Of a stretch of 64,000 nucleotides of DNA, positions 1 through 64,000 are shown piece after piece; position 1 is the first letter of the stretch, and the number at the start of each line of letters is the position of its first letter. The notes under the pieces were generated by a model that did not search any database, was not told the origin of the DNA, and saw only the letters and a program-made list of their open reading frames with translations. The stretch is taken from positions 5,056 through 69,055 of the forward strand of contig JAZOOX010000014.1 of the NCBI GenBank assembly GCA_045655245.1, given 5' to 3'. Origin of the DNA: Clostridia bacterium. GTDB taxonomy: Bacteria; Bacillota; Clostridia; RGIG8785. The position numbers and the translations under genes were made by a program.

Positions 1-9
1 AATTGAGTT

Positions 10-408
10 ATGGCTAAAGCAATGGCAAAGAAAACCACCCGCAAACGTCGTGAACGGAAGAACATTGAACGCGGCGCGGCTCATATCCGTTCTTCCTTCA
101 ACAACACGATTGTTACCATTACTGACGTAGCAGGTAATGCAATTTCTTGGGCATCCGCCGGCGGCTTGGGCTTCCGCGGCTCGAGAAAGAGCACTCCTTT
201 CGCAGCTCAGACTGCTGCTGAAACGGCTGCAAATGCAGCGAAGGAACACGGCTTAAAGTCGGTTGAGGTCTATGTAAAGGGCCCCGGTGCCGGTCGTGAA
301 GCCGCTATTCGTGCGCTGCAGGCCGCAGGTCTGGAAGTTACCCTGATCAAGGACGTAACCCCCATTCCCCACAACGGCTGCCGCCCGCCCAAGAGAAGAA
401 GAGTTTGA
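10..408 (+). CDS. rpsK: 30S ribosomal protein S11
   Basis: Translation [22 protein letters not shown]... with conserved S11 core; lies in rpsK-rpsD-rpoA-rplQ order typical of the alpha operon. Confidence 0.95.
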
Positions 409-430
409 GTTATCAGGAGGTGCATAGATA

Positions 431-1063
431 ATGGCAAGATATACTGGTGCAGTTTGCAGACTCTGCCGCCGCGAAGGACAGAAGCTGTTCTTGAAAGGCG
501 AAAGATGCTATACTACCAAATGCCCCATGGGCGAAAAGAAACGTCCTTACGCTCCCGGTCAGCACGGTCAGGGTCGTAAGAAGATGTCCGAATATGCTCT
601 GCAGCTTCGTGAGAAGCAGAAGGCAAAGCGTTTCTACGGCATCTTAGAGAAGCAGTTTGAATCTTACTTTGAGAAGGCCAACAAAATGTCCGGCATTACC
701 GGTGAGAACTTACTGCAGATTTTAGAGAGCCGTCTGGACAACGTTGCTTACCGTTTGGGTTTTGCAACTTCCAGAGCAGAGGCACGTCAGCTGGTTCTGC
801 ACGGTCATTTTACCGTTAACGGCAAGCGCGTAAACATCCCCTCTTACCTGGTTAAGGCAGGCGATGTTATCGCTGTTTGCGAGAAGAGCAGAAGTTCCTC
901 TAAGATGAAGGCTGTTTTAGAGATTACTGCCGGTCGCGTTATTCCCAAGTGGCTGGATCTGAACCGCGATACCTTAACCGGTAAAGTTGTTACCCTGGCT
1001 GCTCGTGAAGATATCGACCTTGAGGTTGAGGAGCACTTGATCGTCGAGTTGTACTCCAAATAA
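431..1063 (+). CDS. rpsD: 30S ribosomal protein S4
   Basis: N-terminal Cys cluster (CRLCRREG...CPMGEKK) and S4 RNA-binding domain; RBS AGGAGGTG 11-18 nt upstream of ATG 431. Confidence 0.95.
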
Positions 1064-1106
1064 TTAGCGTTTCATTTTGAAACTGAACCGAAGGAGGGTT
1101 ATCTCT

Positions 1107-2057
1107 ATGATAGAAATCGAAAAGCCGAGAGTAGAGTGTGTCGAGATTTCAGAGGATCATCGTTACGGCAAGTTTGTTGTTGAGCCGCTGGAACGCGGTT
1201 ACGGCACGACTTTGGGCAACTCTTTGCGCAGAATTCTGCTGTCTTCGTTGCCCGGCGCTGCGGCGACCTCCGTTAAAATTGACGGTGTATTGCACGAGAT
1301 GTCCACCATCCCCGGTGTTAAGGAAGACGTTACCGAAATCATCTTGAATATCAAGAAGCTGGCAGTAAAACTGCATTGTGACGAGCCCAAGACCGTGCTG
1401 ATTGAAGCAGAGGGCGCAGGCGAAATCAAGGCTTCGGATATCAAGATTGACTCGGATGTGGAAATCATCAACGGTGACTTGCACATTGCAACCTTAAACG
1501 AGGATGCAAAACTGTACATGGAAATCACCTTGGATAAGGGTCGCGGATACGTTTCCTCCGACCGCAACAAGGAGAAGTGTCAGAACATCATCGGCCTGAT
1601 TCCCGTCGATTCCATTTACACGCCGGTACAGAAGTTCAACTATACCGTCGAGAACACCCGCGTCGGTCAGATTACCGACTATGATATGCTGACCATCGAG
1701 CTGTGGACCAACGGTACCATCGAGCCTGATGATGCAGTAAGTCTGGGTGCCAAGATTATGAGTGAGCACTTAAAACTCTTTATCGACCTGTCCGACAACG
1801 CTAAGACTGCCGAAATTATGGTTGAGAAGGAAGAAGTTAAGAAAGAAAAGGTTCTTGAGATGACCATTGAAGAACTCGACCTTTCTGTCCGCTCGTATAA
1901 CTGCTTAAAGCGTGCAGGCATCAACACTGTTGAAGACCTGACCCGCAAGACCGAGGACGATATGATGAAGGTCAGAAACCTTGGCCGTAAATCGTTGGAT
2001 GAGGTTATCAACAAACTCGACAGTTTAGGCCTCGCCCTGTCCGCAGAAGAAGAATAA
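1107..2057 (+). CDS. rpoA: DNA-directed RNA polymerase alpha subunit
   Basis: Alpha NTD and CTD (helix-hairpin-helix region ...[19 protein letters not shown]...). Listed ORF starts at TTG 1077, but RBS AAGGAGGG (1091-1098) lies inside it, so ATG 1107 (MIEIEKP) is taken as the start. Confidence 0.95.
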
Positions 2058-2070
2058 GGAGGGATATTAG

Positions 2071-2412
2071 ATGCCGCAAGAACGCAAACTGGGTCGTGCG
2101 ACCAGTCACAGAATCGCAATGTTAAGAACGCTGACGACCTTCCTCTTAGAAAAGGGTAGAATCGAAACCACCGTTACCCGCGCTAAGGAAACTCAGGCTA
2201 TGGCAGAGAAGATGATTACGTTGGCTAAAACCAATACTCTGCATACCAGACGTCAGGCTTTGGCATTTATTACCAAGGAGGATGTCGTTAAGAAGTTGTT
2301 TGACGAAATCGCTCCCAAGTATGCCGATCGTCAGGGCGGTTACACCCGTATTATTAAGGTTGGACCCCGCCGCGGTGACGCCGCTGAAGTGGCCATCATC
2401 GAACTGGTATAA
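2071..2412 (+). CDS. rplQ: 50S ribosomal protein L17
   Basis: 113-aa basic protein, conserved L17 pattern, directly downstream of rpoA with RBS AAGGAGGG. Confidence 0.95.
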
Positions 2413-2430
2413 GGAAAGGAGTTCTGAAAC

Positions 2431-2694
2431 ATGCCGAACATTAAATCCGCTAAAAAGCGTGTAAAGGTTATTAAGACCAAGACGATGCGCAACAAGATGG
2501 TTAAGACTAACGTCAAGACTACCATCAAGAATTTTGAAGCCGCTGTTACCGCCGGTGACAAAGCGAAGGCTGCTGAAGCTTTGGCTGCAGGCTACAAGCG
2601 CATCGACCAGGCTGCTGCTAAGGGTATTCTGAACAAGAACCTGGCTGCAAGAAAGAAATCTCAGCTGGCAAAAGCCTACGCTAAGATGGCGTAA
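2431..2694 (+). CDS. rpsT: 30S ribosomal protein S20
   Basis: 87-aa Lys/Ala-rich protein MPNIKSAKKRVKV..., classic S20 N-terminus; followed by tandem rho-independent terminators. Confidence 0.85.
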   Translation: MPNIKSAKKRVKVIKTKTMRNKMVKTNVKTTIKNFEAAVTAGDKAKAAEALAAGYKRIDQAAAKGILNKNLAARKKSQLAKAYAKMA

Positions 2695-2703
2695 AACAAA
2701 AAA

Positions 2704-2737
2704 GCAAACCACCCGAACAGGGTGGTTTCTTTTTTTA
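2704..2737 (+). terminator. rho-independent terminator after rpsT
   Basis: Hairpin AAACCACCCGAACAGGGTGGTTT followed by a T8 run. Confidence 0.85.
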
Positions 2738-2758
2738 GTGAGTAGTGGTTAGTGAAGG

Positions 2759-2787
2759 AAGAAACCTTGCCGGGGTTCTTTTTTTGT
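2759..2787 (+). terminator. second, weaker terminator hairpin
   Basis: GAAACCTTGCCGGGGTTC stem-loop followed by T8. Confidence 0.6.
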
Positions 2788-2871
2788 GGAGAGATTTCCC
2801 TTAAAGTGTGGAGAGGTGGCATTTTACGTTTGGTTCATAAAAATTAATCAAACGCAAAAAGGAGGGGGCGG

Positions 2872-2895
2872 TTTAGTTAACAAAAGTTAACCAAA
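2872..2895. repeat. 24-bp palindrome, copy 1 (TTTAGTTAAC-AAAA-GTTAACCAAA, one mismatch)
   Basis: Inverted repeat with 10-bp arms around an AAAA centre; three copies in the window. Confidence 0.8.
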
Positions 2896-2917
2896 CAGAA
2901 AAAGGCGTGAGACGCGA

Positions 2918-2941
2918 TTTGGTTAACAAAAGTTAACCAAA
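2918..2941. repeat. 24-bp perfect palindrome, copy 2 (TTTGGTTAAC-AAAA-GTTAACCAAA)
   Basis: Perfect 10-bp inverted arms; 46 bp from copy 1, about 60 bp upstream of the cysK -35. Confidence 0.85.
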
Positions 2942-2998
2942 TGAGCGGCGGCAAAAGGGGGTAATGAGCGGAGTTACAAACGGAATCCCTGCTTTCTA

Positions 2999-3027
2999 TT
3001 GACAAATGGTCAGGAAATACATATAAT
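2999..3027 (+). promoter_or_regulatory. sigma-A type promoter of cysK
   Basis: TTGACA (2999-3004), 17-bp spacer, TATAAT (3022-3027): perfect consensus. Confidence 0.8.
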
Positions 3028-3062
3028 TGAAAAAGGCTACAATTTATAAACGAGGTAATTAT

Positions 3063-3992
3063 ATGGTATTTGATAATATTCTGGAAGCCATTGGGAACAC
3101 CCCTATGGTACGCCTGCGTAAATTGTCCCCTGCAGACGGTGCGGACATTTTTGTTAAGGTGGAAGGTCTAAACGTAGGTGGTTCGATTAAAACGCGGACG
3201 GCTTACAATATGATTAAAACTGCTGAATTGGAAGGAAAGCTGACTTCCGACACCATTATTGTTGAGCCAACCAGCGGCAACCAAGGCATTGGTCTGGCAC
3301 TGGTCGGTGCAGTTTTGGGTTATCAGACCAAAATCATTATGCCCGACTCAGTTAGTGAGGAACGTCGCTTATTGGTCCGCCACTACGGGGCGGAGGTCAT
3401 TTTGGTCCACGATGCGGGAAATATCGGTGAGTGTATTGACGAGTGCTTGCGCATCGCTTTGCAGATGGCAAAAGACGACCCGCGGGTATTCGTTCCACAA
3501 CAATTTGAAAACCCCGCCAACCCCCAAATCCAGCGGGAACAGACTGCCGAAGAAATTTTGGCCCAGGTGGACGGTCCCATTCATGGATTTTGCTCGGGCA
3601 TCGGCACCGGCGGCACCATTACGGGCATTGGCGAACGATTAAAAGCCAAGAACGAAGGTATGGTCATCTGGGCGGTAGAGCCTGAAAATGCCGCTATTTT
3701 GTCGGGCGGGTCGATTGGCACCCACGTACAGATGGGCATTGGTGACGGCATCATCCCCTGTATCTTGAACCAGAGCATCATTGACGACATCTGCATCATC
3801 AAGGATGAAGAAGCCATTCAGATATCAAAAGACCTTGCCGCAAAAGAGGGGATCATGTGCGGCATTTCCAGCGGCACGAATGTTGCCGCCGCCATCAAGC
3901 TGGCGAAAAAACTGGGGAAGGGAAAGACGGTGGTCACCGTCCTGCCCGATACCGCCGAACGGTATTTCTCCACGCCCTTGTTTAACGACTAA
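3063..3992 (+). CDS. cysK: cysteine synthase A (O-acetylserine sulfhydrylase)
   Basis: PLP-dependent CysK family sequence; the TTG start of the listed ORF (3027) overlaps the -10 box, so ATG 3063 (MVFDNILEAIGNTPM) is used. Confidence 0.9.
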   Translation: MVFDNILEAIGNTPMVRLRKLSPADGADIFVKVEGLNVGGSIKTRTAYNMIKTAELEGKLTSDTIIVEPTSGNQGIGLALVGAVLGYQTKIIMPDSVSEERRLLVRHYGAEVILVHDAGNIGECIDECLRIALQMAKDDPRVFVPQQFENPANPQIQREQTAEEILAQVDGPIHGFCSGIGTGGTITGIGERLKAKNEGMVIWAVEPENAAILSGGSIGTHVQMGIGDGIIPCILNQSIIDDICIIKDEEAIQISKDLAAKEGIMCGISSGTNVAAAIKLAKKLGKGKTVVTVLPDTAERYFSTPLFND

Positions 3993-3998
3993 ATACAA

Positions 3999-4029
3999 AA
4001 GAAACTCGCTTTGCGGGTTTCTTTTTTTA
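3999..4029 (+). terminator. rho-independent terminator after cysK
   Basis: GAAACTCGCTTTGCGGGTTTC hairpin followed by T7. Confidence 0.8.
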
Positions 4030-4064
4030 TTGCAACGGAGGGGGTTTTGTGGTAAAATAATCAT

Positions 4065-4778
4065 ATGATTTATAAAAATATTCTACTTGGGCGGTTTATT
4101 GACCGCCCCAACCGATTTATTGCGCATATCGAGGTGGAAGGGCAGGTCGAGGTCTGCCACGTAAAGAACACGGGTCGTTGTCGGGAATTATTGACAGAAG
4201 GCGCGACCGTGTACGTTCAACGCGCTCAGAACCCCTTGCGCAAAACCAAGTTTGACCTGATTGCGGTAAAGAAGGGCAGTCGGCTAATCAATATGGACAG
4301 CCAGATTCCCAACCGTGTCTTTGCCGAGTGGGCGGAAGAAAGTGGCTACTTCGGCGAGGTGACATTGCGCCCCGAGACGACCTATCAGAATTCCCGTTTT
4401 GACTTTTATATCGAAGCAGGGAAACGGAAAATCTTTGTAGAGGTCAAGGGTGTGACCCTGGAAGAGGAGGGTGTGGTGCTCTTCCCCGATGCGCCTACCG
4501 AGCGTGGGGTCAAGCACCTGAACGAACTGGTTTCTGCCGTGTCCGAAGGGTACGAGGCGTACGTCTTTTTTATCATTCAAATGGAGGAATGCCGCTACTT
4601 CACCCCCAATCGCAAGACCCATCCCGCTTTTGCCGATGCACTTATAAAGGCACAGGCGGCAGGAGTCAAGGTCCTTGCGTTGAATTGTGCCGTCACCCCC
4701 GACAGCATCACGGCAAAAGATTTTGTGGAAATAAAAACAGGAGACGAATCGAATGGCACACATTTTTGCATCAATTAA
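4065..4778 (+). CDS. sfsA: sugar fermentation stimulation protein A family protein
   Basis: 237-aa protein with SfsA-like N-terminus (GRFIDRPNRF...) and conserved core. Confidence 0.8.
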   Translation: MIYKNILLGRFIDRPNRFIAHIEVEGQVEVCHVKNTGRCRELLTEGATVYVQRAQNPLRKTKFDLIAVKKGSRLINMDSQIPNRVFAEWAEESGYFGEVTLRPETTYQNSRFDFYIEAGKRKIFVEVKGVTLEEEGVVLFPDAPTERGVKHLNELVSAVSEGYEAYVFFIIQMEECRYFTPNRKTHPAFADALIKAQAAGVKVLALNCAVTPDSITAKDFVEIKTGDESNGTHFCIN

Positions 4779-6282
4779 AGAGTCGCTAACCTCGGTTTTG
4801 CCGATTGCGATTATCGTTTTAATTTTGTCGGTCACCTGCGTATCCTTGGATGCAGGTGTTTTGGTGCTGTTTTTATTCGGAACCATCTTATTGATTTTAG
4901 GGATGAGCTTTTTTACGGTAGGGTCGACCATTTCGATGGAGCCGTTGGGTGATGGTATCGGTAAATCACTGAACAAAAACGGGAAGATCCTGGTTCCGCT
5001 GTTGATTTGTTTTGTTCTTGGCTTTTTAATCACTGTGTCCGAGCCTGATCTGCAGGTGTTGGCAGAGCAGGTGCCCACTATTCCAAACGCCCTTTTGATT
5101 GTCTGTGTGGGCGTGGGGGTCGGCATTTTCTTAAGCATCACCCTGGTCCGAAACAAAAAGGAGGTTTCGCTGCGAACACTGCTTTTGGTGTTTTATATTT
5201 TGATTATCGGGTTGGCGTTTTTTGCTCCCGCTGAGTTTGTTCCCACTGCCTTTGACTCGGGCGGGGTGACCACCGGCCCGATCACTGTCCCCTTTATTAT
5301 GGCGCTGGGTGCAGGTCTTGCATCGGGGATGAAGAGGAAGCACACGGGTGAGCATAGTTTCGGTCTGGTTGCTTTGTGCAGTATCGGACCGATTTTGTCG
5401 GTACTGCTTTTAAGCATTTTCTTTCAGCCACACCCCAGTACCTCGTTGTACGAGCATATTGAGGTGTTGACCACCACCGACGCCTTCCGTCAGTTTTTGA
5501 TTGCTTTGCCCCATTATGCAGAAGAAATGCTGACGGCATTTTTACCCATCGTCGGGCTGTTTGTTTTGTTCCAGTTGATTACCCGACGGTTTCACACCCA
5601 CAATGTATTAAGAATGACGGTCGGTTTTGTTTATACCTATATCGGTTTGGTTTTGTTTTTAACGGGTGCCAATGTTGGGTTTATGCCTGCAGGACGGCTG
5701 ATTGGCGGGTCAATCGCAGGGAGTTCTTTCAGCGCGATGTTGATTCCAATTGGTATGGTGATGGGTTATTTCGTAGTTTCTGCCGAGCCTGCGGTCCACT
5801 CTTTAAAACGCCAGGTCAGCGAAATTACCAAGGGTGCAATTTCGCAAAAATCGGTTGCAGTTGCCCTTTCGGTTGGTGTATCGGTATCGGTGGGGATTTC
5901 GATGCTTCGGGTACTGACGGGGATTTCTGTGATGCCTTTTTTACTGTTTGGCTACGCCGTGTCTCTGATCATCAGTTTCTTTGTTCCCCATATTTATACG
6001 GGTATCGCGTTTGACTCGGGCGGTGTTGCCAGCGGTCCCATGAGCTCGCCCTTTATGCTGCCCTTTGCTATGGGCGCTTGTGAAGCCGTCGGCGGAAACG
6101 TAATGACCGACGCTTTCGGCATTGTGGCGATGATTGCTATGACGCCGTTGATTACCATTCAGGTCTTAGGGTTGTACGAACGGAAAAAGCATTTGGAACG
6201 CATCAAAAAACTCCATACTCAAATCGGTATGGTCAAAGACGATATTATTTTCTTTGACGGAGAGGGGGATTGGGATGAATAA
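4753..6282 (+). CDS. DUF1538-family polytopic membrane protein (two internal repeats)
   Basis: 509 aa, about 12 predicted TM helices, internal duplication (..FDSGGVTTGPITVPF.. and ..FDSGGVASGPMSSPF..); RBS AGGAGACG before ATG 4753. Confidence 0.7.
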   Translation: MAHIFASIKESLTSVLPIAIIVLILSVTCVSLDAGVLVLFLFGTILLILGMSFFTVGSTISMEPLGDGIGKSLNKNGKILVPLLICFVLGFLITVSEPDLQVLAEQVPTIPNALLIVCVGVGVGIFLSITLVRNKKEVSLRTLLLVFYILIIGLAFFAPAEFVPTAFDSGGVTTGPITVPFIMALGAGLASGMKRKHTGEHSFGLVALCSIGPILSVLLLSIFFQPHPSTSLYEHIEVLTTTDAFRQFLIALPHYAEEMLTAFLPIVGLFVLFQLITRRFHTHNVLRMTVGFVYTYIGLVLFLTGANVGFMPAGRLIGGSIAGSSFSAMLIPIGMVMGYFVVSAEPAVHSLKRQVSEITKGAISQKSVAVALSVGVSVSVGISMLRVLTGISVMPFLLFGYAVSLIISFFVPHIYTGIAFDSGGVASGPMSSPFMLPFAMGACEAVGGNVMTDAFGIVAMIAMTPLITIQVLGLYERKKHLERIKKLHTQIGMVKDDIIFFDGEGDWDE

Positions 6283-6943
6283 ACGGTTAATGGTGCTGTT
6301 GTCCATTGTCGAACGGGACAAAGGGCAGAACCTGATTAAAGTTTTGGAAACCAGAAACATCCCCATGAACTTCCAATGTGTCGGGATTGGCACTGCCCCC
6401 ACCGAGATGCTGGATATCTTCGGTTTGGGTACCAAGGATAAGGACATTGTTATCAGTCTTGCTACCGAGGTGGCGGTGAAGGATATGATGTCCGATTTCG
6501 GGGCAGTTTTTGAAAGCCATAAGAAGTTCGGCGGGTTGATGATTATTTTGTCCACCACCGCCGCAAGCCGCGTGCTGACAGAGTTGTTAACCCACCACAC
6601 CAACACCCCAGGGGAGAAAGGAACAGGCGCTATGAAAAACGAACATCATAACAATCTGATTATTGTTTCGATGAATGAAGGATACGCCGATAGTGTTATG
6701 CAGGTTGCGCGAAAGGCAGGTGCAACGGGGGGCACCGTTATTAAAGGTCGTCTTGCCGATGTAGAGCTGGTTGCGGAATTGGAGAATACGGTGATTGACG
6801 AGGAAAGGGAGATTTTGTTCATCCTTGCGCCTTTAAAGACAAGCAAGCAGATTATGGAGGACATCAACCGGGAGTTTGGGATTAACTCCAAAGCCAACGG
6901 CATCATCACGGCGGTGCCTACCGAAAAAGCGTATAAAATTTGA
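6275..6943 (+). CDS. tandem P-II-like (GlnB-like) domain protein
   Basis: Two P-II-like halves; ATG 6275 preceded by RBS GAGGGGGATTGGG; classic partner of DUF1538 membrane proteins. Confidence 0.7.
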   Translation: MNKRLMVLLSIVERDKGQNLIKVLETRNIPMNFQCVGIGTAPTEMLDIFGLGTKDKDIVISLATEVAVKDMMSDFGAVFESHKKFGGLMIILSTTAASRVLTELLTHHTNTPGEKGTGAMKNEHHNNLIIVSMNEGYADSVMQVARKAGATGGTVIKGRLADVELVAELENTVIDEEREILFILAPLKTSKQIMEDINREFGINSKANGIITAVPTEKAYKI

Positions 6944-6969
6944 AAAAGAGCCAGCCGGCTCTTTTTTTG
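6944..6969 (+). terminator. rho-independent terminator
   Basis: AAAAAGAGCCAGCCGGCTCTTTTTTT. Confidence 0.85.
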
Positions 6970-6998
6970 TTGACGACGGAAGAAGAATATGGTACAAT
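6970..6998 (+). promoter_or_regulatory. sigma-A type promoter for sRNA candidate 1
   Basis: TTGACG (6970-6975), 17-bp spacer, TACAAT (6993-6998). Confidence 0.65.
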
Positions 6999-7004
6999 AG
7001 TAAT

Positions 7005-7160
7005 TGCCAAACCAACTGAATAAAACGTAGTAAAAAGTAAGGAAAATAACAGTGAAAAAACGCTGGCTTGTTTCCTTAGTTTTGCTACGGTTAGGTTGGT
7101 TTGGCGATTGACCTGAGCCTGCGTTTTTCGGTGCGCGGCTTTGGTCGCGCACTTTTTTAT
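7005..7160 (+). ncRNA. candidate structured small RNA 1 (long imperfect hairpin plus intrinsic terminator)
   Basis: Nested helices GCCAAACCAAC/GTTGGTTTGGC, CGTAGTAAAA/TTTTGCTACG and TAAGGAAA/TTTCCTTA; ends in the terminator GTGCGCGGCTTTGGTCGCGCAC plus T6; no ORF. Confidence 0.45.
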
Positions 7161-7188
7161 TGACGAAAAAGTGCAACTGTGGTAAAAT
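7160..7188 (+). promoter_or_regulatory. sigma-A type promoter for sRNA candidate 2 / leader
   Basis: TTGACG (7160-7165), 17-bp spacer, TAAAAT (7183-7188). Confidence 0.65.
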
Positions 7189-7194
7189 ATTTTT

Positions 7195-7369
7195 GCGACA
7201 TGAATTTAATAGAGAGTTCGAGTTCAACCTATGGGAGACGTTTACCTTTTGGTAAAAACGTGTCCTCTACTTGAGCGTCCTCCTTAGGGTGAACTCTCTC
7301 TGAATTCGTGTCGCAACGATCAGAGTGACGCGTTTTTCGGTGCGTGGCTTTGGTCGCGCACTTTTTTAT
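7195..7369 (+). ncRNA. candidate structured small RNA 2 or cis-regulatory leader (multi-stem, same terminator as RNA 1)
   Basis: Closing helix GCGACATGAATT/AATTCGTGTCGC, inner helix AGAGAGTTC/GAACTCTCT, further hairpins; terminator GTGCGTGGCTTTGGTCGCGCAC plus T6 directly upstream of the RBS of a 45-aa ORF. Confidence 0.45.
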
Positions 7370-7385
7370 TGGGGGAGGGAGAAAA

Positions 7386-7523
7386 ATGGCAGACTACAAA
7401 AAGTTATACTATCAGTTATTCAACCGTATTACCGACCTGATTGAAGAATTGAAAAAATTTCAGATCGACGCAGAAGAGCAGTTTATGAGCGAAGAGGACG
7501 ACGAGGAAGAGGAAGCCGAATAG
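7386..7523 (+). CDS. hypothetical 45-aa acidic protein (below ORF-track cutoff)
   Basis: RBS GGGGGAGGGAG 5 nt before ATG 7386; MADYKKLYYQLFNRITDLIEELKKFQIDAEEQFMSEEDDEEEEAE; poly-acidic C-terminus. Confidence 0.35.
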   Translation: MADYKKLYYQLFNRITDLIEELKKFQIDAEEQFMSEEDDEEEEAE

Positions 7524-7606
7524 GGCCTCCTCTTTTAATTTGTGGTTGAATTGGGAAAAATGTTTTGGTAGAATAGAATCAAAAGACTTTATGGAGTTGA
7601 TGTAAC

Positions 7607-8596
7607 ATGTATCAAGCAGACGAAAAGCGCTATGAGAGAACCGCGTATCGCCGCTGCGGCAGAAGCGGGTTAAAACTTCCTGCAGTGTCCTTGGGGTTAT
7701 GGCATAATTTTGGCGACACAGGGGACGAGACGATGATGCGACAGATGCTGAAAAAGGCGTTTGATCACGGTATTACCCATTTTGATCTGGCAAACAATTA
7801 CGGTCCCGCGCCGGGCAGTGCCGAGCGGAACTTCGGCAGGATTTTGAAAGAGGAATTTTCGGTTTACCGTGACGAGCTGGTGATCAGCACCAAGGCGGGT
7901 TATTTGATGTGGGACGGCCCTTACGGGGACTTTGGCAGCCGCAAGTACCTGATTGCCAGTTTGGACCAGAGCTTGAAGCGGATGGGTCTGGAGTATGTGG
8001 ACATTTTTTACCACCATCGGATGGACCCCGACACGCCTTTGGAGGAGACGATGGGGGCGTTGGCACAGATTGTTCAGAGCGGCAAGGCTCTTTATGTGGG
8101 GCTGTCCAACTATGACGGGGAGACCATGAAAAAGGCGTCTGACATCTTAACGGAACTCCGTTGTCCTTTTGTGATCAACCAAAACCGTTACTCGATTTTA
8201 GACCGTAGTGCGGAGCAGAGCGGGATTTTATCTGCCGCCGTTCAGGAGGGCAAGGGGATGATCATTTTCAGTCCGCTGGCACAGGGGCTTTTAAGCGGTC
8301 GGTATTTAGACGGAATTCCTGCCGACAGCCGTGTTCGCACCGATGGGCGGTTTTTGAAAGAAGGGATTATCACTCCCGAAAAGGTGGCAATGCTCCGTCA
8401 GCTGTCCGATCTGGCGGCAGAGCGGGGGCAGACGTTGGCGCAGATGGCCCTTGCCTGGGTCTATGCCAAGGAGGGGGTCACCTCGGTTTTAATCGGAGCA
8501 TCGAGACCTGAGCAGATTTTGGAAAACCTAAAGATGCAGGAGAACATCGTCTTTACCGACGAAGAACTCCGCCGCATCGACGAGATTGTGAAATAA
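7607..8596 (+). CDS. aldo/keto reductase family oxidoreductase
   Basis: 329-aa AKR fold signature (..GITHFDLANNYGP..; ..LYVGLSNY..). Confidence 0.85.
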   Translation: MYQADEKRYERTAYRRCGRSGLKLPAVSLGLWHNFGDTGDETMMRQMLKKAFDHGITHFDLANNYGPAPGSAERNFGRILKEEFSVYRDELVISTKAGYLMWDGPYGDFGSRKYLIASLDQSLKRMGLEYVDIFYHHRMDPDTPLEETMGALAQIVQSGKALYVGLSNYDGETMKKASDILTELRCPFVINQNRYSILDRSAEQSGILSAAVQEGKGMIIFSPLAQGLLSGRYLDGIPADSRVRTDGRFLKEGIITPEKVAMLRQLSDLAAERGQTLAQMALAWVYAKEGVTSVLIGASRPEQILENLKMQENIVFTDEELRRIDEIVK

Positions 8597-8763
8597 AGAA
8601 AAGGCTTTCCGTTTCGTAAGTATTGCCATAATGATTTTCCTTTTGTATGATTTAGTATATCTCGTATTTTGACGAATGTTGTTGGTTTTTTGACGGTGCT
8701 CCTATTGATTTTTGGGAAAAAGTGTGTTAAAATGAGAGAAATTGTTTAAAGGAGATTTACTTA

Positions 8764-10296
8764 ATGGACTTTTTTGCGTTTGTTTTGTATTTTGTGGCCA
8801 TGGTTGCCATCGGTGTCTATTTCTTCGTCAAGTCCAAGTCGGTTGACGAAAAAGACTACTTCTTAGGTGGCAGACAGATGGGCCCTTGGGTTACTGCCAT
8901 GAGTGCCCAGGCATCGGATATGAGTGCCTGGCTTTTGATGGGTCTGCCCGGAAGCATTTTGGCTTTCGGCTTTGGTCAGGCGTGGATCGGTATCGGTCTT
9001 GCCATCGGTACTGCTGCAAACTGGATTTTGGTTGCTAAGAGACTGCGTAAGTTCTCGAAGGCGTCGGGGGATGCCATTACCCTGCCGCAATACCTGTCCA
9101 ACCGCTTTTTAGCCCAAAGCCATGTTTTGAGCATTATCTGCGCGATTGTTTTCCTGGTCTGCTTTACCATCTACGTTGCCTCTGCTTTCGTTGCAGGTGC
9201 AGACGTGTTCACCACTCTGGTTCCTTCTTTAGAACCCATGATGGCGATGCTGATTTTTGCCGCCATTGTGATTGTGTATACCTTCCTGGGCGGTTTTAAG
9301 GCAGTTTGCTGGACCGACTTTTTCCAGGGTCTTTTGATGATTGCCGCTTTGTTGATCGTGCCGATCGTTGTCGGTCTGACCCGCAACCTGGACGTTGCGG
9401 CGCTGTCCACCGTTTATACCGGTCCTAACGGCGAGGAGTTTGCTTTCGTTGCCAACTTCTTTAACGCCAGTTGGCAGGATATCCTGTCGGGCCTGGGCTG
9501 GGGATTGGGTTACTTCGGTATGCCCCACATCATCGTTCGTTTTATGGCCATTGAAAAGCCCTCGATGGTAAAAAAATCCGCTACTGTTGCCATCATCTGG
9601 GTTGTTCTTTCCCTGGGTGCGGCTATTATGATTGCTTATCTGGGCAGAATGTTCGTTTATTCCAACGGTGTTGACCTTTCCGCTAACCTGTTGGCAAACG
9701 GCAAACAGTCCTTGGTCTTTGTTGAACTGGCAAGAGACGTCTTCCCCAAGTTCATTGCAGGCTTATTGCTTGCCGCTATTATTGCGGCGTCCATGTCCAC
9801 CGCAGACTCCCAGTTGCTGGTTGCGGCTTCGTCCTTCTCCAGTGATCTGTATAAGCCACTGATTCGCAAAAACGCTTCCAGCAAAGAAATGCTGTGGGTC
9901 AGCCGTCTGGTGGTTATTGCCATTGCTGTCGTTGCGTTTTTCATTGCCAGCAGTAAGGGGAAAGCGGCTCAGGCCATTATGGATCTGGTATCTAACGCAT
10001 GGGGCATCTTCGGTGCCGCCTTCGGTCCTGCCGTGCTCCTCTCGTTGTTTTGGAAACGGTTTACCTATAAGGGCGCCGTTGCAGGTATCATCGTCGGCGC
10101 AGTGGTTGATATGCTGTGGCTGTGGCTCCCTGTCGGCGGTGCGACTCTGACCGCTTTGACCGGCATCTACGAAATCATCCCCGGGTTTGTTTTGGGTGGT
10201 ATTGCAGCATTCGTGGTTGCGCTTTGCGATAAGAAACCGTCGGCTGAAGTCGACGCCATTTATGTCCGTGCAACCGACAACAGTGTTGACGACTAA
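8764..10296 (+). CDS. putP: sodium:solute symporter (SSS family, PutP-like)
   Basis: 510 aa, 13 TM helices, SSS-family N-terminus (YFLGGRQMGPWVTAMSAQASDMSAWLLMGLPG). Confidence 0.75.
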   Translation: MDFFAFVLYFVAMVAIGVYFFVKSKSVDEKDYFLGGRQMGPWVTAMSAQASDMSAWLLMGLPGSILAFGFGQAWIGIGLAIGTAANWILVAKRLRKFSKASGDAITLPQYLSNRFLAQSHVLSIICAIVFLVCFTIYVASAFVAGADVFTTLVPSLEPMMAMLIFAAIVIVYTFLGGFKAVCWTDFFQGLLMIAALLIVPIVVGLTRNLDVAALSTVYTGPNGEEFAFVANFFNASWQDILSGLGWGLGYFGMPHIIVRFMAIEKPSMVKKSATVAIIWVVLSLGAAIMIAYLGRMFVYSNGVDLSANLLANGKQSLVFVELARDVFPKFIAGLLLAAIIAASMSTADSQLLVAASSFSSDLYKPLIRKNASSKEMLWVSRLVVIAIAVVAFFIASSKGKAAQAIMDLVSNAWGIFGAAFGPAVLLSLFWKRFTYKGAVAGIIVGAVVDMLWLWLPVGGATLTALTGIYEIIPGFVLGGIAAFVVALCDKKPSAEVDAIYVRATDNSVDD

Positions 10297-10323
10297 ACAG
10301 TGTATCAGATTGAAATTGAATTT

Positions 10324-10353
10324 AAAAAAAGCACCCTTGCGGGTGCTTTTTTT
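10324..10353 (+). terminator. rho-independent terminator after putP-like gene
   Basis: AAAAAAAGCACCCTTGCGGGTGCTTTTTTT, bidirectional-looking. Confidence 0.85.
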
Positions 10354-10879
10354 ATCGTCTCATGGGTGGGCGGTTGGACATTCCTGCCGCCATGCCTCCG
10401 GTGACGGTACGCGAAGCGGTGACCTCTTGGGGGAAGGTGTTGACGTTGAAATCGGGGCGTTGATTGGGTAGGTAGAAGTAGACAAACTTTACCGAGAATA
10501 CGTCGCAGACGATGAAGTTGTTGTTAAAGTCATCGTACAGGGTGATAAAACTGGTGCCTACATAAAAGAGGACGCCTTGTTTGCGGACGATTTCCTGAGT
10601 GCCGATTAAGAATTCCACCACCACGTATTCGCCAATGTTTTTCGAGAGGATGTACTGGATGGAACCGCGCATCTCCTCGGTATCAAAGTTGATGGGTGGC
10701 GGAGTGACGAAGCCGAAGACCCGATAGGTTCCGTCGGGGTTTTGGGTGACGTTCTGGCCCTGGTAGTTTTGAGGGTCTGTCATGGTCGGGGACCAGGTGC
10801 CGTCGCTGTTTGTTGAGTAGGATAGATTGTTGCTGCGGTTGGTGATTTCGTTCACGGTAGCCTCCTTAAGTATCGGCAT
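10352..10879 (-). CDS. gerQ: spore coat protein GerQ-like
   Basis: Q/N-rich N-terminus, C-terminal GerQ-like core (..IQYILSKNIGEYVVVEF..VLFYVGTSFITLYDDFNNNFIVCDVFSVKFVYF); overlaps and follows cwlJ as in Bacillus cwlJ-gerQ. Confidence 0.65.
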   Translation of the reverse strand: MPILKEATVNEITNRSNNLSYSTNSDGTWSPTMTDPQNYQGQNVTQNPDGTYRVFGFVTPPPINFDTEEMRGSIQYILSKNIGEYVVVEFLIGTQEIVRKQGVLFYVGTSFITLYDDFNNNFIVCDVFSVKFVYFYLPNQRPDFNVNTFPQEVTASRTVTGGMAAGMSNRPPMRR

Positions 10880-11303
10880 ATGCCGAAGTTGGATTGTAAA
10901 AACAATGCTTCCCGATGCGGATGACGAACTCTCCTACCTCGGACGGGAAGTTCTGGCGGCAGGAGGGGGCAAAGGGGTTGAAATACCACAGGGCGTAGCC
11001 CAGGTTGGTCAGTCGGTTCCCCGCGATGGCCCAGTCGGCGATGTTCAAGTGGACATCGGTGGGGCGCATATTATAGATGTTTTGCGGGTTGTATCGGCCG
11101 TTTAAGCTTTCCCGCACGCAATCGAACTGACCTTCCTGAAAGATGGTAGCGCGAATGGTGGGTTCTAACCGCCCGTATTCCCCGTAAGTGACGCGGACGC
11201 GGTTCATTACCACCGAGGCGACAGCTTTCATTCCGTCGTCCCCTTCGCCTCCAGCTTCGCACAGAATGATACGTGCTAACAGTTCCCGTTCGGACAATGC
11301 CAC
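10866..11303 (-). CDS. cwlJ: spore cortex-lytic cell-wall hydrolase CwlJ/SleB family
   Basis: Hydrolase_2 motif LARIILCEAGGEGDDGMKAVASVVMNRV; GTG start preceded by RBS AAGGAGGGGG; the TTG start of the listed ORF (11342) would bury that RBS. Confidence 0.8.
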   Translation of the reverse strand: MALSERELLARIILCEAGGEGDDGMKAVASVVMNRVRVTYGEYGRLEPTIRATIFQEGQFDCVRESLNGRYNPQNIYNMRPTDVHLNIADWAIAGNRLTNLGYALWYFNPFAPSCRQNFPSEVGEFVIRIGKHCFYNPTSAYADT

Positions 11304-11343
11304 ATTGACCCCCTCCTTGGTAGAAGGTATGAAAAAGAGCAAT

Positions 11344-11370
11344 AAAAAAGAACCCCGAAGGGTTCTTTTT
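11344..11370 (-). terminator. rho-independent terminator ending the oadB operon
   Basis: AAAAAAGAACCCCGAAGGGTTCTTTTT (symmetric). Confidence 0.8.
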
Positions 11371-11500
11371 AGGATTTAGACTTGGTGAATCGTGCCAGCA
11401 GGTACATCACGATGACCATAACGGCGGTAGCGATGAAGATGCCCAGCATGCCTTTGCCCATAATGGGGAGGGTTTGTAAAAATGCATTGACGTTTATCAT
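11369..11500 (-). CDS. 43-aa single-TM protein, possible decarboxylase gamma-subunit-like (below ORF cutoff)
   Basis: ATGA overlap with the oadB stop; MINVNAFLQTLPIMGKGMLGIFIATAVMVIVMYLLARFTKSKS; hydrophobic core then basic tail. Confidence 0.4.
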   Translation of the reverse strand: MINVNAFLQTLPIMGKGMLGIFIATAVMVIVMYLLARFTKSKS

Positions 11501-12612
11501 AACAGACCTCCTACAATATTCAGAATCAGACCCCCTGCGATAACAGAAGCAATCTGACCCGAGACGTTAACACCGACAGTATGCATCAGCAAGAAGTTCT
11601 GGGGGTCTTCGGCAAGGCCCATCTTATGCACCACGCGGGAGGACATGGGGAATGCCGAGATGCCTGCCGCACCAATCATGGGGTTTAATTTCTTGCCTTC
11701 GGGCAGGAAAATATTGATGAGTTTGGCAAACATTACGCCGCCAACGGTATCGAAGATAAAGGCGACCAGTCCCAGTCCCATAATCAGCAGGGTTTCGGGG
11801 GTTAAGAACATCTCTGCCTGCATTTTGAAGGCGATGGTGATTCCCAAGAAGAGGGTGACCAGGTTGGCGAGGACTTTTTGTGCGGTTTCGGACAAGCTAC
11901 CCAGTACACCACATTCGCGAATGAGGTTACCGAACATCAGGAAGCCGATTAAGGCAACCGATTCGGGAGAGACCAGACCGGTGATGACCGTGATAATAAT
12001 GGGGAAGAGGATGCGGGTCAGGCGGGAGACCTCTTTGGGTTGATAGGGCATCCGAATCAACCGTTCTTTGCGGGTGGTGCAAAGGCGGATGACGGGCGGC
12101 TGAATGATGGGGACCAGTGCCATGTACGAGTATGCCGCGACGGTGATGGCACCCATATAGTTTGAGCCGAAGTGGTTGGCAACGAAGATGGAGGTGGGGC
12201 CGTCTGCCGCGCCGATGATGGCGATGGAAGCGGCATCCTTCAGCTCAAAGCCAAAGAGCGACGCCAGGGACAGGGTTAAGAAGATACCGAACTGTGCGGC
12301 GGCGCCGAAGAGCATCAGTTTGGGGTTGGACAGCAAGGGCCCGAAATCGATCATAGCACCGATGCCGATGAAGAGTAACAGGGGGAAAAGTTCATTGGCG
12401 ATACCGGCATTAAAGAGTACGGTTAACGGTCCTGTTTCAGAGACGGCACCCGATAAGGGCAGGTTTGCCAGGATAGCGCCGAAGCCGATGGGCAGGAGCA
12501 GGGTGGGTTCCATATCCCGTGCGATGGCAAGGTAAATCAAGACACCGCCGATGGCCCACATTACCACCATCTGCCAGGTCAGTTCGGAAACTGCAGTTAA
12601 CAAGAATTCCAT
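11497..12612 (-). CDS. oadB: Na+-translocating decarboxylase beta subunit (OadB/GcdB/MmdB family)
   Basis: 371-aa polytopic membrane protein with conserved OadB-family blocks (..NPKLMLFGAAAQFGIF..; ..IIGAADGPTSIF..; ..GAAGISAFPMSSRVV..). Confidence 0.85.
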   Translation of the reverse strand: MEFLLTAVSELTWQMVVMWAIGGVLIYLAIARDMEPTLLLPIGFGAILANLPLSGAVSETGPLTVLFNAGIANELFPLLLFIGIGAMIDFGPLLSNPKLMLFGAAAQFGIFLTLSLASLFGFELKDAASIAIIGAADGPTSIFVANHFGSNYMGAITVAAYSYMALVPIIQPPVIRLCTTRKERLIRMPYQPKEVSRLTRILFPIIITVITGLVSPESVALIGFLMFGNLIRECGVLGSLSETAQKVLANLVTLFLGITIAFKMQAEMFLTPETLLIMGLGLVAFIFDTVGGVMFAKLINIFLPEGKKLNPMIGAAGISAFPMSSRVVHKMGLAEDPQNFLLMHTVGVNVSGQIASVIAGGLILNIVGGLL

Positions 12613-12642
12613 AGAAACATCCTTTCTTTTAAAACAGGGAAT

Positions 12643-12760
12643 AAAAAAGACCCCTACCGTCCCGTGACGGTAAAAGTCTTGTCACTTGGTGCAGAGGCGG
12701 GCAAACGCCGACTTGACGCCGTCTGCAACGGAAGGTCCGTTGACTACTCCCTTTTACTGG
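12643..12760 (-). promoter_or_regulatory. oadB 5' leader with intrinsic terminator/attenuator (minus strand)
   Basis: Minus-strand promoter (TTGATT, 17 bp, TGgTATAAT; plus coordinates 12765-12793) then a leader of about 120 nt ending in a 13-bp stem (GACUUUUACCGUC/GACGGUAGGGGUC) plus U6, 30 nt before the oadB RBS; an alternative pairing (GACGGCG) is available upstream. Confidence 0.5.
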
Positions 12761-12808
12761 GGACATTATACCACGGTTGTTTGGCAAAATCAAGCATTTT
12801 TTGTCGAA

Positions 12809-12837
12809 TTGACAAACGACGGCAGTAATGGTAAAAT
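12809..12837 (+). promoter_or_regulatory. sigma-A type promoter of folC (divergent from the oadB promoter)
   Basis: TTGACA (12809-12814), 17-bp spacer, TAAAAT (12832-12837). Confidence 0.65.
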
Positions 12838-12862
12838 AAAAAGAAGAAAAAGGAGCGGTTTT

Positions 12863-14056
12863 ATGACAGGCGAAAGTGCAGTTTTAGAATTAACCAACCT
12901 GCCGAAAACGGTGGGAGCACCTACATTAGAACGGATGGTACGCATCCTGGACGCTTTGGGAAATCCCCAGGAAGGTCCCGGGGTTATCCATATTGCGGGG
13001 ACCAACGGGAAAGGCTCGGTTGCCGCTATGATTGCCGAGATGCTTCGTGCCGACGGGTACAAGGTGGGGATGTTTATTTCGCCTTACATTCACTCTTTTT
13101 ACGAACGGATACAGGTGGACGGGAAACCCATTCCTGCCGAGGTTTTGGCGCGGCTGTGGGAACGGGTACGTCCTTTGGCACCGGATGCAGTAGCCTTTGA
13201 AGCGGTGACTGCAATAGGGTTTTTGTACTTTGCCGAGGAAGCCTGCGACTATGTGGTTTTGGAAACAGGGTTGGGGGGGCGGTTTGACGCCACCAACACG
13301 GTCAAAAAGCCGCTGCTGTCGGTACTGACTCATATTGATTTGGATCACACCGAAATTTTGGGGGAAAGGATCGAACAGATCGCCGCTGAAAAGTGCGGTA
13401 TCTTAAGAAAAAACGGTGTGGCGGTTACTACGCCCTGTCAGAACCCCGATGCCTTAAAAGTGATTCAAGAACATTGTGACGCATTGGATGTGGCGTTGCA
13501 GATTGCGCCTTCTGCCGTTGTTTTGCGGGAAGAACGGGGCGTCCTTGAGCTGGAATGGGAAGGATCGGTATATTCCTTGGGGATGACCGCTTATTATCAG
13601 GCGGAAAACGCCGCCACCGCTCTTTGCGCAGGGTCCCTTTTAGGGATTTCTCCCGATGCGAAGGAACAAGGGTTGCGCCTTGCCCGTCAGCCGGGGCGGT
13701 TTGAATGGGTGACACCCGGGTTGGTGTTGGACGGTGCTCACAACCCCAACGGCATTAAAGGTTTGTGTGAGAGTCTGCGCCGTGTGACCCGCCCCCGAGA
13801 GGTCTGCGTGGTGCTGGGGATGCTTCCCGATAAGGAGCGGTTGTCCGCGCTGCCGTTATTGGCGGAAGTGGCGGAGGAGCTGATCGTTGTGCCTGTGCAT
13901 ACTCCGCGAGGGGATGACGGAAGACCGCTTTTTGAAGAGGCGCAACAATATTTTCCAAAGGTTTCTTACTGTGACTACGCCAAAAAGGCGATTTCGATGA
14001 CCGACAAGCCCGTGGTTTGTGTCTGCGGTTCGTTGTATTTATTAGGAGAAGTTTAA
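12863..14056 (+). CDS. folC: folylpolyglutamate synthase / dihydrofolate synthase
   Basis: Mur-ligase fold P-loop IHIAGTNGKGSV; RBS AAAGGAGCGG before ATG 12863; the listed ORF (12686) starts upstream of the promoter. Confidence 0.85.
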   Translation: MTGESAVLELTNLPKTVGAPTLERMVRILDALGNPQEGPGVIHIAGTNGKGSVAAMIAEMLRADGYKVGMFISPYIHSFYERIQVDGKPIPAEVLARLWERVRPLAPDAVAFEAVTAIGFLYFAEEACDYVVLETGLGGRFDATNTVKKPLLSVLTHIDLDHTEILGERIEQIAAEKCGILRKNGVAVTTPCQNPDALKVIQEHCDALDVALQIAPSAVVLREERGVLELEWEGSVYSLGMTAYYQAENAATALCAGSLLGISPDAKEQGLRLARQPGRFEWVTPGLVLDGAHNPNGIKGLCESLRRVTRPREVCVVLGMLPDKERLSALPLLAEVAEELIVVPVHTPRGDDGRPLFEEAQQYFPKVSYCDYAKKAISMTDKPVVCVCGSLYLLGEV

Positions 14057-14124
14057 GCATCGACAACTTTCGATGGATTGTACGGCGGGAAGTTTAGTAC
14101 AATGGTCGAAAGGAGGCGAAGCGG

Positions 14125-14472
14125 ATGCGCGTCAGAATTGAAGTAAAAAAACGTGCGTTACTGGCGACCCTGATGGGGGAGCTGGACCATCACGCGGCGA
14201 CCAAGCTCAGGGAACGGTTTGACCGCGAACTGGCCGACCGCAAAATTAAGACGTTGGTTGTGGATCTGAATCAGGTCGGGTTTATGGACAGTTCGGGAAT
14301 CGGACTTTTGATCGGCCGCTACCGACAGATGAAGTTGTTGGGCGGGGAGATGCGGATTGTGTCTTCCGACAAAGCGGTTTCACGGATGCTTACCGTTTCG
14401 GGGATCAAGAAGCTGGTCAAGGTCTACCGCAATGTAAACGATGCCTTAAAGGAGGGTGCGGCCTGTGAATGA
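14125..14472 (+). CDS. spoIIAA: anti-sigma-F factor antagonist (STAS domain)
   Basis: STAS motif ..DLNQVGFMDSSGIGLLIGRY..; first gene of the spoIIAA-spoIIAB-sigF operon. Confidence 0.9.
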   Translation: MRVRIEVKKRALLATLMGELDHHAATKLRERFDRELADRKIKTLVVDLNQVGFMDSSGIGLLIGRYRQMKLLGGEMRIVSSDKAVSRMLTVSGIKKLVKVYRNVNDALKEGAACE

Positions 14473-14875
14473 AATGAAAGTTTCTTTTTTATCCCGTTCG
14501 GAAAATGAGGCCTTTGCCCGTACGGCTGTTGCTGCCTTTGCGGCGACTGTTGACCCGACGGTAGAACAGTTAAACGAGGTCAAGACTGCGGTTTCCGAGG
14601 CAGTGACCAACGCCATCGTCCACGGCTACGGCAACGACCGCGGCTGGGTGACGGTTGAAACCAAGCTGGACGGACGGAGGTTGATTTTAACGGTAACCGA
14701 CGAGGGGTGTGGCATTGCTGATGTTCCCCGTGCCATGGAACCTCTATATACCAGCAAACCCGAAGAAGAACGCTCGGGCATTGGGTTTACGGTGATGCAA
14801 ACCTTCACCGACCGTCTTGAGGTACAGTCGGCGGTGGGCAAGGGTACCATCGTGACCATGGAAAAGCAGTTATAA
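14465..14875 (+). CDS. spoIIAB: anti-sigma-F factor (serine kinase)
   Basis: HATPase_c motifs (..EAVTNAIVHGY..; ..DEGCGI..); GTG 14465 follows RBS AAGGAGGG and gives the N-terminus MNEMKVSFL, as in Bacillus SpoIIAB. Confidence 0.9.
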   Translation: MNEMKVSFLSRSENEAFARTAVAAFAATVDPTVEQLNEVKTAVSEAVTNAIVHGYGNDRGWVTVETKLDGRRLILTVTDEGCGIADVPRAMEPLYTSKPEEERSGIGFTVMQTFTDRLEVQSAVGKGTIVTMEKQL

Positions 14876-15556
14876 ATGGGGGCGCAGGAGTTGCGCCTGG
14901 CGCTTTTACAAGCGGCACGGTCGGGTGACCGTGAGGCGGAGGAAGCGTTTGTTTCACAAAATCTGGGTCTGGTTCACGGGTTGGTGTCCCGTTTTGCGGG
15001 GGTGCACGACCGCGAGGAACTGTTCCAAGTCGGGTGTATGGGGTTGCTCCGTGCAGTCCGACGGTTTGACTTTACATACGAAGTGGCTTTTTCCACCTAT
15101 GCCGTCCCCGTGATTTTAGGGGAGATTCGGCAGTTTCTGCGAGGCGACGGGACCGTGCATGTCAGTCGTAGTGCGCGGGAACGCGGGGCGCAGGTCGCCC
15201 GCGGGACAGAGCGGCTGACCCGTGAGTTAGGGCGTCCGCCTACCGTCTCTGAACTGGCAGAGGAGTTGGGAATGACCCCTTTTGAGGTGGCGGAAGCCGA
15301 GGCGGGGCGGCAGGTGCTCCCCTTAAGCGATTGGGAGCAAAGCCTGTCAGTGCGGGATGCCGACCCTGCGGAGCGGGTGGATCTTCGTCGTGCCCTTGCA
15401 GCTTTGCCTGAAAAGGAGCGGCAGGTGTTGGTCCTGCGGTTTTGGCGGGATTGTACGCAAGGAGATGTAGGTCAACGACTGGGTGTTTCACAGACACAGG
15501 TTTCCCGCTGGGAGCGGAGCGCAATTAAACGAATGCAAAGGATGTTGGAAGAATGA
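14876..15556 (+). CDS. sigF: sporulation sigma factor SigF
   Basis: Sigma-70 regions 2-4; directly after spoIIAB. Confidence 0.9.
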   Translation: MGAQELRLALLQAARSGDREAEEAFVSQNLGLVHGLVSRFAGVHDREELFQVGCMGLLRAVRRFDFTYEVAFSTYAVPVILGEIRQFLRGDGTVHVSRSARERGAQVARGTERLTRELGRPPTVSELAEELGMTPFEVAEAEAGRQVLPLSDWEQSLSVRDADPAERVDLRRALAALPEKERQVLVLRFWRDCTQGDVGQRLGVSQTQVSRWERSAIKRMQRMLEE

Positions 15557-16518
15557 ACTGGAAAGAAGTTAGCATTGCCACAACTACCGAAGGAATCGAG
15601 GTTGTGACAGGAAATTTACTGATGATTGGCATTAATGGTGCGTCGGTCACCGACAGTCGGGACTTTGAGGCGTTTTTGAACCATACCGAAACTTACTGGG
15701 ATGCGGTAGAGGACGAGCTGATGGTCTTGCGGGACTGCGAGACCCAGGTGACGGTCTACCTTCCCGAGGACGAGCAAGGAGAGGCACAACTCCGTGACTT
15801 GGACGAGATGCTTGCCCATTTAAAGAATGAAGATACCACGGGGGTATACGGACGCTTGGAGCGGACGGTAACTGTCGTGCGGGAAGAGGACTGGGCAAAC
15901 GAGTGGCGAAAGTATTTTAAACCCTTTACCGTAGGAGAACGGTTGCTGGTCAAACCGTCTTGGGAAGAGTTGGACGTTCCCACCGATCGCATTGTATTAG
16001 AAATAGATCCCGCTTCCAGCTTCGGTACGGGGCAGCATCATACCACCCAGTTGTGCATGGAACTGATGGAAGGTTTAGACTGGTCGGATGCCCGTTTGTT
16101 GGATGTGGGTACGGGCAGTGGCATCCTTGCCATTACGGGATTGCTCCTGGGTGCGAAGTCCGCCAGGGGCATTGATATTGACCTTCATGCAGTGGAGACG
16201 TCGATTGAAAATGTCCGTAAGAATGTGGGTGTGAATGCGGCTTATGAAGGGTTTTGCGGCGACATTGTTGCCGACCGTGCTTTGCAGGAACAGGTCTGTG
16301 GACAGTACGAGGTCATCACGGCAAATATTATTGCCGATGTGATCATCGGTCTGACCGACACCTTTATCACAAACTTGAAAAAAGACGGAATTTTGATTGT
16401 GTCAGGCATCATTGACGACCGCGCTGACGAGGTGGAGGACACCTTGAAAACTGCAGGGTTCCGATTGATTGAAAGAACGGCTCAGGGCGGCTGGGTCGCA
16501 ATGGAATTTACCCGATAA
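15553..16518 (+). CDS. prmA: ribosomal protein L11 methyltransferase
   Basis: PrmA fold; SAM motif LDVGTGSGILAI. Confidence 0.9.
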   Translation: MNWKEVSIATTTEGIEVVTGNLLMIGINGASVTDSRDFEAFLNHTETYWDAVEDELMVLRDCETQVTVYLPEDEQGEAQLRDLDEMLAHLKNEDTTGVYGRLERTVTVVREEDWANEWRKYFKPFTVGERLLVKPSWEELDVPTDRIVLEIDPASSFGTGQHHTTQLCMELMEGLDWSDARLLDVGTGSGILAITGLLLGAKSARGIDIDLHAVETSIENVRKNVGVNAAYEGFCGDIVADRALQEQVCGQYEVITANIIADVIIGLTDTFITNLKKDGILIVSGIIDDRADEVEDTLKTAGFRLIERTAQGGWVAMEFTR

Positions 16519-16530
16519 GGGGGACAAAAG

Positions 16531-18270
16531 ATGAAAGAATGGTTAAAGACCCTCCGCGACGGATGGCGGCGGGCAAAACAGTTTTCTTGCAGTCGGCGGA
16601 ACAAGTCGGTAAAGGAGTTGTTGGGAATTTTCCGCGATCCCATCCGTGCATCGGCATTGCCTCTTTTGGGTGGGTTGGTGCTTTTGTTACTGGCGGCGGG
16701 AGCGGATGTTATTGCTCCGAAACTGCAGGAAGCGGTTATCGACAGTGTAGTGGAAAAGAGCGGACTGAACCAAACCCTTTTGTTTGGCGCAGGGGTAGCA
16801 TTGCTCGCCCTGGGGGCGTTGCTTTTTCGAACCCTATCCGATTTCCAACTGCACCGCTCGGAAAACAAACTGATTTTAAAAATACAGACCCAGGTCTTTT
16901 CATATTTATTGGGTTTGCCCAAGACCTACTTTGACGGCAAGGAAAAGGATGGCATCATCAACCGCGTGTCGGCTGACATTTACGGGATGCGGAGCGTTCT
17001 GGCGGTGGTGCTTCACTTCTGCGGACAGATTCCCACCTTGCTGGTCAGCGCAGGGTTCCTGATTGCCAAGCATCCTGTGGTGGCGCTGTGGTCGTTGTTA
17101 CCGCTACCCGTCTTTTTTGGGCTTTCCTATATCATCGGGCGCCGTACCCGTGCCCTTGCCTATTTGGCAGCAGACGAGCGTGCGGGAGTCTACGGCGTTA
17201 TCGCCGAGTCGGTTAAGGGTTCGACCCTGATCAAGACTGACGGAGAGCAGGCGGGACAGGTTAAAAAGTTGGAACGCCGCGGCGAGCAGAATCGTCGGAT
17301 CATGCTGGAGCAACGGGCTTTCGGCAGTCTGATGCGATTTTTGGGCGGGCTTTTCCAAAACGGCAGCAAATTGCTGGTGTTCGGCTTCGGTTTTTATATG
17401 ATGTATCGGGGTGAGCTGACCCTGGGCGGCGTGGTAGCAATGTCCACCTATATCGGGATGGTTTACAGTCCTGCCCAAGCCATTGCCCGTGGTATCCTCA
17501 CCTTGCAGGACGGCTTGACCGCATTAGAACGGGTAGCGGAGTTCTATGAGGTTCAGCCTGAGGATGTACAAAGCGGCCAGACCGCCGAAACGTTACGGGG
17601 GGAACTGACCTTTGACAAGGTTTCCTTTTCTTATGGGCAGGAACCTGTGCTGAAAGAGGTTTCCTTTGCTCTTGCCCCCGGAAAGATGCATTATCTGGTC
17701 GGTGAAAGCGGCGTGGGCAAGAGTACCCTGCTCAGCTTGATTTTATGTCTGTACCGCCCTCATACGGGAAAGATTTTCTTTGACGGTGTTGACCAAAAAG
17801 ATTATGCCATCGAGAGTTTAAGACGGCGGATCGCCTATGTTTCTCAGGAATCCGTTTTCTTTTCGGGGACGGTCGCTGATAATTTGGCGGCACAAACAGG
17901 AGCTGACCGTAAAAGGATTATTACGGCGGCGGAGACAGCAAAGATCCATCAGCGGATTTGCGGGTTGCCCGACGGGTATGATACGGTGCTGGAAAGCGGC
18001 GCACCCCTTTTTTCCCAGGGAGAACGCCAACGATTGAGTCTGGCAAGGGCGCTTTTGCGGGATGCGGATATCTATGTAGTGGACGAACCAACGGCGGCAT
18101 TAGACCCTGTAAATCGTGACGAGATACTGGCGGTATTGGATCGCCTTGCCGAGAACAAGACGGTGCTGGTGGTCACTCACCAGTTAAATATGATCCCTGG
18201 AGGGACGCAGGTTCTTCGCCTAAAAGACGGTGCGCTTTTGGAGGTGTCGGCAGATGAGACGATCCTTTGA
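16531..18270 (+). CDS. ABC exporter, fused permease/ATP-binding protein
   Basis: Six-TM domain plus NBD with Walker A GESGVGKST, signature FSQGERQRL, Walker B IYVVDE; no C39 peptidase domain. Confidence 0.8.
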   Translation: MKEWLKTLRDGWRRAKQFSCSRRNKSVKELLGIFRDPIRASALPLLGGLVLLLLAAGADVIAPKLQEAVIDSVVEKSGLNQTLLFGAGVALLALGALLFRTLSDFQLHRSENKLILKIQTQVFSYLLGLPKTYFDGKEKDGIINRVSADIYGMRSVLAVVLHFCGQIPTLLVSAGFLIAKHPVVALWSLLPLPVFFGLSYIIGRRTRALAYLAADERAGVYGVIAESVKGSTLIKTDGEQAGQVKKLERRGEQNRRIMLEQRAFGSLMRFLGGLFQNGSKLLVFGFGFYMMYRGELTLGGVVAMSTYIGMVYSPAQAIARGILTLQDGLTALERVAEFYEVQPEDVQSGQTAETLRGELTFDKVSFSYGQEPVLKEVSFALAPGKMHYLVGESGVGKSTLLSLILCLYRPHTGKIFFDGVDQKDYAIESLRRRIAYVSQESVFFSGTVADNLAAQTGADRKRIITAAETAKIHQRICGLPDGYDTVLESGAPLFSQGERQRLSLARALLRDADIYVVDEPTAALDPVNRDEILAVLDRLAENKTVLVVTHQLNMIPGGTQVLRLKDGALLEVSADETIL

Positions 18271-18697
18271 CAGCCTTTCGATTTCTGCCGCAAAAGAGAT
18301 CCTGACAGCGGTGTTGGCGACAGGGAACCGGTTTCGGTTCACCGCCCACGGGGTCAGTATGAGTCCGTTCATCCGTGACGGAGACACTGTGGAGTTGGCG
18401 CCCGTTCAAAAGATTCGGCTGGGGGATATCCTTCTGGCAGAAAAGAATGGGCGGTTGTTGCTCCACCGCGCCGTGGCAATCAAAAAGGATACGGTGCTTT
18501 TAAAAGGGGATAATTTGAGTACTCCCGACGGGTGGTTTCGAAAAAAAGAAATTTTTGCAGTTGCCGTTAAGGTGAGTCATCACCAAGTGCACCAAAAATG
18601 GGGACTGGAGCGATTTTCGAAAACAGCGGCAGTGCTTTCTCGGTACAATTTTTTGCGAAAAGCTGCTGTTTTTGGCGCAAAGTTTTTAAAAAAGTAA
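18254..18697 (+). CDS. S24/S26-family serine peptidase-like protein (signal-peptidase/LexA fold)
   Basis: Catalytic-Ser motif GVSMSPFIRDGD and downstream Lys (..KGDNL..); overlaps the ABC gene end by 17 nt (translational coupling); no obvious TM helix. Confidence 0.5.
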   Translation: MRRSFDSLSISAAKEILTAVLATGNRFRFTAHGVSMSPFIRDGDTVELAPVQKIRLGDILLAEKNGRLLLHRAVAIKKDTVLLKGDNLSTPDGWFRKKEIFAVAVKVSHHQVHQKWGLERFSKTAAVLSRYNFLRKAAVFGAKFLKK

Positions 18698-18706
18698 AAA
18701 GAACTA

Positions 18707-18735
18707 TTGACAATCAGAAAAAATGAATGTATAAT
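18707..18735 (+). promoter_or_regulatory. consensus sigma-A promoter for the secreted-protein gene
   Basis: TTGACA (18707-18712), 17-bp spacer, TATAAT (18730-18735): perfect consensus. Confidence 0.8.
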
Positions 18736-18801
18736 GTGATTATCAAAATCCATCGTTGGATGTATTATGTTGTTTGATACAATTCTGGGAGGTAATGTAA
18801 A

Positions 18802-19395
18802 ATGAAAAAGTATCTCGTAATTGCAACTGTATTGGTTGCTCTGGTAGCGTTGTTCAGCATCTCTGCTTCTGCTGCAGATATCGCTTTAGCTGATGTTCAG
18901 TATACTTCCAGTGCTACTGGTGTTACCATTAACCGTGTTGCTATCGGGCTGTCTGGAGCTCCGGTTCCTTCCGGCGACGGTTATTACACTGTTTTGGCAT
19001 ACACCGGTGCAGAAGATCCTTCTGCTGCAACGATTCTGTTTGTAGGTCAGGAAATTACTCCTATTACCAGCTTTAGTGTAAACCCCGCTTCGCTGAATAA
19101 CAGACAGTTGTATGTAAAGTGTGGCGGTAGTGGTGTGGATCAAGCTGGAAACACAAATGCTACTTATGCTTTTTCCCTGGTTGCTTTTGACGAAAATGGA
19201 ATGGCTTTGGATGTAAATAAGTATACCACAGCTGGTACCAAGAAACTGGAAGTTACCGGTGCAGACTCCATCCTTCTGTATGGCGCAGAGATTAGAAATG
19301 AAGCTGACCCGGCATACGTTGGCTTTGAAGTTCCTGGTGGAGATTCCGACGGTACCTATGCTCACCGTGTATACAGACAGTTTGTTGAACTGTAA
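18802..19395 (+). CDS. secreted protein of unknown function (signal peptide, ASA|AD cleavage site)
   Basis: N-terminal MKKYLVIATVLVALVALFSISASA signal peptide; Ser/Thr/Gly-rich beta-type composition; RBS GGGAGG. Confidence 0.6.
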   Translation: MKKYLVIATVLVALVALFSISASAADIALADVQYTSSATGVTINRVAIGLSGAPVPSGDGYYTVLAYTGAEDPSAATILFVGQEITPITSFSVNPASLNNRQLYVKCGGSGVDQAGNTNATYAFSLVAFDENGMALDVNKYTTAGTKKLEVTGADSILLYGAEIRNEADPAYVGFEVPGGDSDGTYAHRVYRQFVEL

Positions 19396-19442
19396 TTTGT
19401 AGGAACTTTTTCAAAAAATATACCATAGAGGAGTGTGTTACC

Positions 19443-20873
19443 GTGTACAATCGATTGGTACGGGTAGTCGCACTGGCTCTCACAATTGTTTTGACGATGT
19501 CCGTTTCGGTTTTTGCTGAGACGGACATTTCTGACAATTACGCCAGTTCTTCTGCCGTTTATGCTGCTGCAAAAGATGTAATTGCCAACGCCAAGGATAA
19601 GGCTGCAACCATTGATATTTACTTAGACCGCGCGTCTACCTACCTTGCATCTAACCGTACCGCTTTGATCAAAGACGGTTTTGTACTGCCTGCCGATGCA
19701 CCTGCTGCTTTGGCTGCTAACCGGAAGGCGGTAGTAGATCTGCTGGCTGCTGACGGAACAGATTACGAGGATTTAATTAAGACCTTGACCGTCCGTGTTC
19801 CTGCAAATTACTCGCTGGATTACGGCACCTTGGTTGTAGATCGTTCTACCATGGAATCCATTCGCGCTGAAGGGTTTTCCCACCTGGTTTTTGAAAATGA
19901 TCTGTTTGCTGTTCGTCTGTCTATGGTAGACTATTTGTCCACCATTCCCGAATCGGTTAAAACAGTTAAGATTTTTGCAGGCGAAACACGCACCGATGTA
20001 CCTCAGTCTGTTTTAGACAAGGCGGGTTCTATGCCTATTTTGGTTTTCCGTGAATACCATGACGGTGTTCAGGTCAACAACAACTATTCCAAAAACGCTG
20101 TTGCCTTCATTGTAAAGAGTTCCATGTACAATGTCGCAGGGCGTTCTCCTTCGGAAAATATGTTCTTTAGGTATGACCTGAAGACGAACAGTGTTCATTT
20201 TGTTGTCAATTACGGTTATTCTGTTGCAACCGACACTGCTTCCTTTGGCGTCGAGGACGGCAACTACTTTATCTTCTTGCCCAAGGAAGCCGAAATGCTG
20301 AAGCCTGTCATCCCTGGCGGTAGCAGTAACAAGTCCGGATACGAAGATGTTTTGGACGAGCATTGGGCTTGTGAGTCCATTCGTAAACTTTCCGGCCGTG
20401 ACGTTATCAGCGGCGTAGGCAATGGGATGTTTGAACCCGAGTCTTTTGTCACTCGGGAACAGTTTGCCAAGCTGTTGGCCGTCGGCTTTGATATGCCCGA
20501 CGCAAGTGATGCGCCTTTCACCGATGTTCCTGCCGATGATTGGGCACATCCCTTCATTTCCCGTGTTTATGCCAAGGGTGTAACCAAGGGAATTGGTGGA
20601 AACCTCTTTGGTTACGGTCAGCGAATCACCCGTCAGGATATGGCGGTTATGATTTACAAGGTCCTGTCTGAAAACGGTGGTCTGGACGATATTAATCGCG
20701 ACAACTTCACCTTTGTTGACGATTCGTCGATTGCCGATTATGCCCGCGATGCCGTTTACGCAATGCGCGCAAAGGGGATTATCAACGGTAACCCTGACGG
20801 TACCTTCTGTCCCAACGATTTTGCCACCCGTGCACAGGCCGCAACAATGCTTTGCTCGGCATTGGGGATTTGA
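19443..20873 (+). CDS. cell-surface protein with C-terminal S-layer-homology (SLH) repeats
   Basis: GTG start after RBS AGAGGAG; signal peptide; three C-terminal SLH-like repeats (..FVTREQFAKLL..; ..ITRQDMAVMIYKVL..; ..FATRAQAATMLCSAL..). Confidence 0.7.
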   Translation: MYNRLVRVVALALTIVLTMSVSVFAETDISDNYASSSAVYAAAKDVIANAKDKAATIDIYLDRASTYLASNRTALIKDGFVLPADAPAALAANRKAVVDLLAADGTDYEDLIKTLTVRVPANYSLDYGTLVVDRSTMESIRAEGFSHLVFENDLFAVRLSMVDYLSTIPESVKTVKIFAGETRTDVPQSVLDKAGSMPILVFREYHDGVQVNNNYSKNAVAFIVKSSMYNVAGRSPSENMFFRYDLKTNSVHFVVNYGYSVATDTASFGVEDGNYFIFLPKEAEMLKPVIPGGSSNKSGYEDVLDEHWACESIRKLSGRDVISGVGNGMFEPESFVTREQFAKLLAVGFDMPDASDAPFTDVPADDWAHPFISRVYAKGVTKGIGGNLFGYGQRITRQDMAVMIYKVLSENGGLDDINRDNFTFVDDSSIADYARDAVYAMRAKGIINGNPDGTFCPNDFATRAQAATMLCSALGI

Positions 20874-20875
20874 GT

Positions 20876-21169
20876 ATGGCTTTAGCAGAATCGGTTGTCT
20901 TCAAAAAACACTCCGAACTGGTCGAGCGTGAGATTGAAGGAGAAATCCTGGTTATCCCGATTATGGCCGGTGTCGGTGATGCGGATGCCAATATGTATTC
21001 TTTTAATAACCAGGGCGCGGCAATATGGGGTCTTATCGATGGCGAGACCTCGTTGGGTGAAATTGCAGACCGTCTTTGTGAAGAGTACGAGGTAACCCGC
21101 GACCGTGCGTTACAGGAAACAGTTGTGTTTCTGGAGGAACTTGCGGAACGGAACTTGATTTTACAGTAG
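20876..21169 (+). CDS. PqqD-family protein (RiPP recognition element-like)
   Basis: 97 aa; ..EGEILVIPIMAGVGDADANMYSFNNQGAAIWGLIDGETSLGEIADRLCEEYEV..ETVVFLEELAERNLI matches the PqqD/RRE fold pattern; ATG 20876 three nt after the SLH gene stop. Confidence 0.75.
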   Translation: MALAESVVFKKHSELVEREIEGEILVIPIMAGVGDADANMYSFNNQGAAIWGLIDGETSLGEIADRLCEEYEVTRDRALQETVVFLEELAERNLILQ

Positions 21170-21209
21170 CGCAGTCCGAAAAGACGGAGATTTGAAATGA
21201 GGGATTTGA

Positions 21210-22322
21210 ATGGAGCAACGTCGTACACCGACTTCATTTGAATTTTTAAAAAAGAAAGCGGCGGATAAAACGCCGCTTTCTTTAAGTGTAGAGTTAACGG
21301 CGCGTTGCAACAACGATTGCCGACATTGTTATATCAATGTCCCCGCAGGGGATATCGCTGCCAAGGAAAAGGAACTCCCCCTTACCGAATGGGAAAGGAT
21401 TGCCGATATGGCACGAGATGCAGGAGTGCTCTGGTGCCTGATTTCAGGCGGGGAACCCATGCTTCGCAGTGATTTTTTTGACCTTTACATGATGTTTAAA
21501 CGTAAGGGGTTTTTGATCACTCTCTTTACCAATGCAACCTTAATGACCGAAGAGGCAGTGGCGTTTTTCAAGCGGTATCCGCCCTATAAAATTGAGGTTT
21601 CGGTCTACGGCGTTACCGACGATACTTATTTTGCGGTCACAGGAAAACGTGGGTACTGTCAGCGGATGAAAGAGGGCATTGAACGGTTGCGTGCTGCGGG
21701 GCTATACACCTGCTTGAAAACCCCTTTGATTCGTTCGAATCAGCAGGAGGCAGAAGCAATTTACCAATACTGTCGGGAACGGTCTTCTGAACCATTTCGT
21801 TTTGATACCATTCTACACAACCGGGTGGACTTTGACGCCGACCGCAATCGCTCGATTGCTGAAGAACGGTTAACACATCAACAGGTACTGGACTTGGAAG
21901 GCTTACGTCCTGAACGGTTGGAAATTTTAAAAAATGCGTGTCTGAACTCGCAACGTCAACTGCGTATCGACCCGGTCACGGGAGAACAACCGTTGTTTCG
22001 TTGTCGTGCGGGGGCGGAAAGCATCACGGTTGATCCTTATGGCAGAATGCGCCTTTGTGCTATGTTATCGGGTCCTGAATTCTTATATGATTTGAAGAAG
22101 GGCACCATTGATGAGGCCATGGGACCATTTCGGGATAGGATTTTGACAATGCCCAACAAAAACCCCGCCTTTGAACGGTGCCGCGGCTGTCGGGCGTTGC
22201 CCCTTTGCAACTGGTGTCCCGGCCGTGCCCTTTTGGAGATGGGAACAGTGGATGCCTTTATGCCAGAACTTTGCCGATTGGCAGAGAAACGCTTTGATGC
22301 TTTGACCAAGGAGGATGTGTAA
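21210..22322 (+). CDS. radical SAM/SPASM-domain peptide-modifying enzyme
   Basis: CNNDCRHC (C-x3-C-x2-C) rSAM cluster motif; C-terminal SPASM motif CRGCRALPLCNWC (C-x2-C-x5-C-x2-C). Confidence 0.85.
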   Translation: MEQRRTPTSFEFLKKKAADKTPLSLSVELTARCNNDCRHCYINVPAGDIAAKEKELPLTEWERIADMARDAGVLWCLISGGEPMLRSDFFDLYMMFKRKGFLITLFTNATLMTEEAVAFFKRYPPYKIEVSVYGVTDDTYFAVTGKRGYCQRMKEGIERLRAAGLYTCLKTPLIRSNQQEAEAIYQYCRERSSEPFRFDTILHNRVDFDADRNRSIAEERLTHQQVLDLEGLRPERLEILKNACLNSQRQLRIDPVTGEQPLFRCRAGAESITVDPYGRMRLCAMLSGPEFLYDLKKGTIDEAMGPFRDRILTMPNKNPAFERCRGCRALPLCNWCPGRALLEMGTVDAFMPELCRLAEKRFDALTKEDV

Positions 22323-23197
22323 TGCGGGACGAAAAATGTTACGGGATGTATGCCGCGGCGGGAATTACCTTTCGGCTGTTTTCCGAACGCCCTGTTACAA
22401 CTTCCACTTTTGCACCCAAAATGGACAAGTTTGCCGTTGCCGAGACGGGCGCCGAGGTGGTGGACGTCCATCACCATTTTACCATGCCCCAACGGCGGTT
22501 CGATACATCACCTGTGTACAACACCTCCCCCTGGACCATTTACCAGGAAGGGGAGACCTGGCACTATGTTTGGACCAATAAGCTGACCCGGACGGTGGAA
22601 TACTACGCCGTTTTTACCGAGGAATACCATCAGGTACACATCTACCACTACAACACCGATCTTTGGGATCGGGGGAATCACGTGGGACTGTTGATGCGCA
22701 CCAATGATCAGGTGCTGTTTTTGCCCCTGCTTTGGCAGCGGGGTGGATTTGTGCTTCATTCCTCGGCGGTGGTTCAGGGGGATCGTGCCATTGTTTTGGT
22801 GGGGCATTCGGGCGCGGGGAAGAGTACTGCTACCAATCACTTTGGAAAAGATGCAGTGGTCATCAGCGAAGACCGCAATATTATTCTACCCGAGAATGAC
22901 GCGTTTTACGTTTACGGTTCCTGGATTCATTATAACAACGATCGTATCACCAATGACCGTAAGCGAGTAGATGCGTTGTACTTCATCAAAAAGGCCAACG
23001 AAACCCGTTTAGAACCTTTAAAACCCTTGACCGCAATACACGAAACGCTGTCCCATGTCGCTCGTGGATACGCCAATGCCAAGGGCTGGAATGCCACCGT
23101 TGATGCAGTGGAAAAATTTATTCAAAAAAATTTATGTTTTTACTTGCATTTTGAAAAAGATGGTGGTATAATGAATTTACTAAATCGTCAAAATTGA
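22322..23197 (+). CDS. HPr-kinase C-terminal-domain-like P-loop protein (putative peptide kinase)
   Basis: Walker A GHSGAGKST as in HprK; ATGA start/stop overlap with the rSAM gene. Confidence 0.65.
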   Translation: MRDEKCYGMYAAAGITFRLFSERPVTTSTFAPKMDKFAVAETGAEVVDVHHHFTMPQRRFDTSPVYNTSPWTIYQEGETWHYVWTNKLTRTVEYYAVFTEEYHQVHIYHYNTDLWDRGNHVGLLMRTNDQVLFLPLLWQRGGFVLHSSAVVQGDRAIVLVGHSGAGKSTATNHFGKDAVVISEDRNIILPENDAFYVYGSWIHYNNDRITNDRKRVDALYFIKKANETRLEPLKPLTAIHETLSHVARGYANAKGWNATVDAVEKFIQKNLCFYLHFEKDGGIMNLLNRQN

Positions 23198-23233
23198 TTT
23201 AATAATGTAAAGTTTCATTGGGAGGTATATGAG

Positions 23234-23395
23234 AATGAAAAAGGTATGGGAAACTCCTGAAGTTGTAGCAGTAGTACATGGTAGCCCTGAAGAAGCTGTT
23301 TTGATGACTTGCTATGATGATTTGACTTGCGAATTCGATGCAGCCGAAAGCACTGGGGCTGAATTTCTGACTGTTGATCTGGCTGCTATCAGCTG
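23234..23395 (+). CDS. putative RiPP precursor peptide (53 aa; below ORF-track cutoff)
   Basis: RBS GGGAGG (23219-23224) 9 nt before ATG 23234; MKKVWETPEVVAVVHGSPEEAVLMTCYDDLTCEFDAAESTGAEFLTVDLAAIS; W-x-x-P leader motif, acidic two-Cys core, C-terminal Ser; terminator follows. Confidence 0.5.
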
Positions 23396-23430
23396 ATTTT
23401 TACATTTTTCACAACCAAAAATGACAATTA

Positions 23431-23470
23431 CCAAGTTGTTGGGATACCGACAGCTTGGTTTGTTGTGTCT
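23431..23470 (+). terminator. terminator after the precursor-peptide gene
   Basis: CCAAGTTG..(loop)..CAGCTTGG hairpin followed by a T-rich tract. Confidence 0.6.
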
Positions 23471-23535
23471 TTGAACAAACGAGCTGTATCGGAAATACGA
23501 AAGGCGGGGAAAGGGGACTTTCTCTGCTTTTTTTC

Positions 23536-23564
23536 TTTACATTAATAGGAGACTGTGGTACAAT
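23536..23564 (+). promoter_or_regulatory. sigma-A type promoter of metY
   Basis: TTTACA (23536-23541), 17-bp spacer, TACAAT (23559-23564). Confidence 0.6.
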
Positions 23565-23619
23565 AAAGCCAATACCAAAAGGGGGTTGCCCCTGCTTATA
23601 CCAAACGGAGGTGTCTCGA

Positions 23620-24885
23620 ATGAGAATTGAAACCAAGTGTATTCAAGAAGGATATGAGCCGAAAAACGGAGAACCGAGAATGCTCCCCATTTTTCAGAGC
23701 ACGACCTATAAATACGACAGCGCCGAGCATTTAGGGAAACTTTTTGACTTAGAGGCTCCGGGGCATATGTATACCCGCATCTCCAATCCTACGGTGGATG
23801 CGGTTGAAAAGAAGATTGCCGCTTTGGAAGGCGGTATCGGTGCTCTTTGTACCTCGGGCGGTCAGGCAGCCAGCCTGATTTCGGTCATGAACATCTGTCG
23901 TGCAGGAGACCATATCATCAGTTCCTCTGCCATTTACGGCGGTACCTTGAATCTTTTTGACGTGACCTTGCGGAAGTTTGGCATCGAGACTACTTTTATT
24001 CCCCCGGATGCAGACGAGGAGACTTTAGAAGCTGCCTTCCGTGAAAACACCAAGCTGGTCTTTGCTGAGAGTCTGTCCAACCCTTCTCTGGCGGTAGTGG
24101 ACCTGGAACTCTTTTCCCGCATTGCCCATGCTCACGGGGTTCCGCTGATTATTGACAACACCTTCCCCACGGCGGTGAACTGCCGTCCCTTCGAGCACGG
24201 TGCTGACATTGTGATTCATTCTACTTCTAAGTACATGGATGGCCATGGCGTTTCGTTGGGCGGTGTCATTATTGATTCGGGTAAATTCCAGTGGTCTCCC
24301 GAAAAGTTCCCTGACCTGGTTGAGCCGGACGAGTCCTACCACGGCGTTAGCTACGTTCGTGATTTTGGTGCGGCGGCGTACATTACCAAGGCCCGTGTCC
24401 AGCTAATGCGTGACCTGGCATCGTCCCCCTCGCCCTTTAACGCTTTTTTGCTGAATTTGGGGCTTGAGACCCTACCTTTACGGATGAAGCAGCATTGTGA
24501 AAATGCGATGAAGGTTGCCGCATTTTTGGATGCCGAGGACAAGGTGGCATGGGTTTGCCATCCCTCTTTAAAATCCCATCCCCAGTATGATTTGGCGCAA
24601 AAATACTTGAAGGACAGTGGTTGCGGCGTCATCTCCTTTGGTGTGAAAGGCGGACGGGAAGCTGCAATGAAACTGATGAACAGCCTACAACTTGCCAAGA
24701 TTGTAGTCCACGTTGCAGATGCCCGTACTTGTGTACTCCATCCCGCATCTACCACCCATCGTCAGCTGACCGACCAACAGTTAGTCGAGTGTGGTGTGAA
24801 ACCCGAAATGATCCGTCTGTCGGTGGGTATTGAGCATGCTGACGACATCATTGATGACCTGAAGCAGGCGTTGGCAAGATTATGA
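23620..24885 (+). CDS. metY: O-acetylhomoserine sulfhydrylase (PLP-dependent Cys/Met metabolism family)
   Basis: Family signature (..PIFQSTTYKYD..; ..YTRISNPT..; ..HSTSKYMDGHG..); RBS GGAGGTG before ATG 23620; the listed ORF start (23455) lies in the upstream terminator/promoter region. Confidence 0.85.
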   Translation: MRIETKCIQEGYEPKNGEPRMLPIFQSTTYKYDSAEHLGKLFDLEAPGHMYTRISNPTVDAVEKKIAALEGGIGALCTSGGQAASLISVMNICRAGDHIISSSAIYGGTLNLFDVTLRKFGIETTFIPPDADEETLEAAFRENTKLVFAESLSNPSLAVVDLELFSRIAHAHGVPLIIDNTFPTAVNCRPFEHGADIVIHSTSKYMDGHGVSLGGVIIDSGKFQWSPEKFPDLVEPDESYHGVSYVRDFGAAAYITKARVQLMRDLASSPSPFNAFLLNLGLETLPLRMKQHCENAMKVAAFLDAEDKVAWVCHPSLKSHPQYDLAQKYLKDSGCGVISFGVKGGREAAMKLMNSLQLAKIVVHVADARTCVLHPASTTHRQLTDQQLVECGVKPEMIRLSVGIEHADDIIDDLKQALARL

Positions 24886-26012
24886 GCCGTTACGAGTTAG
24901 TGATTCCCACCCTTTTCGGTATTGAGGCGGTTGTCGCCCGTGAAGTGCGGGAATTGGGTTACGAGACCACCGAAGTTTCGGACGGTCGGGTCTGTTTTTT
25001 AGGGGACGACGAGGCGGTGGTGCGCGCCAACCTGGGCATTCGTGCAGGTGAGCGGGTTTTGATCAAGGTGGGGGAGTTTGAAGCCCGTACTTTTACAGAA
25101 CTGTTTGACGGCTGCCGTGCATTGGACTGGCCACGGTTTATCCCCAAGCACGGGGCGTTCCCCGTGAAGGGGCACTCGGTGCGCTCGACTCTGTTCAGCG
25201 TTCCTGACTGCCAAAAGATTATTAAAAAGAGTGTTGCCGATTGTCTGGGTAGCCGGTACTCCCTGGGGCGGATGCCCGAGGATGGAGAGCTGTACCAGAT
25301 TCAGTTTTCTATTTTAAAGGACAAGGTAACCTTGATGATTGATACCAGCGGTGAGGGTTTGCATAAGCGGGGTTACCGCAGGGATTCGTCCAACCGCGCC
25401 CCCATCCGTGAGACCCTGGCGAGTGCCATGGTGCAGTTGTCCTTTTGGAATGAGCATCGGATCTTGCTGGACCCCTTTTGCGGGTCGGGGACCATCCCCA
25501 TTGAGGCGGCAATGATCGCCAAGAACATGGCGCCCGGGTTGCGGCGCAACTTTGCGGCAGAGTCTTTTAGCTGGCTGGACCCCACCCTTTGGAAAGAAAT
25601 CCGTGAAGAGTTTACAGATGCGGTGGTGGAAGCCAAAGATACCATGATTTTTGCTTCGGACATCAACCCTGACTGTGTTCGTCTGACCATGAAAAATGCA
25701 TCGGCGGCGCGGGTAGACCCCCTGGTTCGTGCAGGGGTGCGGGACGTTCGTGATCTAAAGTTCCGCGACCCGCGGGGCATCATCATTACCAACCCGCCTT
25801 ATGGTGAGCGGATGGGGGATGCCAAGGAGGCGAAAGAACTTTCTCGGGTGATGGGGCGTGTGTTCCCCACATTCCCCGATTGGTCTTATTACATTATTAC
25901 GCCTGACGAGGACTTTGAAAAAGACTTTGGAAAAAAAGCGTCCAAAAAACGGAAACTTTACAATGGTATGATTCGGTGTCAGTACTACCAGTACTTTGCT
26001 CCGAAAAAATGA
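24882..26012 (+). CDS. THUMP-domain class I SAM-dependent RNA methyltransferase
   Basis: N-terminal THUMP-like region plus methyltransferase motifs (..LLDPFCGSGTIPIEAA..; ..IITNPPYGERMG..). Confidence 0.8.
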   Translation: MSRYELVIPTLFGIEAVVAREVRELGYETTEVSDGRVCFLGDDEAVVRANLGIRAGERVLIKVGEFEARTFTELFDGCRALDWPRFIPKHGAFPVKGHSVRSTLFSVPDCQKIIKKSVADCLGSRYSLGRMPEDGELYQIQFSILKDKVTLMIDTSGEGLHKRGYRRDSSNRAPIRETLASAMVQLSFWNEHRILLDPFCGSGTIPIEAAMIAKNMAPGLRRNFAAESFSWLDPTLWKEIREEFTDAVVEAKDTMIFASDINPDCVRLTMKNASAARVDPLVRAGVRDVRDLKFRDPRGIIITNPPYGERMGDAKEAKELSRVMGRVFPTFPDWSYYIITPDEDFEKDFGKKASKKRKLYNGMIRCQYYQYFAPKK

Positions 26013-26065
26013 GAAAACGCGAGAGAAACTTCGAAATCACGAGGTTTCTCTTATTTTTTTGAAAA

Positions 26066-26130
26066 TTTGACTTTGTTTGACTTTTGCGATTTTGTGACAG
26101 AATGGTATACTAAAGTCAAAGAAAGTCAAA
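26066..26130 (+). promoter_or_regulatory. ctsR promoter with two CtsR operator repeats
   Basis: TTTGACTTTGTTTGACT (26066-26082, inverted orientation) and AGTCAAAGAAAGTCAAA (26114-26130) match the CtsR heptad direct-repeat consensus; extended -10 TGgTATACT at 26103-26111. Confidence 0.8.
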
Positions 26131-26149
26131 AACAAAAAGAGGTGGTCTG

Positions 26150-26599
26150 ATGAAAGTCAGCGATATCATTGAAAGGTTTTTAAAGGAACTGTTAGAGGAG
26201 AATGGCGGGACGGTAGAGATTTGCCGTAATGATCTGGCGACGCGATTTCACTGTGTGCCCTCCCAGATCAACTATGTGATTGCCACGCGGTTTAAGAATG
26301 AGAACGGCTATGCTGTGGACAGCCGTCGGGGCGGCGGCGGGTCGGTACGGATTCGGCGGGTACAGCCTGCAGGCGGGAATGTGGTGATGCATCTGGTCAA
26401 CCATATGGGGGATCGGGTGAGTTATCAAGAGATGGCTTATTTTCTGCAGGATCTGCTGTCTGCAGGAATTTTAAGTGAACGGGAGTGCAAACTGTTATTG
26501 GGAGCACTGTCCGACCGCGTACTCGGGGCCAACATCGAGCATCGGGAGCGTGTTCGTGCCGTTGCGTTAAAGAACGCCCTGGTGCATTTAATCAGTTGA
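26150..26599 (+). CDS. ctsR: class III stress-gene transcriptional repressor CtsR
   Basis: N-terminal winged-HTH and conserved Gly-rich loop (..RRGGGGSVRIRR..). Confidence 0.9.
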   Translation: MKVSDIIERFLKELLEENGGTVEICRNDLATRFHCVPSQINYVIATRFKNENGYAVDSRRGGGGSVRIRRVQPAGGNVVMHLVNHMGDRVSYQEMAYFLQDLLSAGILSERECKLLLGALSDRVLGANIEHRERVRAVALKNALVHLIS

Positions 26600-26609
26600 G
26601 GTGATAAAA

Positions 26610-27101
26610 ATGATTTGTCAACATTGTAAGCAACAGCCTGCCACCACTTATTTCAGCGAGACGGTGAACGGGCATCAGAAGGAATTGTATCTTTGCGCTG
26701 AGTGCGCCGCCAAGCATCAGTCCTCCTTTTTGAATGTGGGGGATTTCATGCAGGGGTTTTTGGGACAGGGGTATGTGCCCCGGAAAGAAAAAGCTTGTCC
26801 CGTCTGCAAGATGACCGAAAGGGCGTTTTATAAGCACAGCAAGTTTGGTTGCGCCGCCTGTGCCCGTACCTTTGAAGCCCAGACCCGCAGGGTCTTGCAA
26901 CAGGTGCAGGGGAGCGGTCGGCATGTGGGAAAGGTTCCTGCCCACGGGCAGGAAACCGTCCGCAAACAGCGGGAGTTGGAACACTTAGAGAAAGAACTCC
27001 GTCAGGCGATTGCAGCCGAGGAGTATGAAGAAGCGGCACGGCTACGGGATACCATCCGTGACCTGAAAGGAGGGAATGACGGATGTGGTACAACGAAATA
27101 G
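26610..27101 (+). CDS. mcsA: McsA-like protein (zinc-finger plus UVR domain; McsB activator)
   Basis: CxxC pairs (CQHCK..CAEC; CPVCK..CAAC) and C-terminal UVR motif (..EEYEEAARLRDTIRDLK). Confidence 0.8.
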   Translation: MICQHCKQQPATTYFSETVNGHQKELYLCAECAAKHQSSFLNVGDFMQGFLGQGYVPRKEKACPVCKMTERAFYKHSKFGCAACARTFEAQTRRVLQQVQGSGRHVGKVPAHGQETVRKQRELEHLEKELRQAIAAEEYEEAARLRDTIRDLKGGNDGCGTTK

Positions 27102-28090
27102 GACCCGAGCAGGATGTGGTGTTAAGCACCCGCATCCGTCTGGCACGAAACCTTGCGGACCTGCCTTTTTCGGTGTTTATGGGGGCGGAGGAAGCCGCCG
27201 AACTTTTAAAACGGGTGGAGGGGGTATTGCCCCGACTGGGTGGATACCTAACGATGTATCGGTTGGATGGGATGGACGGAATTACCCGTCAGAAACTGGT
27301 GGAAGAGCATTTAATCAGCAAAGAACTGCAGGGAGGCGGCGGAGTGTTGCTCTCTGACGATCGCAAGGTGAGCGTGTTGGTCAACGAGGAGGACCATTTG
27401 CGGATTCAGGCGGTGGTGGCAGGGTTTGACCCCGCCGGCGCGCTGGATTTGGCGAACCGTGTGGACGATGCTTTGGAAGAAGAGTTTGCTTATGCATTTG
27501 ACCCCGAGTGGGGGTATCTGACCTCCTGCCCGACCAACATGGGAACGGGGATGCGGCTGAGCGTGATGGTACATCTTCCCGCTCTGCAACAGTTAAAGCA
27601 AATTGGGAATCTGCGGGAGTCGTTGTCTAAAATCGGACTGACTGTTCGCGGGTTGTACGGTGAAGGTTCGGAAGCGGACGGTGCGGTGTATCAAATCTCC
27701 AATCAGATTACCATGGGCGTGACCGAAGCCGAGTTGGTGGAAAAGGTCACTGCTGCCATGAACCAGGTGATTAAGATGGAACGCTCTGCTGTTCGGGAGT
27801 TGAAGGATCGGTTTTTAGAGCGGTTTTCCGACCCTGTTTGGCGGGCTTACGGTGTACTTTGTTACGCTCGAAAGCTCAGCGGTCGGGAGTTTATGAACTT
27901 ATACTCTCAGGTGCGGTTGGGGATTGCTTTAGGGATCATCCCCCTGGAAGAGTCTCCGTCTTTTCGGGAATTATTTGTTGCCGCCCAGGCTGGGATGCTG
28001 ATGGCGGAAGCAGGGGAAGAGCTGTCCCCCGAAGAACGGGATTTGGCACGGGCGGACAAGGTTCGTGCCGTTTTGAAAGGAGCGATATAA
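27083..28090 (+). CDS. mcsB: protein-arginine kinase McsB
   Basis: Guanidino-kinase signature CPTNMGTGMR. Confidence 0.9.
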   Translation: MWYNEIGPEQDVVLSTRIRLARNLADLPFSVFMGAEEAAELLKRVEGVLPRLGGYLTMYRLDGMDGITRQKLVEEHLISKELQGGGGVLLSDDRKVSVLVNEEDHLRIQAVVAGFDPAGALDLANRVDDALEEEFAYAFDPEWGYLTSCPTNMGTGMRLSVMVHLPALQQLKQIGNLRESLSKIGLTVRGLYGEGSEADGAVYQISNQITMGVTEAELVEKVTAAMNQVIKMERSAVRELKDRFLERFSDPVWRAYGVLCYARKLSGREFMNLYSQVRLGIALGIIPLEESPSFRELFVAAQAGMLMAEAGEELSPEERDLARADKVRAVLKGAI

Positions 28091-30553
28091 ATGAAAAACG
28101 AACTGCGATTTACCCGACTTGCCGAGCGGGTTTTGCGCCATGCACAGGAAATCGGTGAGAGTTCGGGCTACGGATATGTGGGCAGTGAAATGATTTTGGC
28201 AGGGATGTTGCGAGAAGCCGAGGGTGTTGCCTGTCAGGTGCTTTCCGACCATGGCGTGACCGAAGAAAAGGTCACCGAAAAGGCGTTGGAGATTTTGGGT
28301 GAACCCAGCGGTTCGGGGACCCCTGCCGCACTGACTCCCCGCACCAAGCGGGTGATTGAGCTGTCCGCCGTGGAAGCGGCACGGCAGGGACACGGATACA
28401 TCGGTACCGAGCATCTGCTGATGGCGATTTTGCGGGAAGGTGCCAACATCGCTGTCCGTGTATTGGGCGAGTTGGGGGTTTCTGCCCGTGATTTGTACCA
28501 AGAGGTATTAAAGCGCATCAACGGCGAGGACTCTGTGACCGAAGAAACCGTCCCGCCTAAGGCGAAGGCGGGGTCTGCCAAGGGGAGAAAGACGCCCACC
28601 CTGGACCAGTTTGGTCGGGACCTGACTGAACTGGCGCGGGCGGGGAAGTTTGACCCGATTATTGGTCGGGGCGAAGAAATCGAACGGGTGACTCAGATTC
28701 TAAGCCGCCGCACCAAGAACAACCCCTGTCTGATCGGGGAGCCGGGGGTGGGCAAGACTGCTGTGGCAGAAGGTTTGGCGCAGGAGATTGCCGCGGGAAA
28801 CGTACCCGAGCTGCTTCGCAACAAGCGGGTGATTGCCATTGACCTGTCTTCTATGGTGGCAGGCGCCAAGTACCGCGGGGAGTTTGAAGAACGTTTAAAG
28901 AAAGCATTAGAAGAAATTGTTACTGCGGGGGATGTGATCCTCTTTATCGACGAGGTGCATACCATTGTGGGTGCAGGTGCCGCTGAGGGTGCCATCGACG
29001 CTGCCAACATCCTAAAACCGTTGTTGGCGCGGGGGGAACTCCAGCTGATTGGTGCCACTACTCTGAATGAATATCGGAAGTATATTGAAAAGGATGCGGC
29101 GCTGGAGCGGCGGTTCCAGCCGATTACAGTAGGTGAGCCGACAGTGGAAGAAACGGTTGCCATCCTAAAGGGGATCCGTGATAAGTACGAAGCCCATCAC
29201 GCCGTAGCCATTACCGATGGCGCGTTAGAAGCGGCGGCAAAGCTTTCGGCACGGTATATCACCGATCGATTCCTCCCTGATAAGGCAATTGATCTGGTGG
29301 ATGAGGCGGCATCGCGAATGAAACTGCAGACGGTGACCGCTCCTGCAGAGCTACGGGAGATGGAAGAGCGTTTGTCCCAAATCGGTCGTGAGAAAGAGGA
29401 GGCTGTCCGCGGACAAGATTTTGAGAAAGCGGCTACCCTTCGTGACGAGGAGAATCGGGTTGCCGAGGAACTGAAGTCGTTGAAGTCGGTTTGGGAACAG
29501 GAGACCCAAAACGCCGCCCGAAAGGTTACCGAGGAGGAGATTGCCGAAGTGGTTGCCAAGTGGACGGGGATTCCCACCCGCCGTTTGCAGGAGGAAGAAG
29601 GGGAGCGGTTGCTTCGCTTAGAGGAGACTTTGCACAACCGTGTCATCGGTCAGGATGATGCCGTTTCGGCGGTTGCCCGTGCCATTCGCCGTGGCAGAGT
29701 CGGGTTAAAAGACCCCAAGCGACCCATTGGTTCCTTTATCTTTTTGGGGCCTACGGGTGTGGGTAAGACCGAGCTTTGCAAAGCCCTTGCCGAAGCGCTG
29801 TTCGGGGACGAGGACGCCATGATTCGGGTGGATATGTCTGAGTATATGGAAAAGCACTCGGTCTCCCGTTTGGTCGGTTCGCCTCCCGGATATGTAGGTT
29901 ATGATGACGGCGGCCAGCTCACTGAAAAGGTCCGCCGCAAGCGCTATTCCGTTGTTTTGTTTGACGAGATTGAAAAGGCGCATCCTGACGTGTTCAATAT
30001 CCTGCTTCAGGTACTGGAGGACGGGATACTGACCGACAGTCAGGGACGAAAGGTGGACTTTCGTGACACGGTGGTGATTATGACTTCCAACGTAGGTGCA
30101 CGACGGATTACCGAGACTCAGCGCCGTCTGGGTTTTGCTGCCGAAGAACAGACTGCGGGCAGTGAGGAAATCCGTGAGCAGGTAATGGGCGAACTGAAAC
30201 AGGCCTTCCGTCCCGAGTTTTTAAACCGTATTGATGACGTCATTGTTTTTGCCCAGTTGCAAAAGCCCCAGATACGCATCATTGCCGAGAAGATGCTGGA
30301 GCGGGTGACTGCACGGATGGTGGACCATGGCATTGCCCTTCGCGTTACCGACGAAGCGTTGGACCATTTGGCGGAAGCGGGCTTTGACCCCGTTTACGGA
30401 GCAAGACCCTTGCGCCGTGCCATCCAGTCCCAGGTGGAGGATTTACTGGCGGAAGGAATGCTGTCGGGGAAGGTTTTGACCGATGCGGATGCGGTAATCG
30501 GCGTACAGGACGGGAAGATTGCCCTGGTTTCGGAAGAAAATTTGGGAAAATGA
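28091..30553 (+). CDS. clpC: ATP-dependent Clp protease ATP-binding subunit ClpC
   Basis: Clp N-repeats, two AAA+ modules (GEPGVGKT and GPTGVGKT Walker A), UVR linker; fourth gene of the ctsR operon. Confidence 0.95.
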
Positions 30554-30617
30554 TTGACAAACCCAAGAAGTTTAGTTATAATAAATACGCATGTTTATAG
30601 GAAGAGGTACGTTGCGC

Positions 30618-31094
30618 ATGAATCTGTCCGCATTGTTGAAAAATGAAGGTGCCGTTCGGGAACTGAACGAAGTTCTGGAAATTGACGGCGTTTCTTTGGC
30701 GGAGGGGTTTGTCCCGATTGAAGGTGGAGCCACGGTAGTCGGCTCGGTCAAGAATATCGGGCAAGAACTGTTACTTGATGCAACCGTGTCGATGACTGTC
30801 GTCCGCGGGTGTGACCGTTGCTTAAACGAGACGCGGACACAGACCGTTTTCTCGGTTTCGGAGCATCTACTCCCCGAAACCCGCATCAGCGAGGCTGATG
30901 AGAAAGACGGCATTGTGCTCGTTGAGGGCGAGTTGGATTTGGTTGAGCTGGTCAAAAGCCGACTGATTCTTCACCTGCCGATCAAGCACCTGTGTTCCGA
31001 AGACTGCAAGGGCTTGTGCGCACAATGTGGGGCCGACTTAAACGTTGCTCCCTGCATCCACTGCTCCGCGCAGGAGTCTGAACACGAAGAATAA
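30618..31094 (+). CDS. yceD: YceD/DUF177-family protein
   Basis: C-terminal Cys cluster (..CDRC..; ..CSEDCKGLCAQCGADLNVAPCIHC); immediately upstream of rpmF, as is usual. Confidence 0.75.
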   Translation: MNLSALLKNEGAVRELNEVLEIDGVSLAEGFVPIEGGATVVGSVKNIGQELLLDATVSMTVVRGCDRCLNETRTQTVFSVSEHLLPETRISEADEKDGIVLVEGELDLVELVKSRLILHLPIKHLCSEDCKGLCAQCGADLNVAPCIHCSAQESEHEE

Positions 31095-31124
31095 ACAAAC
31101 AATTCCGTAGGAGGTGTTTTTTCA

Positions 31125-31307
31125 ATGGCAGTACCGAAGAGAAAAGTATCCAAATCCAGACGCGATAAGAGACGCGCTAATTGGAAACTGTTGATTCCTG
31201 GTATGGTTGAGTGTCCTCAGTGCCACGCCGCCAAACTTCCCCACCGTGTGTGCAAGGAGTGCGGCTATTACAAGGGCAAGGAAGTCATCTCGGTTTCCAA
31301 CGACTAA
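31125..31307 (+). CDS. rpmF: 50S ribosomal protein L32
   Basis: [17 protein letters not shown].. with CxxC..CxxC zinc ribbon. Confidence 0.9.
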
Positions 31308-31316
31308 TCACAACAC

Positions 31317-31346
31317 AAAAGGCGATCCGTCAGGGTCGCTTTTTTG
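31317..31346 (+). terminator. terminator after rpmF
   Basis: GCGATCCGTCAGGGTCGC hairpin followed by T6. Confidence 0.7.
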
Positions 31347-31452
31347 TTTGTCCGAAAAGAAAAATACGCCAGGCTATATAAGCCCGTTTTCTTGTGCGTT
31401 CTAAGAGAGAAGACGTCCCGTTTCGGGGGCTTACCAAGGGCTTTTATAACCA

Positions 31453-31485
31453 AAAAAGACCCTCCCGAAACGGGAAGGTCTTTTG
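31453..31485 (-). terminator. bidirectional terminator after the abrB-like gene
   Basis: AAAAAAGACCCTCCCGAAACGGGAAGGTCTTTT. Confidence 0.8.
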
Positions 31486-31496
31486 TTTGTTTGGGG

Positions 31497-31739
31497 TTAG
31501 TTGTTTTGGAGTTCTTCTAAACAATCGGCACAGATTAGTTTGCCCTTAAAGGTGTTCAGGTCTTTGCTCGAACCGCAGAAGAGGCAGTTGATTTCGTGCT
31601 TCTTTAACACGATGCGGTCTTCCTCGACGGTAATTTCCAGAAAGTCACGCTCCGCAATGTTCAAAGTGCGGCGCATTTCGATGGGTAATACGATTCTGCC
31701 CAAGTCGTCCAGCGCACGAATCATTCCGGTAGATTTCAT
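31497..31739 (-). CDS. AbrB/SpoVT-family transcriptional regulator with C-terminal zinc ribbon
   Basis: N-terminus MKSTGMIRALDDLGRIVLPIEMRRTLNI closely resembles AbrB; C-terminal CLFCG..CADC; RBS GGAGGAAACGG before ATG 31739; the listed ORF start is 54 nt further upstream. Confidence 0.8.
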   Translation of the reverse strand: MKSTGMIRALDDLGRIVLPIEMRRTLNIAERDFLEITVEEDRIVLKKHEINCLFCGSSKDLNTFKGKLICADCLEELQNN

Positions 31740-31849
31740 TCCGTTTCCTCCTTTGTTTTTTCCTAGTATAGCATAATTTCCAAAGATTGTCAATTATTTT
31801 ACATGAAAGATTTTGCGGGGGAATAGAATGAATCAAAGGAGGGGAAGGG

Positions 31850-32425
31850 ATGCTGAACGGATTGTGGTCGGGGATGTTGATCATTTCGTTGTTCTTCGGC
31901 GGGATCAACGGACGGCTGGACGAGGTGGTTGGAGCGGGGCTCAACGCTGCAGGGGAAGCGGCAAAGCTGACTCTGGGGTTGTTGGGCGTTCTTTGTCTTT
32001 GGTGCGGGGTAATGGAGGTGTTGCGCCAGGCGGGAGGTGTGGGCTTGGTGGGGCGAATTTTCCGACCTGTGTTAAAGCGACTGTTCCCCAAACTACCCGA
32101 AGAATCCCCTGCCATGGAAGCGATTGTTCTGAATTTGTCCGCCAATATGCTGGGGATTTCCAACGCCGCTACGCCTTTGGGGTTAAGGGCGATGCGGGAA
32201 CTACAAAAACGAAACCAAAACCCCGATGAAGCCAGCAACGAAATGTGTACCTTTGCGGTAATGAACACCGCTTCGGTGCAGCTGATCCCCACCACCTTGG
32301 TTGCCCTGCGTCAGGGAGCCGGATCGACGGCGCCCTTTGAGATTGTTCTCCCCGTGGTGGCGGTTAGTCTGATCGTGCTGATGATTGCTCTGACCTGTGA
32401 AAAACTGGGGGAATGGCGATGGTAA
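31850..32425 (+). CDS. spmA: spore maturation protein A
   Basis: Nucleoside-transporter-like membrane protein of the SpmA family, followed by spmB. Confidence 0.8.
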   Translation: MLNGLWSGMLIISLFFGGINGRLDEVVGAGLNAAGEAAKLTLGLLGVLCLWCGVMEVLRQAGGVGLVGRIFRPVLKRLFPKLPEESPAMEAIVLNLSANMLGISNAATPLGLRAMRELQKRNQNPDEASNEMCTFAVMNTASVQLIPTTLVALRQGAGSTAPFEIVLPVVAVSLIVLMIALTCEKLGEWRW

Positions 32426-32922
32426 TCGGGTTGGTGCTGTTTGGGACCATTCTGCTGGCGTGGTACAAAAGAGTTTCGGTTTTTGACGGGTTTGTGGCGG
32501 GGGCGAAGGAGGGAATCGCTACCGCCTTCGGGATCCTGCCGTCCCTGGTAGGGTTGCTGGTTGCGGTGGGGATGTTCCGCGCTTCAGGGGCGATGGATCT
32601 GCTGTTGACCTTTCTTGCCCCCGTCGGCAGTGCCTTGGGGATTCCTGCCGAGGTCATGCCCCTGGCAATGCTTCGGCCTGTATCGGGAAGCGGGTCACTG
32701 GCATTGGTGGCAGAGCTTTTTGACCGCTATGGACCCGACTCCTTCATTGGGCGGGCGGCATCGGTATTGATGGGGTCTACCGAGACGACCTTTTATACCC
32801 TGGCGGTCTATTTCGGGAGCGTAGGCATCCGCCGCACCCGACATACACTTCCTGCCGCGCTGATTGCCGACGGATGCGCCGCAATCCTTGCCGTAGCGGC
32901 GGTGCGGGTCTTTTTTGAATAA
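32413..32922 (+). CDS. spmB: spore maturation protein B
   Basis: SpmB-family membrane protein; overlaps the spmA end. Confidence 0.8.
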   Translation: MAMVIGLVLFGTILLAWYKRVSVFDGFVAGAKEGIATAFGILPSLVGLLVAVGMFRASGAMDLLLTFLAPVGSALGIPAEVMPLAMLRPVSGSGSLALVAELFDRYGPDSFIGRAASVLMGSTETTFYTLAVYFGSVGIRRTRHTLPAALIADGCAAILAVAAVRVFFE

Positions 32923-32983
32923 GACTTGATTTTGCGGGGAAAAACTGGTATAATAAAATAAATTCCACAAGGAGGGATTCGAT

Positions 32984-33307
32984 ATGGAAAACGGAAAAGT
33001 AATTTTCTCTGAAGATGTGATTATTGCGTTAATGAAAAAGGCGATTGCCGAGACCGAGGGTGTTTCTACTGTCAGCGGCGGTTTGTTTAACAAAAAACCT
33101 GCCATCCGTGCAGTGGTGGAAGAAGCAGGCGTATCGGTTGCCGCCAGCGTTTGTGTGGACTACGGCAAGCACATTCCCGATGTGGTACTGGCATTACAGC
33201 AGTGTGCCGCAGGGATGATTACCGATATGACCGGTTTGGCTGTTTTGGAACTGAACATCACGGTTGCGGATGTTGCCATTCCCAAGACCGAAGAGGTTTC
33301 GGAATGA
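32984..33307 (+). CDS. Asp23/Gls24-family (alkaline shock) protein
   Basis: 107 aa; MENGKVIFSEDVIIALMKKAIAETEGV.. typical Asp23 N-terminus. Confidence 0.8.
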   Translation: MENGKVIFSEDVIIALMKKAIAETEGVSTVSGGLFNKKPAIRAVVEEAGVSVAASVCVDYGKHIPDVVLALQQCAAGMITDMTGLAVLELNITVADVAIPKTEEVSE

Positions 33308-34158
33308 GTTGGAGCGTTTCGCTCCTGAAGGCAGTAAACCGCCTTTTCCCCTTGCCGCAACATCCTTTTAATCTGCAAAACGACGGGGTCAAGACCTATG
33401 CCGAATGGCAGTTTGAAAAGGGTCGCGACACCGTCGCTTTTTATTTGGAATATGCGACGTTGGCAGAACTGTTTTCAGGTAAGCAGGTGTTGGACATCGG
33501 TTGCGGTGCGGCGGGCAAGACCCTTTTTTATGCCAGCTGCGGCGTAGACCACATCACGGGAATGGACATTGTTCCTTACTATGAGGACGAGGCCAATGCT
33601 CTGGCTGAAAAGCTGGGCTACGCCGACCGGTTTACTTTTGTGTTGGGAGATGCCGCCCAGACCCCTTTTACCGATAACTCCTTTGACACGATTATCATGA
33701 ACGATGCCATGGAGCACGTGGACAAGCCTGAAGAAGTCTTAAAAGAGTGTCTGCGCATTCTTCGTCCCAAGGGCCGTATCTATATCAATTTTCCGCCTTA
33801 CGACCACCCTTACGGAGCCCACCTGAGCGATGCCATCGGGATGCCCTGGGTCCATCGGTTTTTTACCGAAAAAACCTTAATCGCAGGGTACAAAGACCTG
33901 GTTCGCCATCTGCCCGACGGCGAGAGCCGCATCGACTTCCGCATTTCCAAACGGGAGAACGGAGAGGAATATTTTTCTTATATTAATCATATGAGTATCC
34001 GCCGATTTCGGGGCATACTAAACCGACTGGACCTGACTCCCGCTTATTTGCGGGAAGTACCGTTGCGGGGGTTTTTAACGCCCTTGGCAAAACTCCCCTT
34101 ACTCAAGGAGTGCTTCGTCAAAATGGTAGTCTGTGTGATTGAAAAGGAGGACATATGA
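33304..34158 (+). CDS. class I SAM-dependent methyltransferase
   Basis: Motif I VLDIGCGAAGKT; ATGA overlap with the Asp23 stop; the listed ORF (33151) starts inside the previous gene. Confidence 0.7.
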   Translation: MSWSVSLLKAVNRLFPLPQHPFNLQNDGVKTYAEWQFEKGRDTVAFYLEYATLAELFSGKQVLDIGCGAAGKTLFYASCGVDHITGMDIVPYYEDEANALAEKLGYADRFTFVLGDAAQTPFTDNSFDTIIMNDAMEHVDKPEEVLKECLRILRPKGRIYINFPPYDHPYGAHLSDAIGMPWVHRFFTEKTLIAGYKDLVRHLPDGESRIDFRISKRENGEEYFSYINHMSIRRFRGILNRLDLTPAYLREVPLRGFLTPLAKLPLLKECFVKMVVCVIEKEDI

Positions 34159-35948
34159 ATATCAGCCAAAACATTCGCTACATCGGCGTAAACGACTATA
34201 AAACCGACCTGTTCGAAGGTCAGTACAAGGTTCCTGACGGAATCTCGTACAATTCTTATCTGATTTTGGACGACAAGATTGCGGTCATGGACACGGTAGA
34301 CACCCGCTTTTCCCACGAGTGGCTGGACGCTCTCCAGCGGGAATTGGGCGGTCGTACCCCCGATTATCTGGTTATTCAGCATATGGAGCCTGACCATTCG
34401 GGGAGCATTGGCAAGTTCTTGGACACCTACCCTAATGCCACTGTGGTTTCCTCGGACAAATCTTTTGGGATGATGCAAAAGTTCTTTGGTCGACCCAAGG
34501 GCGAGGAGCAGCGTCTGACCGTTGCCGAGGGGGACACCCTTTCTTTGGGCGCACACACCCTGCATTTTGTTGCTGCACCCATGGTCCACTGGCCCGAGGT
34601 TATGGTCACTTACGAATCCTCTGAAAAGGTGCTCTTTTCCGCTGACGGGTTCGGCAAGTTTGGTACCCCCGAGCGGGGCGGTGAATGGGCAGACGAGGCG
34701 CGACGCTATTACATCGGTATCGTAGGAAAGTATGGTCCGCAGGTTCAGGCGTTGTTGAAAAAAGCCGCAGGATTGGATATTGAAACAATTTGCCCTCTGC
34801 ATGGGCCTGTGCTGAAAGCACCTCTGGCCGAGTATCTGCGGTTGTATCAGGCTTGGTCGTCCTACACTCCCGAAGAAGAGGGGATTATGATTGCCTATAC
34901 CTCGGTCTATGGGAACACCCGCAACGCCGTACAAAAACTGGCGGAAAAACTCAAAGCACTGAACTGCCCCCGTGTAGAGGTCTGTGACCTGGCACGTACC
35001 GACATCGACCAGGCGGTGGCAAACGCCTTCCGATTCAGTAAACTGGTTTTGGCGACCACCACTTATAATGCGGGACTATTCCCCTATATGCGCCGCTTTG
35101 TGGAATATCTCACCGAGCGAAACTTCCAAAACCGCACTGTGGGTCTGATTGAAAACGGAAGCTGGGCACCCCGTGCTAACAAACTGCTGCACGAGGCGCT
35201 GGATAGCTGCAAAAACATCACCTGGCTGGCGGACGAGCTTACCATCCACGCGGCAATGACCGACGCCGACGGCGAGACCTTGCAAAGAATGGCGGAAGAA
35301 CTTTGTCAGGACTATCTGGCACAAAACGGCGAGACCGCTGATAAGCAGGACAAGACCGCCCTCTTTAAACTGGGCTACGGGTTGTACGTGGTTACCTGCC
35401 GGGACGGCGAGAAGGACAACGGGCTTATCGTCAACACTGTGACCCAGGTCACCGACACCCCTCAACGGGTAGCGGTCACCATCAATAAAGAAAACTACTC
35501 CCACCATATTATCCAAAAGACGGGGAAGATGAACATTAACTGTCTCACCGAGGAAGCACCTTTCTCGGTCTTCGAAAACTTTGGATTTAAGAGCGGTCGT
35601 TCGACAGATAAGTTTGCCGACATCGACGCCCTACGCTCGGACAATGAGCTTACCTTCTTGTCCCGTTATATCAATGCCATGCTCTCGTTAGAAGTAGAGG
35701 AGTATGTGGATTTGGGCACCCACGGCATGTTCGTTTGCGCCGTCACCGAATCCCGCGTAATGAGTGACAAACCCAGTATGACCTACGCTTATTATCACGA
35801 AAACGTTAAGCCGAAGCCTCAAACCGACGGCAAAAAAGGATACGTCTGCCGCATCTGCGGATACGTCTACGAGGGTGATCCGTTGCCCGAGGACTTCATC
35901 TGTCCTCTTTGCAAACACGGCGTAGCGGATTTTGAGCCGATTGAATAG
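34155..35948 (+). CDS. flavodiiron protein (metallo-beta-lactamase + flavodoxin + flavin-reductase-like + C-terminal rubredoxin fusion)
   Basis: HxExDH diiron motif (..HMEPDHSG..), flavodoxin-like region, C-terminal rubredoxin CRICGYVYEGD..CPLC. Confidence 0.8.
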   Translation: MNISQNIRYIGVNDYKTDLFEGQYKVPDGISYNSYLILDDKIAVMDTVDTRFSHEWLDALQRELGGRTPDYLVIQHMEPDHSGSIGKFLDTYPNATVVSSDKSFGMMQKFFGRPKGEEQRLTVAEGDTLSLGAHTLHFVAAPMVHWPEVMVTYESSEKVLFSADGFGKFGTPERGGEWADEARRYYIGIVGKYGPQVQALLKKAAGLDIETICPLHGPVLKAPLAEYLRLYQAWSSYTPEEEGIMIAYTSVYGNTRNAVQKLAEKLKALNCPRVEVCDLARTDIDQAVANAFRFSKLVLATTTYNAGLFPYMRRFVEYLTERNFQNRTVGLIENGSWAPRANKLLHEALDSCKNITWLADELTIHAAMTDADGETLQRMAEELCQDYLAQNGETADKQDKTALFKLGYGLYVVTCRDGEKDNGLIVNTVTQVTDTPQRVAVTINKENYSHHIIQKTGKMNINCLTEEAPFSVFENFGFKSGRSTDKFADIDALRSDNELTFLSRYINAMLSLEVEEYVDLGTHGMFVCAVTESRVMSDKPSMTYAYYHENVKPKPQTDGKKGYVCRICGYVYEGDPLPEDFICPLCKHGVADFEPIE

Positions 35949-35966
35949 AATAGTGATTAGTTAAGG

Positions 35967-35996
35967 AAAGGACTTGGATTTCTCCAAGTCCTTTTT
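35967..35996. repeat. hairpin repeat copy A (AAAGGACTTGG-N-CCAAGTCCTTTTT), inverted orientation
   Basis: 11-bp stem; four copies in the window (also 38011, 40846, 55563); copy A has its loop flipped relative to the others. Confidence 0.85.
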
Positions 35997-36002
35997 GTTA
36001 TA

Positions 36003-36040
36003 AAAAAGAAGACCAATAATGACCAAAAGGATTGTGGTAT
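36003..36040 (+). promoter_or_regulatory. conserved 38-bp box (AAAAAGAnGACCAATAATGACCAAAAGnAnTGTGGTA), copy 1, promoter-like
   Basis: Nearly identical to 55603-55637 upstream of the phage small terminase; contains -35/-10-like hexamers. Confidence 0.5.
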
Positions 36041-36106
36041 GCTTTCTTTGTAAAAGGTTGTTGCTTTACAAACGACCGAGTTTATGATAGTATTAGGAGG
36101 AAATGA

Positions 36107-36763
36107 ATGAACGAAGAAAGAACCGCAGACGTTTTTCGCTCGTACTTGGTTGAAAATGCGGAATATGCAGGACAGGCAGAACTTCCGATCATCAAAACCA
36201 GCGATGAACTTCCGCAAAAACTTGTCCCGTTTTCCAAAGCGGTGACCAGAGGTCGCAAAGACTTCGACAGTTGGATTTGCTTTTATGAGCATGATGACCG
36301 ATTTGAACGGTTGTGGAAAGACCCCAAGCGCTACTTGCCGATTATCAAAAAATTTAAAGGGGTTATTTCACCCGACTTCAGTCTCTACCGCAATATGCCG
36401 ATTTGTATGCAATTGTGGAATACTTACCGTGGTAGAGCACTCGCCAATTGGCTTCAAAAAAACGGCGTAGAGGTTATCCCTAACGTCCGTTTTGGGGACG
36501 AACGCTCTTATTCTTTTTGCTTTGACGGGATTGAATCACAAAAAACGATTGCCGTTGGTACCCACGGATGCATTAAACACAAAACAGACCGCCTCTTTTT
36601 CCAAGTGGGCTTGGATGTTGCTGTCCGTAGACTGAACCCCAAAAACATAATCGTTTACGGACGGGCCCCTGACCGCGTATTTAAGCCCTACCGTGACCGA
36701 GGTATCCACGTTATCGCCTTCGAAAGCGAGTTCGCAGCATCTCGAAAGAAGGTGCGGGAATAA
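36107..36763 (+). CDS. hypothetical protein (phage-associated; possibly DUF4417-like, from memory)
   Basis: 218 aa; ..WICFYEHDDRFERLWKDPKRYLPIIKKFKGVISPDFSLYRNMP..; RBS AGGAGGAAATGA; preceded by the same box as the phage terminase gene. Confidence 0.5.
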   Translation: MNEERTADVFRSYLVENAEYAGQAELPIIKTSDELPQKLVPFSKAVTRGRKDFDSWICFYEHDDRFERLWKDPKRYLPIIKKFKGVISPDFSLYRNMPICMQLWNTYRGRALANWLQKNGVEVIPNVRFGDERSYSFCFDGIESQKTIAVGTHGCIKHKTDRLFFQVGLDVAVRRLNPKNIIVYGRAPDRVFKPYRDRGIHVIAFESEFAASRKKVRE

Positions 36764-37359
36764 TGGGTGGCGGAGCAGGCGGAAATTTTGGAAAAACCCA
36801 GGGGAGCGCATTGGATGCAATCAGTAACCTATTAGTAGCGGCATCTTTGATTCCGGGAGTGGATAGTGTTACCAACGTCATCTCGATTCCCGTTGACATC
36901 CTTCGGGGAGATTGGCTTTCGGTAGGACTGGATGTGCTGGGAGTCTTGCCCGTTGTCGGCGAAGCAGGAGATGCTATGAAACTGGCAAAACTTTCCGACA
37001 AGGCTTCGGATGCTACGAAGGTAGTAAAAAGAGCTACAAAAAGTGTGTCCGATAATGCGAGAAACGTTGCCAAACGATATTCTCTTAGTAAAAATGGTTA
37101 TTTCGGAACGAAAGGAAAAAACACACGAGTTTTCAAAAGCAGTGATCCTTTGAAAGAGTCTGCTGACTTTTATAAAAAGATCAGTAGGGGTGGCGTAGAA
37201 CGGGTTTTGCCTAATGGAAAAGGTGTTCAAACGGTTTTTCCTGATAATTCAAGCGTTGTTTATCGAGTGATTACCAAGACGCTTGATAGTCCTGCGGTTG
37301 AAATAATAGTAAAAACTGCAGGGCAAATAAAGTCACAAAAGATTCATTTTATAAAATAA
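36763..37359 (+). CDS. hypothetical Gly-rich N-terminus protein, possible truncated polymorphic-toxin C-terminal module
   Basis: ATGG overlap with the upstream stop; segment ..GLDVLGVLPVVGEAGDAMKL.. recalls a pre-toxin TG-type linker, then a basic about 90-aa C-terminal domain; no N-terminal secretion domain. Confidence 0.35.
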   Translation: MGGGAGGNFGKTQGSALDAISNLLVAASLIPGVDSVTNVISIPVDILRGDWLSVGLDVLGVLPVVGEAGDAMKLAKLSDKASDATKVVKRATKSVSDNARNVAKRYSLSKNGYFGTKGKNTRVFKSSDPLKESADFYKKISRGGVERVLPNGKGVQTVFPDNSSVVYRVITKTLDSPAVEIIVKTAGQIKSQKIHFIK

Positions 37360-37373
37360 GGAAGTGAGAACAA

Positions 37374-37916
37374 GTGATATTTGTTACTTTAAACGATCAA
37401 ATGGAAAAATTGCTCAGAAGCATTAAAGGAGCCGAAACGGTTTCGTATGAATGCGAGAAAACTTTTAATAATGTTTATGGCAAACTGAGAATCCATACCG
37501 AAAAAGGGTCTGTCGAAGTGACCAATTTTCATCAAACGAGAGACGTTTTAGGGGCTCAGGAAGATGTGTCCGGATTTCAATGCAAAAAGGTGAAAAAAGG
37601 GGATTGTTTTAAATCCTTGTGCGGGGACGTTGCTGAAACGTTTCGGATGAAGGGGCTTGTTACGGAAATCAAAATTATAAATGATGCCATTTCAGTGAAC
37701 GACGGAACATATGAAATCTCTTTCGATCAAGCGATTGTTATAAAAACAGAGGACGAAACAGTAATGTTTTCGCGCGATGCGTGGTTTTCGGAGGATATAA
37801 CAGTTTCCGAGCACGATGATTATGATTTGCTTGTTCCAGTGTCTCGGGTTGCTGAACTGTGGTCATTTGATGGGGATAATAAAGTAAAGATCACCAGAAC
37901 AAGCCGACAGTTATAG
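37374..37916 (+). CDS. hypothetical protein, candidate immunity partner
   Basis: GTG start after RBS AGGAAGTGAG; acidic 180-aa cytoplasmic protein immediately downstream of the toxin-like ORF. Confidence 0.3.
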   Translation: MIFVTLNDQMEKLLRSIKGAETVSYECEKTFNNVYGKLRIHTEKGSVEVTNFHQTRDVLGAQEDVSGFQCKKVKKGDCFKSLCGDVAETFRMKGLVTEIKIINDAISVNDGTYEISFDQAIVIKTEDETVMFSRDAWFSEDITVSEHDDYDLLVPVSRVAELWSFDGDNKVKITRTSRQL

Positions 37917-38010
37917 AAATGAGCGATGGTTTTTTGGGTATTATCATTTGGACAAAGCAATTGATGAAAAACATATCGCCGTATTTGACGAGATCATTAA
38001 ACTTTAAACG

Positions 38011-38038
38011 AAAAGGACTTGGAGAAATCCAAGTCCTT
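38011..38038. repeat. hairpin repeat copy C
   Basis: AAAAGGACTTGGAGAAATCCAAGTCCTT; inverted relative to copy A, so the 36.0-38.0 kb cassette is bracketed by inverted copies. Confidence 0.85.
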
Positions 38039-38123
38039 CTTTGTTTTGGTTTAAAAATCATGGCGATCATCTACCGAGAGTCTGTTCTCGGAAAACAAGC
38101 GAAGCAACTCCTTATTGCAATAT

Positions 38124-38138
38124 GGGGATTATATCCCC
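38124..38138. promoter_or_regulatory. perfect palindrome GGGGAT-TAT-ATCCCC upstream of the XRE gene (candidate operator)
   Basis: 6-bp arms, 3-bp spacer, about 65 bp upstream of the XRE RBS. Confidence 0.45.
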
Positions 38139-38228
38139 TTAATAATTGAGATTATAACCCCCCATAATAGTACTTGCCAAGATGAAGGGGGAAATAGAAC
38201 GATTCGGTTTGACAAGTTGTGGGAGACA

Positions 38229-38399
38229 ATGGAGCAAAAGGGTGTCAGTACCTATCAGTTGAGGGAAAAGTGTGGCATCGACAGCAAGACCATTCGGCGG
38301 TTAAAAGCCAACGAGAATGTTGAGACAAAGACTTTGGACAAGCTTTGCGCCGCACTGGACTGTGTGCTGAGCGACATTGCTGAATATATTGCAGAATAA
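38229..38399 (+). CDS. XRE-family helix-turn-helix transcriptional regulator (start uncertain)
   Basis: HTH_3-like ..GVSTYQLREKCGIDSKTIRRLKANENV..; strong RBS GAAGGGGGAAA at 38184-38194 points to initiation near 38202 (in-frame ATT) rather than ATG 38229. Confidence 0.6.
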   Translation: MEQKGVSTYQLREKCGIDSKTIRRLKANENVETKTLDKLCAALDCVLSDIAEYIAE

Positions 38400-38419
38400 G
38401 GTATCATGGTTCGTTAATG

Positions 38420-38450
38420 AAAAAAGTCAGCCGAGGGGCTGACTTTTTTA
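38420..38450. terminator. bidirectional terminator between the XRE gene and rsmE
   Basis: AAAAAAGTCAGCCGAGGGGCTGACTTTTTT. Confidence 0.85.
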
Positions 38451-38494
38451 TAGGGGATTCAGGGTTTATTGGTTACGGATAACGGATCGCCGTT

Positions 38495-39196
38495 TTATGA
38501 CCACTCGCCCAGTGCAAACGATAATGCAGCAAGGACGGCAGGACCTGCAGTTTCGGTGCGGAGGATGCGAGGTCCTAAGGTGACCACGGTAGCACCTTGG
38601 GCAGTCGCTACTTCGGCGGGGTCAAACCCGCCTTCGGGACCGATCCAGATGCCCACTCGTTTGGGAGTGCTTTTTAAGGCTTCTTTTAAAGATTGACCGC
38701 CGCACTCATAGGGGAGCAAAAAGAGGTCGAAGTCGCCGATGCGGGCGGGGACGTCTTTGCTTTTGATTAACGGAGAGACGGCGGGGACTTTTCCACGGCC
38801 GCTCTGCTTGGCGGCGGAGAGTGCGATTTTTTGCCAGCGCTCGGTCTTGTCGCCTTTGGCAACGGAGCGGGACATTTCCACTGGGACGATTTCGCTGACT
38901 CCCAATTCCACGGCTTTTTGGATGACCGTTTCCATGCGGTCGCCCTTGGAAAGGCCTTGGAAAAGGACAAACTCGGTTTTCGGCTCGGCAGTGGAGGGGC
39001 GTTTTTCCCTTAAGGTGGCGGTGACGCAATCTTTTTGGATATGGGTGATGGTGCCTACGTAGTCAAAGCCTTGACCATCGCACAGCTCTAAGGTTTCCCC
39101 CGCTGTCATCCGCAGGACGCGGACGATATGACCTGCATCCTCGCCGCGGATATTGGCGGTGGTATCATTTTCGAATTCAAAGAAAAACCGGGGCAT
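38495..39196 (-). CDS. rsmE: 16S rRNA (uracil1498-N3)-methyltransferase
   Basis: PUA-like N-terminus and SPOUT C-terminus (..IWIGPEGGFDPAE..); RBS AAAGGAGG before ATG 39196; the listed ORF start is 144 nt upstream. Confidence 0.85.
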   Translation of the reverse strand: MPRFFFEFENDTTANIRGEDAGHIVRVLRMTAGETLELCDGQGFDYVGTITHIQKDCVTATLREKRPSTAEPKTEFVLFQGLSKGDRMETVIQKAVELGVSEIVPVEMSRSVAKGDKTERWQKIALSAAKQSGRGKVPAVSPLIKSKDVPARIGDFDLFLLPYECGGQSLKEALKSTPKRVGIWIGPEGGFDPAEVATAQGATVVTLGPRILRTETAGPAVLAALSFALGEWS

Positions 39197-39398
39197 GGAA
39201 CTACCTCCTTTTGCTTCATTATAACATATATAGGAACGTTTGCAAGAAAATTTTAAAAAAACCTTGCATTTACCAAAAAACTGTGGTAAACTATTTAGGC
39301 AAAATACGCACATTCGCGGATATTCTCGGCGGTGCCGCAAGGTTCCGAGGGTAGTTGATGCGGGTGGAGGTATTAAAAAAACCGGAGGTGTTTTAAAA

Positions 39399-40118
39399 AT
39401 GGCAGTAATTTCTATGAAGCAGTTGTTGGAGGCCGGCGTACATTTCGGTCACCAAACCAGAAGATGGAACCCTAAAATGGCAGAGTACATCTTCACCGAG
39501 AGAAACGGTATCTACATCATTGACCTGTTAAAGACGGTTAAGAAGGTAGACGAAGCTTATCGTTTCTTACAAGAGGTCAGCGCTGAGGGCGGCGACATTC
39601 TGTTCGTCGGCACCAAGAAGCAGGCGCAGGAAGCCATCCGTGACGAGGCTGTTCGCGTTGGTATGTACTACGTAAACGTAAGATGGCCCGGCGGTATGCT
39701 GACCAACTTCAAGACCATCCGCAAGAGCATTGATCGCTTAAAGCAGTTGGAAACCATGGAAGCAGACGGCACTTTTGAGCTGCTCCCCAAGAAAGAAGTT
39801 ATCAAGCTGAAGAACGAAGCCGCTCGTCTGGAAAAGATCTTAGGCGGTATCAAGGAAATGAAGCAGTTGCCTAAGGCACTGTTCGTTGTTGACCCCCGCA
39901 AGGAGCACATCGCCATTTCCGAAGCGCGCAAGCTGAACATTCCGATTGTTGCTATCGTTGATACCAACTGTGATCCGGAAGAAGTAGACTACGTTATCCC
40001 CGGCAACGATGACGCTATCCGCGCCGTTAAGCTGATCACCGCCGCTATGGCCAACGCCGTTATCGAAGGCCGTCAGGGTGAGCAGAACGTTGCTGAAGAA
40101 AGCGAAGACGCTGAATAA
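39399..40118 (+). CDS. rpsB: 30S ribosomal protein S2
   Basis: [27 protein letters not shown].. canonical S2; RBS GGAGGTG. Confidence 0.95.
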
Positions 40119-40142
40119 TTCAAAATAAGGAGTGTTTGAGAG

Positions 40143-40790
40143 ATGTTTACTGCTCAAGACGTTAAAGAATTACGCGAAAGAACCGGCTGCGGTATGATGG
40201 ACTGCAAAAAGGCTCTGACCGAGACCAATGGCGACATGGACAAGGCTATTGAGTTCCTGCGCGAAAAGGGCTTGGCTACTGCCGCTAAGAAGGCAAGTCG
40301 TATCGCAAGCGAAGGTTTGGTTGATTGCTACATCCACGATGGCGGTCGTATCGGTGTTATGATTGAAGTAAACTCCGAGACCGACTTCGTTGCCAAGAAC
40401 GCTGAGTTCAAGCAGCTGGTACACGACCTGGCAATGCAGGTTTGCGTTAACAGCCCTGCTTACGTTCGTCGCGAAGAGGTTCCTGCTGAAGTAATCGAAC
40501 ACGAACGTGAAATCATCCGCGCTCAGGCGTTAAACGAAGGCAAGCCTGAAAAGATCGTCGACAAGATGGTTGACGGCCGCATTGAGAAATACTTCAAGGA
40601 AGTTTGCTTGATGGAACAGCCTTTCATCAAGGATCCTGATATCAGCGTCAGTGACCTGGTTACTTCCAAGATCGCTACCATTGGTGAGAACATCACCGTT
40701 CGTCGTTTCGTTCGTTTCGAACGCGGCGAAGGTTTGGAAAAGCGCAGTGACGACTTTGCAAACGAAGTTGCACAGATGATCAATGGCTAA
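40143..40790 (+). CDS. tsf: elongation factor Ts (short form)
   Basis: N-terminal UBA-like ..[19 protein letters not shown]..; directly after rpsB. Confidence 0.95.
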
Positions 40791-40794
40791 TTTC

Positions 40795-40825
40795 AAAAAG
40801 CACCCGAAAGGGTGCTTTTTTTGAA
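40795..40825 (+). terminator. rho-independent terminator after tsf
   Basis: AAAAAGCACCCGAAAGGGTGCTTTTTTT. Confidence 0.9.
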
Positions 40826-40845
40826 GTAATAATGAAGAGGTAAGA

Positions 40846-40875
40846 AAAGGACTTGGGAAACCAAGTCCTTTTTCA
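40846..40875. repeat. hairpin repeat copy D
   Basis: AAAAGGACTTGGGAAACCAAGTCCTTTTTC. Confidence 0.8.
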
Positions 40876-40876
40876 T

Positions 40877-40900
40877 TTGGTTAACAAAAGTTAACCAAAA
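40877..40900. repeat. 24-bp perfect palindrome, copy 3 (TTTGGTTAAC-AAAA-GTTAACCAAA)
   Basis: Identical to copy 2 at 2918-2941. Confidence 0.85.
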
Positions 40901-41165
40901 CGGGGCAGGAGAGCGGAGGGGTGGTTGGAAATTCTTAACTGATTGATAATTGTTGGGCGATTTTTCTTAGCCAAAAGAGACGTCGTTTTTAGGGATTTTC
41001 TCCCACCGTGGAAAAAGGCTGAAGGAGCTGTCGCGACAAGCGGGATTTTTAAAAATTTTTGTAGAACATTTTGTGTTTATTTCTGTTCTGTTACAAACAT
41101 ACCACAAAATGTTGTATATGTTTCATTTATGTTTCAATCAGGTTAAAATTTTTTTAAAAAAAGGG

Positions 41166-41240
41166 TTGAAATCTCAAAAAAAATACTTTATAATATAGTC
41201 AAGTGGGGTGAAGTGTCACCAAATGTCATGAAGTGGCAAA
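41166..41240 (+). promoter_or_regulatory. mraZ/dcw promoter followed by four 10-bp-phased MraZ-type direct repeats
   Basis: TTGAAA (41166-41171), 17-bp spacer, TATAAT (41189-41194); then AGTGGGGTGA / AGTGTCACCA / AATGTCATGA / AGTGGCAAAA (41202-41240). Confidence 0.75.
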
Positions 41241-41280
41241 AATCGGTCCCCGATTCCCAATGAAAAGGTGGTGAAACAAA

Positions 41281-41724
41281 ATGCTCATCGGTAAGTTCGA
41301 ACACAGTTTGGATGCAAAGGGACGTGTTACGGTTCCGGGGCGGTTCCGCGACGACCTTGGCGAGCATTTTGTCATTACTCAGGGAATGGATCAAAACCTT
41401 TACATTTACCCCTTGGAGCAATGGGAAAGCTTTGCTGCAAAATTAAGCAGACTTCCGTTGGGCAACAAGGATGCCCGTGAGATTCTTCGTTTCTTTACCG
41501 GTGCTGCATGTGAGTGCGAACTGGACAAGCAGGGAAGAGTCTTGATTCAAAGCGAACTTCGCAGCTTTGCCAATATGGTCAAGGATGTTGTTTTCGTTGG
41601 CGCCATCAACCGTATCGAGGTTTGGGGTCGTGAAGAGTACCTTGCCAAGATGGCGCAGGTCGATACCGATCCTGAGACCATGAACGCGCGGCTGGAAGCC
41701 AAGATGGAAGAATTTGAACTGTGA
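41281..41724 (+). CDS. mraZ: transcriptional regulator MraZ
   Basis: Duplicated MraZ domains with DxxxR motifs (..LDAKGRVTVP.. and ..LDKQGRVLIQ..). Confidence 0.95.
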   Translation: MLIGKFEHSLDAKGRVTVPGRFRDDLGEHFVITQGMDQNLYIYPLEQWESFAAKLSRLPLGNKDAREILRFFTGAACECELDKQGRVLIQSELRSFANMVKDVVFVGAINRIEVWGREEYLAKMAQVDTDPETMNARLEAKMEEFEL

Positions 41725-42662
41725 TGACGAGTTTTTCCCATATCTCGGTACTAAAAGAAGAAACTATTAATCAACTTGACATTAAGCCGAACGGCGTCTA
41801 TTTAGACGGTACCCTGGGCGGGGGCGGACATGCTTTTGAGATTGCCCGCCAGTTGGGGAATGGTCGGCTGATAGGAATTGACCGTGACGATGCTGCGATT
41901 GCTGCTGCAACCGAACGGCTTTCTCCTTTTTCGGACAAGGTTACCCTTGTTCGGGACAACTTTAAAAACGCTCGTTTTATATTAGAAGAACTGGGCGTTG
42001 ACGGTCTGGACGGCGCCATGCTGGACTTGGGCGTTTCCTCCCATCAACTGGACGAGGGAGAGCGAGGGTTTAGTTATCGGTTTTCCGCACCCTTGGATAT
42101 GCGGATGGACAGACGTCAGGAACTGACTGCCGATACGGTGGTCAACACTTACTCGGAACAGGACTTAGCCCGTGTCATCAACGACTACGGAGAAGAACGG
42201 TTTGCTCGTGCCATTGCGCGGCGGATTGTTCAAGCCCGCGCAACGGCGCCTATCGAAACGACCGATGCGTTGGCGGAGCTGGTTTTATCAGCATTCCCTG
42301 CGGCGGCTCGAAGAAACGCCACGGGACATCCTGCGAAACGCACTTTTCAGGCTTTGCGAATTGAGGTCAACGGGGAATTGACCATCTTAAAAGACGCCGT
42401 TTATGACCTTTTCTCCTGTTTGAAATCGGGAGGGAGGTTAGCGATTATCACCTTCCATTCCTTAGAGGATCGGGCGGTGAAACAAGTCTTTGCAGACCTG
42501 TCCACCGGTTGCACCTGTTCGAAAAAATTGCCCGTTTGTGTTTGCGGACGGGTGGCGGCAGGAAGGCTGATTACCAAAAAGCCGTTTGTTGCGACGGCAG
42601 AAGAACAAGAGCAAAATCACCGTGCCCACAGTGCAAAACTGCGGGTCATTGAAAAAAATTAA
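41721..42662 (+). CDS. rsmH: 16S rRNA (cytosine1402-N4)-methyltransferase
   Basis: ..YLDGTLGGGGHA.. SAM motif; follows mraZ. Confidence 0.95.
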   Translation: MMTSFSHISVLKEETINQLDIKPNGVYLDGTLGGGGHAFEIARQLGNGRLIGIDRDDAAIAAATERLSPFSDKVTLVRDNFKNARFILEELGVDGLDGAMLDLGVSSHQLDEGERGFSYRFSAPLDMRMDRRQELTADTVVNTYSEQDLARVINDYGEERFARAIARRIVQARATAPIETTDALAELVLSAFPAAARRNATGHPAKRTFQALRIEVNGELTILKDAVYDLFSCLKSGGRLAIITFHSLEDRAVKQVFADLSTGCTCSKKLPVCVCGRVAAGRLITKKPFVATAEEQEQNHRAHSAKLRVIEKN

Positions 42663-42675
42663 GGGGGAACGCGAC

Positions 42676-43140
42676 ATGTCAGTTGCTACACGGGGGAGTA
42701 GCGCCTATCGTTTAGAAATGATAGACTCGGCCGAACGGGTCGAACACACCAAATCTAAAAATCGCCGCAACCTGCAGACCAAAGCCGCTTCGAAGATGAA
42801 GGCGTTCGTTGCGTTACTGACTGTTTGTGCGGTTGCCTTTGGGATGGCATATCGGTTTGCCGTCTGGACCGGTTTAAACGCCGAGGTGAATGCTTTGGAA
42901 AAGGAGCTGACTTTAATTCAGGGTCAGAACAAACAGAGCGAACTGGCCATTGAGCAGAGTTACGACTTAAAAACGGTAGAAGAAATCGCCGTTACCAAGT
43001 TGGGAATGAGCCGCCCGTCCAAAGCACAGATTACTTATATTTCGATGAATTCCGCAGATTTCGCCGAGGTTGTCGGCGCTGAAGAACCTTCAGCGTGGCT
43101 GAGCCGTTTGGCAAGTGGCGTTCTGGCATATTTGCGATAA
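42676..43140 (+). CDS. ftsL: cell division protein FtsL-like (single TM + coiled coil)
   Basis: ATG 42676 after RBS GGGGGAACG; bitopic topology; sits between rsmH and the PBP gene. Confidence 0.6.
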   Translation: MSVATRGSSAYRLEMIDSAERVEHTKSKNRRNLQTKAASKMKAFVALLTVCAVAFGMAYRFAVWTGLNAEVNALEKELTLIQGQNKQSELAIEQSYDLKTVEEIAVTKLGMSRPSKAQITYISMNSADFAEVVGAEEPSAWLSRLASGVLAYLR

Positions 43141-43243
43141 GGAAAACATACACTCAAGATAGTGGCGAGGCGTTTTAGTGGCCTCGCCATTTTGCCCACT
43201 TTTAGGAAAAGAAGGGCAATGAAATGCAGAAGGGAGAAAAAAC

Positions 43244-45412
43244 ATGGGACACCATACCAGAGCGAGAACGGTCATATTGATTCCCGTTGCTATCATCCTG
43301 GCGCTGGCGCTGTTGATTCGCGTTGGGTATTGGCAGTTTGTCCGCGGGGACCAGCTGCGCACCGAAGCGGCGCAACAGCAAACCCGTGACCGTTTGGTAC
43401 AGTCGCCCCGTGGTTCGATTTTAGACCGAAACGGCAAGGAACTGGCAGTTTCTACCACTGTGGAAACAGTTTCGGTCACCCCAAAGACGGTGCGGGATAA
43501 TAACAAGGATGTTGCGCTGGTTGCCTCTCGCCTGGCAGGGATTTTGGAAATGGATCCTCAGGATGTACTGGATATTTTTAACCGTCAGACCAGCTACGAA
43601 ATCGTCAAACGGCGGGTGGATAAAGACACCGCCGCGGCTGTTCGCGCCTATGTGGCAGAAGCGGATGTCAAGGGGATCAGTCTGGACGAGGATACCAAAC
43701 GAATGTATCCTTTGGGTTCGTTTGCTGCCCATGTTATCGGCTTTACGGGTACGGACAATGTTGGCCTTTCGGGGATTGAAATGGTCTTAAACTCCCGTTT
43801 GGTAGGTGAGCCCGGTCGCGTGGTTTCTGCTAAAAATGCCGCGGGGGACGAAATGCCCTTCCATTACGAGCGTCGCATCGACCCCAAAGAAGGGGAGGAT
43901 GTGGTACTGACCATTGACGAGGTTATTCAGCTCTTTGCCGAAAAGCATTTGAACGAAGCTTATACCGAATGTGAAGCTGCCGAGGGGGCTTCCTGTATTG
44001 TGATGGACCCCAAAACGGGCGAGATTCTTGCCATGGCAGTAGAAGGAACCTTTGATTTAAATGACCCCTTTTATCTCACTGACGAGGAAAAAGAGGTCTT
44101 AAAGCCGTTAGAAGGGGTTGCGTACAACGAGACTTGGAACAGCATCATGCAGCCCAAATGGCGGAATAAGGCGGTTCAGGACAGCTACGAGCCGGGTTCT
44201 ACCTTTAAGATTATCACCGCCTCTGCCGCATTGGAAGAAGGTTTGGTTTCGGAAAATGACCATTTCTATTGCGGCGGCGTCAAAAAGGTTGGTTCCTGGG
44301 ACATTCATTGTCACAACCGTGCCGGACACGGGGCACAGACCTTCCGCGAGGGCATTCAGAATTCCTGCAATATTGTAGTGATGGAACTTGCCGAGCGGTT
44401 AGGCTCTGAGCTCTTTAAAAAGTACATCAAGTCCTTTGGCTTTTTCGAGACCACGGGCATTGAACTAAACGGCGAACAAAGCGGCATTTTCTACAGTAAT
44501 TTTGGGGAAGTGGATATGGCGACCTCCTCCTTCGGGCAGGGGTTTCAGGTCACCCCTTTGCAGATGATGCGTGCCGTTTCGGCGGTTGCTAACGGTGGCA
44601 ATCTGGTTCGTCCCCATTTGGTCAAGGAGTACCGCGACCGTGACGGCAACGTCACCGAAACGGTAGAGCCTACGATTTTGCGTCAGGTTATTTCGAAGAA
44701 GACGTCCGAGACGATGGCCTCGATTTTGGAATCGGTTGTTTCGGAGGGGACAGGTAAAAATGCTTTTGTTAAAGGGTACCACGTTGCGGGTAAGACGGGT
44801 ACTTCCGAGAAAAACCCCCGCGGTACTGAAAAACGTATTGCTTCCTTTATCGGATTTGCCCCCGCTGACGACCCCAAACTTTGCTGTCTGGTTATGCTGG
44901 ATGAACCGCAGACCGAAGTTAAGTCGGGTGGATATCTTGCCGCCCCCGTTGTGGCACGGATTTTGGACGATTCTTTGAACTATCTGGGCGTCGAACCTGA
45001 TTATAACGAAACCAACGAGGTGCAGGAATTTTCTGTTCCCGATGTGAAGGGGCTTCCTTTGGATGCTGCCCGCAATACGCTGAACGAAAGCGGCTTCTCT
45101 TACACAGTTCACGGTGAGGGGGATACGGTTGTGGCACAGAGCCCTCCGTCCATGGCGTTGATTCGTCAGGGTGGAACCGTCCATTTGTACACCGAGGCGC
45201 AGGATGCGGAAATGACCGTAGTGCCTGACCTTTCTAAAAAATCGGCGTTGGATTGCAACGTCCTACTGACCGGAGCGCGGCTGAACATGCGTATGACGGG
45301 CAACACGGGCGAGGGGGCTTACTATGCCATGTCCCAAAGCCCCGAAGCAGGGACCGAAGTTCCTGTGGGCAGCATCGTAACCGTTGAGTTCCGCAGTTTA
45401 GAACAGGAGTAA
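43244..45412 (+). CDS. penicillin-binding protein 2B / SpoVD-like transpeptidase with C-terminal PASTA domain
   Basis: STFK, SCN and KTGT motifs; C-terminal PASTA. Confidence 0.9.
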   Translation: MGHHTRARTVILIPVAIILALALLIRVGYWQFVRGDQLRTEAAQQQTRDRLVQSPRGSILDRNGKELAVSTTVETVSVTPKTVRDNNKDVALVASRLAGILEMDPQDVLDIFNRQTSYEIVKRRVDKDTAAAVRAYVAEADVKGISLDEDTKRMYPLGSFAAHVIGFTGTDNVGLSGIEMVLNSRLVGEPGRVVSAKNAAGDEMPFHYERRIDPKEGEDVVLTIDEVIQLFAEKHLNEAYTECEAAEGASCIVMDPKTGEILAMAVEGTFDLNDPFYLTDEEKEVLKPLEGVAYNETWNSIMQPKWRNKAVQDSYEPGSTFKIITASAALEEGLVSENDHFYCGGVKKVGSWDIHCHNRAGHGAQTFREGIQNSCNIVVMELAERLGSELFKKYIKSFGFFETTGIELNGEQSGIFYSNFGEVDMATSSFGQGFQVTPLQMMRAVSAVANGGNLVRPHLVKEYRDRDGNVTETVEPTILRQVISKKTSETMASILESVVSEGTGKNAFVKGYHVAGKTGTSEKNPRGTEKRIASFIGFAPADDPKLCCLVMLDEPQTEVKSGGYLAAPVVARILDDSLNYLGVEPDYNETNEVQEFSVPDVKGLPLDAARNTLNESGFSYTVHGEGDTVVAQSPPSMALIRQGGTVHLYTEAQDAEMTVVPDLSKKSALDCNVLLTGARLNMRMTGNTGEGAYYAMSQSPEAGTEVPVGSIVTVEFRSLEQE

Positions 45413-45416
45413 AAAC

Positions 45417-46808
45417 ATGAAACTTTCCAGTCTGATTCCTTGCGCATTTGATACCGAAATCACCGATATTGCTGTGGACACCCGCTTGGTGCAAAAAGGT
45501 TCCCTTTTTGTCTGCATTACGGGGGTCAAGGTAGACGCGCATCAGTTTGCCGCTCGGGCGGAGGAACTGGGTGCCGTGGCAATCTTAGCAGAAAAAGACG
45601 TGGAAGTAAAAAACATCCCCGTGGTTCAGGTGGAAAACACCCGTGCCGCACTGCCCCGCATCATGTCCGCCTTTCTGGGACATCCCGAGTCAAAATTCCG
45701 ACTGATCGGAGTTACGGGTACCAACGGCAAGACCAGCAGTACCCATTTCCTAAAATCGATTTTAGAAGCCGAGGGTCGCACCGTCGGCTTAATCGGCACC
45801 AACCACAACTTGATCGGCAATACTGAACTGCCGTCTACCCATACCACTCCTGACAGTGTTTCCCTCTTTCGTCTGTTTGCCAAGATGGCAGAACTGGGCG
45901 CAACCGATGTGGTTATGGAGATTTCGTCCCACGCATTAGACCAACACCGTGCCGATGCTGCCTTTACTGCGGCGGGGATCACCAATCTGACCCAGGACCA
46001 CCTGGACTATCACGGCACTATGGAAGCCTATGCGGCGGCAAAGAAACGTCTTTTTACCATGACGGATGCGGCGGTTTACAATGCTGATGATCCTGCGGTC
46101 TGTGCTCTTTTGGGAGACTGCGCCGACGCTTTGACCTTTGGCATCCAAAGGGGAGATGTCCGTGCTGAAAACATTGTTAACAAGCCTACGGGCGTTTCTT
46201 TTACCGTGGATGGAAAACCGTATTCTCTTGCCATCCCCGGGAGATTTAGCGTATACAATGCCTTGATGGCGTTTGCCCTTGCCCGTACCCTGGGATGCAG
46301 TGATGAAACCATCCGGCGTGGGCTTGCGGCGGTAGAAGGGGTCAGTGGCCGTGCGGAAGTCGTTCCCGTCAACCTGCCTTTTACCGTAATGATTGACTAT
46401 GCACATACTCCTGACGGCATCGAGAAAATCTTAAATGCCGCACGGGAATTTACCGAAGGGGAGCTGTGGATTCTGTTCGGTTGCGGCGGTGACCGTGACA
46501 ACACCAAACGGCCCAAAATGGGTGCTGTGGCAGAAAAACTTGCCGACCGTTTGGTAGTCACCTCGGATAACCCCCGATCGGAGGACCCCGAAGCCATTAT
46601 TACTGACATTTTAGCAGGCATCACCGACCGAAGCCGTACGGTGGTATTCCCTGACCGTACCGAAGCCATCGCTTATGCTTTATCCCACGCCAAGGAGGGG
46701 GATGTGGTGGTTTTGGCAGGAAAAGGTCACGAGACCTATCAGGTCTTAAAAGAAGGAAAAATCCACTACGACGAACGGGAAGTTATCAGACAAATACTGG
46801 AGGGATAA
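45417..46808 (+). CDS. murE: UDP-N-acetylmuramoyl-tripeptide ligase
   Basis: Mur ligase P-loop GVTGTNGKTS; dcw position. Confidence 0.9.
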   Translation: MKLSSLIPCAFDTEITDIAVDTRLVQKGSLFVCITGVKVDAHQFAARAEELGAVAILAEKDVEVKNIPVVQVENTRAALPRIMSAFLGHPESKFRLIGVTGTNGKTSSTHFLKSILEAEGRTVGLIGTNHNLIGNTELPSTHTTPDSVSLFRLFAKMAELGATDVVMEISSHALDQHRADAAFTAAGITNLTQDHLDYHGTMEAYAAAKKRLFTMTDAAVYNADDPAVCALLGDCADALTFGIQRGDVRAENIVNKPTGVSFTVDGKPYSLAIPGRFSVYNALMAFALARTLGCSDETIRRGLAAVEGVSGRAEVVPVNLPFTVMIDYAHTPDGIEKILNAAREFTEGELWILFGCGGDRDNTKRPKMGAVAEKLADRLVVTSDNPRSEDPEAIITDILAGITDRSRTVVFPDRTEAIAYALSHAKEGDVVVLAGKGHETYQVLKEGKIHYDEREVIRQILEG

Positions 46809-46809
46809 T

Positions 46810-48156
46810 ATGAAATTGACCATCCGCCAACTTGCAGAAGCCATCTCCGCCCTTTCTGTTACAGGGGAGGAAACGGCAACTTTTGATGGTGTTACCACCG
46901 ATACCCGTGAGGATTGCGCGGGCAAACTCTTTGTTCCCTTGGTAGGTGACCGTTTTGATGGTCACGACTATATTAAAACCGCTTTTGAAAAAGGAGCAGT
47001 AGCCGCTCTTTCCGATCGTGAGGCGGAGGGTAGATGCATCCTGCGGGTGGAAAACACCCTAACCGCGTTACAGGCGTTATCCGCCTATGTTCGACAAATG
47101 TGCAAGATTCCCGTTGTGGGCATCACGGGCAGTGTCGGCAAAACCACCACCAAAGAAATGCTCACCCTGACGGTGGGTAGTCAATATTGCACTCATAAGA
47201 CCGAGAAAAACTTTAACAACCACATCGGCGTTCCGCTGACCCTTTTAAAACTGGAGGAAGAGCATCAGGCCGCCGTGGTGGAAATGGGGATGAACAACTC
47301 GGGTGAAATTTCTGTTTTGACCCGCCTCGCTCGTCCTGATGTTGCGGTTTTTACCAATATCGGGATGTCCCATATCGGAAACCTGGGCTCCCAAGAAAAC
47401 ATCTTAAAAGCCAAGCTGGAAATGTTAGAAGGTCTGCCCGATGACGGCATCGTGGTTTTGAACGCCGATGATCGTTTGCTTTGGAACGTACGGAATGACC
47501 TGCCCTTTCGGGTCATTTCCTATGGCATCCGCAACCCCGAAGCCGATTTGCGTGCCACCGACATCCGTACGGCAGAAGAATCGGTTACCTTTACGGTTAA
47601 CGGGGAAACCGTTTGCCTGCCGTCTCCCGGTGAACACTCGGTCTATAACGCTTTGGCTGCTATTGGCGGTGGTCTTGCCGTAGGGGCAGAACTACCCAAA
47701 ATGGTTCGCGCGTTAGAGACCTTTGGTGGTACCAAAATGCGGTTGAACATCCAGACGGTACGGGACTTCCGTGTTATCGAGGATTGCTATAATGCCAGTC
47801 CCGCTTCGGTTGCGGTGGCTTTGAAAGTCCTTACGGATTTGAAATGCGGCGGTAAGCGCATCGCCGTCTTAGGGAATATGAACGAGCTGGGTGACTATGC
47901 GGTTAGTGAGCATCAGCGCATCGGCCGTTTGGTTTTTGAATCGGGTGTGGATTTTCTGATTACCGTAGGTGATCTGGCGCGGGAAATCGCTCAGGGGGCG
48001 GCTTCCGCAGGCTTCCCTCAGACCCGACTCCGTTCTTTTGAAAATAACAATGCGGCAGGCGCGTTTTTGCGCACTGTTGTCGGTGGCGAGGATGTGGTCC
48101 TGGTCAAGGGCTCCCGTTCGACCCATTTGGAAGAAGTCATTGAAATACTGGAGTGA
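46810..48156 (+). CDS. murF: UDP-MurNAc-pentapeptide synthetase
   Basis: Mur ligase P-loop GITGSVGKTT. Confidence 0.9.
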   Translation: MKLTIRQLAEAISALSVTGEETATFDGVTTDTREDCAGKLFVPLVGDRFDGHDYIKTAFEKGAVAALSDREAEGRCILRVENTLTALQALSAYVRQMCKIPVVGITGSVGKTTTKEMLTLTVGSQYCTHKTEKNFNNHIGVPLTLLKLEEEHQAAVVEMGMNNSGEISVLTRLARPDVAVFTNIGMSHIGNLGSQENILKAKLEMLEGLPDDGIVVLNADDRLLWNVRNDLPFRVISYGIRNPEADLRATDIRTAEESVTFTVNGETVCLPSPGEHSVYNALAAIGGGLAVGAELPKMVRALETFGGTKMRLNIQTVRDFRVIEDCYNASPASVAVALKVLTDLKCGGKRIAVLGNMNELGDYAVSEHQRIGRLVFESGVDFLITVGDLAREIAQGAASAGFPQTRLRSFENNNAAGAFLRTVVGGEDVVLVKGSRSTHLEEVIEILE

Positions 48157-48161
48157 GTACC

Positions 48162-49106
48162 ATGAAAATCTTGTTTGCAGGGATCTTGTCCTTTATCCTG
48201 ACCGTGTTACTGGGTCAGGCGATTTTGCCCTTGCTTCGCCGTTGGAAGTTTGGTCAATCCATCCGTGAAGAAGGACCTAAAAGCCATCAGAAAAAAGCAG
48301 GCACCCCTACGGTCGGCGGACTCTTTTTCATCCCCGCCGTTTTGGTGACCGCTTTGTTGCTCTTCCCCGATTCCAGGACGCTGGCGGTCTGTGTGGTCTC
48401 TTTGCTCTTTGGGCTGATTGGTCTGGCGGATGATGCCTTAATCATTGCCCGGGGGAAAAATCAGGGATTGACTGCAAAACAAAAACTGTTCTTGCAGATT
48501 TTAGCTTCGGCAGTGCTGGTAGTTTGGGCGCTGTATGGTTTGGGGATTGATACGGTAATTCGGATGCCCTTTGGCTTTTCTTTTACCATGCCCCTTTGGC
48601 TTTTTATCCCCTTGGTCTTGTTTATGACGGTGGGGATGACCAACGCCTCCAATCTGACTGATGGCATTGACGGTCTGGCATCGTCGGTAGTGCTGGTCGT
48701 TGCGATTTTTATGGGTGTGCTCTGTTTCCGACTCGGTATCGGGGAGGGGGCAGGCTTTGCTGCAGCGGTCGCAGGTGGTTGCGCAGGGTTTTTGGTGTAC
48801 AATGCGCATCCCGCAAAAGTCTTTATGGGCGATACCGGATCCATCTTTTTGGGTGGCGCGCTGACCGCCCTTTCGGTGGTTTACGGCTTGGAGGTTTTTT
48901 GGCTGATTGCCGCCGCCATTATGCTTTTTGAAACCTTATCGGTGATGATTCAGGTCGCTTCTTTCCAACTGACGGGGAAACGGGTCTTTAAAATGAGTCC
49001 CTTCCACCACCATTTGGAACTCTGCGGTTGGAGCGAATGGAAGATCGTCGGGTTCTTTGCCGCAGTGACTCTGGTACTCTGTGCACTGCTATTACTGATC
49101 ATTTAA
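48162..49106 (+). CDS. mraY: phospho-MurNAc-pentapeptide translocase
   Basis: MraY motifs (..NLTDGIDGLA..; ..GDTGS..); ATG 48162 after RBS GGAGTG. Confidence 0.95.
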   Translation: MKILFAGILSFILTVLLGQAILPLLRRWKFGQSIREEGPKSHQKKAGTPTVGGLFFIPAVLVTALLLFPDSRTLAVCVVSLLFGLIGLADDALIIARGKNQGLTAKQKLFLQILASAVLVVWALYGLGIDTVIRMPFGFSFTMPLWLFIPLVLFMTVGMTNASNLTDGIDGLASSVVLVVAIFMGVLCFRLGIGEGAGFAAAVAGGCAGFLVYNAHPAKVFMGDTGSIFLGGALTALSVVYGLEVFWLIAAAIMLFETLSVMIQVASFQLTGKRVFKMSPFHHHLELCGWSEWKIVGFFAAVTLVLCALLLLII

Positions 49107-49116
49107 GGAGGATACC

Positions 49117-50253
49117 ATGCCGAAACGCTCAGCACTCGGAAAAAAACTAAAGAAACAAGGCGCCTTTGACTTCACCTTCTTTTTGCTGTTAATGGCCCTG
49201 CTGGCGTTTGGGCTGATCATGCTCTTTTCCGCCAGTGCTCCTACCGCGGCGCAGGCGCCCTTTAACAACCCCTTCCACTTTGTATTCCGTCAGGGGGCGT
49301 GGGCACTGATTGGTCTGGGCGGGATGTTTGCCTGCTCGTATATTGATTATCGGTTTTGGAAACGGTTTGCGCGTTTGTTTGTGCTCTTGTCTATTGTGTT
49401 GTTGGTGCTGGTCTTGTTAGTGGGCACCGAAATCAACGGCGCCAAGCGCTGGTTGGGCGTTGGTGCCGCCAGTTTCCAGCCTTCCGAGCTGGTTAAGATT
49501 ATGGTGATTTTAGCTCTTGCCGCCTTCCTTTCCCGCGGGGGAGATAAGATTAAAAAATTCTGGAAAGGGCTTTTTCCCTATCTTGCGTTGTTGGGTGTGA
49601 TTGCCATACTGTTGTTGGGGCAACCCCACCTAAGTTGTACCGTTGTTATTTTGGGTACCGCCTGCATTATGTTTTTATTGGCAGGGGCGCGGATTCGCCA
49701 CTACGGGATTTTGGCGGCGATCGTTGCACCCATCGGCTACTGGCTGATTACCAGCGATGCAGAGCGCATGGAGCGTGTTCTTAGTTTCGTGGACCCCTGG
49801 AAGTACAAGCAGGAGGGTGGCTGGCAGGTCATCCAGTCGTTGTATGCTATTGGCTCGGGGGGGCTGTTCGGACTGGGGTTTACCCAAAGCCGCCAGAAGT
49901 TCCTGTACATTCCCGAACCTTATAACGACTTTATCTTTGCCATCGTTTGCGAAGAATTGGGGTTTATCGGCGCCGCGCTGTTTGTTGCCCTTTTTGCTCT
50001 TTTGATTATTCGCGGCGTTAAAATTGCCGTGAATGCCCCCGATACTTTTGGAACTCTTGCGGTAGCGGGTTTGACTACCCTGATTGCCGTTCAGTTTTTC
50101 CTGAACATTGCCGTTGTTACCTCCAGCGTTCCCGTTACGGGGATGCCGTTGCCCTTCTTTAGTTACGGTGGCTCGGCGTTGTGCTTTTTACTCTGGTCGA
50201 TGGGCATTATTTTAAATGTCAGCCGTCAGTCTAAGGAGGTGCCCAAACAATGA
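49117..50253 (+). CDS. ftsW: FtsW/SpoVE/RodA-family peptidoglycan glycosyltransferase
   Basis: SEDS-family 10-TM protein in dcw position. Confidence 0.85.
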   Translation: MPKRSALGKKLKKQGAFDFTFFLLLMALLAFGLIMLFSASAPTAAQAPFNNPFHFVFRQGAWALIGLGGMFACSYIDYRFWKRFARLFVLLSIVLLVLVLLVGTEINGAKRWLGVGAASFQPSELVKIMVILALAAFLSRGGDKIKKFWKGLFPYLALLGVIAILLLGQPHLSCTVVILGTACIMFLLAGARIRHYGILAAIVAPIGYWLITSDAERMERVLSFVDPWKYKQEGGWQVIQSLYAIGSGGLFGLGFTQSRQKFLYIPEPYNDFIFAIVCEELGFIGAALFVALFALLIIRGVKIAVNAPDTFGTLAVAGLTTLIAVQFFLNIAVVTSSVPVTGMPLPFFSYGGSALCFLLWSMGIILNVSRQSKEVPKQ

Positions 50254-51326
50254 GAGTGATTTTTGCAGGAGGCGGTACTGCGGGGCATATCAATCCCGCA
50301 ATTTCCGCAGCCCAGGAACTTTGCCGTCGCGACCCCCAAACAAAGGTGCTTTTCATCGGTGTGCGGGGGCATATGGAAGAAACCCTTTGCCAAAAAGCGG
50401 GGTTTGATATTTCGTTTATCCGTGTGGCGGGGTTTGACCGCCGCCATCTTTTGAAGAATGTAAAGATTGCAGGGGAGGCGCTAGCCGCCGTCCGTGACGC
50501 TAAAAAAATCATCCGTGCATTTGCCCCCGATGTGGTGGTGGGTACGGGCGGGTATGTCAGCGGTCCTGTGGTTTTTGCCGCCTCCCGTTTGAAAATTCCT
50601 ACTGTCATTCAGGAACAAAATGTTTTGGCGGGAGTTACTACTAAACTTCTTTGCCGTGTGGCGACTGCCGTGGGTACCGCCTTTGAAGAATGTAAACTTC
50701 CCAACTGTAAAAAACGGGTCTGTGTCGGGAACCCCTTACGCGCCGAACTCTTTGGTCTGTCGAAATTGGAAGCCCGTCAGCGCCTGGGTATCCCCCAAAA
50801 CGTTCCCTTTGTGGTCGGTGTGGGCGGGAGCTTAGGCGCCCGTGCCATTACCGAGAATATGATTGCCCTGATGCACCACGCCCCCGAAAAGGTGCAGGTG
50901 TGGTTGTCGACGGGGAAGGGGGCTTATGAAAAGTATTATCCCAAGGCGCCTACCACCCCCAATTGCAAGGTGCTCCCTTATATCTATAATGCAGGGGAGG
51001 TCTATGCCGCCGCCGATTTACTGGTCTGCCGTGCAGGTGCCATTACCCTGTCCGAAATGAACGCTATGGGCAAACCGGCTGTTTTGATCCCGTCCCCCTA
51101 TGTGGCGGAAAACCATCAGGAACATAACGCAAGGATGCAGCAGGAAAAAGGTGCTGCCGTGATGATTACTGAAGGGGAATTAAACGAACAGGTTTTTATG
51201 GATACCGTATTTGGTTTGTTAAACGACCCTGCCCGGCTGGCGCAGATGTCAGAAGCTTCGCTCAAACTGGCGGTTGCCGATTCGTCGGCACGGTTTGCCG
51301 ATTTGATTTTGGAGTGTGCAAAATGA
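50250..51326 (+). CDS. murG: undecaprenyl-PP-MurNAc-pentapeptide-UDP-GlcNAc transferase
   Basis: GGTAGH N-terminal motif; GT28. Confidence 0.9.
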   Translation: MRVIFAGGGTAGHINPAISAAQELCRRDPQTKVLFIGVRGHMEETLCQKAGFDISFIRVAGFDRRHLLKNVKIAGEALAAVRDAKKIIRAFAPDVVVGTGGYVSGPVVFAASRLKIPTVIQEQNVLAGVTTKLLCRVATAVGTAFEECKLPNCKKRVCVGNPLRAELFGLSKLEARQRLGIPQNVPFVVGVGGSLGARAITENMIALMHHAPEKVQVWLSTGKGAYEKYYPKAPTTPNCKVLPYIYNAGEVYAAADLLVCRAGAITLSEMNAMGKPAVLIPSPYVAENHQEHNARMQQEKGAAVMITEGELNEQVFMDTVFGLLNDPARLAQMSEASLKLAVADSSARFADLILECAK

Positions 51327-51772
51327 CAGTTGCATTTACGGGACATCGACAATTAAAACACGCCACCTTTTGGGTCTATCTTAAATTGCTGCGCACCGTC
51401 AAAAAACTCATTGACGAGGGAGCGGATACCTTCCTGTGCGGCGGCGCGTTGGGCTTTGACACGTTGGCTGCCCGTGCTGTGCTCCATTATCGGAAACGTT
51501 GTCCCGTCAAACTTTGTATGGTGATTCCCTGCCAAAGGCAGGACCGCTACTACACCCCTGAACAAAAGGCGGAGTATGCGCAGATTCTGGCTGCAGCAGA
51601 CGAGGTTAAGGTCTTGTCCGAAACCTATTACCGCGGTTGTATGCATGCCCGCAACCGCTTTATGGTCGAACAATGCACCCTGCTGGTCTCCTACTGTTAC
51701 GACAGTACGGGCGGCACGGCGTACACCACCGACCTTGCACTGAAAAAGCAAAAACCCGTCATCTCCTTGTAA
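51323..51772 (+). CDS. YpsA/DUF1273 (SLOG superfamily) protein
   Basis: ..VAFTGHRQL..; ..[14 protein letters not shown]..; occupies the slot where ftsQ/ftsA/ftsZ usually follow murG. Confidence 0.7.
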
Positions 51773-51844
51773 AATGACGGGTTTTTCTCTTGTGTTTGGG
51801 AAAAACTTGTGATATAATACACAGGTTGAAAGGAAGTATGAACT

Positions 51845-53668
51845 ATGATTGCAAAAGAACAGATTCGGAATATTGCCATTATTGCCCACGTTGACCACGG
51901 AAAAACTACTCTGGTGGATGCCATGCTCCGCCAAAGCGGTACCTTTCGTGACAACGAAAAGGTGGAAGAACGGGTGATGGACTCCAACGACTTAGAGCGG
52001 GAGCGCGGCATTACCATTCTGGCTAAAAATACCTCGTTGATGTACGGCGATATCAAAATCAACATCATTGACACTCCCGGTCACGCTGACTTTGGCGGCG
52101 AGGTGGAGCGGGGGCTTAAAATGGCTGACGGCGTACTGTTGTTGGTCGATGCTTTTGAGGGGTGTATGCCCCAGACCCGTTTTGTCTTGCAAAAAGCATT
52201 GGCTTTGGACTTAAAGCCCATTGTGGTGGTCAACAAGGTCGACCGTCCCAACGCTCGTCCTTACGATGTGGCGGACGAAGTGCTGGAACTCTTTTTGGAT
52301 TTGGATGCCACCGAGGAGCAGATCAACTCCCCCGTGGTCTATTGTTCGGGCCGTGACGGCTGGGCGACTCTGGACCCCGGCACGCCCGGCACCGACCTGA
52401 AGGTGTTGCTTGAAATGATTACCCGGGAGATCCCTTCCCCCAAAGGCGAGGCGGAGGGTCCTTTCAGAATGTTGGTCTCCAACATCGACTATGATGGCTA
52501 CACAGGCCGCATCGCCGTGGGGAAGATCGACCGCGGATCGATCTCGGTCAACGAGACGGTAACCGTTGCTGTTACTGACGGCAAAGAGTACTCTGCTCGT
52601 GTGTCCAAGCTCTTTCAGTTTGAGGAGCTGGAGCGCAAGGCGGTTGAACGTGCAGGGGTTGGCGATGTGGTCGCCATCTCGGGCTTAGGCGATATCAATA
52701 TCGGAGACACCGTATGCAACCCTGCGGCGGTAGAAGCCCTGCCTTTTGTCCAGATCGACGAGCCTGTTTTGTCTATGAATTTCAGCGTTAACGACAGTCC
52801 TTTTGCAGGGCGGGAAGGGGAGTATGTTACATCCCGTCATTTGCGGGACCGTCTTTTCCGTGAATTGGACTCCAACATTAGTTTAAAGGTGGAAGAGACC
52901 GATTCTCCCGACGCCTTTATCGTATCGGGACGGGGGGAGCTTCATCTGTCGGTGTTAATTGAAAATATGCGTCGTCAGGGTTATGAGTTCCAGGTCTCCC
53001 GTCCGAAAGTTATTTTAAAAGAAATCGACGGTGTGGTTTGCGAACCGACCGAGTTGGCAACCATTGACGTGCCCGACGAATTCGTAGGTACCGTTATCGA
53101 GAGTATGGGCGAGCGTCAGGGGGAAATGCAGGACATGAGCCCCGCTTCCCAAGGGTATACCCGCCTGCTCTTTAAGGTTCCTGCCCGCGGGCTGATCGGT
53201 TACCGCAGTGACCTGTTGACCAAGACCAAAGGAACGGGTATTATCAACCATATTTTTGACGGGTACGAGCCTGTCCGCGGCGAATCTATCCGCCGCTCCC
53301 GTGGTGCATTGGTGGCTTACGAGGCAGGGGAGGCAATGGCTTACGGACTCTTTAATGCACAGGATCGCGGCGACCTGTTTATCGGCGCAGGGGTCAGCGT
53401 TTATGAAGGGATGATTGTGGGAGAAAACGCCCGTGCCGAGGACGTTTCGGTGAACGTCTGCAAGAAAAAGCACGTCACCAATATGCGTGCTGCCGGCTCG
53501 GACGAGGCACTTCGTCTGTCACCACCCCGCATTTTGAGCTTGGAACAGTGCATCGAGTTTATTGGCGAGGACGAGTTACTGGAAGTAACTCCTGCCTCTC
53601 TGCGGTTAAGAAAGCGCATCTTAAACGCCGAGCTTCGTGCCAAGGCAATGAACCGTGCAAAAAAATAA
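51845..53668 (+). CDS. typA: translational GTPase TypA/BipA
   Basis: ..[19 protein letters not shown].. G1 motif, EF-G-like domains, 607 aa. Confidence 0.95.
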
Positions 53669-53675
53669 GAATGGA

Positions 53676-53706
53676 AGGAAACCCCGAAAGAGGTTTCCTT
53701 TTTCTT
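53676..53706 (+). terminator. rho-independent terminator after typA
   Basis: GGAAACCCCGAAAGAGGTTTCC followed by T-rich tract. Confidence 0.85.
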
Positions 53707-53766
53707 TTAAAACTGTTGACATTACAGGGCATTTTCGTTACAATGAAGGAGAATGAAAGAGGAGTG

Positions 53767-55548
53767 ATGAAGATGCTGACGATTCAAGGAAAACAATTCT
53801 TATTAGACGGCGAGCCTATCCATATCTATTCGGGTGTTGTTCACTATTTCCGTCATCCGCGGGAGTACTGGCGGGACCGTCTGTTAAAACTGAAAGCAGC
53901 AGGGTTTAACTGTGTTGAGACCTATACCTGCTGGAGTATGCACGAGCCGAAAAAAGGAGAGTTCCATTTTGACGGCGATTTGGACATCGGAGCCTTTTTG
54001 GATTTGGTGCAGGAACTGGGGTTGTGGGCGATTGTCCGCCCCGGTCCGTACATCTGTGCCGAAATCGATATGGGCGGTCTGCCCTCCTGGTTGCTTCAGG
54101 ACCATGAAATGCAGCTCCGTTGCATGTATCAACCTTATCTGGATGCGGTTACCGATTATTATCGCGAACTGTTTAAGTACTTAAAGCCCCGTCAGGACAC
54201 CTATGGCGGTCCCATTATCGCCATGCAGGTGGAAAACGAGTACGGTTCTTATGGAAACGACAAGGTTTATCTTGCCTGGATTCGGGATCTGATGTTGGAT
54301 TGCGGAATGACCGTTCTGCCCTTTACCTCCGACGGTCCTTATGATGTTTGTCTGTCGGGCGGTGCTGTTGACGGCATCTATGCTTGTGGTAACTTCGGCG
54401 GTCACGCCGATATGGCTTATGAGAGTATGGAAGAATTCCGACCCGATCAACCCTTTATGTGTATGGAGTTTTGGGGCGGCTGGTACCATCATATGCTCTA
54501 TCCCCATGAAAAGCGTCCCCCTGCAGAAGTAGTGGATGAACTGTCCCGCATTATTGCCCACAACGGCAATTTTAATTACTGGGTCTTTGCAGGCGGCACC
54601 ACCTTTGGTTTCTATGCAGGGGCTACCACCACCGACGGACGGATTTACGACGCCATCTGCACCACTTATGACGATGATGCGCTGTTGACCGAGTGGGGGG
54701 AATACACCGAAAAGTTCCACGCCGTACGGAAACTGCTCCACGACGCGCAGGGGAAGGAATTGGGCGAACTGCCCCCGTCTCCCCGTGTCACCGACTACGG
54801 CCGTATTCCGGTTACCAAAAAGGGCGGGGTACTGACCTCTCCCAAGGCGGTTAAGGGTACCTTTAAATCCCCTTGGCCGTTGACTTTTGAGGACTGTGGC
54901 CAGGACTACGGTCTGATGAACTACCGCACGGTTTTGACCGGCAACTACAGCCCCATCAAGGCTTGGAACTCGATTCCCAGTCTGGTGGCAAACGGCATCA
55001 ACGACCGTGCTCATATCTTTGTGAACGGCAAGTATCTGGTTACTTTCTACCGCAACGACGAACTGACCCACAGCGTTGAACTTCCCGAAGGATTGAAGAA
55101 CGGGGATGTCATCGACGTTTTGGTGGAGGCGATGGGTCGTATCAACTACGGTCCCAACATGCGTGACCGCAAGGGTTTGGTCGGTCAGGTGATGATCGGT
55201 CAGCAGATTTTGCACCATTGGGAAATGACGTCTATTCCCCTGGACAACGTAGCGGACCTGGAATACAACGGGTTACCCGAGTACGGTCCCACCGTACTGT
55301 CGGCAACCTTGACCACCGATGACCCCACCGACACCTTTATCGATGTTACCAACTTGAAAAAGGGCGTGGTCTTTGTCAATGGGCATAACATCGGTCGATA
55401 CTGGAGCATTTCTACCCAGCAGACCTTATACATTCCCGGTTGCTGGTTGAAGAAGGGCGACAACGAGATTGTTGCCGTAGACTTCGATGGTGCCGATGCG
55501 GATGAACTGATTTTAACTGCCGAACACCGTCTTGAATGTTTGAAATAA
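53767..55548 (+). CDS. glycoside hydrolase family 35 beta-galactosidase
   Basis: GH35 catalytic region (..NCVETYTCWSMHEP..; ..GPIIAMQVENEYGSY..); RBS AAGAGGAG before ATG 53767; the listed ORF (53548) starts inside typA. Confidence 0.85.
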   Translation: MKMLTIQGKQFLLDGEPIHIYSGVVHYFRHPREYWRDRLLKLKAAGFNCVETYTCWSMHEPKKGEFHFDGDLDIGAFLDLVQELGLWAIVRPGPYICAEIDMGGLPSWLLQDHEMQLRCMYQPYLDAVTDYYRELFKYLKPRQDTYGGPIIAMQVENEYGSYGNDKVYLAWIRDLMLDCGMTVLPFTSDGPYDVCLSGGAVDGIYACGNFGGHADMAYESMEEFRPDQPFMCMEFWGGWYHHMLYPHEKRPPAEVVDELSRIIAHNGNFNYWVFAGGTTFGFYAGATTTDGRIYDAICTTYDDDALLTEWGEYTEKFHAVRKLLHDAQGKELGELPPSPRVTDYGRIPVTKKGGVLTSPKAVKGTFKSPWPLTFEDCGQDYGLMNYRTVLTGNYSPIKAWNSIPSLVANGINDRAHIFVNGKYLVTFYRNDELTHSVELPEGLKNGDVIDVLVEAMGRINYGPNMRDRKGLVGQVMIGQQILHHWEMTSIPLDNVADLEYNGLPEYGPTVLSATLTTDDPTDTFIDVTNLKKGVVFVNGHNIGRYWSISTQQTLYIPGCWLKKGDNEIVAVDFDGADADELILTAEHRLECLK

Positions 55549-55562
55549 GAAAGTAGTTCCGA

Positions 55563-55592
55563 AAAGGACTTGGAGAAATCCAAGTCCTTTTT
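55563..55592. repeat. hairpin repeat copy B
   Basis: AAAAGGACTTGGAGAAATCCAAGTCCTTTTTT at the host/phage-module junction. Confidence 0.85.
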
Positions 55593-55602
55593 TATTTTTC
55601 CA

Positions 55603-55637
55603 AAAAGATGACCAATAATGACCAAAAGAAGTGTGGT
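55603..55637 (+). promoter_or_regulatory. conserved box, copy 2 (promoter-like; -10 TATAAT at 55632-55637)
   Basis: GATGACCAATAATGACCAAAAGAAGTGTGGTAGTATAAT; near-identical to 36003-36040. Confidence 0.5.
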
Positions 55638-55664
55638 AGTATAATTTCGAAAGGAGGAATACGG

Positions 55665-55847
55665 ATGGCAAAACGAAAACAGGCAAGTAGTGCCGTTGCC
55701 TTTTGGGAGCGATTGTTAAACGACCCGGAGGCAGATATCAAGGACCGCTTAAAGGCGTCGGAGTTCCTGGCAAAAGCCCACAAGACTTTTGCCGAAGAGC
55801 CGCTGACCGACCGTGAGCTGAACGTGACGATCCGTGTGGTTGAATAA
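55665..55847 (+). CDS. phage terminase small-subunit-like protein
   Basis: 60 aa; RBS AAGGAGG before ATG 55665; TAATG overlap with the large-terminase start; position and size fit a small terminase, sequence alone is weak. Confidence 0.4.
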   Translation: MAKRKQASSAVAFWERLLNDPEADIKDRLKASEFLAKAHKTFAEEPLTDRELNVTIRVVE

Positions 55848-57214
55848 TGGATTTAAACCTTACCGTCACCCAAAAGCAAAAGTCCTTTCTGGATGCCACT
55901 GCTGACGAAGTGTTATACGGCGGGGCGGCAGGGGGCGGGAAGAGTTACGGACAGGTAGTGGATGCCTTGGTTTATGCCCTGCGCTACAAGGGCATCCGTC
56001 AGCTGGTGCTTCGCCGCACCTTTCCCGAACTGAAGCGGAGTTTGATTTTAACCTCTCTTGCCCTTTTTCCAAAAGGAGTCTGTCAGTACCAAAGCGCAAA
56101 CCATCGGTTTGTCTTTCAAAACGGCTCGGTCATCGAGTTTGGTTATTGTGACACGGAAGGGGATGTGACCCAGTACCAATCGGCGGAGTACGATGTTTTA
56201 CGATTTGACGAGCTGACCCACTTCACCGAGTTTCAGTACCGTTACTTAATCTCCCGTATTCGTGGCGTCAACGGCCATCCCAAACAGGTCAAGGCCACTA
56301 CCAATCCGGGGGGCATCGGGCACAGTTGGGTGAAAGAACGGTTTATCGGTCACGACGGGGAGTGGACGGCAGAGGATGGACGCACGCGAGTATTTATCCC
56401 TGCCACCGTGCGGGACAACTGTTTTTTAATGTCGTCAGACAGTGGCTACCTCGCCCGTCTGGAACAGTTGCCCGAGCAGGAAAAACGTGCCTTGCTTTAC
56501 GGGGACTGGGACTTGTACGAGGGACAAGCCTTTGGGGAGTTTCGCAACAACCCCGACGGGTATCTCTCCCGCCGCGGCAGTCACGTCATCACCCCTTTCG
56601 AGATTCCGGAACACTGGCGGCGATTCCGCAGTTTTGACTTCGGCTATGCCAAGCCTTTTGCGGTTCAATGGTGGGCGGTAGATGAGGACGGACGTGCTTA
56701 TCTTTACCGACAACTGTACGGGTCCACGGGGAAACCCAACGAGGGGAGGCGGTGGACGGTCAGTCAAATCGGTCAGGCCATTGCCCGTATCGAAGCGGAA
56801 GAAGAACGGGGACGAAATATCACGGGGATTGCCGATCCCAGTATCTGGGACACCTCCCGTGGGGAGTCGGTTGCCGAGATGCTGGAGCGGGAGGGGGTTT
56901 ACTTCGACCCCGGGGACAACGCCCGTCTGGCAGGGAAGATGCAGCTGCACTACCGACTTCAGTTTGATGAAGGGGGCTTGCCGATGCTTTATGTCTTTTC
57001 TACCTGTCGGGACTTTATCCGCACATTGCCCGGGCTGATTTATGACCGACACCGCTCCGAGGACATCGACACCAACGGCGAAGACCACGACTATGATGCC
57101 TGCCGCTACTTTTTAATGGCAAATCCCATTGGAGCAAAACGTCCACAGCCCCGCGGGCATTTCGAGACCGACCCCCTCGACCGAAAAGTATGGGTCATTG
57201 ATTTACCAAAGTAA
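55847..57214 (+). CDS. phage terminase large subunit (PBSX/XtmB-like)
   Basis: Walker A ..YGGAAGGGKSY.., about 450-aa compact terminase with C-terminal nuclease region. Confidence 0.9.
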   Translation: MDLNLTVTQKQKSFLDATADEVLYGGAAGGGKSYGQVVDALVYALRYKGIRQLVLRRTFPELKRSLILTSLALFPKGVCQYQSANHRFVFQNGSVIEFGYCDTEGDVTQYQSAEYDVLRFDELTHFTEFQYRYLISRIRGVNGHPKQVKATTNPGGIGHSWVKERFIGHDGEWTAEDGRTRVFIPATVRDNCFLMSSDSGYLARLEQLPEQEKRALLYGDWDLYEGQAFGEFRNNPDGYLSRRGSHVITPFEIPEHWRRFRSFDFGYAKPFAVQWWAVDEDGRAYLYRQLYGSTGKPNEGRRWTVSQIGQAIARIEAEEERGRNITGIADPSIWDTSRGESVAEMLEREGVYFDPGDNARLAGKMQLHYRLQFDEGGLPMLYVFSTCRDFIRTLPGLIYDRHRSEDIDTNGEDHDYDACRYFLMANPIGAKRPQPRGHFETDPLDRKVWVIDLPK

Positions 57215-57233
57215 TGAAGATAGGAGAAGAAAA

Positions 57234-58757
57234 ATGGAAGAATTTTTCAGAGAAGTGCAACGGGCGTTTAATACTTACGTTGCCGAAAAAGCCGCCATTG
57301 ACAGTGAACTGGTAGATGGTGAGGAATGGTTTAATGATCGTTGTTTTGACGGCGGTCGGGAAGCGGATGGGAGTGTTCGCGGTGCAGGCGGATATGTGTA
57401 TAACATTGTTGCCAACAAGCATGCCGATGCCATGGACCAGATGCCCGCGCCCCTCTTTTTGCCCCGTGAGCAAGAGGACACGATTGCGGCTGAGGAAGCC
57501 TCGCAGGTGTTACCGGTAGTACTGGCACGATGCGGGTTTGAACGCACTTATTCCGACGGCTGGTGGAACAAGCTAAAGCATGGCACTGCCGCCTATGGAG
57601 TTTTTTGGGACAATGCTAAATCGGATATCTGCATTCGTGAGGTGGACCTGCTTAACATCTTTTGGGAACCTGCAGTAGAGGACATCCAGGACAGCCGATT
57701 TTTGTTTATCACTCGTGTGCTGAGCCGTCAGCAGATGGGGGAACTGTACCCCCAACTGTCGCCTGCCGACTATGCCGCTCCCATCAACCTGCGGAGCTAC
57801 GAGCATCGCTTTGACCCCGAACGGGTTTTGGTGGTGGATTGCTACTACAAAGACCGCGGAGTACATCTTTTAAAGTTCTGCGGGGACAAAATCCTGTACC
57901 ACTCTAAAGAGGACAAGCGGTTAAATCGCCGCGGCCTCTATCATCACGGACAGTATCCCATCGTCTTTGACCGCCTGATTGCCAAGCGGGGGACACCTCA
58001 GGGTGCAGGGTTTATCTCTCTTTCCCGCGGGGCGCAGGAGTACATTGATCGCCTGGACAGTTTGCTGCTTCAGAACGCCTTGGTGTCGGGACGGCAACGC
58101 TGGTTTATCAAAGACAACGGCGGCGTGAACGAACAGGAGTTTTTAAACTTTGAAAATGATTTGATTCATGTTGCGGGAAGTCTGGAAGAAACGCACATCC
58201 GTCCCTTCCAGGCAACGGCACTGCCCTCCTATGTGCAGTATTTGCGGGAACACAAGATTTCCGAATTGAAGGAGATTTGCGGCAACCGCGACTTCCAGCA
58301 GGGCGCTACCGCCCAGGGGGTTACTGCTTATTCTGCCATTGCCGCCTTACAGGAAGCGGGGAACAAGCTCAGTCGGGATATGATTGCCGAGAGCTATGAT
58401 GCGTTCCGACAGATCATGCGGCTCTGCCTTTCTTTGGTGGTCCAGTTTTATGACGAGGCGCGGGTTTTCCGTGTAACGGGGGACCAATTCCTAAGCTTTT
58501 CTGCCAAGTCACTGGTACGGGACGGAAAGGAAGTGGAACTGGACATTGAAGTACAGGCACAGAAGCAGAACCCCGTTACCCGCGAAGGACAAAACCAATT
58601 GCTGATGGAACTCTATCGGCTGGGGGTATTCCGCCCCGAGAATGCAACGGCCGCTAAAGTACTGGTCTCCCAGATGGACTTTAACGGGCGTGAGGGTCTG
58701 CTTTCGGCGCTGATTCGTGCCGAGCAGGGCTACCGCAACGAGGAGGCACAGGCATGA
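57234..58757 (+). CDS. phage portal protein
   Basis: About 507 aa directly after the terminase; RBS AGGAGAAG before ATG 57234; size and position fit a portal. Confidence 0.75.
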   Translation: MEEFFREVQRAFNTYVAEKAAIDSELVDGEEWFNDRCFDGGREADGSVRGAGGYVYNIVANKHADAMDQMPAPLFLPREQEDTIAAEEASQVLPVVLARCGFERTYSDGWWNKLKHGTAAYGVFWDNAKSDICIREVDLLNIFWEPAVEDIQDSRFLFITRVLSRQQMGELYPQLSPADYAAPINLRSYEHRFDPERVLVVDCYYKDRGVHLLKFCGDKILYHSKEDKRLNRRGLYHHGQYPIVFDRLIAKRGTPQGAGFISLSRGAQEYIDRLDSLLLQNALVSGRQRWFIKDNGGVNEQEFLNFENDLIHVAGSLEETHIRPFQATALPSYVQYLREHKISELKEICGNRDFQQGATAQGVTAYSAIAALQEAGNKLSRDMIAESYDAFRQIMRLCLSLVVQFYDEARVFRVTGDQFLSFSAKSLVRDGKEVELDIEVQAQKQNPVTREGQNQLLMELYRLGVFRPENATAAKVLVSQMDFNGREGLLSALIRAEQGYRNEEAQA

Positions 58758-59335
58758 GTGAACTTTCTTTGGGCGCAAGAACTGCGGAACCCGCCCACCC
58801 GCAAGACGGTGCAAATACCGAAAGTCCGTCCGCCGTCCGGACCCCGATTCTGGCGTTTTATTCCCAGGACGAAGTCGACCGTTTTATGGGAAAACGTTTG
58901 GGAGAGAGTCGGAAAATCAAAGAGGCGTACGAGCAACTTCAGCCGATGCTGGTACACCTGCGCAAAGAGTATGGCTGTGATAACGACCGGGATTTGGTCG
59001 GGCAGGTGTTAGGTCAGGCGGAAGCAGGCGGCTTACGCTATGGAATCGGCGCCACCACCCCTGCCGACTGGGCGGCGTTGTTACAGGAGCACCCCGATAT
59101 TGACCCTGTTGAGGTCACCGACGACCCGAAAGTCCGTCGGGCAATGCGAGCGGGGTTTAGCCTGTCCGAAGCTGTACGGATTGCCAAACTGTTAAACGAC
59201 GGCGCTGCCCGCCCTGACGAAAACGGGGCGGCACGGCATCGCAGCAGGATTCGGCTGGATATTGAGCGGATGACCGACGCCCAGTTAAACGAAGTGGCAC
59301 GTCGGGTCAGACGCGGAGAACTTGTTCAATTTTAG
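58754..59335 (+). CDS. hypothetical phage protein (scaffold/head-morphogenesis position)
   Basis: ATGA overlap with the portal stop; lies between portal and capsid. Confidence 0.35.
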   Translation: MSELSLGARTAEPAHPQDGANTESPSAVRTPILAFYSQDEVDRFMGKRLGESRKIKEAYEQLQPMLVHLRKEYGCDNDRDLVGQVLGQAEAGGLRYGIGATTPADWAALLQEHPDIDPVEVTDDPKVRRAMRAGFSLSEAVRIAKLLNDGAARPDENGAARHRSRIRLDIERMTDAQLNEVARRVRRGELVQF

Positions 59336-59348
59336 GAGGAATTAAGTT

Positions 59349-60506
59349 ATGAGTAATGTAAACGAAAACATTCAAAGCACCGCCACCTTAAGTGCGGAAA
59401 ACAAAACCTATTACGACAAACGATTGATTCAGTTTGCCAAGCCCAATCTGGTCCACGACCAGTTCGGTCAAAAGCGACCTATCCCTAAAAATGGCGGCAA
59501 AACCATTGAGTTCCGCAGTTTCTCGTCCCTGCCCAAGGCGTTGGTACCCCTGACCGAGGGCGTTACCCCCGATGGCGAAAGTCTGACCGTGGAGCAGATT
59601 TCTGCATCGGTCAACCAGTACGGCTCGTACGTTACCACCACCGATATGCTGAATATGACCGCCATTGACAACATTGTGGTTGAGACTTCCGAGGTCTTAG
59701 GTGACCAGGCGGGAAGAACCTTGGATACTGTTGTTCGCGAATACTTAAACGCCGGTTCTTCGGTTCAGTATGCCGACGGCGAAAAGGATTCCCGTTCCCA
59801 GCTGACTGCCGCTGATACCCTGTCGGTGAAGGCGGTCCAGCGTGCCGTTGCAACCTTAAAAAAGAACAATGCCAAACCTTTTGCCGACGGGTCTTTTGTT
59901 GCCATTGTCCATCCCGCCGTTGCTCATGACCTGATGCGCGACCCCGAATGGAAGGACGTTGCCAATTACAACCCTGCGGAATGGTATGCGGGTGAAATTG
60001 GCCGCATCGCAGGTGTTCGCTTTGTTGAAACCACCGAAGCCAAAATTTTCGAAGCGGAGGATCTGGCAGGATTTGATGACTTGACGATTACGGCAGTAGA
60101 TGCCCAAAATCGCAAGGTTACCATCGCTGAAGAAGTGGATGCATCGGTCATCGGCCGTGAAATCGTCATTAACGGTCTGGACTACACGATCGCAGCTGTT
60201 GACGGTTTTACCCTGACCTTGTCCGAGGTCCTGCCCGCATCGGTTGCCGCTAACGATAAGGTTTACCCCGCCGGCGGCACCTCGGACGGCAGTCCTGTTT
60301 ATTCTACTTTGATTTTGGGTCGTGATGCTTATGGTGTTACCGAGATTACCGGCGGCGGTCTGGAAATGATTGTAAAGCCTTTGGGCTCCGGCGGTACGGG
60401 CGACCCCTTAAACCAACGTTCCACCATGGGCTGGAAAGCAACCAAGGTGGCTAAAATTCTGACCGAAGAGTATATGATTCGCGTGGAGACTACTGCAGCA
60501 TTATAA
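59349..60506 (+). CDS. phage major capsid protein
   Basis: 385 aa, RBS AGGAGG; capsid-like composition and position after the scaffold. Confidence 0.65.
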   Translation: MSNVNENIQSTATLSAENKTYYDKRLIQFAKPNLVHDQFGQKRPIPKNGGKTIEFRSFSSLPKALVPLTEGVTPDGESLTVEQISASVNQYGSYVTTTDMLNMTAIDNIVVETSEVLGDQAGRTLDTVVREYLNAGSSVQYADGEKDSRSQLTAADTLSVKAVQRAVATLKKNNAKPFADGSFVAIVHPAVAHDLMRDPEWKDVANYNPAEWYAGEIGRIAGVRFVETTEAKIFEAEDLAGFDDLTITAVDAQNRKVTIAEEVDASVIGREIVINGLDYTIAAVDGFTLTLSEVLPASVAANDKVYPAGGTSDGSPVYSTLILGRDAYGVTEITGGGLEMIVKPLGSGGTGDPLNQRSTMGWKATKVAKILTEEYMIRVETTAAL

Positions 60507-60554
60507 GAAAGTGGGGGCGGGATACCGCCCCCTGGCACAAAAGGAGGAATTACA

Positions 60555-60884
60555 ATGGCAGAAAAGAAAATTACTGTCAGTTTGACCGCCGAGGAACTGA
60601 TGGCGTTAAAGCAACTGGTCCATAACCCTGAAACTCGCGCGGTTTCGCCCGTTAAGGAACCGGCTGATGCGGTTCGTGCTTACTATGACGAGCCGGTGGA
60701 GATCTATCTGCATCCTTACGGCACCCGCGAATACCTGACCGTAGTGGTCAACGGCGTGACCTATCAGGTGCGCCGCGGGGTCAGTGTCACTGTTCCCCGT
60801 CGTGTAGCACGGGTTATTCGTCAGGCAGAGGAAAATTATCGTCGTGCGCTGGTCTTTGATCGCCGCATGATCGCGCAAGGGTAG
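60555..60884 (+). CDS. hypothetical phage protein (109 aa)
   Basis: RBS AAAGGAGG; head-completion position. Confidence 0.4.
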   Translation: MAEKKITVSLTAEELMALKQLVHNPETRAVSPVKEPADAVRAYYDEPVEIYLHPYGTREYLTVVVNGVTYQVRRGVSVTVPRRVARVIRQAEENYRRALVFDRRMIAQG

Positions 60885-60893
60885 GTGATAAAA

Positions 60894-61934
60894 ATGCAAA
60901 ATTTTTGGTGGAATCGCAAGTTCTATCATGGAAGACCCGAGCCGGACAGTTACAGACTGTCTCGCTTGGAAGAAACCAGCTCGACAACCGCCGAAACCCT
61001 GTCTGCTCTGTCAAAGGCGCAGACTGCGACAGACGCTTTAAACGATGCCCAGGGCAAACTTCTGGGGGAACACACTGCCCTGCTATCCCATCTGACTGAC
61101 ATCGCCGCCTCCACGCAAGAGGATGTGGAGCAGGTTGTGGCAGAATGTGACAGCATCAGTAACGAACTTACTGCCCTGGAGCAGAACGACAATGTGCTGT
61201 CTGCTCGTATCGATGGCATCGAAGAAGCCTGCGCTGATACTTCGGCAGAGCAAGCCACACGGTTGAACCAACTGGAGTCTGCTACTGCTGAATTCCCGAA
61301 AAAACTTACTGTACTGGAAAACAAACTCACGTCTACAAGAGGTGAGGGGATGGGGTACCTCCCCTTTCAAGGTTACGGTTGCACCTGCAATCTATTGGGT
61401 TCGTATCCCGCCGGAGGAGTTACGTTGTTCAGCGAATCATACGATGCAGCCAACCTATATCTGTCACCAATAAATGAGACACAGCTGATAATCCCCCCAG
61501 GGAGTGGGGTCCTTTTCGGATCGATGGATGGTATCAAATTTTCTGATGGAGAATTTGAAGTGATTAACCTTTCCCAGATGCCGATGCTGAAGAAAATAGG
61601 TTTTTGTGACTTTGTGTTTCACGGTCTTGTCATGCCCTCAAAACCTATCTTGTACGAGGTGGTGTTAGAGAGAACTAACGGCGTTACAGTAGATTTACAA
61701 AATCAAACCCAGCTGTTCAACCTGACCATGGTAAATTGTCATGCAAATGTGCGCTTACCCGATACTCTTCCGAACCTGGAATATGTGGTATTGGATAGTA
61801 ATAAAGCGCAGGATGAAGATTTTTTGAAAAAATATCTCTTCGACCGTAGTCAAACTAGCCCCGGACGGGTGTCACTGTCGGGCGCAACGCCTCCCGACTG
61901 GCTGGCAGAACGGAACTGGACGGTGATAGGGTGA
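60894..61934 (+). CDS. hypothetical phage protein: N-terminal coiled coil + C-terminal Leu-rich repeat-like region
   Basis: Heptad-rich N-terminal half (..ALSKAQTATDALNDAQGKLLGEHTALLSHL..), C-terminal LRR-like segment; ATG 60894 after RBS AGGGTAGGTG. Confidence 0.45.
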   Translation: MQNFWWNRKFYHGRPEPDSYRLSRLEETSSTTAETLSALSKAQTATDALNDAQGKLLGEHTALLSHLTDIAASTQEDVEQVVAECDSISNELTALEQNDNVLSARIDGIEEACADTSAEQATRLNQLESATAEFPKKLTVLENKLTSTRGEGMGYLPFQGYGCTCNLLGSYPAGGVTLFSESYDAANLYLSPINETQLIIPPGSGVLFGSMDGIKFSDGEFEVINLSQMPMLKKIGFCDFVFHGLVMPSKPILYEVVLERTNGVTVDLQNQTQLFNLTMVNCHANVRLPDTLPNLEYVVLDSNKAQDEDFLKKYLFDRSQTSPGRVSLSGATPPDWLAERNWTVIG

Positions 61935-62662
61935 ACGTTTTTGCTTTAAAGATTATCCATGATGCCGATGCCCGCATTCCTAACGCCCTCCCTACGGCAA
62001 AGAAACTGGACTGGCTCAACCGCCTGGAAGCCCGTATTCGTTTGGAAATCAAGCGCATCTATGACGAGTACACCCTTACGGTTACCGAGGATAAACCCTA
62101 CCTGCTCCCCGTGTCGGAAGAGCAAATAGAATGGGTGTTTTATAACGGCAACCCCATCCCGAAAATCGACCTTCGTTCTGCCGAAGGGTTGCGGGCGGGG
62201 GAGTACCGATTCGTTTGCCGTAGCCTGCCCGAGCCTCTGACCGATCGAGTGGTGACCGATGAAAACGCCACTTTTTCGGCGGACAGCATCACCTTCTCCG
62301 AGTACCATCCTTTTGTGAAAGGCGATTTTATTGGCATTTCGGAAACGCCAGACAACAATGTTACCGCCACGGTAACCGAAATTGATGGTGTGACCGTCAA
62401 AACGGATTACACCGCCTTTGTTGCAGGGGAAATGCCCGCTACCGTATGCAGTATCAACGACCGTCCCATGGAGATCCCCACTCAGCACCCTTGCTTTGGG
62501 ATATACGAGGAGTATCTGTGTATGGAACTCGCCCGTCACCTGGCGGATACCGAGCGTTTCCGTCTGGCAGAGAGCGCCTTTGCTGCCTTATGGGAGGAGT
62601 ACGCCCGACTCTACCGCCAGACTGCCCCCCAAACCCCCGGGGCAAAAGTAAGGGGGATCTGA
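61931..62662 (+). CDS. hypothetical phage protein (243 aa)
   Basis: GTG start overlapping the upstream stop (GTGA). Confidence 0.4.
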   Translation: MNVFALKIIHDADARIPNALPTAKKLDWLNRLEARIRLEIKRIYDEYTLTVTEDKPYLLPVSEEQIEWVFYNGNPIPKIDLRSAEGLRAGEYRFVCRSLPEPLTDRVVTDENATFSADSITFSEYHPFVKGDFIGISETPDNNVTATVTEIDGVTVKTDYTAFVAGEMPATVCSINDRPMEIPTQHPCFGIYEEYLCMELARHLADTERFRLAESAFAALWEEYARLYRQTAPQTPGAKVRGI

Positions 62663-64000
62663 TATGGCAGAAACCTTACTGGACATCAAAACCTTCGGCG
62701 GGCTGAACTTTAGTCCCAATGCCGAAGCGGGGGAGTGTGCCATTGCCCTCAACCTGGACGATGCCAATGCCCCCGCCTTGCGTACCGCATACGGATTTAC
62801 CGATGAGACGGTAACCGAAACGGGTACTTTTCAGGGTCATCTCATCGAACAGGGCAAAACGGTGATGTCGGTCTTTGACGATACGTTGTATATGGGTCAA
62901 ATGCAATTTCCGTTAGAGCCTTTGGGTGTGCCTCGCAGATTTCTGCGTATCACGCCCAAGGACGTTTTAATCTTCCCCGATTGCTACCGCTACTCCTATT
63001 CCCACGTCGAGTGCGCCCCCTTGGACGAACGCTTTACCTCCGAAGGGACGGCTACTCACGATGACGGCAAAGTGCGGGTGAAATTGACCACCCGCCCGCT
63101 CAGCTCCATCCGTGGTCGGGTCTACCTGGATGATGCGGGGTATACCTATTACGACCCCGAAACCGCCCCGGGTGAATCTCTTTTGTACTTCGAGGTGGAG
63201 AGTTACGACCACGACGGAAGCGGTTGTGCGTTAGTGTTAAAACCTGTCACCAACGGAACCGGCATGTATTCTTATTCGTCGGATAAAGTCAAAGACCGAC
63301 TCACCCTCCGTCAGGTCTATCCCCGCATGGACCATGTAATGATCTTCCGCAACCGGCTCTGGTGCGTGGGCGGAATGGTCCTTACCGCATCAAAACTGGG
63401 TGACTACTTAAACTTCACCGATTTTTCGGGTCTTTCCACCGATAGCTTTTCGATGGAAGTGGAAGAACCCCTAAACGCAATCTCCCACTTTGGAGAACGG
63501 GTGGTCTTTATGAGCAAAACCCACCTCTACGAACTCTACGGCGACCGTCCTTCCAACTATCAGGTCTCAGCTCCGAAATCGGGCGGTTGTACCTACCCCG
63601 ACTCTGTATGTACTGCAGGGGGTTACCTCATCTATGCCGACGATCGCAACCTCTATCGTTATGGTGGCGGGGACCCCCAGGTTACCACCGAACGGCTGGA
63701 TTTCCCCCAATGGACTTCGGTGTTCGGCGTTTCGGACGGCGAATCCTGTTATCTTGGCATCGACGGCCACCTCTATCGCTACCGTCCCAAACGCAATACC
63801 TTTTATGCCCTCGACCGCACCGCCACCCTGGGCATCACCCAACAAAGCACCTGTTTCTTCTATAATAATAAGGGATACTTCTGTCCCAACCGCGAACGGA
63901 CGGGTGAGGTGCACTTCCGTTCGGGTTGGCTCTGCCTGGACAAGCGGGGTCGCGTCGCACCGAAAGAGATTCTGCTCCGTATTGACGGTGCGGTAGACGA
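62663..64000 (+). CDS. hypothetical phage structural protein (partial, 3' end outside window)
   Basis: Open frame from ATG 62663 (MAETLLDIKTFGGLNFSPN..) to the window end (over 445 codons) with no stop; absent from the ORF track, presumably because it is incomplete. Confidence 0.5.

Follow-up and report, generated by a model that had tools for sequence, protein, structure and literature searches.

A clostridial PqqD, radical-SAM/SPASM and HprK-fold cassette with a serine-terminated precursor peptide, a candidate source of a crosslinked and phosphorylated RiPP

Between positions 20876 and 23396, the window (the whole 64-kb stretch of DNA that was analysed) encodes a PqqD-type recognition protein, a radical-SAM (rSAM) enzyme with a seven-cysteine SPASM domain, a P-loop protein of the HprK/PEPCK fold and a 53-residue peptide. 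The gene set is real and ordinary-looking, and would modify a small ribosomal peptide chemically; it is a variant of a gene combination flagged earlier by bioinformatics only, and the locus represents an uncommon clostridial offshoot of a family that is very large and spans several phyla. We hold with moderate confidence that the product is an exported RiPP with a cysteine crosslink made by the rSAM enzyme and a phosphate on its terminal serine; the steps, their order, the cleavage site and the role of the product are what we infer from genes, folds, motifs, peptide conservation, and the co-occurrence and fusion of components, all of which are observed directly. The gene set matters because the family is very large, crosses phyla and has peptides that end in serine and an uncharacterised product. 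So far the combination of HprK-like protein, PqqD and rSAM/SPASM has been a curated-database cassette of unknown product, and a literature search found no publication on it; the locus and its relatives supply a concrete set of related precursors in over 3000 sequence clusters, add an exporter and an S24-like Ser-His peptidase to the core components, and give a sharp, cheap prediction in which the invariant terminal serine is the kinase site and the conserved cysteines are the rSAM site.

All genes of the cassette lie on the forward strand, and the four named above follow the order D-E-C-peptide. A preliminary description had located all four of them correctly, and each outcome that it forecast for computational checks was borne out, but it had set the limit of the cassette too narrowly; it reaches upstream to an ABC transporter (16531-18270) and an S24-like peptidase (18230-18697). 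The former is a 579-residue fusion of permease and ATPase (PF00664 and PF00005) without a C39 peptidase domain, and is the candidate exporter; the latter, of 155 residues (PF00717, E 1.3e-7), has a Ser43-His79 pair (GVSMSP ... LHR ... KGD) and is the candidate leader peptidase. A promoter-like site, TTGACA-17-TATAAT (18707-18735), identified as a 12/12 match to consensus, stands upstream of five genes, which encode a 197-residue secreted protein, a surface protein with SLH repeats, PqqD (20876-21169, 97 residues), the rSAM enzyme (21210-22322, 370 residues) and the ScmC-family P-loop protein (22322-23197, 291 residues). The secreted protein (18802-19395) has an N-terminal signal peptide and matched no Pfam or NCBIfam model; it is kept in three related loci (L001, L002 and L028). 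The rSAM and ScmC genes overlap by a single nucleotide at 22322, in the sequence TAATG and not, as first described, ATGA.

The 53-residue peptide (23235-23396; MKKVWETPEVVAVVHGSPEEAVLMTCYDDLTCEFDAAESTGAEFLTVDLAAIS) is a real gene, beyond a chance open reading frame. Its start is preceded at a distance of 9 nt by a GGGAGG ribosome-binding site (23220-23225), and its end is followed by two terminator-like hairpins at 23430-23459 and 23499-23532 (23430-23532 overall; fold z = -6.4). The preliminary description had proposed both the ribosome-binding site and the hairpins, and had called the gene hidden; it is a called protein in the contig's public NCBI record. The gene also has a promoter-like site with an extended -10 element, TTGCAT-17-TGgTATAAT (23144-23172), lying within the ScmC gene, at its 3' end; this site was read directly from the sequence, since the promoter scan did not report it because its -35 hexamer matches at only 3/6 positions. 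The reading frame is kept in five further clostridial loci (L001, L002, L025, L026 and L028; six with the window), whose ScmC proteins are 57-91% identical to that of the window; the promoter-like site is conserved in 6/6 of these loci, and the ribosome-binding site and first hairpin are conserved in the homologous clostridial loci as well. Over codons 1-32, the window and its clostridial homologues differ by 5-14 synonymous versus 1-7 non-synonymous changes. An upstream ATG at 23229, which would give 55 residues, is not conserved in homologues, and 53 residues is therefore the right length. The leader, KKVWETPEV, has the motif [Y/W]-E-x-P, and the core has two conserved cysteines (T-C-Y-D-x-x-x-C); the last 20 residues are hypervariable among the clostridial loci, differing in length as well as in sequence. 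A short reading frame with W-x-x-P, two cysteines and a C-terminal serine, suggested at the outset as the feature to look for in syntenic loci, is indeed maintained there.

In a profile search, the precursor proved homologous to a family of 3003 sequence clusters, mostly from Acidobacteriota, which no source names and for which there is no NCBIfam model. Its common features are the [Y/W]-E-x-P leader, a PEEAVLxxC junction (SPEEAVLMTC in the window, corresponding to the acidobacterial RPEEAVLGHC), two or three cysteines and an invariant C-terminal serine; among the best 120 of the 3003 clusters, 120/120 end in GS and 119/120 have three cysteines. Members of the family adjoin PqqD, rSAM and ScmC genes as in the window. 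Searches that started from ScmC found PqqD-rSAM-peptide-ScmC-S24 modules in Acidobacteriota, Deltaproteobacteria, Planctomycetota and Thermomonas, and searches that started from the peptide recovered PqqD-rSAM-peptide-ScmC. Distant cassettes in other phyla keep an aromatic-x-x-P leader, two or three cysteines and the terminal serine; some peptides near distant modules were selected by a terminal-serine filter and are not independent support for that residue, and where no filter was set on the last residue, every peptide (those of L003 and L006, and three in L017) has serine there. In one complete module (L015), no precursor was detected within 10 kb. The last cysteine is separated from the terminal serine by 18-21 residues in the clostridial branch versus exactly 5 in 120/120 acidobacterial peptides, and by 5-7 in five other lineages; because the spacing differs, the clostridial and acidobacterial branches may not make the same structure.

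The PqqD protein belongs to the family to which it had first been assigned (PF05402, E 1.5e-16). Among NCBIfam models it scores best against lasso_PqqD_Bac (40 bits, under the cut-off of 80), and a lasso B1 protein from Paenibacillus shares 25% identity with it. The leader had been described as PqqA-like; its W-x-x-P motif stands, but leader and PqqD together are closer to lasso-type leader/B1 pairs than to PqqA/PqqD.

The initial assignment of the second enzyme to the rSAM/SPASM group likewise stands, by a PF04055 match (E 5.9e-21) and by its cysteines. Cys33, Cys37 and Cys40 of the CNNDCRHC motif are invariant among 14 homologues from several phyla, and seven C-terminal cysteines (265, 283, 324, 327, 333, 336 and 355) are conserved in 12-14 of the 14, so that the SPASM pattern is a full one. 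The Pfam SPASM model itself gave no match to the window enzyme at E 0.01, and is annotated on the homologue in L003. The nearest curated model is ScmE (TIGR04250), at 76.1 bits versus a cut-off of 400, with the PqqE and mycofactocin rSAM models among the better NCBIfam matches; among solved structures SkfB comes nearest (E 4e-9), over the rSAM core only. A six-frame search of the whole 64-kb window with the rSAM query returned this single match, leaving no ScmF partner, and the syntenic loci have one rSAM gene each. The enzyme thus has the CxxxCxxC motif and seven-cysteine SPASM of generic rSAM/SPASM RiPP maturases, together with an adjoining short precursor gene, a conserved leader, a variable core and an RRE partner.

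By fold, ScmC belongs with the HprK/PEPCK proteins, and the HprK-like family first proposed for it is the one that was matched: it shares a 90%-identity cluster with P0001, which carries Pfam PF27840 (ScmC), its membership being that of the cluster representative's annotation and not of its own model score, and all 10 homologues carry PF27840. H146, the Walker A motif G161-H-S-G-A-G-K-S-T169 (GHSGAGKST) and D184 do not vary among 10 sequences, the most distant of them 24% identical; loss of catalytic residues would have spoken against the preliminary description, and the Walker A, His and Asp of the HprK core are all retained. The core aligns with residues 25-78 of HprK (1jb1, E 0.02) and with the LHGS...GDSGAGKST...DD core of the kinase from L021, with 38% identity over 68 residues; L021 is a true lasso cluster of the paeninodin type, and serine is the last residue of its precursor too. 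The window protein gave no match to Pfam Hpr_kinase_C (PF07475), to which a fused relative (P0023) scores 23.3 bits versus a gathering score of 33.3; the TIGR04249 ScmC equivalog gave 22.8 bits versus a cut-off of 125, related loci scoring 28-44 bits. Since the NCBIfam scores all fall far under their cut-offs, no function can be transferred from any equivalog. Lasso HprK homologues act on the linear precursor, phosphorylating its C-terminal serine with little recognition of any other part (PMC8498205). The invariant His, Walker A and Asp and the 38% core identity to a lasso kinase make ScmC a candidate kinase for the C-terminal serine of the precursor. In other organisms the rSAM enzyme and ScmC are fused into single proteins of 570-680 residues, an arrangement as compatible with a coupled reaction, in which phosphate might be the leaving group, as with a stable phosphoserine.

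Four known systems, PQQ biosynthesis among them, come closest. As the preliminary description had suspected, related neighbourhoods had been flagged bioinformatically, in the NCBIfam SynChlorMet models (TIGR04249, TIGR04248, TIGR04250 and TIGR04251) and in Pfam ScmC (PF27840); there, too, an HprK-related P-loop protein, a PqqD homologue and an rSAM/SPASM enzyme adjoin, and the models for ScmE, ScmC and ScmD rank high among the curated matches to the window proteins. Membership of the SynChlorMet cassette proper was rejected: the window lies under every equivalog cut-off tested (76 versus 400, 22.8 versus 125 and, for its PqqD against TIGR04248 ScmD, 22.3 versus 100), and it has a single rSAM gene where SynChlorMet has ScmF as a second. 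It also differs in its D-E-C-peptide order, in the attached S24-like peptidase and ABC exporter, and in its evident precursor, whereas the SCM precursor is not known to have been identified. With paeninodin-type lasso systems (kinases such as PadeK; pseudomycoidin) the window has in common the kinase core LH(G/S)S...G(D/H)SGAGKST...(D/E)D, a stand-alone PqqD/B1, an MKK-W-x-x-PE leader, a precursor ending in serine and an ABC exporter, and thus the combination of PqqD-like B1, HprK-like kinase and serine-ending precursor; it differs in having rSAM/SPASM as the class-defining enzyme, an S24/S26-like protease and two conserved core cysteines. The comparison suggests that the cassette and the phosphorylated lasso peptides are linked by evolution, with leader, RRE and kinase retained and the class-defining enzyme exchanged. 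Sactipeptide (AlbA, SkfB) and ranthipeptide (PapB, CteB) systems resemble the window in their full SPASM rSAM enzyme, cysteine-containing core and RRE-dependent leader recognition; the sequence relationship is weak (SkfB, E 4e-9), the RRE of the window is a separate protein and its crosslink is a prediction. We know of no kinase partner in either class.

The best NCBIfam model for the S24-like protein is the archaeal-type signal peptidase I, and an alignment of homologues shows no variation in its Ser, His-Arg and Gly-Asp motifs. Homologues flank ScmC in eight loci (L008, L009, L012, L013, L015, L018, L020 and L022), and in L017 the two are fused as ScmC-S24. The ABC transporter gene has an equivalent position in L001 and L002, and ABC genes adjoin the ScmC modules of L014, L017 and L022.

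These components suggest the following course for our favoured reading. The stand-alone PqqD would bind the N-terminal leader (KKVWETPEV) and present the peptide to the enzymes; the rSAM/SPASM enzyme would modify the core at or adjoining the two conserved cysteines, a cysteine-derived thioether or related crosslink being the likeliest product; ScmC, in complex with the rSAM enzyme, would transfer phosphate from ATP to the hydroxyl of the invariant serine at the C-terminus, like the homologous lasso-peptide kinases. The Ser-His peptidase would then cut off the leader near the PEEAVLxx/C junction, although it could process neighbouring secreted proteins instead, and the ABC transporter would export the product. 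If true, this would be the first phosphorylated rSAM-modified RiPP, and would give access to a large family, so far unexplored, in uncultured Clostridia and soil Acidobacteriota.

An unlikely alternative is that the phosphate placed by ScmC on the C-terminal serine, or on another hydroxyl, is a leaving group, and that elimination or radical chemistry by the rSAM enzyme, fused to ScmC or associated with it, then links the nearby cysteine to the C-terminal residue, giving a small C-terminal macrocycle of the lanthionine or aminovinyl type without LanB or LanM. The rSAM-ScmC fusions speak for it, as does the ring-sized Cys-Ser spacing of the acidobacterial peptides (5 in 120/120) and of five other lineages (5-7), and lanthipeptide synthesis offers a precedent: in classes II-IV, serine and threonine are phosphorylated ahead of elimination. 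Against it, the spacing in the window's own branch is long and variable (18-21 residues), a lyase or cyclase homologue is absent, and the lasso kinases, the nearest experimentally studied relatives, leave the phosphate on (PMC8498205).

A broader proposal, in our judgement distinctly improbable as a whole, is that of a new RiPP class defined jointly by three features. An HprK/PEPCK-fold kinase would be physically coupled to an rSAM/SPASM enzyme, as its fusion in many organisms suggests; the serine phosphate would serve as a permanent charge or handle, or else as the leaving group for a C-terminal ring closed by cysteine; and the product would be handed to a dedicated surface protein, not simply secreted. 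That protein would be SLH-anchored here, and elsewhere a giant CLIPPER/C25 'sortase-like' protein with a cytoplasmic S24 leader-peptidase domain of its own. Were this so, few uncharacterised RiPPs of soil Acidobacteriota would be more abundant than this family.

The surface destination may also be considered by itself, the modified peptide being processed by, or covalently attached to, the accompanying large surface protein; this, too, we think unlikely. A large secreted protein recurs beside the module in four lineages. In Acidobacteria these proteins measure 2566-3084 residues; they begin with an S24-like domain and also carry a hydrophobic stretch, some 10 CLIPPER repeats and a peptidase domain of the C25 (gingipain/PorU) type; C25 proteins with PKD domains lie directly 3' of the peptide in L003-L006, and a C25 protein lies nearby in L020. 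In the window, the counterpart is a 476-residue protein (19443-20873) with three SLH repeats, whose N-terminal domain occurs only in the window's clade and whose gene stops 2 nt before the PqqD start. The link is nevertheless one of adjacency, and synteny in one narrow clade carries little weight; the window protein has no C25 domain, its model resembles other folds only weakly, and a dedicated ABC exporter is present.

It is very unlikely that the cassette makes an intracellular peptide-derived redox cofactor, like PQQ or mycofactocin, and not an exported product. The PqqD-family chaperone with a PqqE-like rSAM/SPASM enzyme, the PqqE and mycofactocin matches, and the fixed position of the locus between prmA and a PLP enzyme gene of Cys/Met metabolism in all relatives would fit such a role. 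The small precursor also has aromatic-x-x-P, as in the PqqA/PqqD/PqqE system. The window differs from PQQ loci in having no PqqB, PqqC or PqqF genes; the Pfam lists of the syntenic loci, which reach 8 kb to each side, hold nothing resembling PqqB/PqqC or MftD/E/F, sequence inspection of the precursor shows neither an E-x3-Y pair nor a C-terminal Val-Tyr, and the rSAM enzyme scores 73 bits against the PqqE cut-off of 381, all of which agrees with the early judgement that this is not PQQ. The hypervariable C-terminal 20 residues are unlike cofactor precursors, and an ABC exporter and peptidase are part of the set. Divergent tandem precursors are typical of secreted RiPPs, and L017 has three.

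That the locus is a degenerate or split paeninodin-type lasso cluster, with its cyclase and B2 protease elsewhere, is hardly credible, for all that the leader (MKKVWETPEV; lasso MKREWQKPEL), PqqD and kinase core resemble Firmicute lasso systems: in agreement with the first reading of the locus as no lasso peptide, no Asn-synthase-like cyclase (phmmer with the L021 cyclase, E <= 0.01) or transglutaminase-like B2 leader protease was matched in six frames of the 64-kb window, both are absent from syntenic loci, core positions 7-9 after a plausible cleavage site hold no acidic residue, as judged by eye, that could act as acceptor in ring closure, and the rSAM and kinase genes share one base, the two proteins being fused elsewhere.

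Four close-packed genes lie on the plus strand of the window exactly as the preliminary description had them: a 97-aa PqqD-like recognition protein (20876-21169; Pfam PqqD, E 1.5e-16), a 370-aa radical-SAM (rSAM) enzyme (21210-22322; Radical_SAM, E 5.9e-21), the 291-aa P-loop protein ScmC, which carries GHSGAGKST (22322-23197), and a 53-aa candidate precursor (23235-23396) with GGGAGG 9 nt upstream. One detail required correction; the rSAM stop and ScmC start had been read as an ATGA overlap, whereas the junction is TAATG, with ScmC starting one base inside the stop. The CxxxCxxC motif of the rSAM enzyme comprises Cys33/37/40, and further Cys occur at 265, 283, 324, 327, 333, 336 and 355. When the enzyme was aligned with 13 homologues from several phyla, Cys33/37/40 were invariant and the seven C-terminal Cys were present in 12-14 of the 14 sequences, the pattern that marks a complete SPASM domain and its two auxiliary clusters.

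The small ORF is a real gene. A search of 5.8 billion proteins turned up just ten relatives of the window's ScmC, and the contigs of five close ones (57-91% identity) were readable; in all five, as had been proposed, a syntenic short ORF of 50-53 aa occupies the same place downstream of the HprK-like gene. Residues 1-28 of the peptide are nearly identical across these loci (MKKVWE[T/A]PE..VVHGSPEEAVL.TCYD), and codon differences in this conserved part are mainly synonymous (5-14, versus 1-7 non-synonymous). The tail after the second Cys, 18-21 residues long, varies in sequence and length, and the final residue is Ser in every close clostridial locus. An extended -10 promoter-like site (TTGCAT-17-TGgTATAAT, 23144-23172, plus strand) lies within the 3' end of the ScmC gene, ahead of the precursor, and two strong hairpins (z = -6.4) follow the ORF; promoter, ribosome-binding site and first hairpin are kept across the close clostridial loci. 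The public NCBI record of the contig already lists the 53-aa peptide as a called protein.

The cassette is larger than first given, in that an S24-like peptidase (18230-18697, plus strand; PF00717, E 1.3e-7) is part of the conserved gene set too. Its homologues follow ScmC in nine loci, in one of which, a Pirellulales locus, the two are fused; in Acidobacteriota the S24-like sequence forms the N-terminal domain of the protein encoded next. Alignment showed an invariant G-x-S-M-x-P, an equally invariant His-Arg in place of the Lys-Arg of LexA, and a Gly-Asp, and the best NCBIfam match was TIGR02228; the protein is a Ser-His enzyme resembling archaeal/ER-type signal peptidases. An ABC transporter gene (16531-18270, plus strand) precedes the S24-like gene and overlaps it by 41 bases. 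Further fusions came from the 150 best of the 7108 ScmC-like representatives: some twenty of the 150 are 570-680 aa long, and all five of the long proteins scanned had an N-terminal Radical_SAM domain. Such fusions tie the rSAM enzyme to ScmC within a single process.

Sequence models recognised ScmC weakly (HprK_rel_B, 26 bits; ScmC, 22.8 bits). Because a ScmC profile run against PDB sequences gave P-loop-level matches alone (HprK 1jb1 at E 0.02), a fold search was needed to place the protein; every remaining P-loop kinase in the ScmC comparison stayed below 5. His146, the Walker A segment G161-T169 and Asp184 are invariant down to 24% identity, and they align (38% identity over 68 residues) with LHGS...GDSGAGKST...DD of a lasso-cluster kinase from Paenibacillus cremeus. 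That kinase belongs to a genuine, standard paeninodin-type cluster (locus L021, 12171-17846) with an Asn-synthase-like cyclase, a PqqD B1 protein, a transglutaminase-like B2 protein, an ABC transporter and the precursor MKREWQKPEL...DLTFS. The window resembles lasso systems further in its leader, MKKVWETPEV, and in its PqqD protein, for which lasso_PqqD_Bac was the best model. The simplest reading of these sequences is that the cassette would share with phosphorylated lasso peptides a unit of leader, recognition element, kinase and terminal Ser, the class-defining enzymes having given way to an rSAM/SPASM enzyme plus an S24-like peptidase. P. cremeus also has a second module (L021, 5309-10277) of HprK-like protein, PqqD and ABC transporter; a 569-aa protein that matched nothing in Pfam is part of it, and a lasso cyclase is lacking.

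The same arrangement recurs far beyond the clostridia. Searching a genome collection with the ScmC alignment, one genome per species, yielded 18 loci, the nearest species representative being 29% identical, and phmmer searches with the window proteins found PqqD, rSAM and ScmC adjoining in Acidobacteriota, one deltaproteobacterium, two Planctomycetota and one Thermomonas, usually with an S24-like peptidase directly after them. Every such locus but one (L015, acidobacterial) has a short ORF with [Y/W]-E-x-P, a junction of the type RPEEAVLGHC (the window has SPEEAVLMTC), 2-3 Cys and a C-terminal Ser; two distant ScmC relatives (24-25% identity) have the order ScmC-PqqD-rSAM/SPASM-peptide, with the peptide MKKPYEKPAVIYKERIEARASSCG...GCSAPFVS. 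Since one peptide hunt had been pre-filtered on a terminal Ser, and hence was biased, the claim of a conserved terminal Ser rests on three other lines. All five peptides recovered as unfiltered precursor matches end in Ser. A precursor profile search of a big protein collection returned 3003 clusters at E <= 0.01, and among the best 120 of these all 120 end in GS and 119 have three Cys. Two look-ups that took a peptide as their starting point led back to PqqD-rSAM-peptide-ScmC. Seven precursor peptides matched no family in NCBIfam (June 2026), apart from a weak rhodolasso match of the window peptide at E 0.11, and none of the sources searched gave a name to peptides of this family. The window locus is a rare clostridial branch of a very large, uncurated RiPP-like family. 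This branch numbers about ten relatives; its peptide tail is long, acidic and variable, and its operon includes a surface protein with SLH repeats.

The interpretation put forward in the preliminary description was upheld as far as computation reaches, and we regard it as very probable that the locus is a RiPP cassette acting on the 53-aa peptide. The genes were observed directly, with their folds and motifs, as were their co-occurrence and the fusions between them; the chemical steps are inferred. PqqD would bind the precursor leader, the rSAM/SPASM enzyme would crosslink the core at its pair of conserved Cys, ScmC would phosphorylate Ser53, the S24-like peptidase would cut off the leader near the junction between PEEAVLxx and C, and the ABC transporter would export the product. 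The entire scheme, terminal-Ser phosphorylation included, is held with less assurance, though we still lean towards it. The main rival, which we consider rather unlikely, takes the phosphate as a leaving group, with a nearby Cys closing a C-terminal ring; the spacing between the last Cys and the terminal Ser is indeed exactly five residues in every one of 120 acidobacterial peptides and five to seven in five further lineages, but in the window's own clostridial branch it is 18-21 residues and variable.

Among named systems the nearest is SynChlorMet (ScmC, ScmD, ScmE and ScmF), but because the window proteins score far under its cut-offs (22.8 versus 125, 22.3 versus 100 and 76 versus 400 bits) and the cassette, unlike SynChlorMet, has no second rSAM gene, it falls outside that equivalog set; all related loci tested also missed the cut-offs. 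The broader, newer Pfam family PF27840 'ScmC' does cover the window protein. This gene combination had already been flagged by bioinformatics, and the window locus is a variant of it. The open-access literature searched contained no paper that places an HprK-like protein alongside an rSAM RiPP enzyme, and RiPP/rSAM survey papers and an rSAM-SPASM review mentioned no kinase. Solved sactisynthases are only remotely related to the rSAM enzyme (SkfB, E 4e-9). As the preliminary description had it, the locus is neither a PQQ cluster nor a lasso-peptide cluster; lasso cyclase and B2 protease are absent from every frame of the whole 64-kb window.

A perfect sigma-70 consensus (TTGACA-17-TATAAT, 18707-18735) lies directly 3' of the S24-like gene and 5' of the gene for a 197-aa secreted protein (p197), and suggests that p197, SLH, PqqD, rSAM and ScmC may form one operon. 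GC content is 41-49% at 18400-21600 and 22800-23600, versus 50-59% in flanking genes; the difference may stem from another codon usage, or part of the cluster may be foreign. A plasmid collection searched with the 2.6-kb region gave no match. Neighbouring genes include spoIIAA-spoIIAB-sigF and ctsR-mcsA-mcsB-clpC, which point to an endospore-forming Firmicute. A 220-nt structured leader (23397-23620) without an Rfam match stands ahead of a Cys/Met-metabolism PLP enzyme gene, and no Rfam family was found anywhere in the 64-kb window.

Several related loci showed further variation. In one Pirellulales locus (L017, 7462-8046), three tandem precursor genes with near-identical leaders and differing cores, all three ending in Ser, lie upstream of PqqD, rSAM and the ScmC-S24 fusion. 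In a locus of an uncultured Clostridia genome (L012, 9770-11192), a ScmC-like protein of only 237 aa is encoded next to PqqD, and an S24-like peptidase comes after that; an rSAM gene and a recognisable precursor were looked for there and neither was found. Acidobacterial rSAM enzymes (L008, L010, L011, L013, L015 and L018) have about 60 extra C-terminal residues, absent in the window enzyme, with a CxxC motif and a terminal GC..GSCG motif. The acidobacterial ScmC gene is followed by one for a protein of 2566-3084 aa (L008, 10482-18182; L013, 10497-19751; L018, 10722-19367; L030, from 7248 onwards; L032, from 7120 onwards), which opens with an S24-like peptidase domain at the N-terminus, runs through a hydrophobic segment into some ten CLIPPER/DUF11 isopeptide-bond repeats and closes with a Peptidase_C25 domain. 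A predicted cytoplasmic leader peptidase is thereby joined to a giant surface adhesin/protease. Large Peptidase_C25 proteins also adjoin the module in L003 (10755-14144), L004 (4508-8158), L006 (10648-14139) and L020 (2-5719, minus strand), those of L003-L006 carrying PKD domains as well; C25 proteins thus stand beside the module in two other lineages, and the link between RiPP module and C25 surface protein therefore recurs.

Follow-up and report, generated by a model that had tools for sequence, protein, structure and literature searches.

A 53-codon gene beside a radical-SAM/kinase-fold cassette in a Clostridia genome most likely encodes the precursor of an uncharacterised family of modified, exported peptides

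The window analysed here is a 64,000-nucleotide stretch of contig JAZOOX010000014.1 of a Clostridia bacterium (assembly GCA_045655245.1, positions 5,056 to 69,055), and all features described below lie on its forward strand. The locus begins with an MsbA-like ABC exporter of 579 aa, with fused permease and ATPase (16531-18270), which is conserved as the first gene after prmA. It is followed by a homologue of S24/archaeal-type (SipW-like) signal peptidase I, a predicted leader peptidase of 147 aa counted from the ATG at 18254 (18254-18697). The latter is recognised by Pfam Peptidase_S24 and, below the cut-off, by NCBIfam sigpep_I_arch. Its orthologs have 147-152 aa, and in 46 family members G33-x-[S in 36, C in 10]-M-x-P38, H71-R72, D86 and D92 are invariant or nearly so. 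Two secreted proteins come next (18802-20873): one of 197 aa with a signal peptide and no family hit (18802-19395), and one of 476 aa with three SLH domains (19443-20873). It is uncertain whether they belong to the system. They keep their position in three orthologous loci (designated L002, L016 and L017), but are absent from the wider family described below, being found in only 2 and 3 of 124 loci, and those include the close relatives.

The enzymatic core follows. A PqqD-type RiPP recognition protein of 97 aa is encoded at 20876-21169 (the mechanical ORF starts at TTG 20852). It matches Pfam PqqD at 1.8e-16, its best NCBIfam hit is lasso_PqqD_Bac at 39.7 bits against a cut-off of 80, and the nearest solved chains are lasso recognition proteins, namely TbiB1 (5v1u), then 9x8z_B, 9x90_B and TfuB1. 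The next gene (21210-22322) encodes a 370-aa Pfam Radical_SAM enzyme with C33-x3-C-x2-C and a SPASM-like C-terminal region with seven Cys (C-x17-C, then C-x2-C-x5-C-x2-C...C), as read from the translation. Pfam SPASM itself is not matched at E <= 0.01, although the alignment to ScmE spans residues 21-355. The best NCBIfam hits (ScmE, PqqE, NirJ, AlbA and others) are all far below their cut-offs, and the nearest solved structures are SkfB, MoaA, SuiB and PqqE. The stop codon of this gene overlaps the ATG of the next (ATGA), which encodes a 291-aa P-loop protein with an HPr-kinase/PEPCK fold (22322-23197). A Pfam ScmC (PF27840) hit is precomputed for the identical protein and for all homologues, although a scan with a local Pfam copy did not return this model. 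A sequence search against solved structures gave only P-loop-level matches, and the relation to HprK is distant in sequence (E 0.02), but a fold search identified the HprK/PEPCK fold, and the His, the G-x-S-G-x-G-K-S/T P-loop and the downstream Asp are conserved. PEPCK is as good a structural match as HprK and aligns over more residues.

Directly downstream lies the gene that is the subject of this study. The mechanical ORF runs from 23229 to 23396 (55 aa), but the ATG at 23229 is absent from four of the seven aligned loci (L016, L017, L009 and L012), so that the second ATG, at 23235, is the conserved start. With the TGA stop at 23394-23396, the gene (23235-23396) has 53 codons and encodes MKKVWETPEVVAVVHGSPEEAVLMTCYDDLTCEFDAAESTGAEFLTVDLAAIS. 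The Shine-Dalgarno sequence GGGAGG (23220-23225), 9 nt upstream of the start, is invariant in the seven aligned loci. In the product, a leader with W5-x-x-P8-x-V10 and H15-G-S-P-E-E-A-V-L23 is followed by the conserved block T25-C26-[YF]-D-x-x-x-C32-x-F34, a variable stretch, and an invariant C-terminal Ser53.

The initial annotation had proposed this ORF from sequence alone, and the ORF is indeed present. The ribosome-binding site and its spacing, the two Cys (C26 and C32), the W-x-x-P motif and the C-terminal Ser were all given correctly. In contrast, the coordinates 23234-23395 are one base off at each end, the gap between the stop of the HprK-like gene (23197) and the metY promoter (23536-23564) is about 340 bp and not 220 bp, and the downstream hairpin starts 34 nt and not 40 nt after the stop. 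The leader/core boundary drawn in the initial annotation is not established. The expectation that the gene would be missing from existing annotations is only partly right. Gene callers do call this ORF, the identical 53-aa product is already on record from an NCBI-derived contig, and relatives are deposited as 'hypothetical protein', so that the gene lacks a name rather than having been missed.

Loss of the reading frame in related genomes had been named beforehand as the observation that would disprove a coding function. It was not found. The frame, the start codon, both Cys and the C-terminal Ser are conserved among the homologues. Over the first 35 codons in six orthologous loci, pairwise dN/dS is 0.05-0.25 in 14 of 15 pairs, the exception (0.64) being the closest pair, which has very few differences, and the variable columns fall 9/3/20 on codon positions 1/2/3. 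The gene order is also conserved. ABC exporter, S24 protein, the two secreted proteins, PqqD, radical SAM enzyme, ScmC and peptide lie in that order between prmA and metY in L002, L016 and L017 (although metY is not reached in L002), and the peptide gene follows ScmC directly in every shorter contig. The interpretation of the initial annotation, an unannotated RiPP-type precursor gene next to HprK-like and radical SAM genes, is therefore supported.

The gene appears to have its own expression signals. A putative promoter, TTGCAT (23144-23149), a 17-nt spacer ending in TGg, and TATAAT (23167-23172), lies inside the last 54 nt of the ScmC-like coding sequence and follows an invariant A/T-rich stretch that begins at about 23108. 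The hexamers were read directly from the sequence, since a consensus scan did not list the site, its -35 hexamer matching at only 3 of 6 positions. However, the DNA is invariant across seven loci, and in ScmC codons 263-282, 93% of the amino-acid-invariant codons also have an invariant third position, against 0-33% in every other 20-codon block of the gene (the short final block, codons 283-291, shows 75%). Downstream of the stop, a 13-pair hairpin (23430-23459), followed by TTTGTTGTGTC, is probably a 3' end, stabiliser or weak terminator of a short peptide transcript. In seven sequence variants 96.7% of cells are paired, against 10-52% in slid controls, and two pairs show compensatory changes (U-A to C-G, A-U to G-C). 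A second, stronger terminator-like hairpin (23499-23532) with its T run (to 23538) lies directly before the metY promoter (TTTACA, 17 nt, TACAAT; 23536-23564), and T run and promoter are conserved in the aligned loci where metY follows. An Rfam search of 22800-23800 found nothing at E <= 1, so the region is not a riboswitch or a known small RNA.

The leader contains a match to the [Y/W]xxPx[L/V/I/F/A] motif that is bound by discrete recognition proteins (PMC13381572). In the window peptide it reads W5-E-T-P8-E-V10, W5 and P8 are invariant in all subfamily members, and position 10 is V or L. Against curated lasso peptide models, the peptide gives only faint hits, the best being NF033534 (rhodolasso) at 12.2 bits against a cut-off of 30, and covering the leader only.

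The peptide belongs to a reduced, gut-Clostridia branch of a much larger unnamed family (KKxWxxPELxVLVRxxPEEAVLxxCK...C-x5-S-COOH). The peptide alignment has no sufficiently conserved stretch for a direct search, and loci were therefore retrieved with a degenerate DNA pattern, which returned at least 119 loci in species-representative genomes of more than ten phyla, against about 1 expected by chance. The family comprises at least 330 protein clusters, all 'hypothetical', and is widespread in anaerobes. Its cassettes resemble SynChlorMet. Two large repetitive proteins (2871 aa and 1521 aa) that ranked high in the profile search were discarded as artefacts, because their scores are sums of 12-20 repeats worth about 5 bits each from Ig-like domains. 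The enzymes co-occur with the peptide, but since the genome scan returned fixed 8-kb blocks, many peptides sit at block edges, only 21 have at least 3 kb on both sides, and the co-occurrence figures are lower bounds. Several precursors per locus and per genome occur. The radical SAM enzyme of the window is an ortholog of one class of the wider family, rSAM2, with scores of 280-320 bits, and this class is retained in every cassette type seen. The terminal residue is Ser in 114 of 126 wider-family peptides, against 9% Ser elsewhere in their cores, and in 106 of 126 the last Cys is exactly six residues before the terminal Ser. The window subfamily lacks this C-x5-S-COOH spacing, and the role of its terminal Ser may therefore differ. 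In at least 20 loci of the wider family, ScmC is fused to a radical SAM/SPASM domain. As both this fusion and the C-x5-S-COOH motif are missing from the window, we considered that the two might go together, but this is not supported, because another type of wider-family cassette (L018) has the motif with only an unfused ScmC and an rSAM2-like enzyme.

Taken together, the data make it likely that the ORF encodes the precursor (A) peptide of a ribosomally synthesised, post-translationally modified and exported peptide, made by a reduced version of a SynChlorMet-like cassette. The sequence analysis itself establishes, from its substitution pattern, a translated gene under purifying selection, flanked by a conserved putative promoter and a conserved 3' hairpin, with a leader motif of the class bound by lasso-type PqqD proteins among its N-terminal 25 residues, in a conserved locus that encodes such a protein, one radical SAM/SPASM-like enzyme, an HprK/PEPCK-fold protein, a SipW-type peptidase with intact catalytic residues and an MsbA-like exporter. 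The arrangement of promoter and hairpin would allow a short transcript to be made in excess over the enzyme genes. Everything that concerns binding, catalysis and export is inferred, and the chemistry rests on analogy. In this model, the PqqD protein binds W5, P8 and V10 and presents the peptide to the enzymes. The radical SAM enzyme would then modify the T25-C26-[YF]-D-x-x-x-C32-x-F block, most likely by a thioether (sacti- or ranthi-type) or similar cross-link from the two invariant Cys, although the enzyme matches no characterised maturase family above its cut-off. The ScmC protein would use ATP to phosphorylate a hydroxyl, most likely that of Ser53. HprK-like kinases phosphorylate Ser of peptide precursors in linear polyphosphorylated peptides (LPP), and in paeninodin they act on the C-terminal Ser (cited second-hand from PMC11705953). 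However, the LPP kinase LppK phosphorylates Ser3 of the core and not a C-terminal Ser, and the frequent fusion of ScmC to a radical SAM domain could mean that it serves the radical enzyme rather than acting as an independent Ser kinase. The SipW-like protein would remove the leader, as has been shown experimentally for a SipW-type peptidase acting together with a recognition protein in LPP. By analogy with the F-E-T|A site of LppA, the cut may follow L23-x-T25, but with low confidence, since the site is not conserved enough across the wider family to be called. Finally, the ABC protein would export the product.

Several alternatives were weighed, and all appear unlikely to varying degrees. The peptide could be a linear phosphopeptide of the LPP type, with Ser phosphorylation as the defining modification, an accessory or absent contribution of the radical SAM enzyme, and Cys that stay free or form a disulfide. 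The leader motif class is shared, and of the five LPP core functions four are present (SipW-like peptidase, discrete recognition protein, HprK-fold protein and MsbA-like exporter), whereas the NTP transferase is absent. However, no radical SAM gene occurs in the LPP description or its supplements, and the leader, KVWETPEVVAVVHGSPEEAVLMT, agrees with the LPP consensus YxxPxVLxHQxIxFETxxS only in the xxPxV part. Moreover, the overlap of the radical SAM gene with the ScmC start codon and the retention of rSAM2 argue for a core role, and both Cys are invariant. It is similarly doubtful that ScmC leaves no phosphate on Ser53 and instead activates a hydroxyl or carboxylate for a follow-up reaction, for example elimination of phosphorylated Ser to dehydroalanine and ring closure, or acts as an ATP-dependent partner of the radical SAM enzyme. 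The fusions, the fixed Cys spacing in the wider family, which suggests a link from Cys to the terminal residue, and the good structural match to PEPCK speak for this view. On the other hand, the window subfamily has no Cys at position -7 yet keeps both ScmC and the terminal Ser, no lyase or cyclase candidate is encoded, and the known peptide-directed HprK homologues leave phosphate on the product.

A role as precursor of an intracellular redox cofactor, in the manner of PQQ or mycofactocin, is improbable. PqqE and the mycofactocin maturase are among the better, though sub-threshold, matches of the radical SAM enzymes in this family, and MftC acts on the C-terminal residue of its peptide. However, the conserved exporter and signal-peptidase-type leader peptidase, the hypervariable region between the Cys block and the C-terminus, and the multiple precursors are typical of secreted peptides. 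Least likely of all is a paeninodin-like lasso peptide. This reading could draw on the WxxP leader, the lasso-type recognition protein, the HprK-fold neighbour, the C-terminal Ser, a Thr two residues before a possible core start (T25-C26|Y27), and acidic residues at positions 7 and 9 of that hypothetical core. It is effectively refuted by the absence of an Asn-synthetase-like cyclase and a transglutaminase-like B2 cysteine protease, neither of which was found among the nine locus proteins or among the 12 of 14 window ORFs of at least 448 aa given to a family scan (8764-10296 and 12686-14056 being left out), and the locus boundaries are fixed by housekeeping genes in orthologs. In addition, Tyr is not known to occur as residue 1 of a lasso core.

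A bolder reading, which we regard as about as likely as not, is that the window peptide and its relatives are the long-missing substrates of SynChlorMet-like radical SAM/HprK-like cassettes, and define a new RiPP class. Such a class would combine a lasso-type WxxP leader, one to three radical SAM enzymes acting on Cys, an HprK/PEPCK-fold enzyme, often fused to a radical SAM domain, acting at an almost invariant C-terminal Ser (C-x5-S-COOH in most members), and leader removal by a SipW-type peptidase. The ruminant-gut Clostridia version, with one radical SAM enzyme and two Cys, would be the minimal form, and with that the simplest system in which to solve the chemistry. It needs only four proteins and a 53-aa peptide, so it is a practical entry point. 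Radical-SAM-modified peptides are a productive source of new chemistry and of narrow-spectrum antimicrobials. The enzymes of this family have so far been catalogued only in silico, and no substrate is named in any source that we could search. Literature searches on SynChlorMet and its TIGR accessions, on the PEEAVL motif and on HprK or HPr kinase together with radical SAM found nothing relevant, and those on ScmC and on SPASM with HPr returned only unrelated fields. The system joins parts known from three different RiPP classes, namely a lasso-type leader and recognition protein, a paeninodin/LPP-type kinase fold, an LPP-type SipW leader peptidase and a sactipeptide-type radical SAM enzyme, and we found no report of this combination. 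The near-invariant C-terminal Ser and the fixed C-x5-S-COOH spacing give a sharp hypothesis for the role of the kinase-fold protein, and the family deserves a model of its own, so that its members are no longer labelled 'hypothetical protein'.

Among described systems, the LPP cluster lppAKBSDN of Paenibacillus alginolyticus (Popov et al., Nat Commun 2026, PMC13381572) shares with the present locus a discrete PqqD-type protein that, in LPP, binds a [Y/W]xxPx[hydrophobic] leader, a SipW-type signal-peptidase-I homologue with a Ser/His/Asp triad, an HprK-like P-loop protein, an MsbA-like exporter, and a precursor with conserved N-terminus and variable C-terminal part. It differs in lacking the radical SAM/SPASM enzyme, which is present here and in every related cassette, in having an NTP transferase, and in its leader, and the invariant Cys and C-terminal Ser of the present peptide contrast with the targeting of Ser3 by LppK. 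Paeninodin-type lasso clusters (C-A-K-B1-B2-D), with an HPr-kinase homologue specific for the C-terminal Ser, share the WxxP leader variant typical of Bacillota, a lasso-B1-like recognition protein, an HprK-fold protein and the C-terminal Ser of the precursor, but have a macrolactam cyclase and a B2 protease in place of the radical SAM enzyme and the serine peptidase found here.

Sactipeptide and ranthipeptide maturation by AlbA, SkfB and CteB/PapB-type enzymes likewise involves a radical SAM enzyme with an extra C-terminal Cys-rich region, leader recognition through a PqqD-type fold, and Cys in the modified region, and SkfB is the nearest solved structure by sequence. Here, however, the recognition protein is separate rather than fused to the enzyme, a kinase-fold protein and a SipW-type peptidase accompany the system, thioether formation is only inferred, and the family models score far below cut-off (AlbA 65 against 850, StsB 44.3 against 625, with PapB hit only weakly and only by relatives). 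The SynChlorMet cassette (TIGR04248 ScmD, TIGR04249 ScmC, TIGR04250 ScmE, TIGR04251 ScmF), an in-silico-defined system for which we found no experimental characterisation, has the same component types: an HprK-like ScmC protein, a PqqD homologue and PqqE-like radical SAM/SPASM proteins. Its models are the best or near-best NCBIfam matches, yet all scores lie far below the equivalog cut-offs (ScmC 22.8 against 125, ScmD 22 against 100, ScmE 76.1 against 400, ScmF 57.3 against 400), with the same result for a canonical wider-family locus (L089). The window and its orthologs have one radical SAM gene rather than the two of SynChlorMet, whereas canonical wider-family loci have two plus a fused third domain, and the present locus also has a peptidase and an exporter. 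The SynChlorMet precursor is reportedly described as unidentified in NCBIfam, whereas for the cassettes described here a precursor family can be named.

The window contains an ORF at 23229-23396 on the + strand, which opens with two in-frame ATG codons. The second of these, at 23235, gives the 53-aa product proposed in the initial annotation, MKKVWETPEVVAVVHGSPEEAVLMTCYDDLTCEFDAAESTGAEFLTVDLAAIS, and is preceded at a distance of 9 nt by GGGAGG (23220-23225). In four of the seven aligned loci the upstream ATG is replaced (ATA/ATAG), whereas the MKK start and the GGGAGG are invariant. The gene is therefore located at 23235-23396 including the stop codon, and the coordinates assigned initially, 23234-23395, are off by one base at each end. 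Two further details need correction. The downstream hairpin (23430-23459) starts 34 nt after the stop codon rather than 40 nt, and is followed by a second terminator-like site with a T run (23499-23532), just before the metY promoter (TTTACA, 17-nt spacer, TACAAT) at 23536-23564. The intergenic gap is about 340 bp rather than 220 bp. Apart from these small errors, the original observation of a short peptide gene at this position is confirmed. An Rfam search found no known RNA family in the region, and in particular no S-box or T-box leader for metY. The TTG-initiated ORF called mechanically at 23455-24885 overextends metY, the real start of which is the ATG at 23620, 7 nt after a GGAGG and downstream of this promoter.

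The ORF is a gene. A search of 5.8 billion proteins returned the identical product, unnamed and from an NCBI-derived contig, together with five clusters at 68-78% identity. The gene is not invisible to gene callers, but lacks a name. DNA was retrieved for six distinct orthologs. Over the 35 gap-free N-terminal codons, the Nei-Gojobori dN/dS ratio is 0.05-0.25 in 14 of 15 pairs, the exception being a value of 0.64 in the closest pair, which has very few differences. Synonymous divergence reaches 1.2, and variable columns fall 9/3/20 on codon positions 1/2/3. Conservation of the reading frame in relatives had been named beforehand as the decisive criterion, and the frame is conserved.

The 3' end of the upstream, ScmC-like gene is invariant at the DNA level in seven loci. 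In codons 263-282 of this gene, 93% of the codons with an invariant amino acid also have an invariant third base, compared to 0-33% in every other 20-codon block and 75% in the short final block (codons 283-291). The frozen stretch contains TTGCAT (23144-23149), a 17-nt spacer ending in TGg, and TATAAT (23167-23172), and is preceded by an A/T-rich tract. We interpret it as a conserved extended -10 promoter serving the peptide gene, which a consensus scan did not report because the -35 hexamer matches at only 3 of 6 positions. The hairpin downstream of the gene is 96.7% paired in seven sequence variants, against 10-52% for slid controls, and two of its pairs change on both sides. Together, these features predict, from sequence alone, a short and separately transcribed peptide mRNA, an arrangement that is typical where a precursor must outnumber its enzymes.

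Between prmA and metY, the window encodes, in this order, an MsbA-like ABC exporter (16531-18270), an S24/archaeal-type signal peptidase I homologue (18254-18697), a 197-aa secreted protein without family hit (18802-19395), a protein with three SLH domains (19443-20873), a PqqD-type protein (20876-21169), a single radical SAM enzyme with a SPASM-like Cys-rich C-terminus (21210-22322), a 291-aa P-loop protein (22322-23197) whose ATG overlaps the rSAM stop codon, and the peptide gene. The same order is kept in the orthologous loci L002, L016 and L017, and the peptide follows the P-loop gene in every shorter contig. The secreted protein and the SLH-domain surface protein keep their position between the peptidase and PqqD genes in all close relatives, but are absent from the wider family described below. 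They may be cargo, immunity or anchoring proteins, or simply an insertion. The locus is inserted between sporulation and housekeeping genes (14125-16518 and 26150-30553), with a spoIIAA-like STAS gene, an anti-sigma kinase, a sigma-F-like factor and prmA upstream, and metY, an rlmL-like gene, ctsR, mcsA, mcsB and clpC downstream. The same flanks are found in L016 and L017, so that this is a stable chromosomal position rather than a mobile island. Elsewhere in the window (55847-61934), genes for a phage terminase large subunit, a P22/SU10-type portal and a capsid show that a prophage or phage remnant begins near 55.8 kb.

The PqqD protein is closest to lasso peptide recognition proteins, namely to the NCBIfam lasso_PqqD_Bac model and to the solved chains TbiB1, 9x8z_B and 9x90_B. 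In an alignment with 45 relatives, the S24 protein keeps the G-x-S-M-x-P motif, H-R and two Asp residues, matching the Ser/His/Asp arrangement of SipW-type enzymes. The predicted nucleophile (S35 in the window protein) is Ser in 36 and Cys in 10 of these 46 sequences, while the His-Arg and the two Asp stay invariant, which points to a Ser/Cys nucleophile swap within a single leader peptidase family. A lasso cyclase is not encoded in the locus, nor was one found among the large ORFs of the window that were scanned, a set that did not include those at 8764-10296 and 12686-14056.

The peptide represents one branch of a large, unnamed family. A profile of the six homologues, run against 1.84 billion cluster representatives, recovered about 25 small proteins that share the leader. 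Two large proteins with repeated Ig-like domains, P0023 (2871 aa) and P0024 (1521 aa), also reached E-values of 1e-18 and 1e-06, but only through the addition of 12-20 repeats of about 5 bits each, which is a warning for profile searches with short acidic peptides. We then scanned one genome per GTDB species with a degenerate DNA pattern for W..P.....V...PEE.VL..C. The pattern carries about 40 bits, so that about one chance match is expected in 1.2e12 positions, yet the scan returned at least 119 loci, with 132 matches in these. A profile search of the 5.8-billion-protein set gave at least 330 clusters. Where a source names one, it is as a hypothetical protein, apart from one evident JGI mislabel (P0108, a flavin reductase), and none has a Pfam domain. 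NCBIfam and Pfam have no model for these peptides, and only faint lasso leader hits were obtained. Hosts include Chloroflexota, Desulfobacterota, Omnitrophota, Actinomycetota, Acidobacteriota, Planctomycetota, Clostridia and two methanogen MAGs.

The consensus of the wider family is KKxWxxPELxVLVRxxPEEAVLxxCK, followed by a variable Gly/Pro/Ser-rich stretch with usually three more Cys residues. Features that were not required by the search pattern are strikingly regular. Of 126 unique peptides, 114 end in Ser and 6 more in Thr, although Ser makes up only 9% of the rest of the core, 106 have exactly six residues after the last Cys (C-x5-S-COOH), and 124 have Lys after the first Cys. The distant YxxP-type peptide of locus L018 (10345-10473) has the same ending. 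In three loci of the wider family, L048 (74-385), L071 (4472-5140) and L077 (14-412), Omnitrophota MAG DAOWIN01, the leader and core lie at the end of longer ORFs of 103-222 aa. In L071, a PqqD-like domain and a Lys/Glu-rich repeat linker precede the KKKWxKPQLIVLVRGKPEE leader in the same frame, which would be a recognition protein fused to its own substrate, unless an internal start is used.

When the loci were searched with the proteins of the window, the usual order was found to be ScmC, rSAM1, the peptide or peptides, PqqD, the S24 peptidase, rSAM2 and an ABC exporter. In at least 20 loci of the wider family, for example L089 (5-1786), L128 (3629-5614), L064 (1482-3539) and L094 (3920-5962), the ScmC/HprK-like domain is the C-terminal half of a protein of about 650-720 aa with an N-terminal radical SAM/SPASM domain. 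The fusion was checked with NCBIfam and Pfam on L089 and L128. In the window the two are separate genes with overlapping stop and start codons. However, the single radical SAM enzyme of the window belongs to a different class from the fused domain, as it is the ortholog of rSAM2 (280-320 bits, against 150-186 bits for the other two classes). The NCBIfam SynChlorMet models (ScmC/D/E/F) are among the best matches, but score far below their cut-offs, and we therefore call the cassettes SynChlorMet-like, and not members. One Eubacteriales MAG (CAZPEP01; loci L029, L101, L107, L108, L117 and L126) carries at least 12 precursor genes on several contigs, including four in a row in L117, and loci L062 and L081 have three each. 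Thirty of the 8-kb blocks that were examined hold a precursor without a recognisable enzyme gene. Some of these are block-edge effects, but five of the 21 peptides with at least 3 kb on both sides look like true orphans.

A distant ScmC (P0021, 25% identity) is found in a four-gene unit of ScmC, PqqD, an rSAM2-like enzyme and a 42-aa ORF. The latter reads MKKPYEKPAVIYKERIEARASSCGVSPSKAGTGTGCSAPFVS and has a YxxP leader, two Cys and the C-x5-S-COOH ending. The minimal recurring unit thus consists of ScmC, a recognition protein, rSAM2 and a peptide with two Cys and a terminal Ser. The window subfamily, with peptides of 50-53 aa, comes from ruminant and other animal gut samples, including one MAG from water-deer colon, and represents this minimal unit plus the peptidase and the exporter. 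Its peptide has C26-x5-C32 and a very acidic variable part, and keeps the terminal Ser, but has a hydrophobic residue instead of Cys at position -7.

The interpretation of the ORF as a precursor peptide gene, put forward in the initial annotation, is supported, and it is likely that the product is a RiPP precursor processed by the enzymes of its locus. The computational analysis establishes that the gene is real, that its expression signals are conserved, that the leader carries the recognition motif, that the enzymes have the folds and catalytic residues described, and that the family and its invariant positions exist. The sequence of events is inferred, in part from related systems. Discrete PqqD-type proteins bind [Y/W]xxPx[L/V/I/F/A] leaders and present them to the peptidase, and the SipW-type peptidase LppS needs the recognition protein in order to cut (PMC13381572). 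HprK-like kinases phosphorylate a Ser of the precursor, namely Ser3 in LPP and reportedly the C-terminal Ser in paeninodin (PMC11705953, citing Zhu et al. 2016). By analogy, the PqqD protein would bind W5, P8 and V10, the radical SAM enzyme would cross-link the peptide through C26 and C32, ScmC would phosphorylate Ser53, the S24 protein would cut near L23-x-T25|C26, as at F-E-T|A in LppA, and the ABC protein would export the product. A thioether is the commonest outcome for SPASM enzymes acting on Cys-containing cores. The two specific chemistries, the cross-link and the phosphorylation, are each no more than tentative, and considerably less certain than the assignment as a precursor. The frequent fusion of rSAM and ScmC and the C-x5-S-COOH spacing leave room for the alternative that ScmC activates the terminal residue for a ring-forming step, rather than leaving a phosphate on the product.

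We found no paper in the openly searchable literature, which does not extend to subscription-only articles, that describes a RiPP system with radical SAM and HprK-like enzymes or this peptide family. The RiPP logic is familiar, but the combination of parts and the precursor family are not described in that literature. The real interest of the peptide lies in the family to which it belongs, and in the fact that the window carries the simplest version of it. The closest characterised system is LPP, which shares the recognition protein, the SipW-type peptidase, the HprK-like enzyme and the exporter, but has no radical SAM enzyme, has an NTP transferase, and differs in its leader consensus. Paeninodin-type lasso clusters share the WxxP leader, the B1-like protein, the kinase and the terminal Ser, but need a cyclase and a B2 protease that are absent here. 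Sactipeptide and ranthipeptide systems, finally, share the enzyme class only.

Follow-up and report, generated by a model that had tools for sequence, protein, structure and literature searches.

In Rhodobacter capsulatus, the activator GafA acts on several dispersed loci of the gene transfer agent (GTA) RcGTA, and Caulobacter possesses the GafYZ system. Firmicutes phages have activator-dependent late promoters, such as P-late of TP901-1, which works with Alt, and A3 of phi29, which works with p4. To our knowledge, a toxin/immunity cassette is part of no described GTA regulon. Recently, GTA-like DNA packaging has been reported to be common in gut Ruminococcaceae and Oscillospiraceae (PMC12946183). 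The paper describing FpGTA, the gene-transfer-agent-like element of Faecalibacterium prausnitzii, leaves promoters unmentioned and contains nothing on control (Nat Commun 2026, PMC12946183).

The window, by which we mean the whole 64,000-nt stretch of DNA analysed here, contains two copies of a promoter-like box and four copies of a hairpin (Table 1). One box precedes an FpGTA-type head/packaging cluster, and the other precedes a cassette of DUF4417, toxin-like and immunity-like genes. From our comparisons with relatives, we conclude that the box is probably a promoter/operator common to cluster and cassette, which would be switched together through it, and that the hairpin would be a separate, recurrent terminator. 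The presence of the box at the head of an FpGTA-type cluster is new information. The interpretation given in an earlier, sequence-only reading of this DNA is supported in part.

Table 1. Features of the 64,000-nt window discussed in the text.
Feature	Position	Strand	Remarks
Hairpin copy 1	35967..35996	+	stem AAAGGACTTGG/CCAAGTCCTTT, loop ATTTCT, T-tract; −19.1 kcal/mol, z −4.7
Box copy 1	36005..36043	+	one of seven aligned box sites
DUF4417 gene, first gene of the cassette	36107..36763	+	stop overlaps next start
198-aa protein, polymorphic-toxin-like	36763..37359	+	conserved N-terminal part, variable C-terminus
180-aa protein, immunity-gene position	37374..37916	+	no family match
Metallophosphoesterase gene, 3' remnant	37921..38010	+	precedes hairpin copy 2; blastn
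Hairpin copy 2	38011..38043	+	loop AGAAAT; −22.0 kcal/mol, z −5.8; cassette downstream junction
Small Cro/C1-type HTH gene (HTH_26)	38115..38399	+	Pfam HTH_26, E 1.5e-16; same island
Hairpin copy 3	40844..40873	+	loop GAAA; −19.5 kcal/mol
Hairpin copy 4	55562..55593	+	loop AGAAAT; −20.5 kcal/mol, z −7.2
Box copy 2	55604..55642	+	conserved in L159, L161, L162
FpGTA-type head/packaging cluster	55665..64000 (window end cuts it)	+	Pfam, PHROG, NCBIfam
60-aa terS-position ORF	55665-55847	+	no family match, no detectable domain
TerL	55847-57214	+	
P22-like portal	about 57234-58757	+	
193-aa protein	58754-59335	+	
N4-gp56-family capsid	59349-60506	+	NCBIfam TIGR04387, E 7.6e-85
Beyond capsid, in order: 109-aa protein, 349-aa coiled-coil protein, 243-aa protein, start of ~500-aa protein		+	

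The gene order of the cluster (TerS without a DNA-binding domain, TerL, portal, small protein, N4-gp56 capsid) matches the description of FpGTA. Judged from the description and protein names in that paper and, for the window cluster, from its genes, the likeness extends to the bacterial group (Ruminococcaceae/Oscillospiraceae), the size of about 10–11 kb, the tiny protein in the TerS position, which has no DNA-binding domain and stands ahead of TerL, portal, a protein of about 190 aa and an 'N4-gp56 family' capsid, the podovirus-type parts, and the occurrence of more than one locus. FpGTA differs in that its holin and endolysin genes lie in a second operon 125 kb away, whereas the relative L159 has both in the cluster. 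The syntenic cluster of L159 spans about 11.2 kb with 13 genes, of which the terS-position ORF is the first, and ends with holin and amidase. The synteny includes dcw-ypsA-typA-GH35, with GH35 directly upstream of the cluster, and no integrase or replication genes were seen on the readable flanks of the L159 cluster, which itself contains no integrase, replication or lysogeny genes. The gene after the amidase in L159 encodes 1235 aa. Between the window and L159, dS is 0.4–1.1 for the cluster versus 0.9–1.3 for flanking core genes, the short terS and divergent p349 ORFs being outliers (2.2 and 2.4), and dN/dS in the cluster is 0.03–0.16. What had been read as a 'phage terminase operon' is not a prophage but a domesticated, vertically inherited FpGTA-type cluster of ~11 kb that is under purifying selection and too small for an autonomous tailed phage; the 'terminase small subunit' assigned at 55665 was a positional guess for a 60-aa ORF that matches no family. 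The cluster is predicted to produce particles.

Chance does not account for the two copies of the GACCAATAATGACCAAAAG..TGTGGTA box. With up to three mismatches allowed, GACCAATAATGACCAAAAG starts at 36011 and 55610 only (0.01 expected in the window search), 34 of 37 positions agree between 36003–36039 and 55602–55638, and a repeat search of the window returned the box family at 83% identity over 48 nt. The two loci do carry the same box, as claimed before, but not a shared gTATAAT, since the sequences part right after TGTGGTA and the aligned −10 hexamers read TATGCT and TAGTAT. In copy 1, AAAGA is followed by the degenerate repeat AAGACCAA (36009–36016), ATGACCAA (36019–36026), AAAG and then the promoter motifs TRTG (36033–36036) and TATGCT (36038–36043), and the DUF4417 start codon lies 63 nt downstream. 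The order in copy 2 is AAAGA, ATGACCAA (55608–55615), ATGACCAA (55618–55625), AAAG, TGTG (55632–55635) and TAGTAT (55637–55642), the last overlapped by TATAAT (55640–55645), with the SD GGAGG (55653–55657) and ATG (55665) downstream. The two ATGACCAA repeats of a box are 10 bp apart, exactly one helical turn, and no further paired ATGACCAA-type site occurs elsewhere in the 64-kb window. At the cassette locus, the degenerate first repeat and the 63-nt leader between −10 and gene speak against a promoter in the box; a weak conventional promoter match (TTTACA-17-TAGTAT, 36065–36093) lies nearer to the gene than the box.

The box alignment comprises seven sites from about five genomes, the source genome being covered by the 64-kb window. 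Five sites have the box before the terS-position gene (window, L001, L159, L161 and L162); it also stands before DUF4417 in the window and L002, before a gene for a 165-aa winged-helix protein that is followed by DUF4417 in L163, and before a gene for a 241-aa replisome-organizer/DnaD-like protein in L199. All seven aligned sites are gapless from AAAGA to the −10 hexamer, the only indel being downstream of the −10 in L162, and the pattern AAAGA-GACCAA--ATGA-CAAAAG-A---TG-TA---T is invariant. The extended −10, TG-n-TA---T, is thus found in 7/7 sites, and TRTG in six of them (L199 has CGTG). At every site the box is oriented along the coding strand of the following gene, and its repeats are rigidly spaced from TG-n-TAnnnT, with SD and start codon ~21 nt further in four of the five locus types. 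Before the terS-position gene of three other species (L159, L161 and L162), where synonymous sites are saturated, the box is nearly invariant. Window and L159 boxes are identical at 36 of 39 positions, against a dS of 0.9–1.2 in core and cluster genes, equivalent to ~47% neutral identity (Jukes-Cantor), and the boxes of L161 and L162 (dS about 2 or more) at 33–34 of 39, with unrelated upstream DNA. The window and L199 share the variant TAATGACC, and L161 and L163 the variant AAAATGAAC; the variants follow lineage rather than gene class. The earlier suggestion of a shared control element is strengthened by the boxes before the terS-position gene in three other species, and also by those at the DUF4417 operon and the replisome-organizer-like gene in relatives.

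A genome contig collection searched with the box yielded one chance match, to a MAG of Desulfobacteraceae; either the source species or the box is absent from that collection. Viral contigs contained no matches to the box or a degenerate box. The relatives of TerL in IMG/VR, at ~50% identity, belong to complete phages whose upstream genes differ and in which nothing comparable to the box was seen. The TerL relative L015 has an extended −10 but no clear repeats.

The box could also act as RNA or protein, as a short N-terminal extension or uORF (MTNNDQKKC...) or as a 5'-UTR element, with the promoter located elsewhere. The ATG frame of the first repeat enters the terS-position ORF in the window (ORF 55608–55847), L159 and L161, so that the first box ATG is in frame with the ORF at three of four terS loci, and the canonical ATG is missing in L159. 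However, the frame is shifted in L162 and stops in L199 and at window 36019, and the first ATG of L163 is out of frame. Furthermore, no SD precedes the box ATG, whereas the conserved GAAAGGAGG precedes the annotated start; box conservation shows no third-position relaxation; the terminator T-tract ends 8–12 nt upstream of the box, leaving no room for another promoter; and no Rfam family was matched. We consider a coding or RNA role very unlikely. In L159, AGG is aligned with the terS-position ATG, and the gene caller places the ORF start at an ATG within the predicted −10. Unless due to an assembly error, this start position conflicts with the promoter model at that locus.

We infer promoter activity from the anatomy of the box, which would be read by the housekeeping sigma factor as a Gram-positive extended −10 promoter (TRTG-n-TAnnnT) without a −35 hexamer. 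No TTGACA is present 16–18 bp upstream of the −10, where the sequence 17 bp upstream reads AATAAT or AAAAAT, and the distances of the TGACCA repeats to the −10 are 13 and 23 bp. A promoter scan match at 55618 (ATGACC-16-TATAAT) is not common to the other box sites. A promoter for an alternative sigma factor was considered and rejected, as the sole invariant downstream element is TG-n-TAnnnT, with the repeats 13/23 bp from it. At the −35 position, the ATGACCAA pair, preceded by AAAGA, would be an operator bound by a dedicated protein, which would act either as an activator replacing the −35 contact or as a repressor occluding that position. This resembles activator-dependent late promoters of Firmicutes phages, which likewise precede packaging genes, lack a −35 and have, just upstream of the −10, repeats for a DNA-binding protein that the phage encodes; a ATGACCAA pair occupies the −35 place upstream of the terS-position gene in four species. 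It differs from them in that no activator gene adjoins the window box, the motif is unrelated, and the candidate binder is organizer/DnaD-like rather than Alt-, RinA- or p4-like. The phage late activator proposed earlier may exist, but the window yielded none, and neither box there has a winged-helix, organizer-like, sigma-like, RinA-like or Alt-like regulator gene nearby. L199 and L163 each have an organizer-like gene downstream of a box, and the replisome-organizer-like winged-helix protein is our best candidate for the repeat-binding factor. The arrangement also resembles the RcGTA and GafYZ systems, in that a domesticated phage-like cluster and unlinked accessory loci share a promoter-proximal site through which a dedicated regulator would control them; it belongs to another phylum, and both the motif and presumably the regulator are unrelated.

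Origins of the SPP1 G38P and lambda O type contain short direct iterons that are recognised by an N-terminal winged-helix domain, and the GTA of Bartonella is tied to a run-off origin of phage descent. This would suit a different reading, in which the box is an iteron pair for a phage-type replisome organizer and forms a (run-off) origin amplifying adjacent DNA, rather than a transcriptional operator. Like such iterons, the box has direct repeats with a period in the 10–11 bp range (10 bp here, as in the ATGTCAG iterons of organizer genes of IMG/VR phages), and it adjoins an organizer-like gene in L199 and L163. Unlike them, it has two repeats instead of the three to five of phage origins, lies in a promoter and not in a gene, and also occurs at loci without a replication gene. 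The fixed spacing to TG-n-TAnnnT, SD and start codon is a constraint expected of a promoter and not of an origin, an AT-rich unwinding element is not conserved, and the window contains no organizer or initiator gene, such a feature being only partly present in L199 and L163. We therefore regard an origin as improbable and retain the operator.

A second lineage shows a parallel arrangement built on another repeat. There, a 46-nt block with ATGTCAG repeated four times, 44/46 identical between L164 and L194, lies upstream of DUF4417 in L164 and of a portal gene in L194, and is followed by an extended −10 in both. L194 is from the same JGI sample as L167, the DUF4417 locus of which is that of L164; L164 and L194, like L161 and L200, are paired as the same organisms by shared sample and similar divergence only. 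ATGTCAG repeats are iterons inside the replisome-organizer genes of many IMG/VR phages, which ties such repeats to a replisome-organizer-type protein. Streptococcus phage SA01 and Lactococcus proPhi6 have DUF4417 just before terS, and in proPhi6 an annotated late activator gene directly precedes it.

The four copies of the hairpin AAAGGACTTGG-loop-CCAAGTCCTTT cannot be attributed to chance either. Exact matches to AAGGACTTGG-N3-8-CCAAGTCCTT at 35968, 38013, 40847 and 55564, where dinucleotide-preserving shuffles gave an expectation of 0.00, bear out all four loci claimed before. Folding energies lie between −19.1 and −22.0 kcal/mol (z-scores between −4.2 and −7.2; 0/200 shuffles fold as well), and an A-tract and a T-tract border each hairpin, with four to six T 3' of the stem. 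Copy 1 follows the flavoprotein gene, copy 2 a gene remnant, copy 3 tsf and copy 4 the GH35 gene, in each case on the same strand. Copy 1 lies 19 nt past the stop of the flavoprotein gene (34155–35948), and copy 4 ~14 nt past that of the GH35 beta-galactosidase gene, with an orthologous copy at L159:9654. Copy 2 has a homologous junction hairpin at L199:8171. Copy 3 is a second terminator ~20 nt after tsf's own (40795–40822), with a palindrome directly 3', and L163:3428–3482 is a 55-nt match to this hairpin and palindrome. The A-tract, perfect 11–14 bp stem, 4-nt effective loop and T-tract, as well as the location 15–20 nt past stop codons or between convergent genes, are those of intrinsic terminators. 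Ordinary terminators drift via compensatory changes, whereas the 2 × 11-nt stem is identical in all ten full copies from five genomes, even between orthologous copies at dS 1–3, with varying loops, and this one stem recurs in 4 of about 13 strong terminators within the 64 kb. Metagenome contigs contain at least 120 stem matches, all of which come from unrelated organisms and have loops and flanks unlike those of the family, and viral contigs contain three, compared with one and six for composition-matched control stems; these outside matches are convergent terminators and uninformative on the family. The hairpin is most readily understood as a lineage-specific bidirectional intrinsic terminator. 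The sequence AGTGGTTAGTGA, present near several terminators, shows no enrichment in the window (5 matches versus 3.4 expected).

Both parts of the terminator-plus-promoter module proposed earlier are recognisable, a terminator-like hairpin and a promoter-like box, but the single module is rejected because unrelated terminators precede the box in L161 and L162, ~100 bp including a second terminator separate hairpin and box in L159, and the empty site L200 has the hairpin alone. Hairpin and box are two independent elements, and, as stated before, their two joint occurrences are not the ends of one excisable element. The same evidence bears on the idea that the window copies are a functionless footprint of a recent duplication or recombination that carried hairpin and box as one ~75-bp piece. 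The same hairpin does lie 8–10 bp before both window boxes, and it clearly takes part in recombination at the cassette island. However, the loop ATTTCT at 35967 is the reverse complement of AGAAAT at 38011 and 55563, which means that the 35967 hairpin is flipped relative to the box following it and to the 55563 copy, with co-oriented boxes, and a single copied piece does not fit. The 8–10 bp spacers between hairpin and box also differ, the ancestral hairpin at the empty site has no box, and the box is kept across species at saturated dS next to unrelated upstream DNA. Such a footprint is extremely improbable. The recombination footprint invoked earlier fits the hairpins flanking the cassette island; it fails as a link between the cassette and the phage-like element.

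At the empty site L200, a single hairpin (4805) lies between the convergent flavoprotein and rsmE genes without a box, and L199:5474 is an orthologous single copy between convergent genes. The hairpin would be ancestral at this flavoprotein-rsmE site, and recombination during cassette insertion would have duplicated it at the cassette junctions. Window 37921–38022 matches (blastn) both L199:6515–6618 (83%, end of the Metallophos gene) and L199:8132–8253. L199 has a hairpin copy at every cassette junction and a half copy broken in the loop (L199:6612), which, together with the flipping loop orientation and the identical stem in 10/10 full copies beside differing loops, would suit a sequence-specific recombination site (attC-like or REP-like) for cassette insertion, beyond a mere terminator. 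Against this, neither the window nor L199 or L200 contains an integrase or RAYT-type gene, the stems are perfect and without the extrahelical bases of attC, the 40846 and 55563 copies lie away from cassette junctions, the counts in viral contigs show that the stem is not globally special, and homologous recombination between existing terminator copies explains the junctions equally well. We consider a dedicated site unlikely and keep to a terminator duplicated by recombination. The hairpin would adjoin the box because lysis and toxin units are placed right behind a strong terminator that insulates them against upstream read-through.

The cassette shows traits of polymorphic toxin-immunity systems, namely a conserved N-terminus, a variable C-terminus, a small downstream gene and orphan modules. 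The 198-aa protein (MGGGAGGNFGKT...LGV.P.VGEAGD in its conserved N-terminal part) has homologues in L202, L170, L164 and L163 with a common N-terminus and different C-termini, and in L199 a 3' remnant of its gene lies upstream of the 180-aa gene. It has no Pfam, PHROG or PADLOC match, and no toxin or trafficking domain was recognised in the cassette by Pfam, PHROG, PADLOC and PDB sequence searches; the cassette proteins and leader have no Rfam, PADLOC or PDB sequence match. The 180-aa protein shares 91% amino acid identity with L199:7428–7970 and 44% with L163:2764–3306. The HTH_26 gene is present at L199:8538–8738 and absent from the empty site L200. DUF4417 of L202 is 88% identical, with a conserved leader, and its contig begins 66 bp upstream, just short of the box. 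The PHROG label 'nuclease' for DUF4417 was not backed by a fold search, in which the model resembled a transglycosylase-type barrel.

The same operator would head the ~11 kb podovirus-like head/packaging/lysis cluster and the DUF4417/toxin-like/immunity-like operon, and in close relatives also a gene for a phage replisome-organizer-like winged-helix protein. Loci sharing one operator would switch together, and co-regulation of cluster and cassette is the best-supported reading of the shared box. A more elaborate and speculative version, which we think improbable as a whole, is that ATGACCAA is the operator of a replisome-organizer-derived regulator, through which a subpopulation co-switches FpGTA-type particles and lysis, the DUF4417 enzyme and the toxin. 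DUF4417, with its modelled tRNA/DNA-guanine-transglycosylase-like fold, could then modify DNA before packaging, and the toxin, having no secretion signal, would be freed by lysis, with the co-encoded immunity protein protecting kin.

The predicted conserved promoter/operator offers a handle on the control of FpGTA-type elements, as a scanning motif, a regulator probe and a reporter target. It would place DUF4417, a phage family of unknown function, in the late/packaging expression class. The hairpins also counsel caution, as identical terminator hairpins beside a motif are no proof of a mobile 'module'. If the more elaborate version were true, it would represent the first regulatory circuit for a Firmicutes GTA, in which gene transfer would be coupled to bacteriocin-like killing.

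Both repeats recur in the window, as the sequence-only reading had held: the hairpin pattern AAGGACTTGG-N3-8-CCAAGTCCTT has four exact matches against 0.00 expected, and the core of the promoter- or operator-like box, GACCAATAATGACCAAAAG, occurs at just two sites, even when up to three mismatches are allowed, against 0.01 expected. One box precedes the cassette, a DUF4417 gene with two further genes, and the other the phage-like cluster that opens with the terS-position ORF, named by its position. The boxes are equal at 34 of 37 positions, from AAAAAGA through TGTGGTA, directly after which the likeness of the two loci stops; a repeat search of the window returned the pair at 83% identity over 48 nt, and no additional paired box site was found there. 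The hairpins fold with energies of -19 to -22 kcal/mol (z-scores -4 to -7), and each has an A-tract 5' and a T-tract 3'. The ATTTCT loop of copy 1 is the reverse complement of the AGAAAT loops of copies 2 and 4. Logan contigs L001 and L002, from a strain with 99.5% identity to the window, also have both hairpin-box pairs.

Coordinates of the features discussed (window positions unless a contig is named)
Feature	Position	Remarks
Hairpin copies 1 to 4	35967, 38011, 40846, 55563	exact pattern matches at 35968, 38013, 40847, 55564
Box, cassette	36005..36043	core at 36011
Box, terS-position ORF	55604..55642	core at 55610
DUF4417 gene (cassette gene 1)	36107..36763	Pfam E 9e-66
198-aa gene (cassette gene 2)	36763..37359	start overlaps DUF4417 stop
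180-aa gene (cassette gene 3)	37374..37916	
Small HTH_26 gene		follows the cassette
60-aa terS-position ORF	55665	first gene of second locus
TerL, P22-like portal, 193-aa protein, capsid protein, more structural ORFs (in order)	to window end	
Whole cluster in L159	L159:9795-20967	13 genes, ~11.2 kb
Codon aligned with 55665-55667	L159:9822-9824	AGG
198-aa-type remnant and 180-aa gene copy	L199:7356-7970	
DUF4417 trio in NCBI MAG	L170:1818-6236	
Palindromes	2873-2894, 2919-2940, 40877-40898	weaker copy 2825-2852
cysK	3027-3992	
GGTTAA...TTAACC palindrome beside hairpin	L163:3428-3455	
GGTTAA...TTAACC palindromes beside box	L199:84-106, 150-170	
Tandem non-coding units	6970-7371	promoter-like starts at ~6970, ~7160
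Terminators of the units	7121-7162, 7330-7371	42 nt, 98% identical
45-aa ORF	7387	3' of the units
Further recurrent terminators	10330-10353, 40799-40822, 38426-38448; L161:1-23, 45-72; L159:~9697-9724	

The DNA upstream of the terS-position ORF was compared in three relatives (L159, L161 and L162, with TerL 94%, 84% and 82% identical to that of the window). These loci are conserved from AAAGATGACCAA to the start codon and unrelated further upstream: L162 has another terminator and another upstream gene (a xylose-isomerase-like barrel), L161 has two different terminators, and L159 keeps the GGACTTGG hairpin after GH35, with a hairpin-box gap ~75 bp longer than in the window and a further terminator. 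Since the DNA ahead of the box is unrelated in relatives, the terminator-plus-promoter module proposed earlier comes apart into independent elements, and what the loci share is a conserved, predicted promoter/operator. At all terS loci one or two strong terminators end 8-12 nt ahead of the box, which would fit a role in shielding lysis and toxin genes against read-through.

The window and L159 boxes are identical at 36 of 39 positions, where neutral identity at dS ~0.9 would be near 47% (Jukes-Cantor estimate); with L161 and L162 the figure is 33-34 of 39 at dS ~2 or more. Seven aligned sites share AAAGA-GACCAA--ATGA-CAAAAG-A---TG-TA---T without change: two ATGACCAA repeats at 10 bp spacing, with TG-n-TAnnnT 13 bp past the second repeat. 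TRTG lies ahead of the -10 hexamer at six of the seven sites, and with TG-n-TAnnnT forms what we take to be the extended -10 known from Gram-positive housekeeping promoters (Voskuil and Chambliss). The aligned sites lack a -35 hexamer at 16-18 bp; TGACCA hexamers stand 13 and 23 bp from the -10. Every site points toward the gene 3' of it. Variants sort by lineage, TAATGACC in the window and L199 and AAAATGAAC in L161 and L163. The first repeat of the cassette box is degenerate, and the 63-nt leader of the DUF4417 gene, which has a weak conventional promoter match, is conserved in L202.

Three terS loci have the first box ATG in frame with the ORF, and in L159 the gene caller starts the terS-position ORF at an ATG inside the predicted -10. 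A coding reading of the box is nevertheless unlikely, because L162 has the frame shifted, stop codons close it in L199 and at the window cassette, no SD precedes the ATG, and conservation in the seven-site alignment has no codon pattern. At the aligned start codon, ATG in the window, L161 and L162, L159 reads AGG; this could reflect an error in the assembly, or a true start elsewhere or upstream. Purifying selection acts on the ORF (dN/dS 0.03) despite the AGG.

The box was found at further loci. In L163, whose DUF4417 gene is 77% identical to that of the window, it stands at the contig start ahead of a 165-aa winged-helix protein of the DnaD-like/replisome-organizer N-terminal type (phrog_2514, E 4e-17), followed by DUF4417, a short 'MGGG' protein and more small genes, one of which encodes a 180-aa protein homologue. 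In L199, from a close relative (flavoprotein 95% identical), it precedes a 241-aa replisome-organizer/DnaD-like protein (phrog_13246, E 1.9e-21; phrog_2514, E 2.8e-17), whose gene is flanked by rpmF and an abrB-like gene and has no counterpart at that place in the window. A second lineage appears to behave in the same way with another repeat. In Ruminococcaceae MAG contigs L164-L169 the DNA before DUF4417 holds a terminator, then ATGTCAG four times at 10-11 bp spacing, then TGATAGTAT, and viral contig L194, from the same JGI sample as L167, has a 46-nt repeat block (44/46 identical) followed by TGTGGTAAAGT and a portal gene. The pattern ATGTCAG-N4-ATGTCAG-N4-ATGTCA matches 28 IMG/VR contigs (L171-L198). 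Roughly half of these contigs have the repeats within genes beginning MAERRMFAKTIIDSDAF..., the replisome-organizer N-terminal domain; AGGTTAGGTAAGG-type repeats come after them, an order that points to origins within the gene, the classical arrangement. In others the ATGTCAG repeats are intergenic, ahead of structural genes. Because their position inside organizer genes connects short direct repeats of 10-11 bp with winged-helix proteins of the organizer type, we name an organizer-like protein as candidate binder of the box; the 64-kb window itself holds no candidate regulator.

The hairpins have a different history. In L200 (same sample as L161; flavoprotein 82% identical) the site is empty of the cassette, and after the flavoprotein stop come a single hairpin (AAAAAGGACTTGGAAGAAATCCAAGTCCTTTTT), the end of a 119-aa gene in convergent orientation, and rsmE; the hairpin, single between convergent genes, is therefore a predicted ancestral bidirectional terminator. 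L199 carries a different island. Past a first hairpin come DUF7674, a metallophosphoesterase and half of a hairpin that breaks off in the loop; next are a 186-aa gene and the 180-aa gene, then the 3' remnant of a metallophosphoesterase with a hairpin, an 80-aa gene, HTH_26, a further hairpin and the 119-aa gene. In the window, the box-DUF4417-toxin unit is inserted directly past the first hairpin, and a metallophosphoesterase remnant with hairpin follows the 180-aa gene, as in L199. From the empty site and the two islands we infer that copies 1 and 2 are recombination duplicates of one terminator, so the suspected recombination footprint holds for the hairpins that flank the cassette, duplicated by cassette recombination. 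The stem is the same in 10/10 full copies from five genomes and the loops vary (ATTTCT, AGAAAT, GAAA, GGTTT, GAATC, AAGAAAT, TTTT), which suggests gene conversion or a sequence-specific role. The family, 4 of ~13 strong terminator-like hairpins in the window, is local, since in unrelated organisms the stem occurs at the rate of control stems. Two more stems, AGCACCC-loop-GGGTGCT and GTCAGCC-loop-GGCTGAC, recur across loci and species; the lineage seems to reuse a few terminator sequences (the GGACTTGG family and these two) at many sites.

The second box locus, described earlier as a phage packaging operon, does not look like a prophage. L159, from another species, shares the gene neighbourhood (dcw genes, ypsA, typA and GH35 ahead of the cluster) and has the whole cluster, which ends in holin and amidase and contains no gene for an integrase, replication or regulation. 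Measured between window and L159, dS is 0.92 for TerL, 1.06 for the portal and 0.92 for the capsid, like the 0.9-1.3 of seven flanking core genes, and cluster dN/dS is 0.03-0.16; the cluster has therefore diverged along with its host, and selection maintains it. Family profile searches gave no match for the terS-position ORF. The coiled-coil 349-aa protein has 58% amino acid identity against about 90% for its neighbours, as expected of a putative receptor-binding part. A recently described gene-transfer-agent-like element of Faecalibacterium prausnitzii, FpGTA, is a ~10.5 kb operon of TerS without DNA-binding domain, TerL, portal, scaffold-like protein and 'N4-gp56 family' capsid, with podovirus-like parts, a second operon for holin and endolysin, and 40-nm particles containing ~9 kb of host DNA (PMC12946183). 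Compared by description, the window cluster agrees with it in group, size, order and capsid family, and is probably a domesticated cluster of this known kind. The word 'promoter' is absent from the FpGTA paper (PMC12946183).

The cassette is a predicted polymorphic toxin-type locus. The first ~90 residues of the 198-aa protein are common to the proteins after DUF4417 in L202, L170, L164 and L163, and the C-termini differ; in L199 the last 19 codons of a 198-aa-type gene persist ahead of the 180-aa gene copy, a putative orphan toxin-tip/immunity arrangement. Searches of Pfam, PHROG, PADLOC and PDB gave the cassette neither a toxin or trafficking domain nor a match to a defence-system model. The pairing of DUF4417 with a polymorphic-toxin-like family is so far undescribed, with no Pfam or PADLOC match. 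At the N-terminus the proteins after DUF4417 have a MGGGAGGNFGKT... region in common; in every case their start overlaps the stop of DUF4417, and DUF7674 or other small genes come next. In L170 a DUF4417/'MGGG' protein/DUF7674 trio lies between an HTH_3 and ImmA/IrrE-type peptidase pair and a large serine recombinase, and the cassette there appears to ride on a small integrative element. DUF4417 probably belongs with packaging genes: Streptococcus phage SA01 and Lactococcus phage proPhi6 both have it one gene ahead of terS, in proPhi6 directly 3' of an annotated activator of late transcription, and phage A25-type genomes show the same arrangement (PMC8066415). A recent preprint lists it among phage-enriched fusion partners of the ParB-CTPase fold, with no known function. 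Its AlphaFold model has a pLDDT of 82.8.

Two further elements were observed in the window. The perfect palindrome TTGGTTAAC-AAAA-GTTAACCAA has three matches against 0.03 expected, two or three copies (counting the weaker one) lying upstream of cysK and one immediately behind hairpin copy 3, ahead of the mraZ region; related palindromes occur in L163 and L199, and it looks like the operator of some regulator. Two tandem non-coding units with promoter-like TTGACG...TGGTACAAT and TTGACG...TGTGGTAAAAT end in the same terminator; they have no Rfam match and are candidate small RNAs.

Co-regulation of the box loci through a common conserved promoter/operator is, on the aligned sites, the best reading and a reasonably probable one. 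What appears to be new here is the box itself and the set of loci that it marks. Few as its sites are, the box would offer a way to test how GTAs are regulated in gut Firmicutes.
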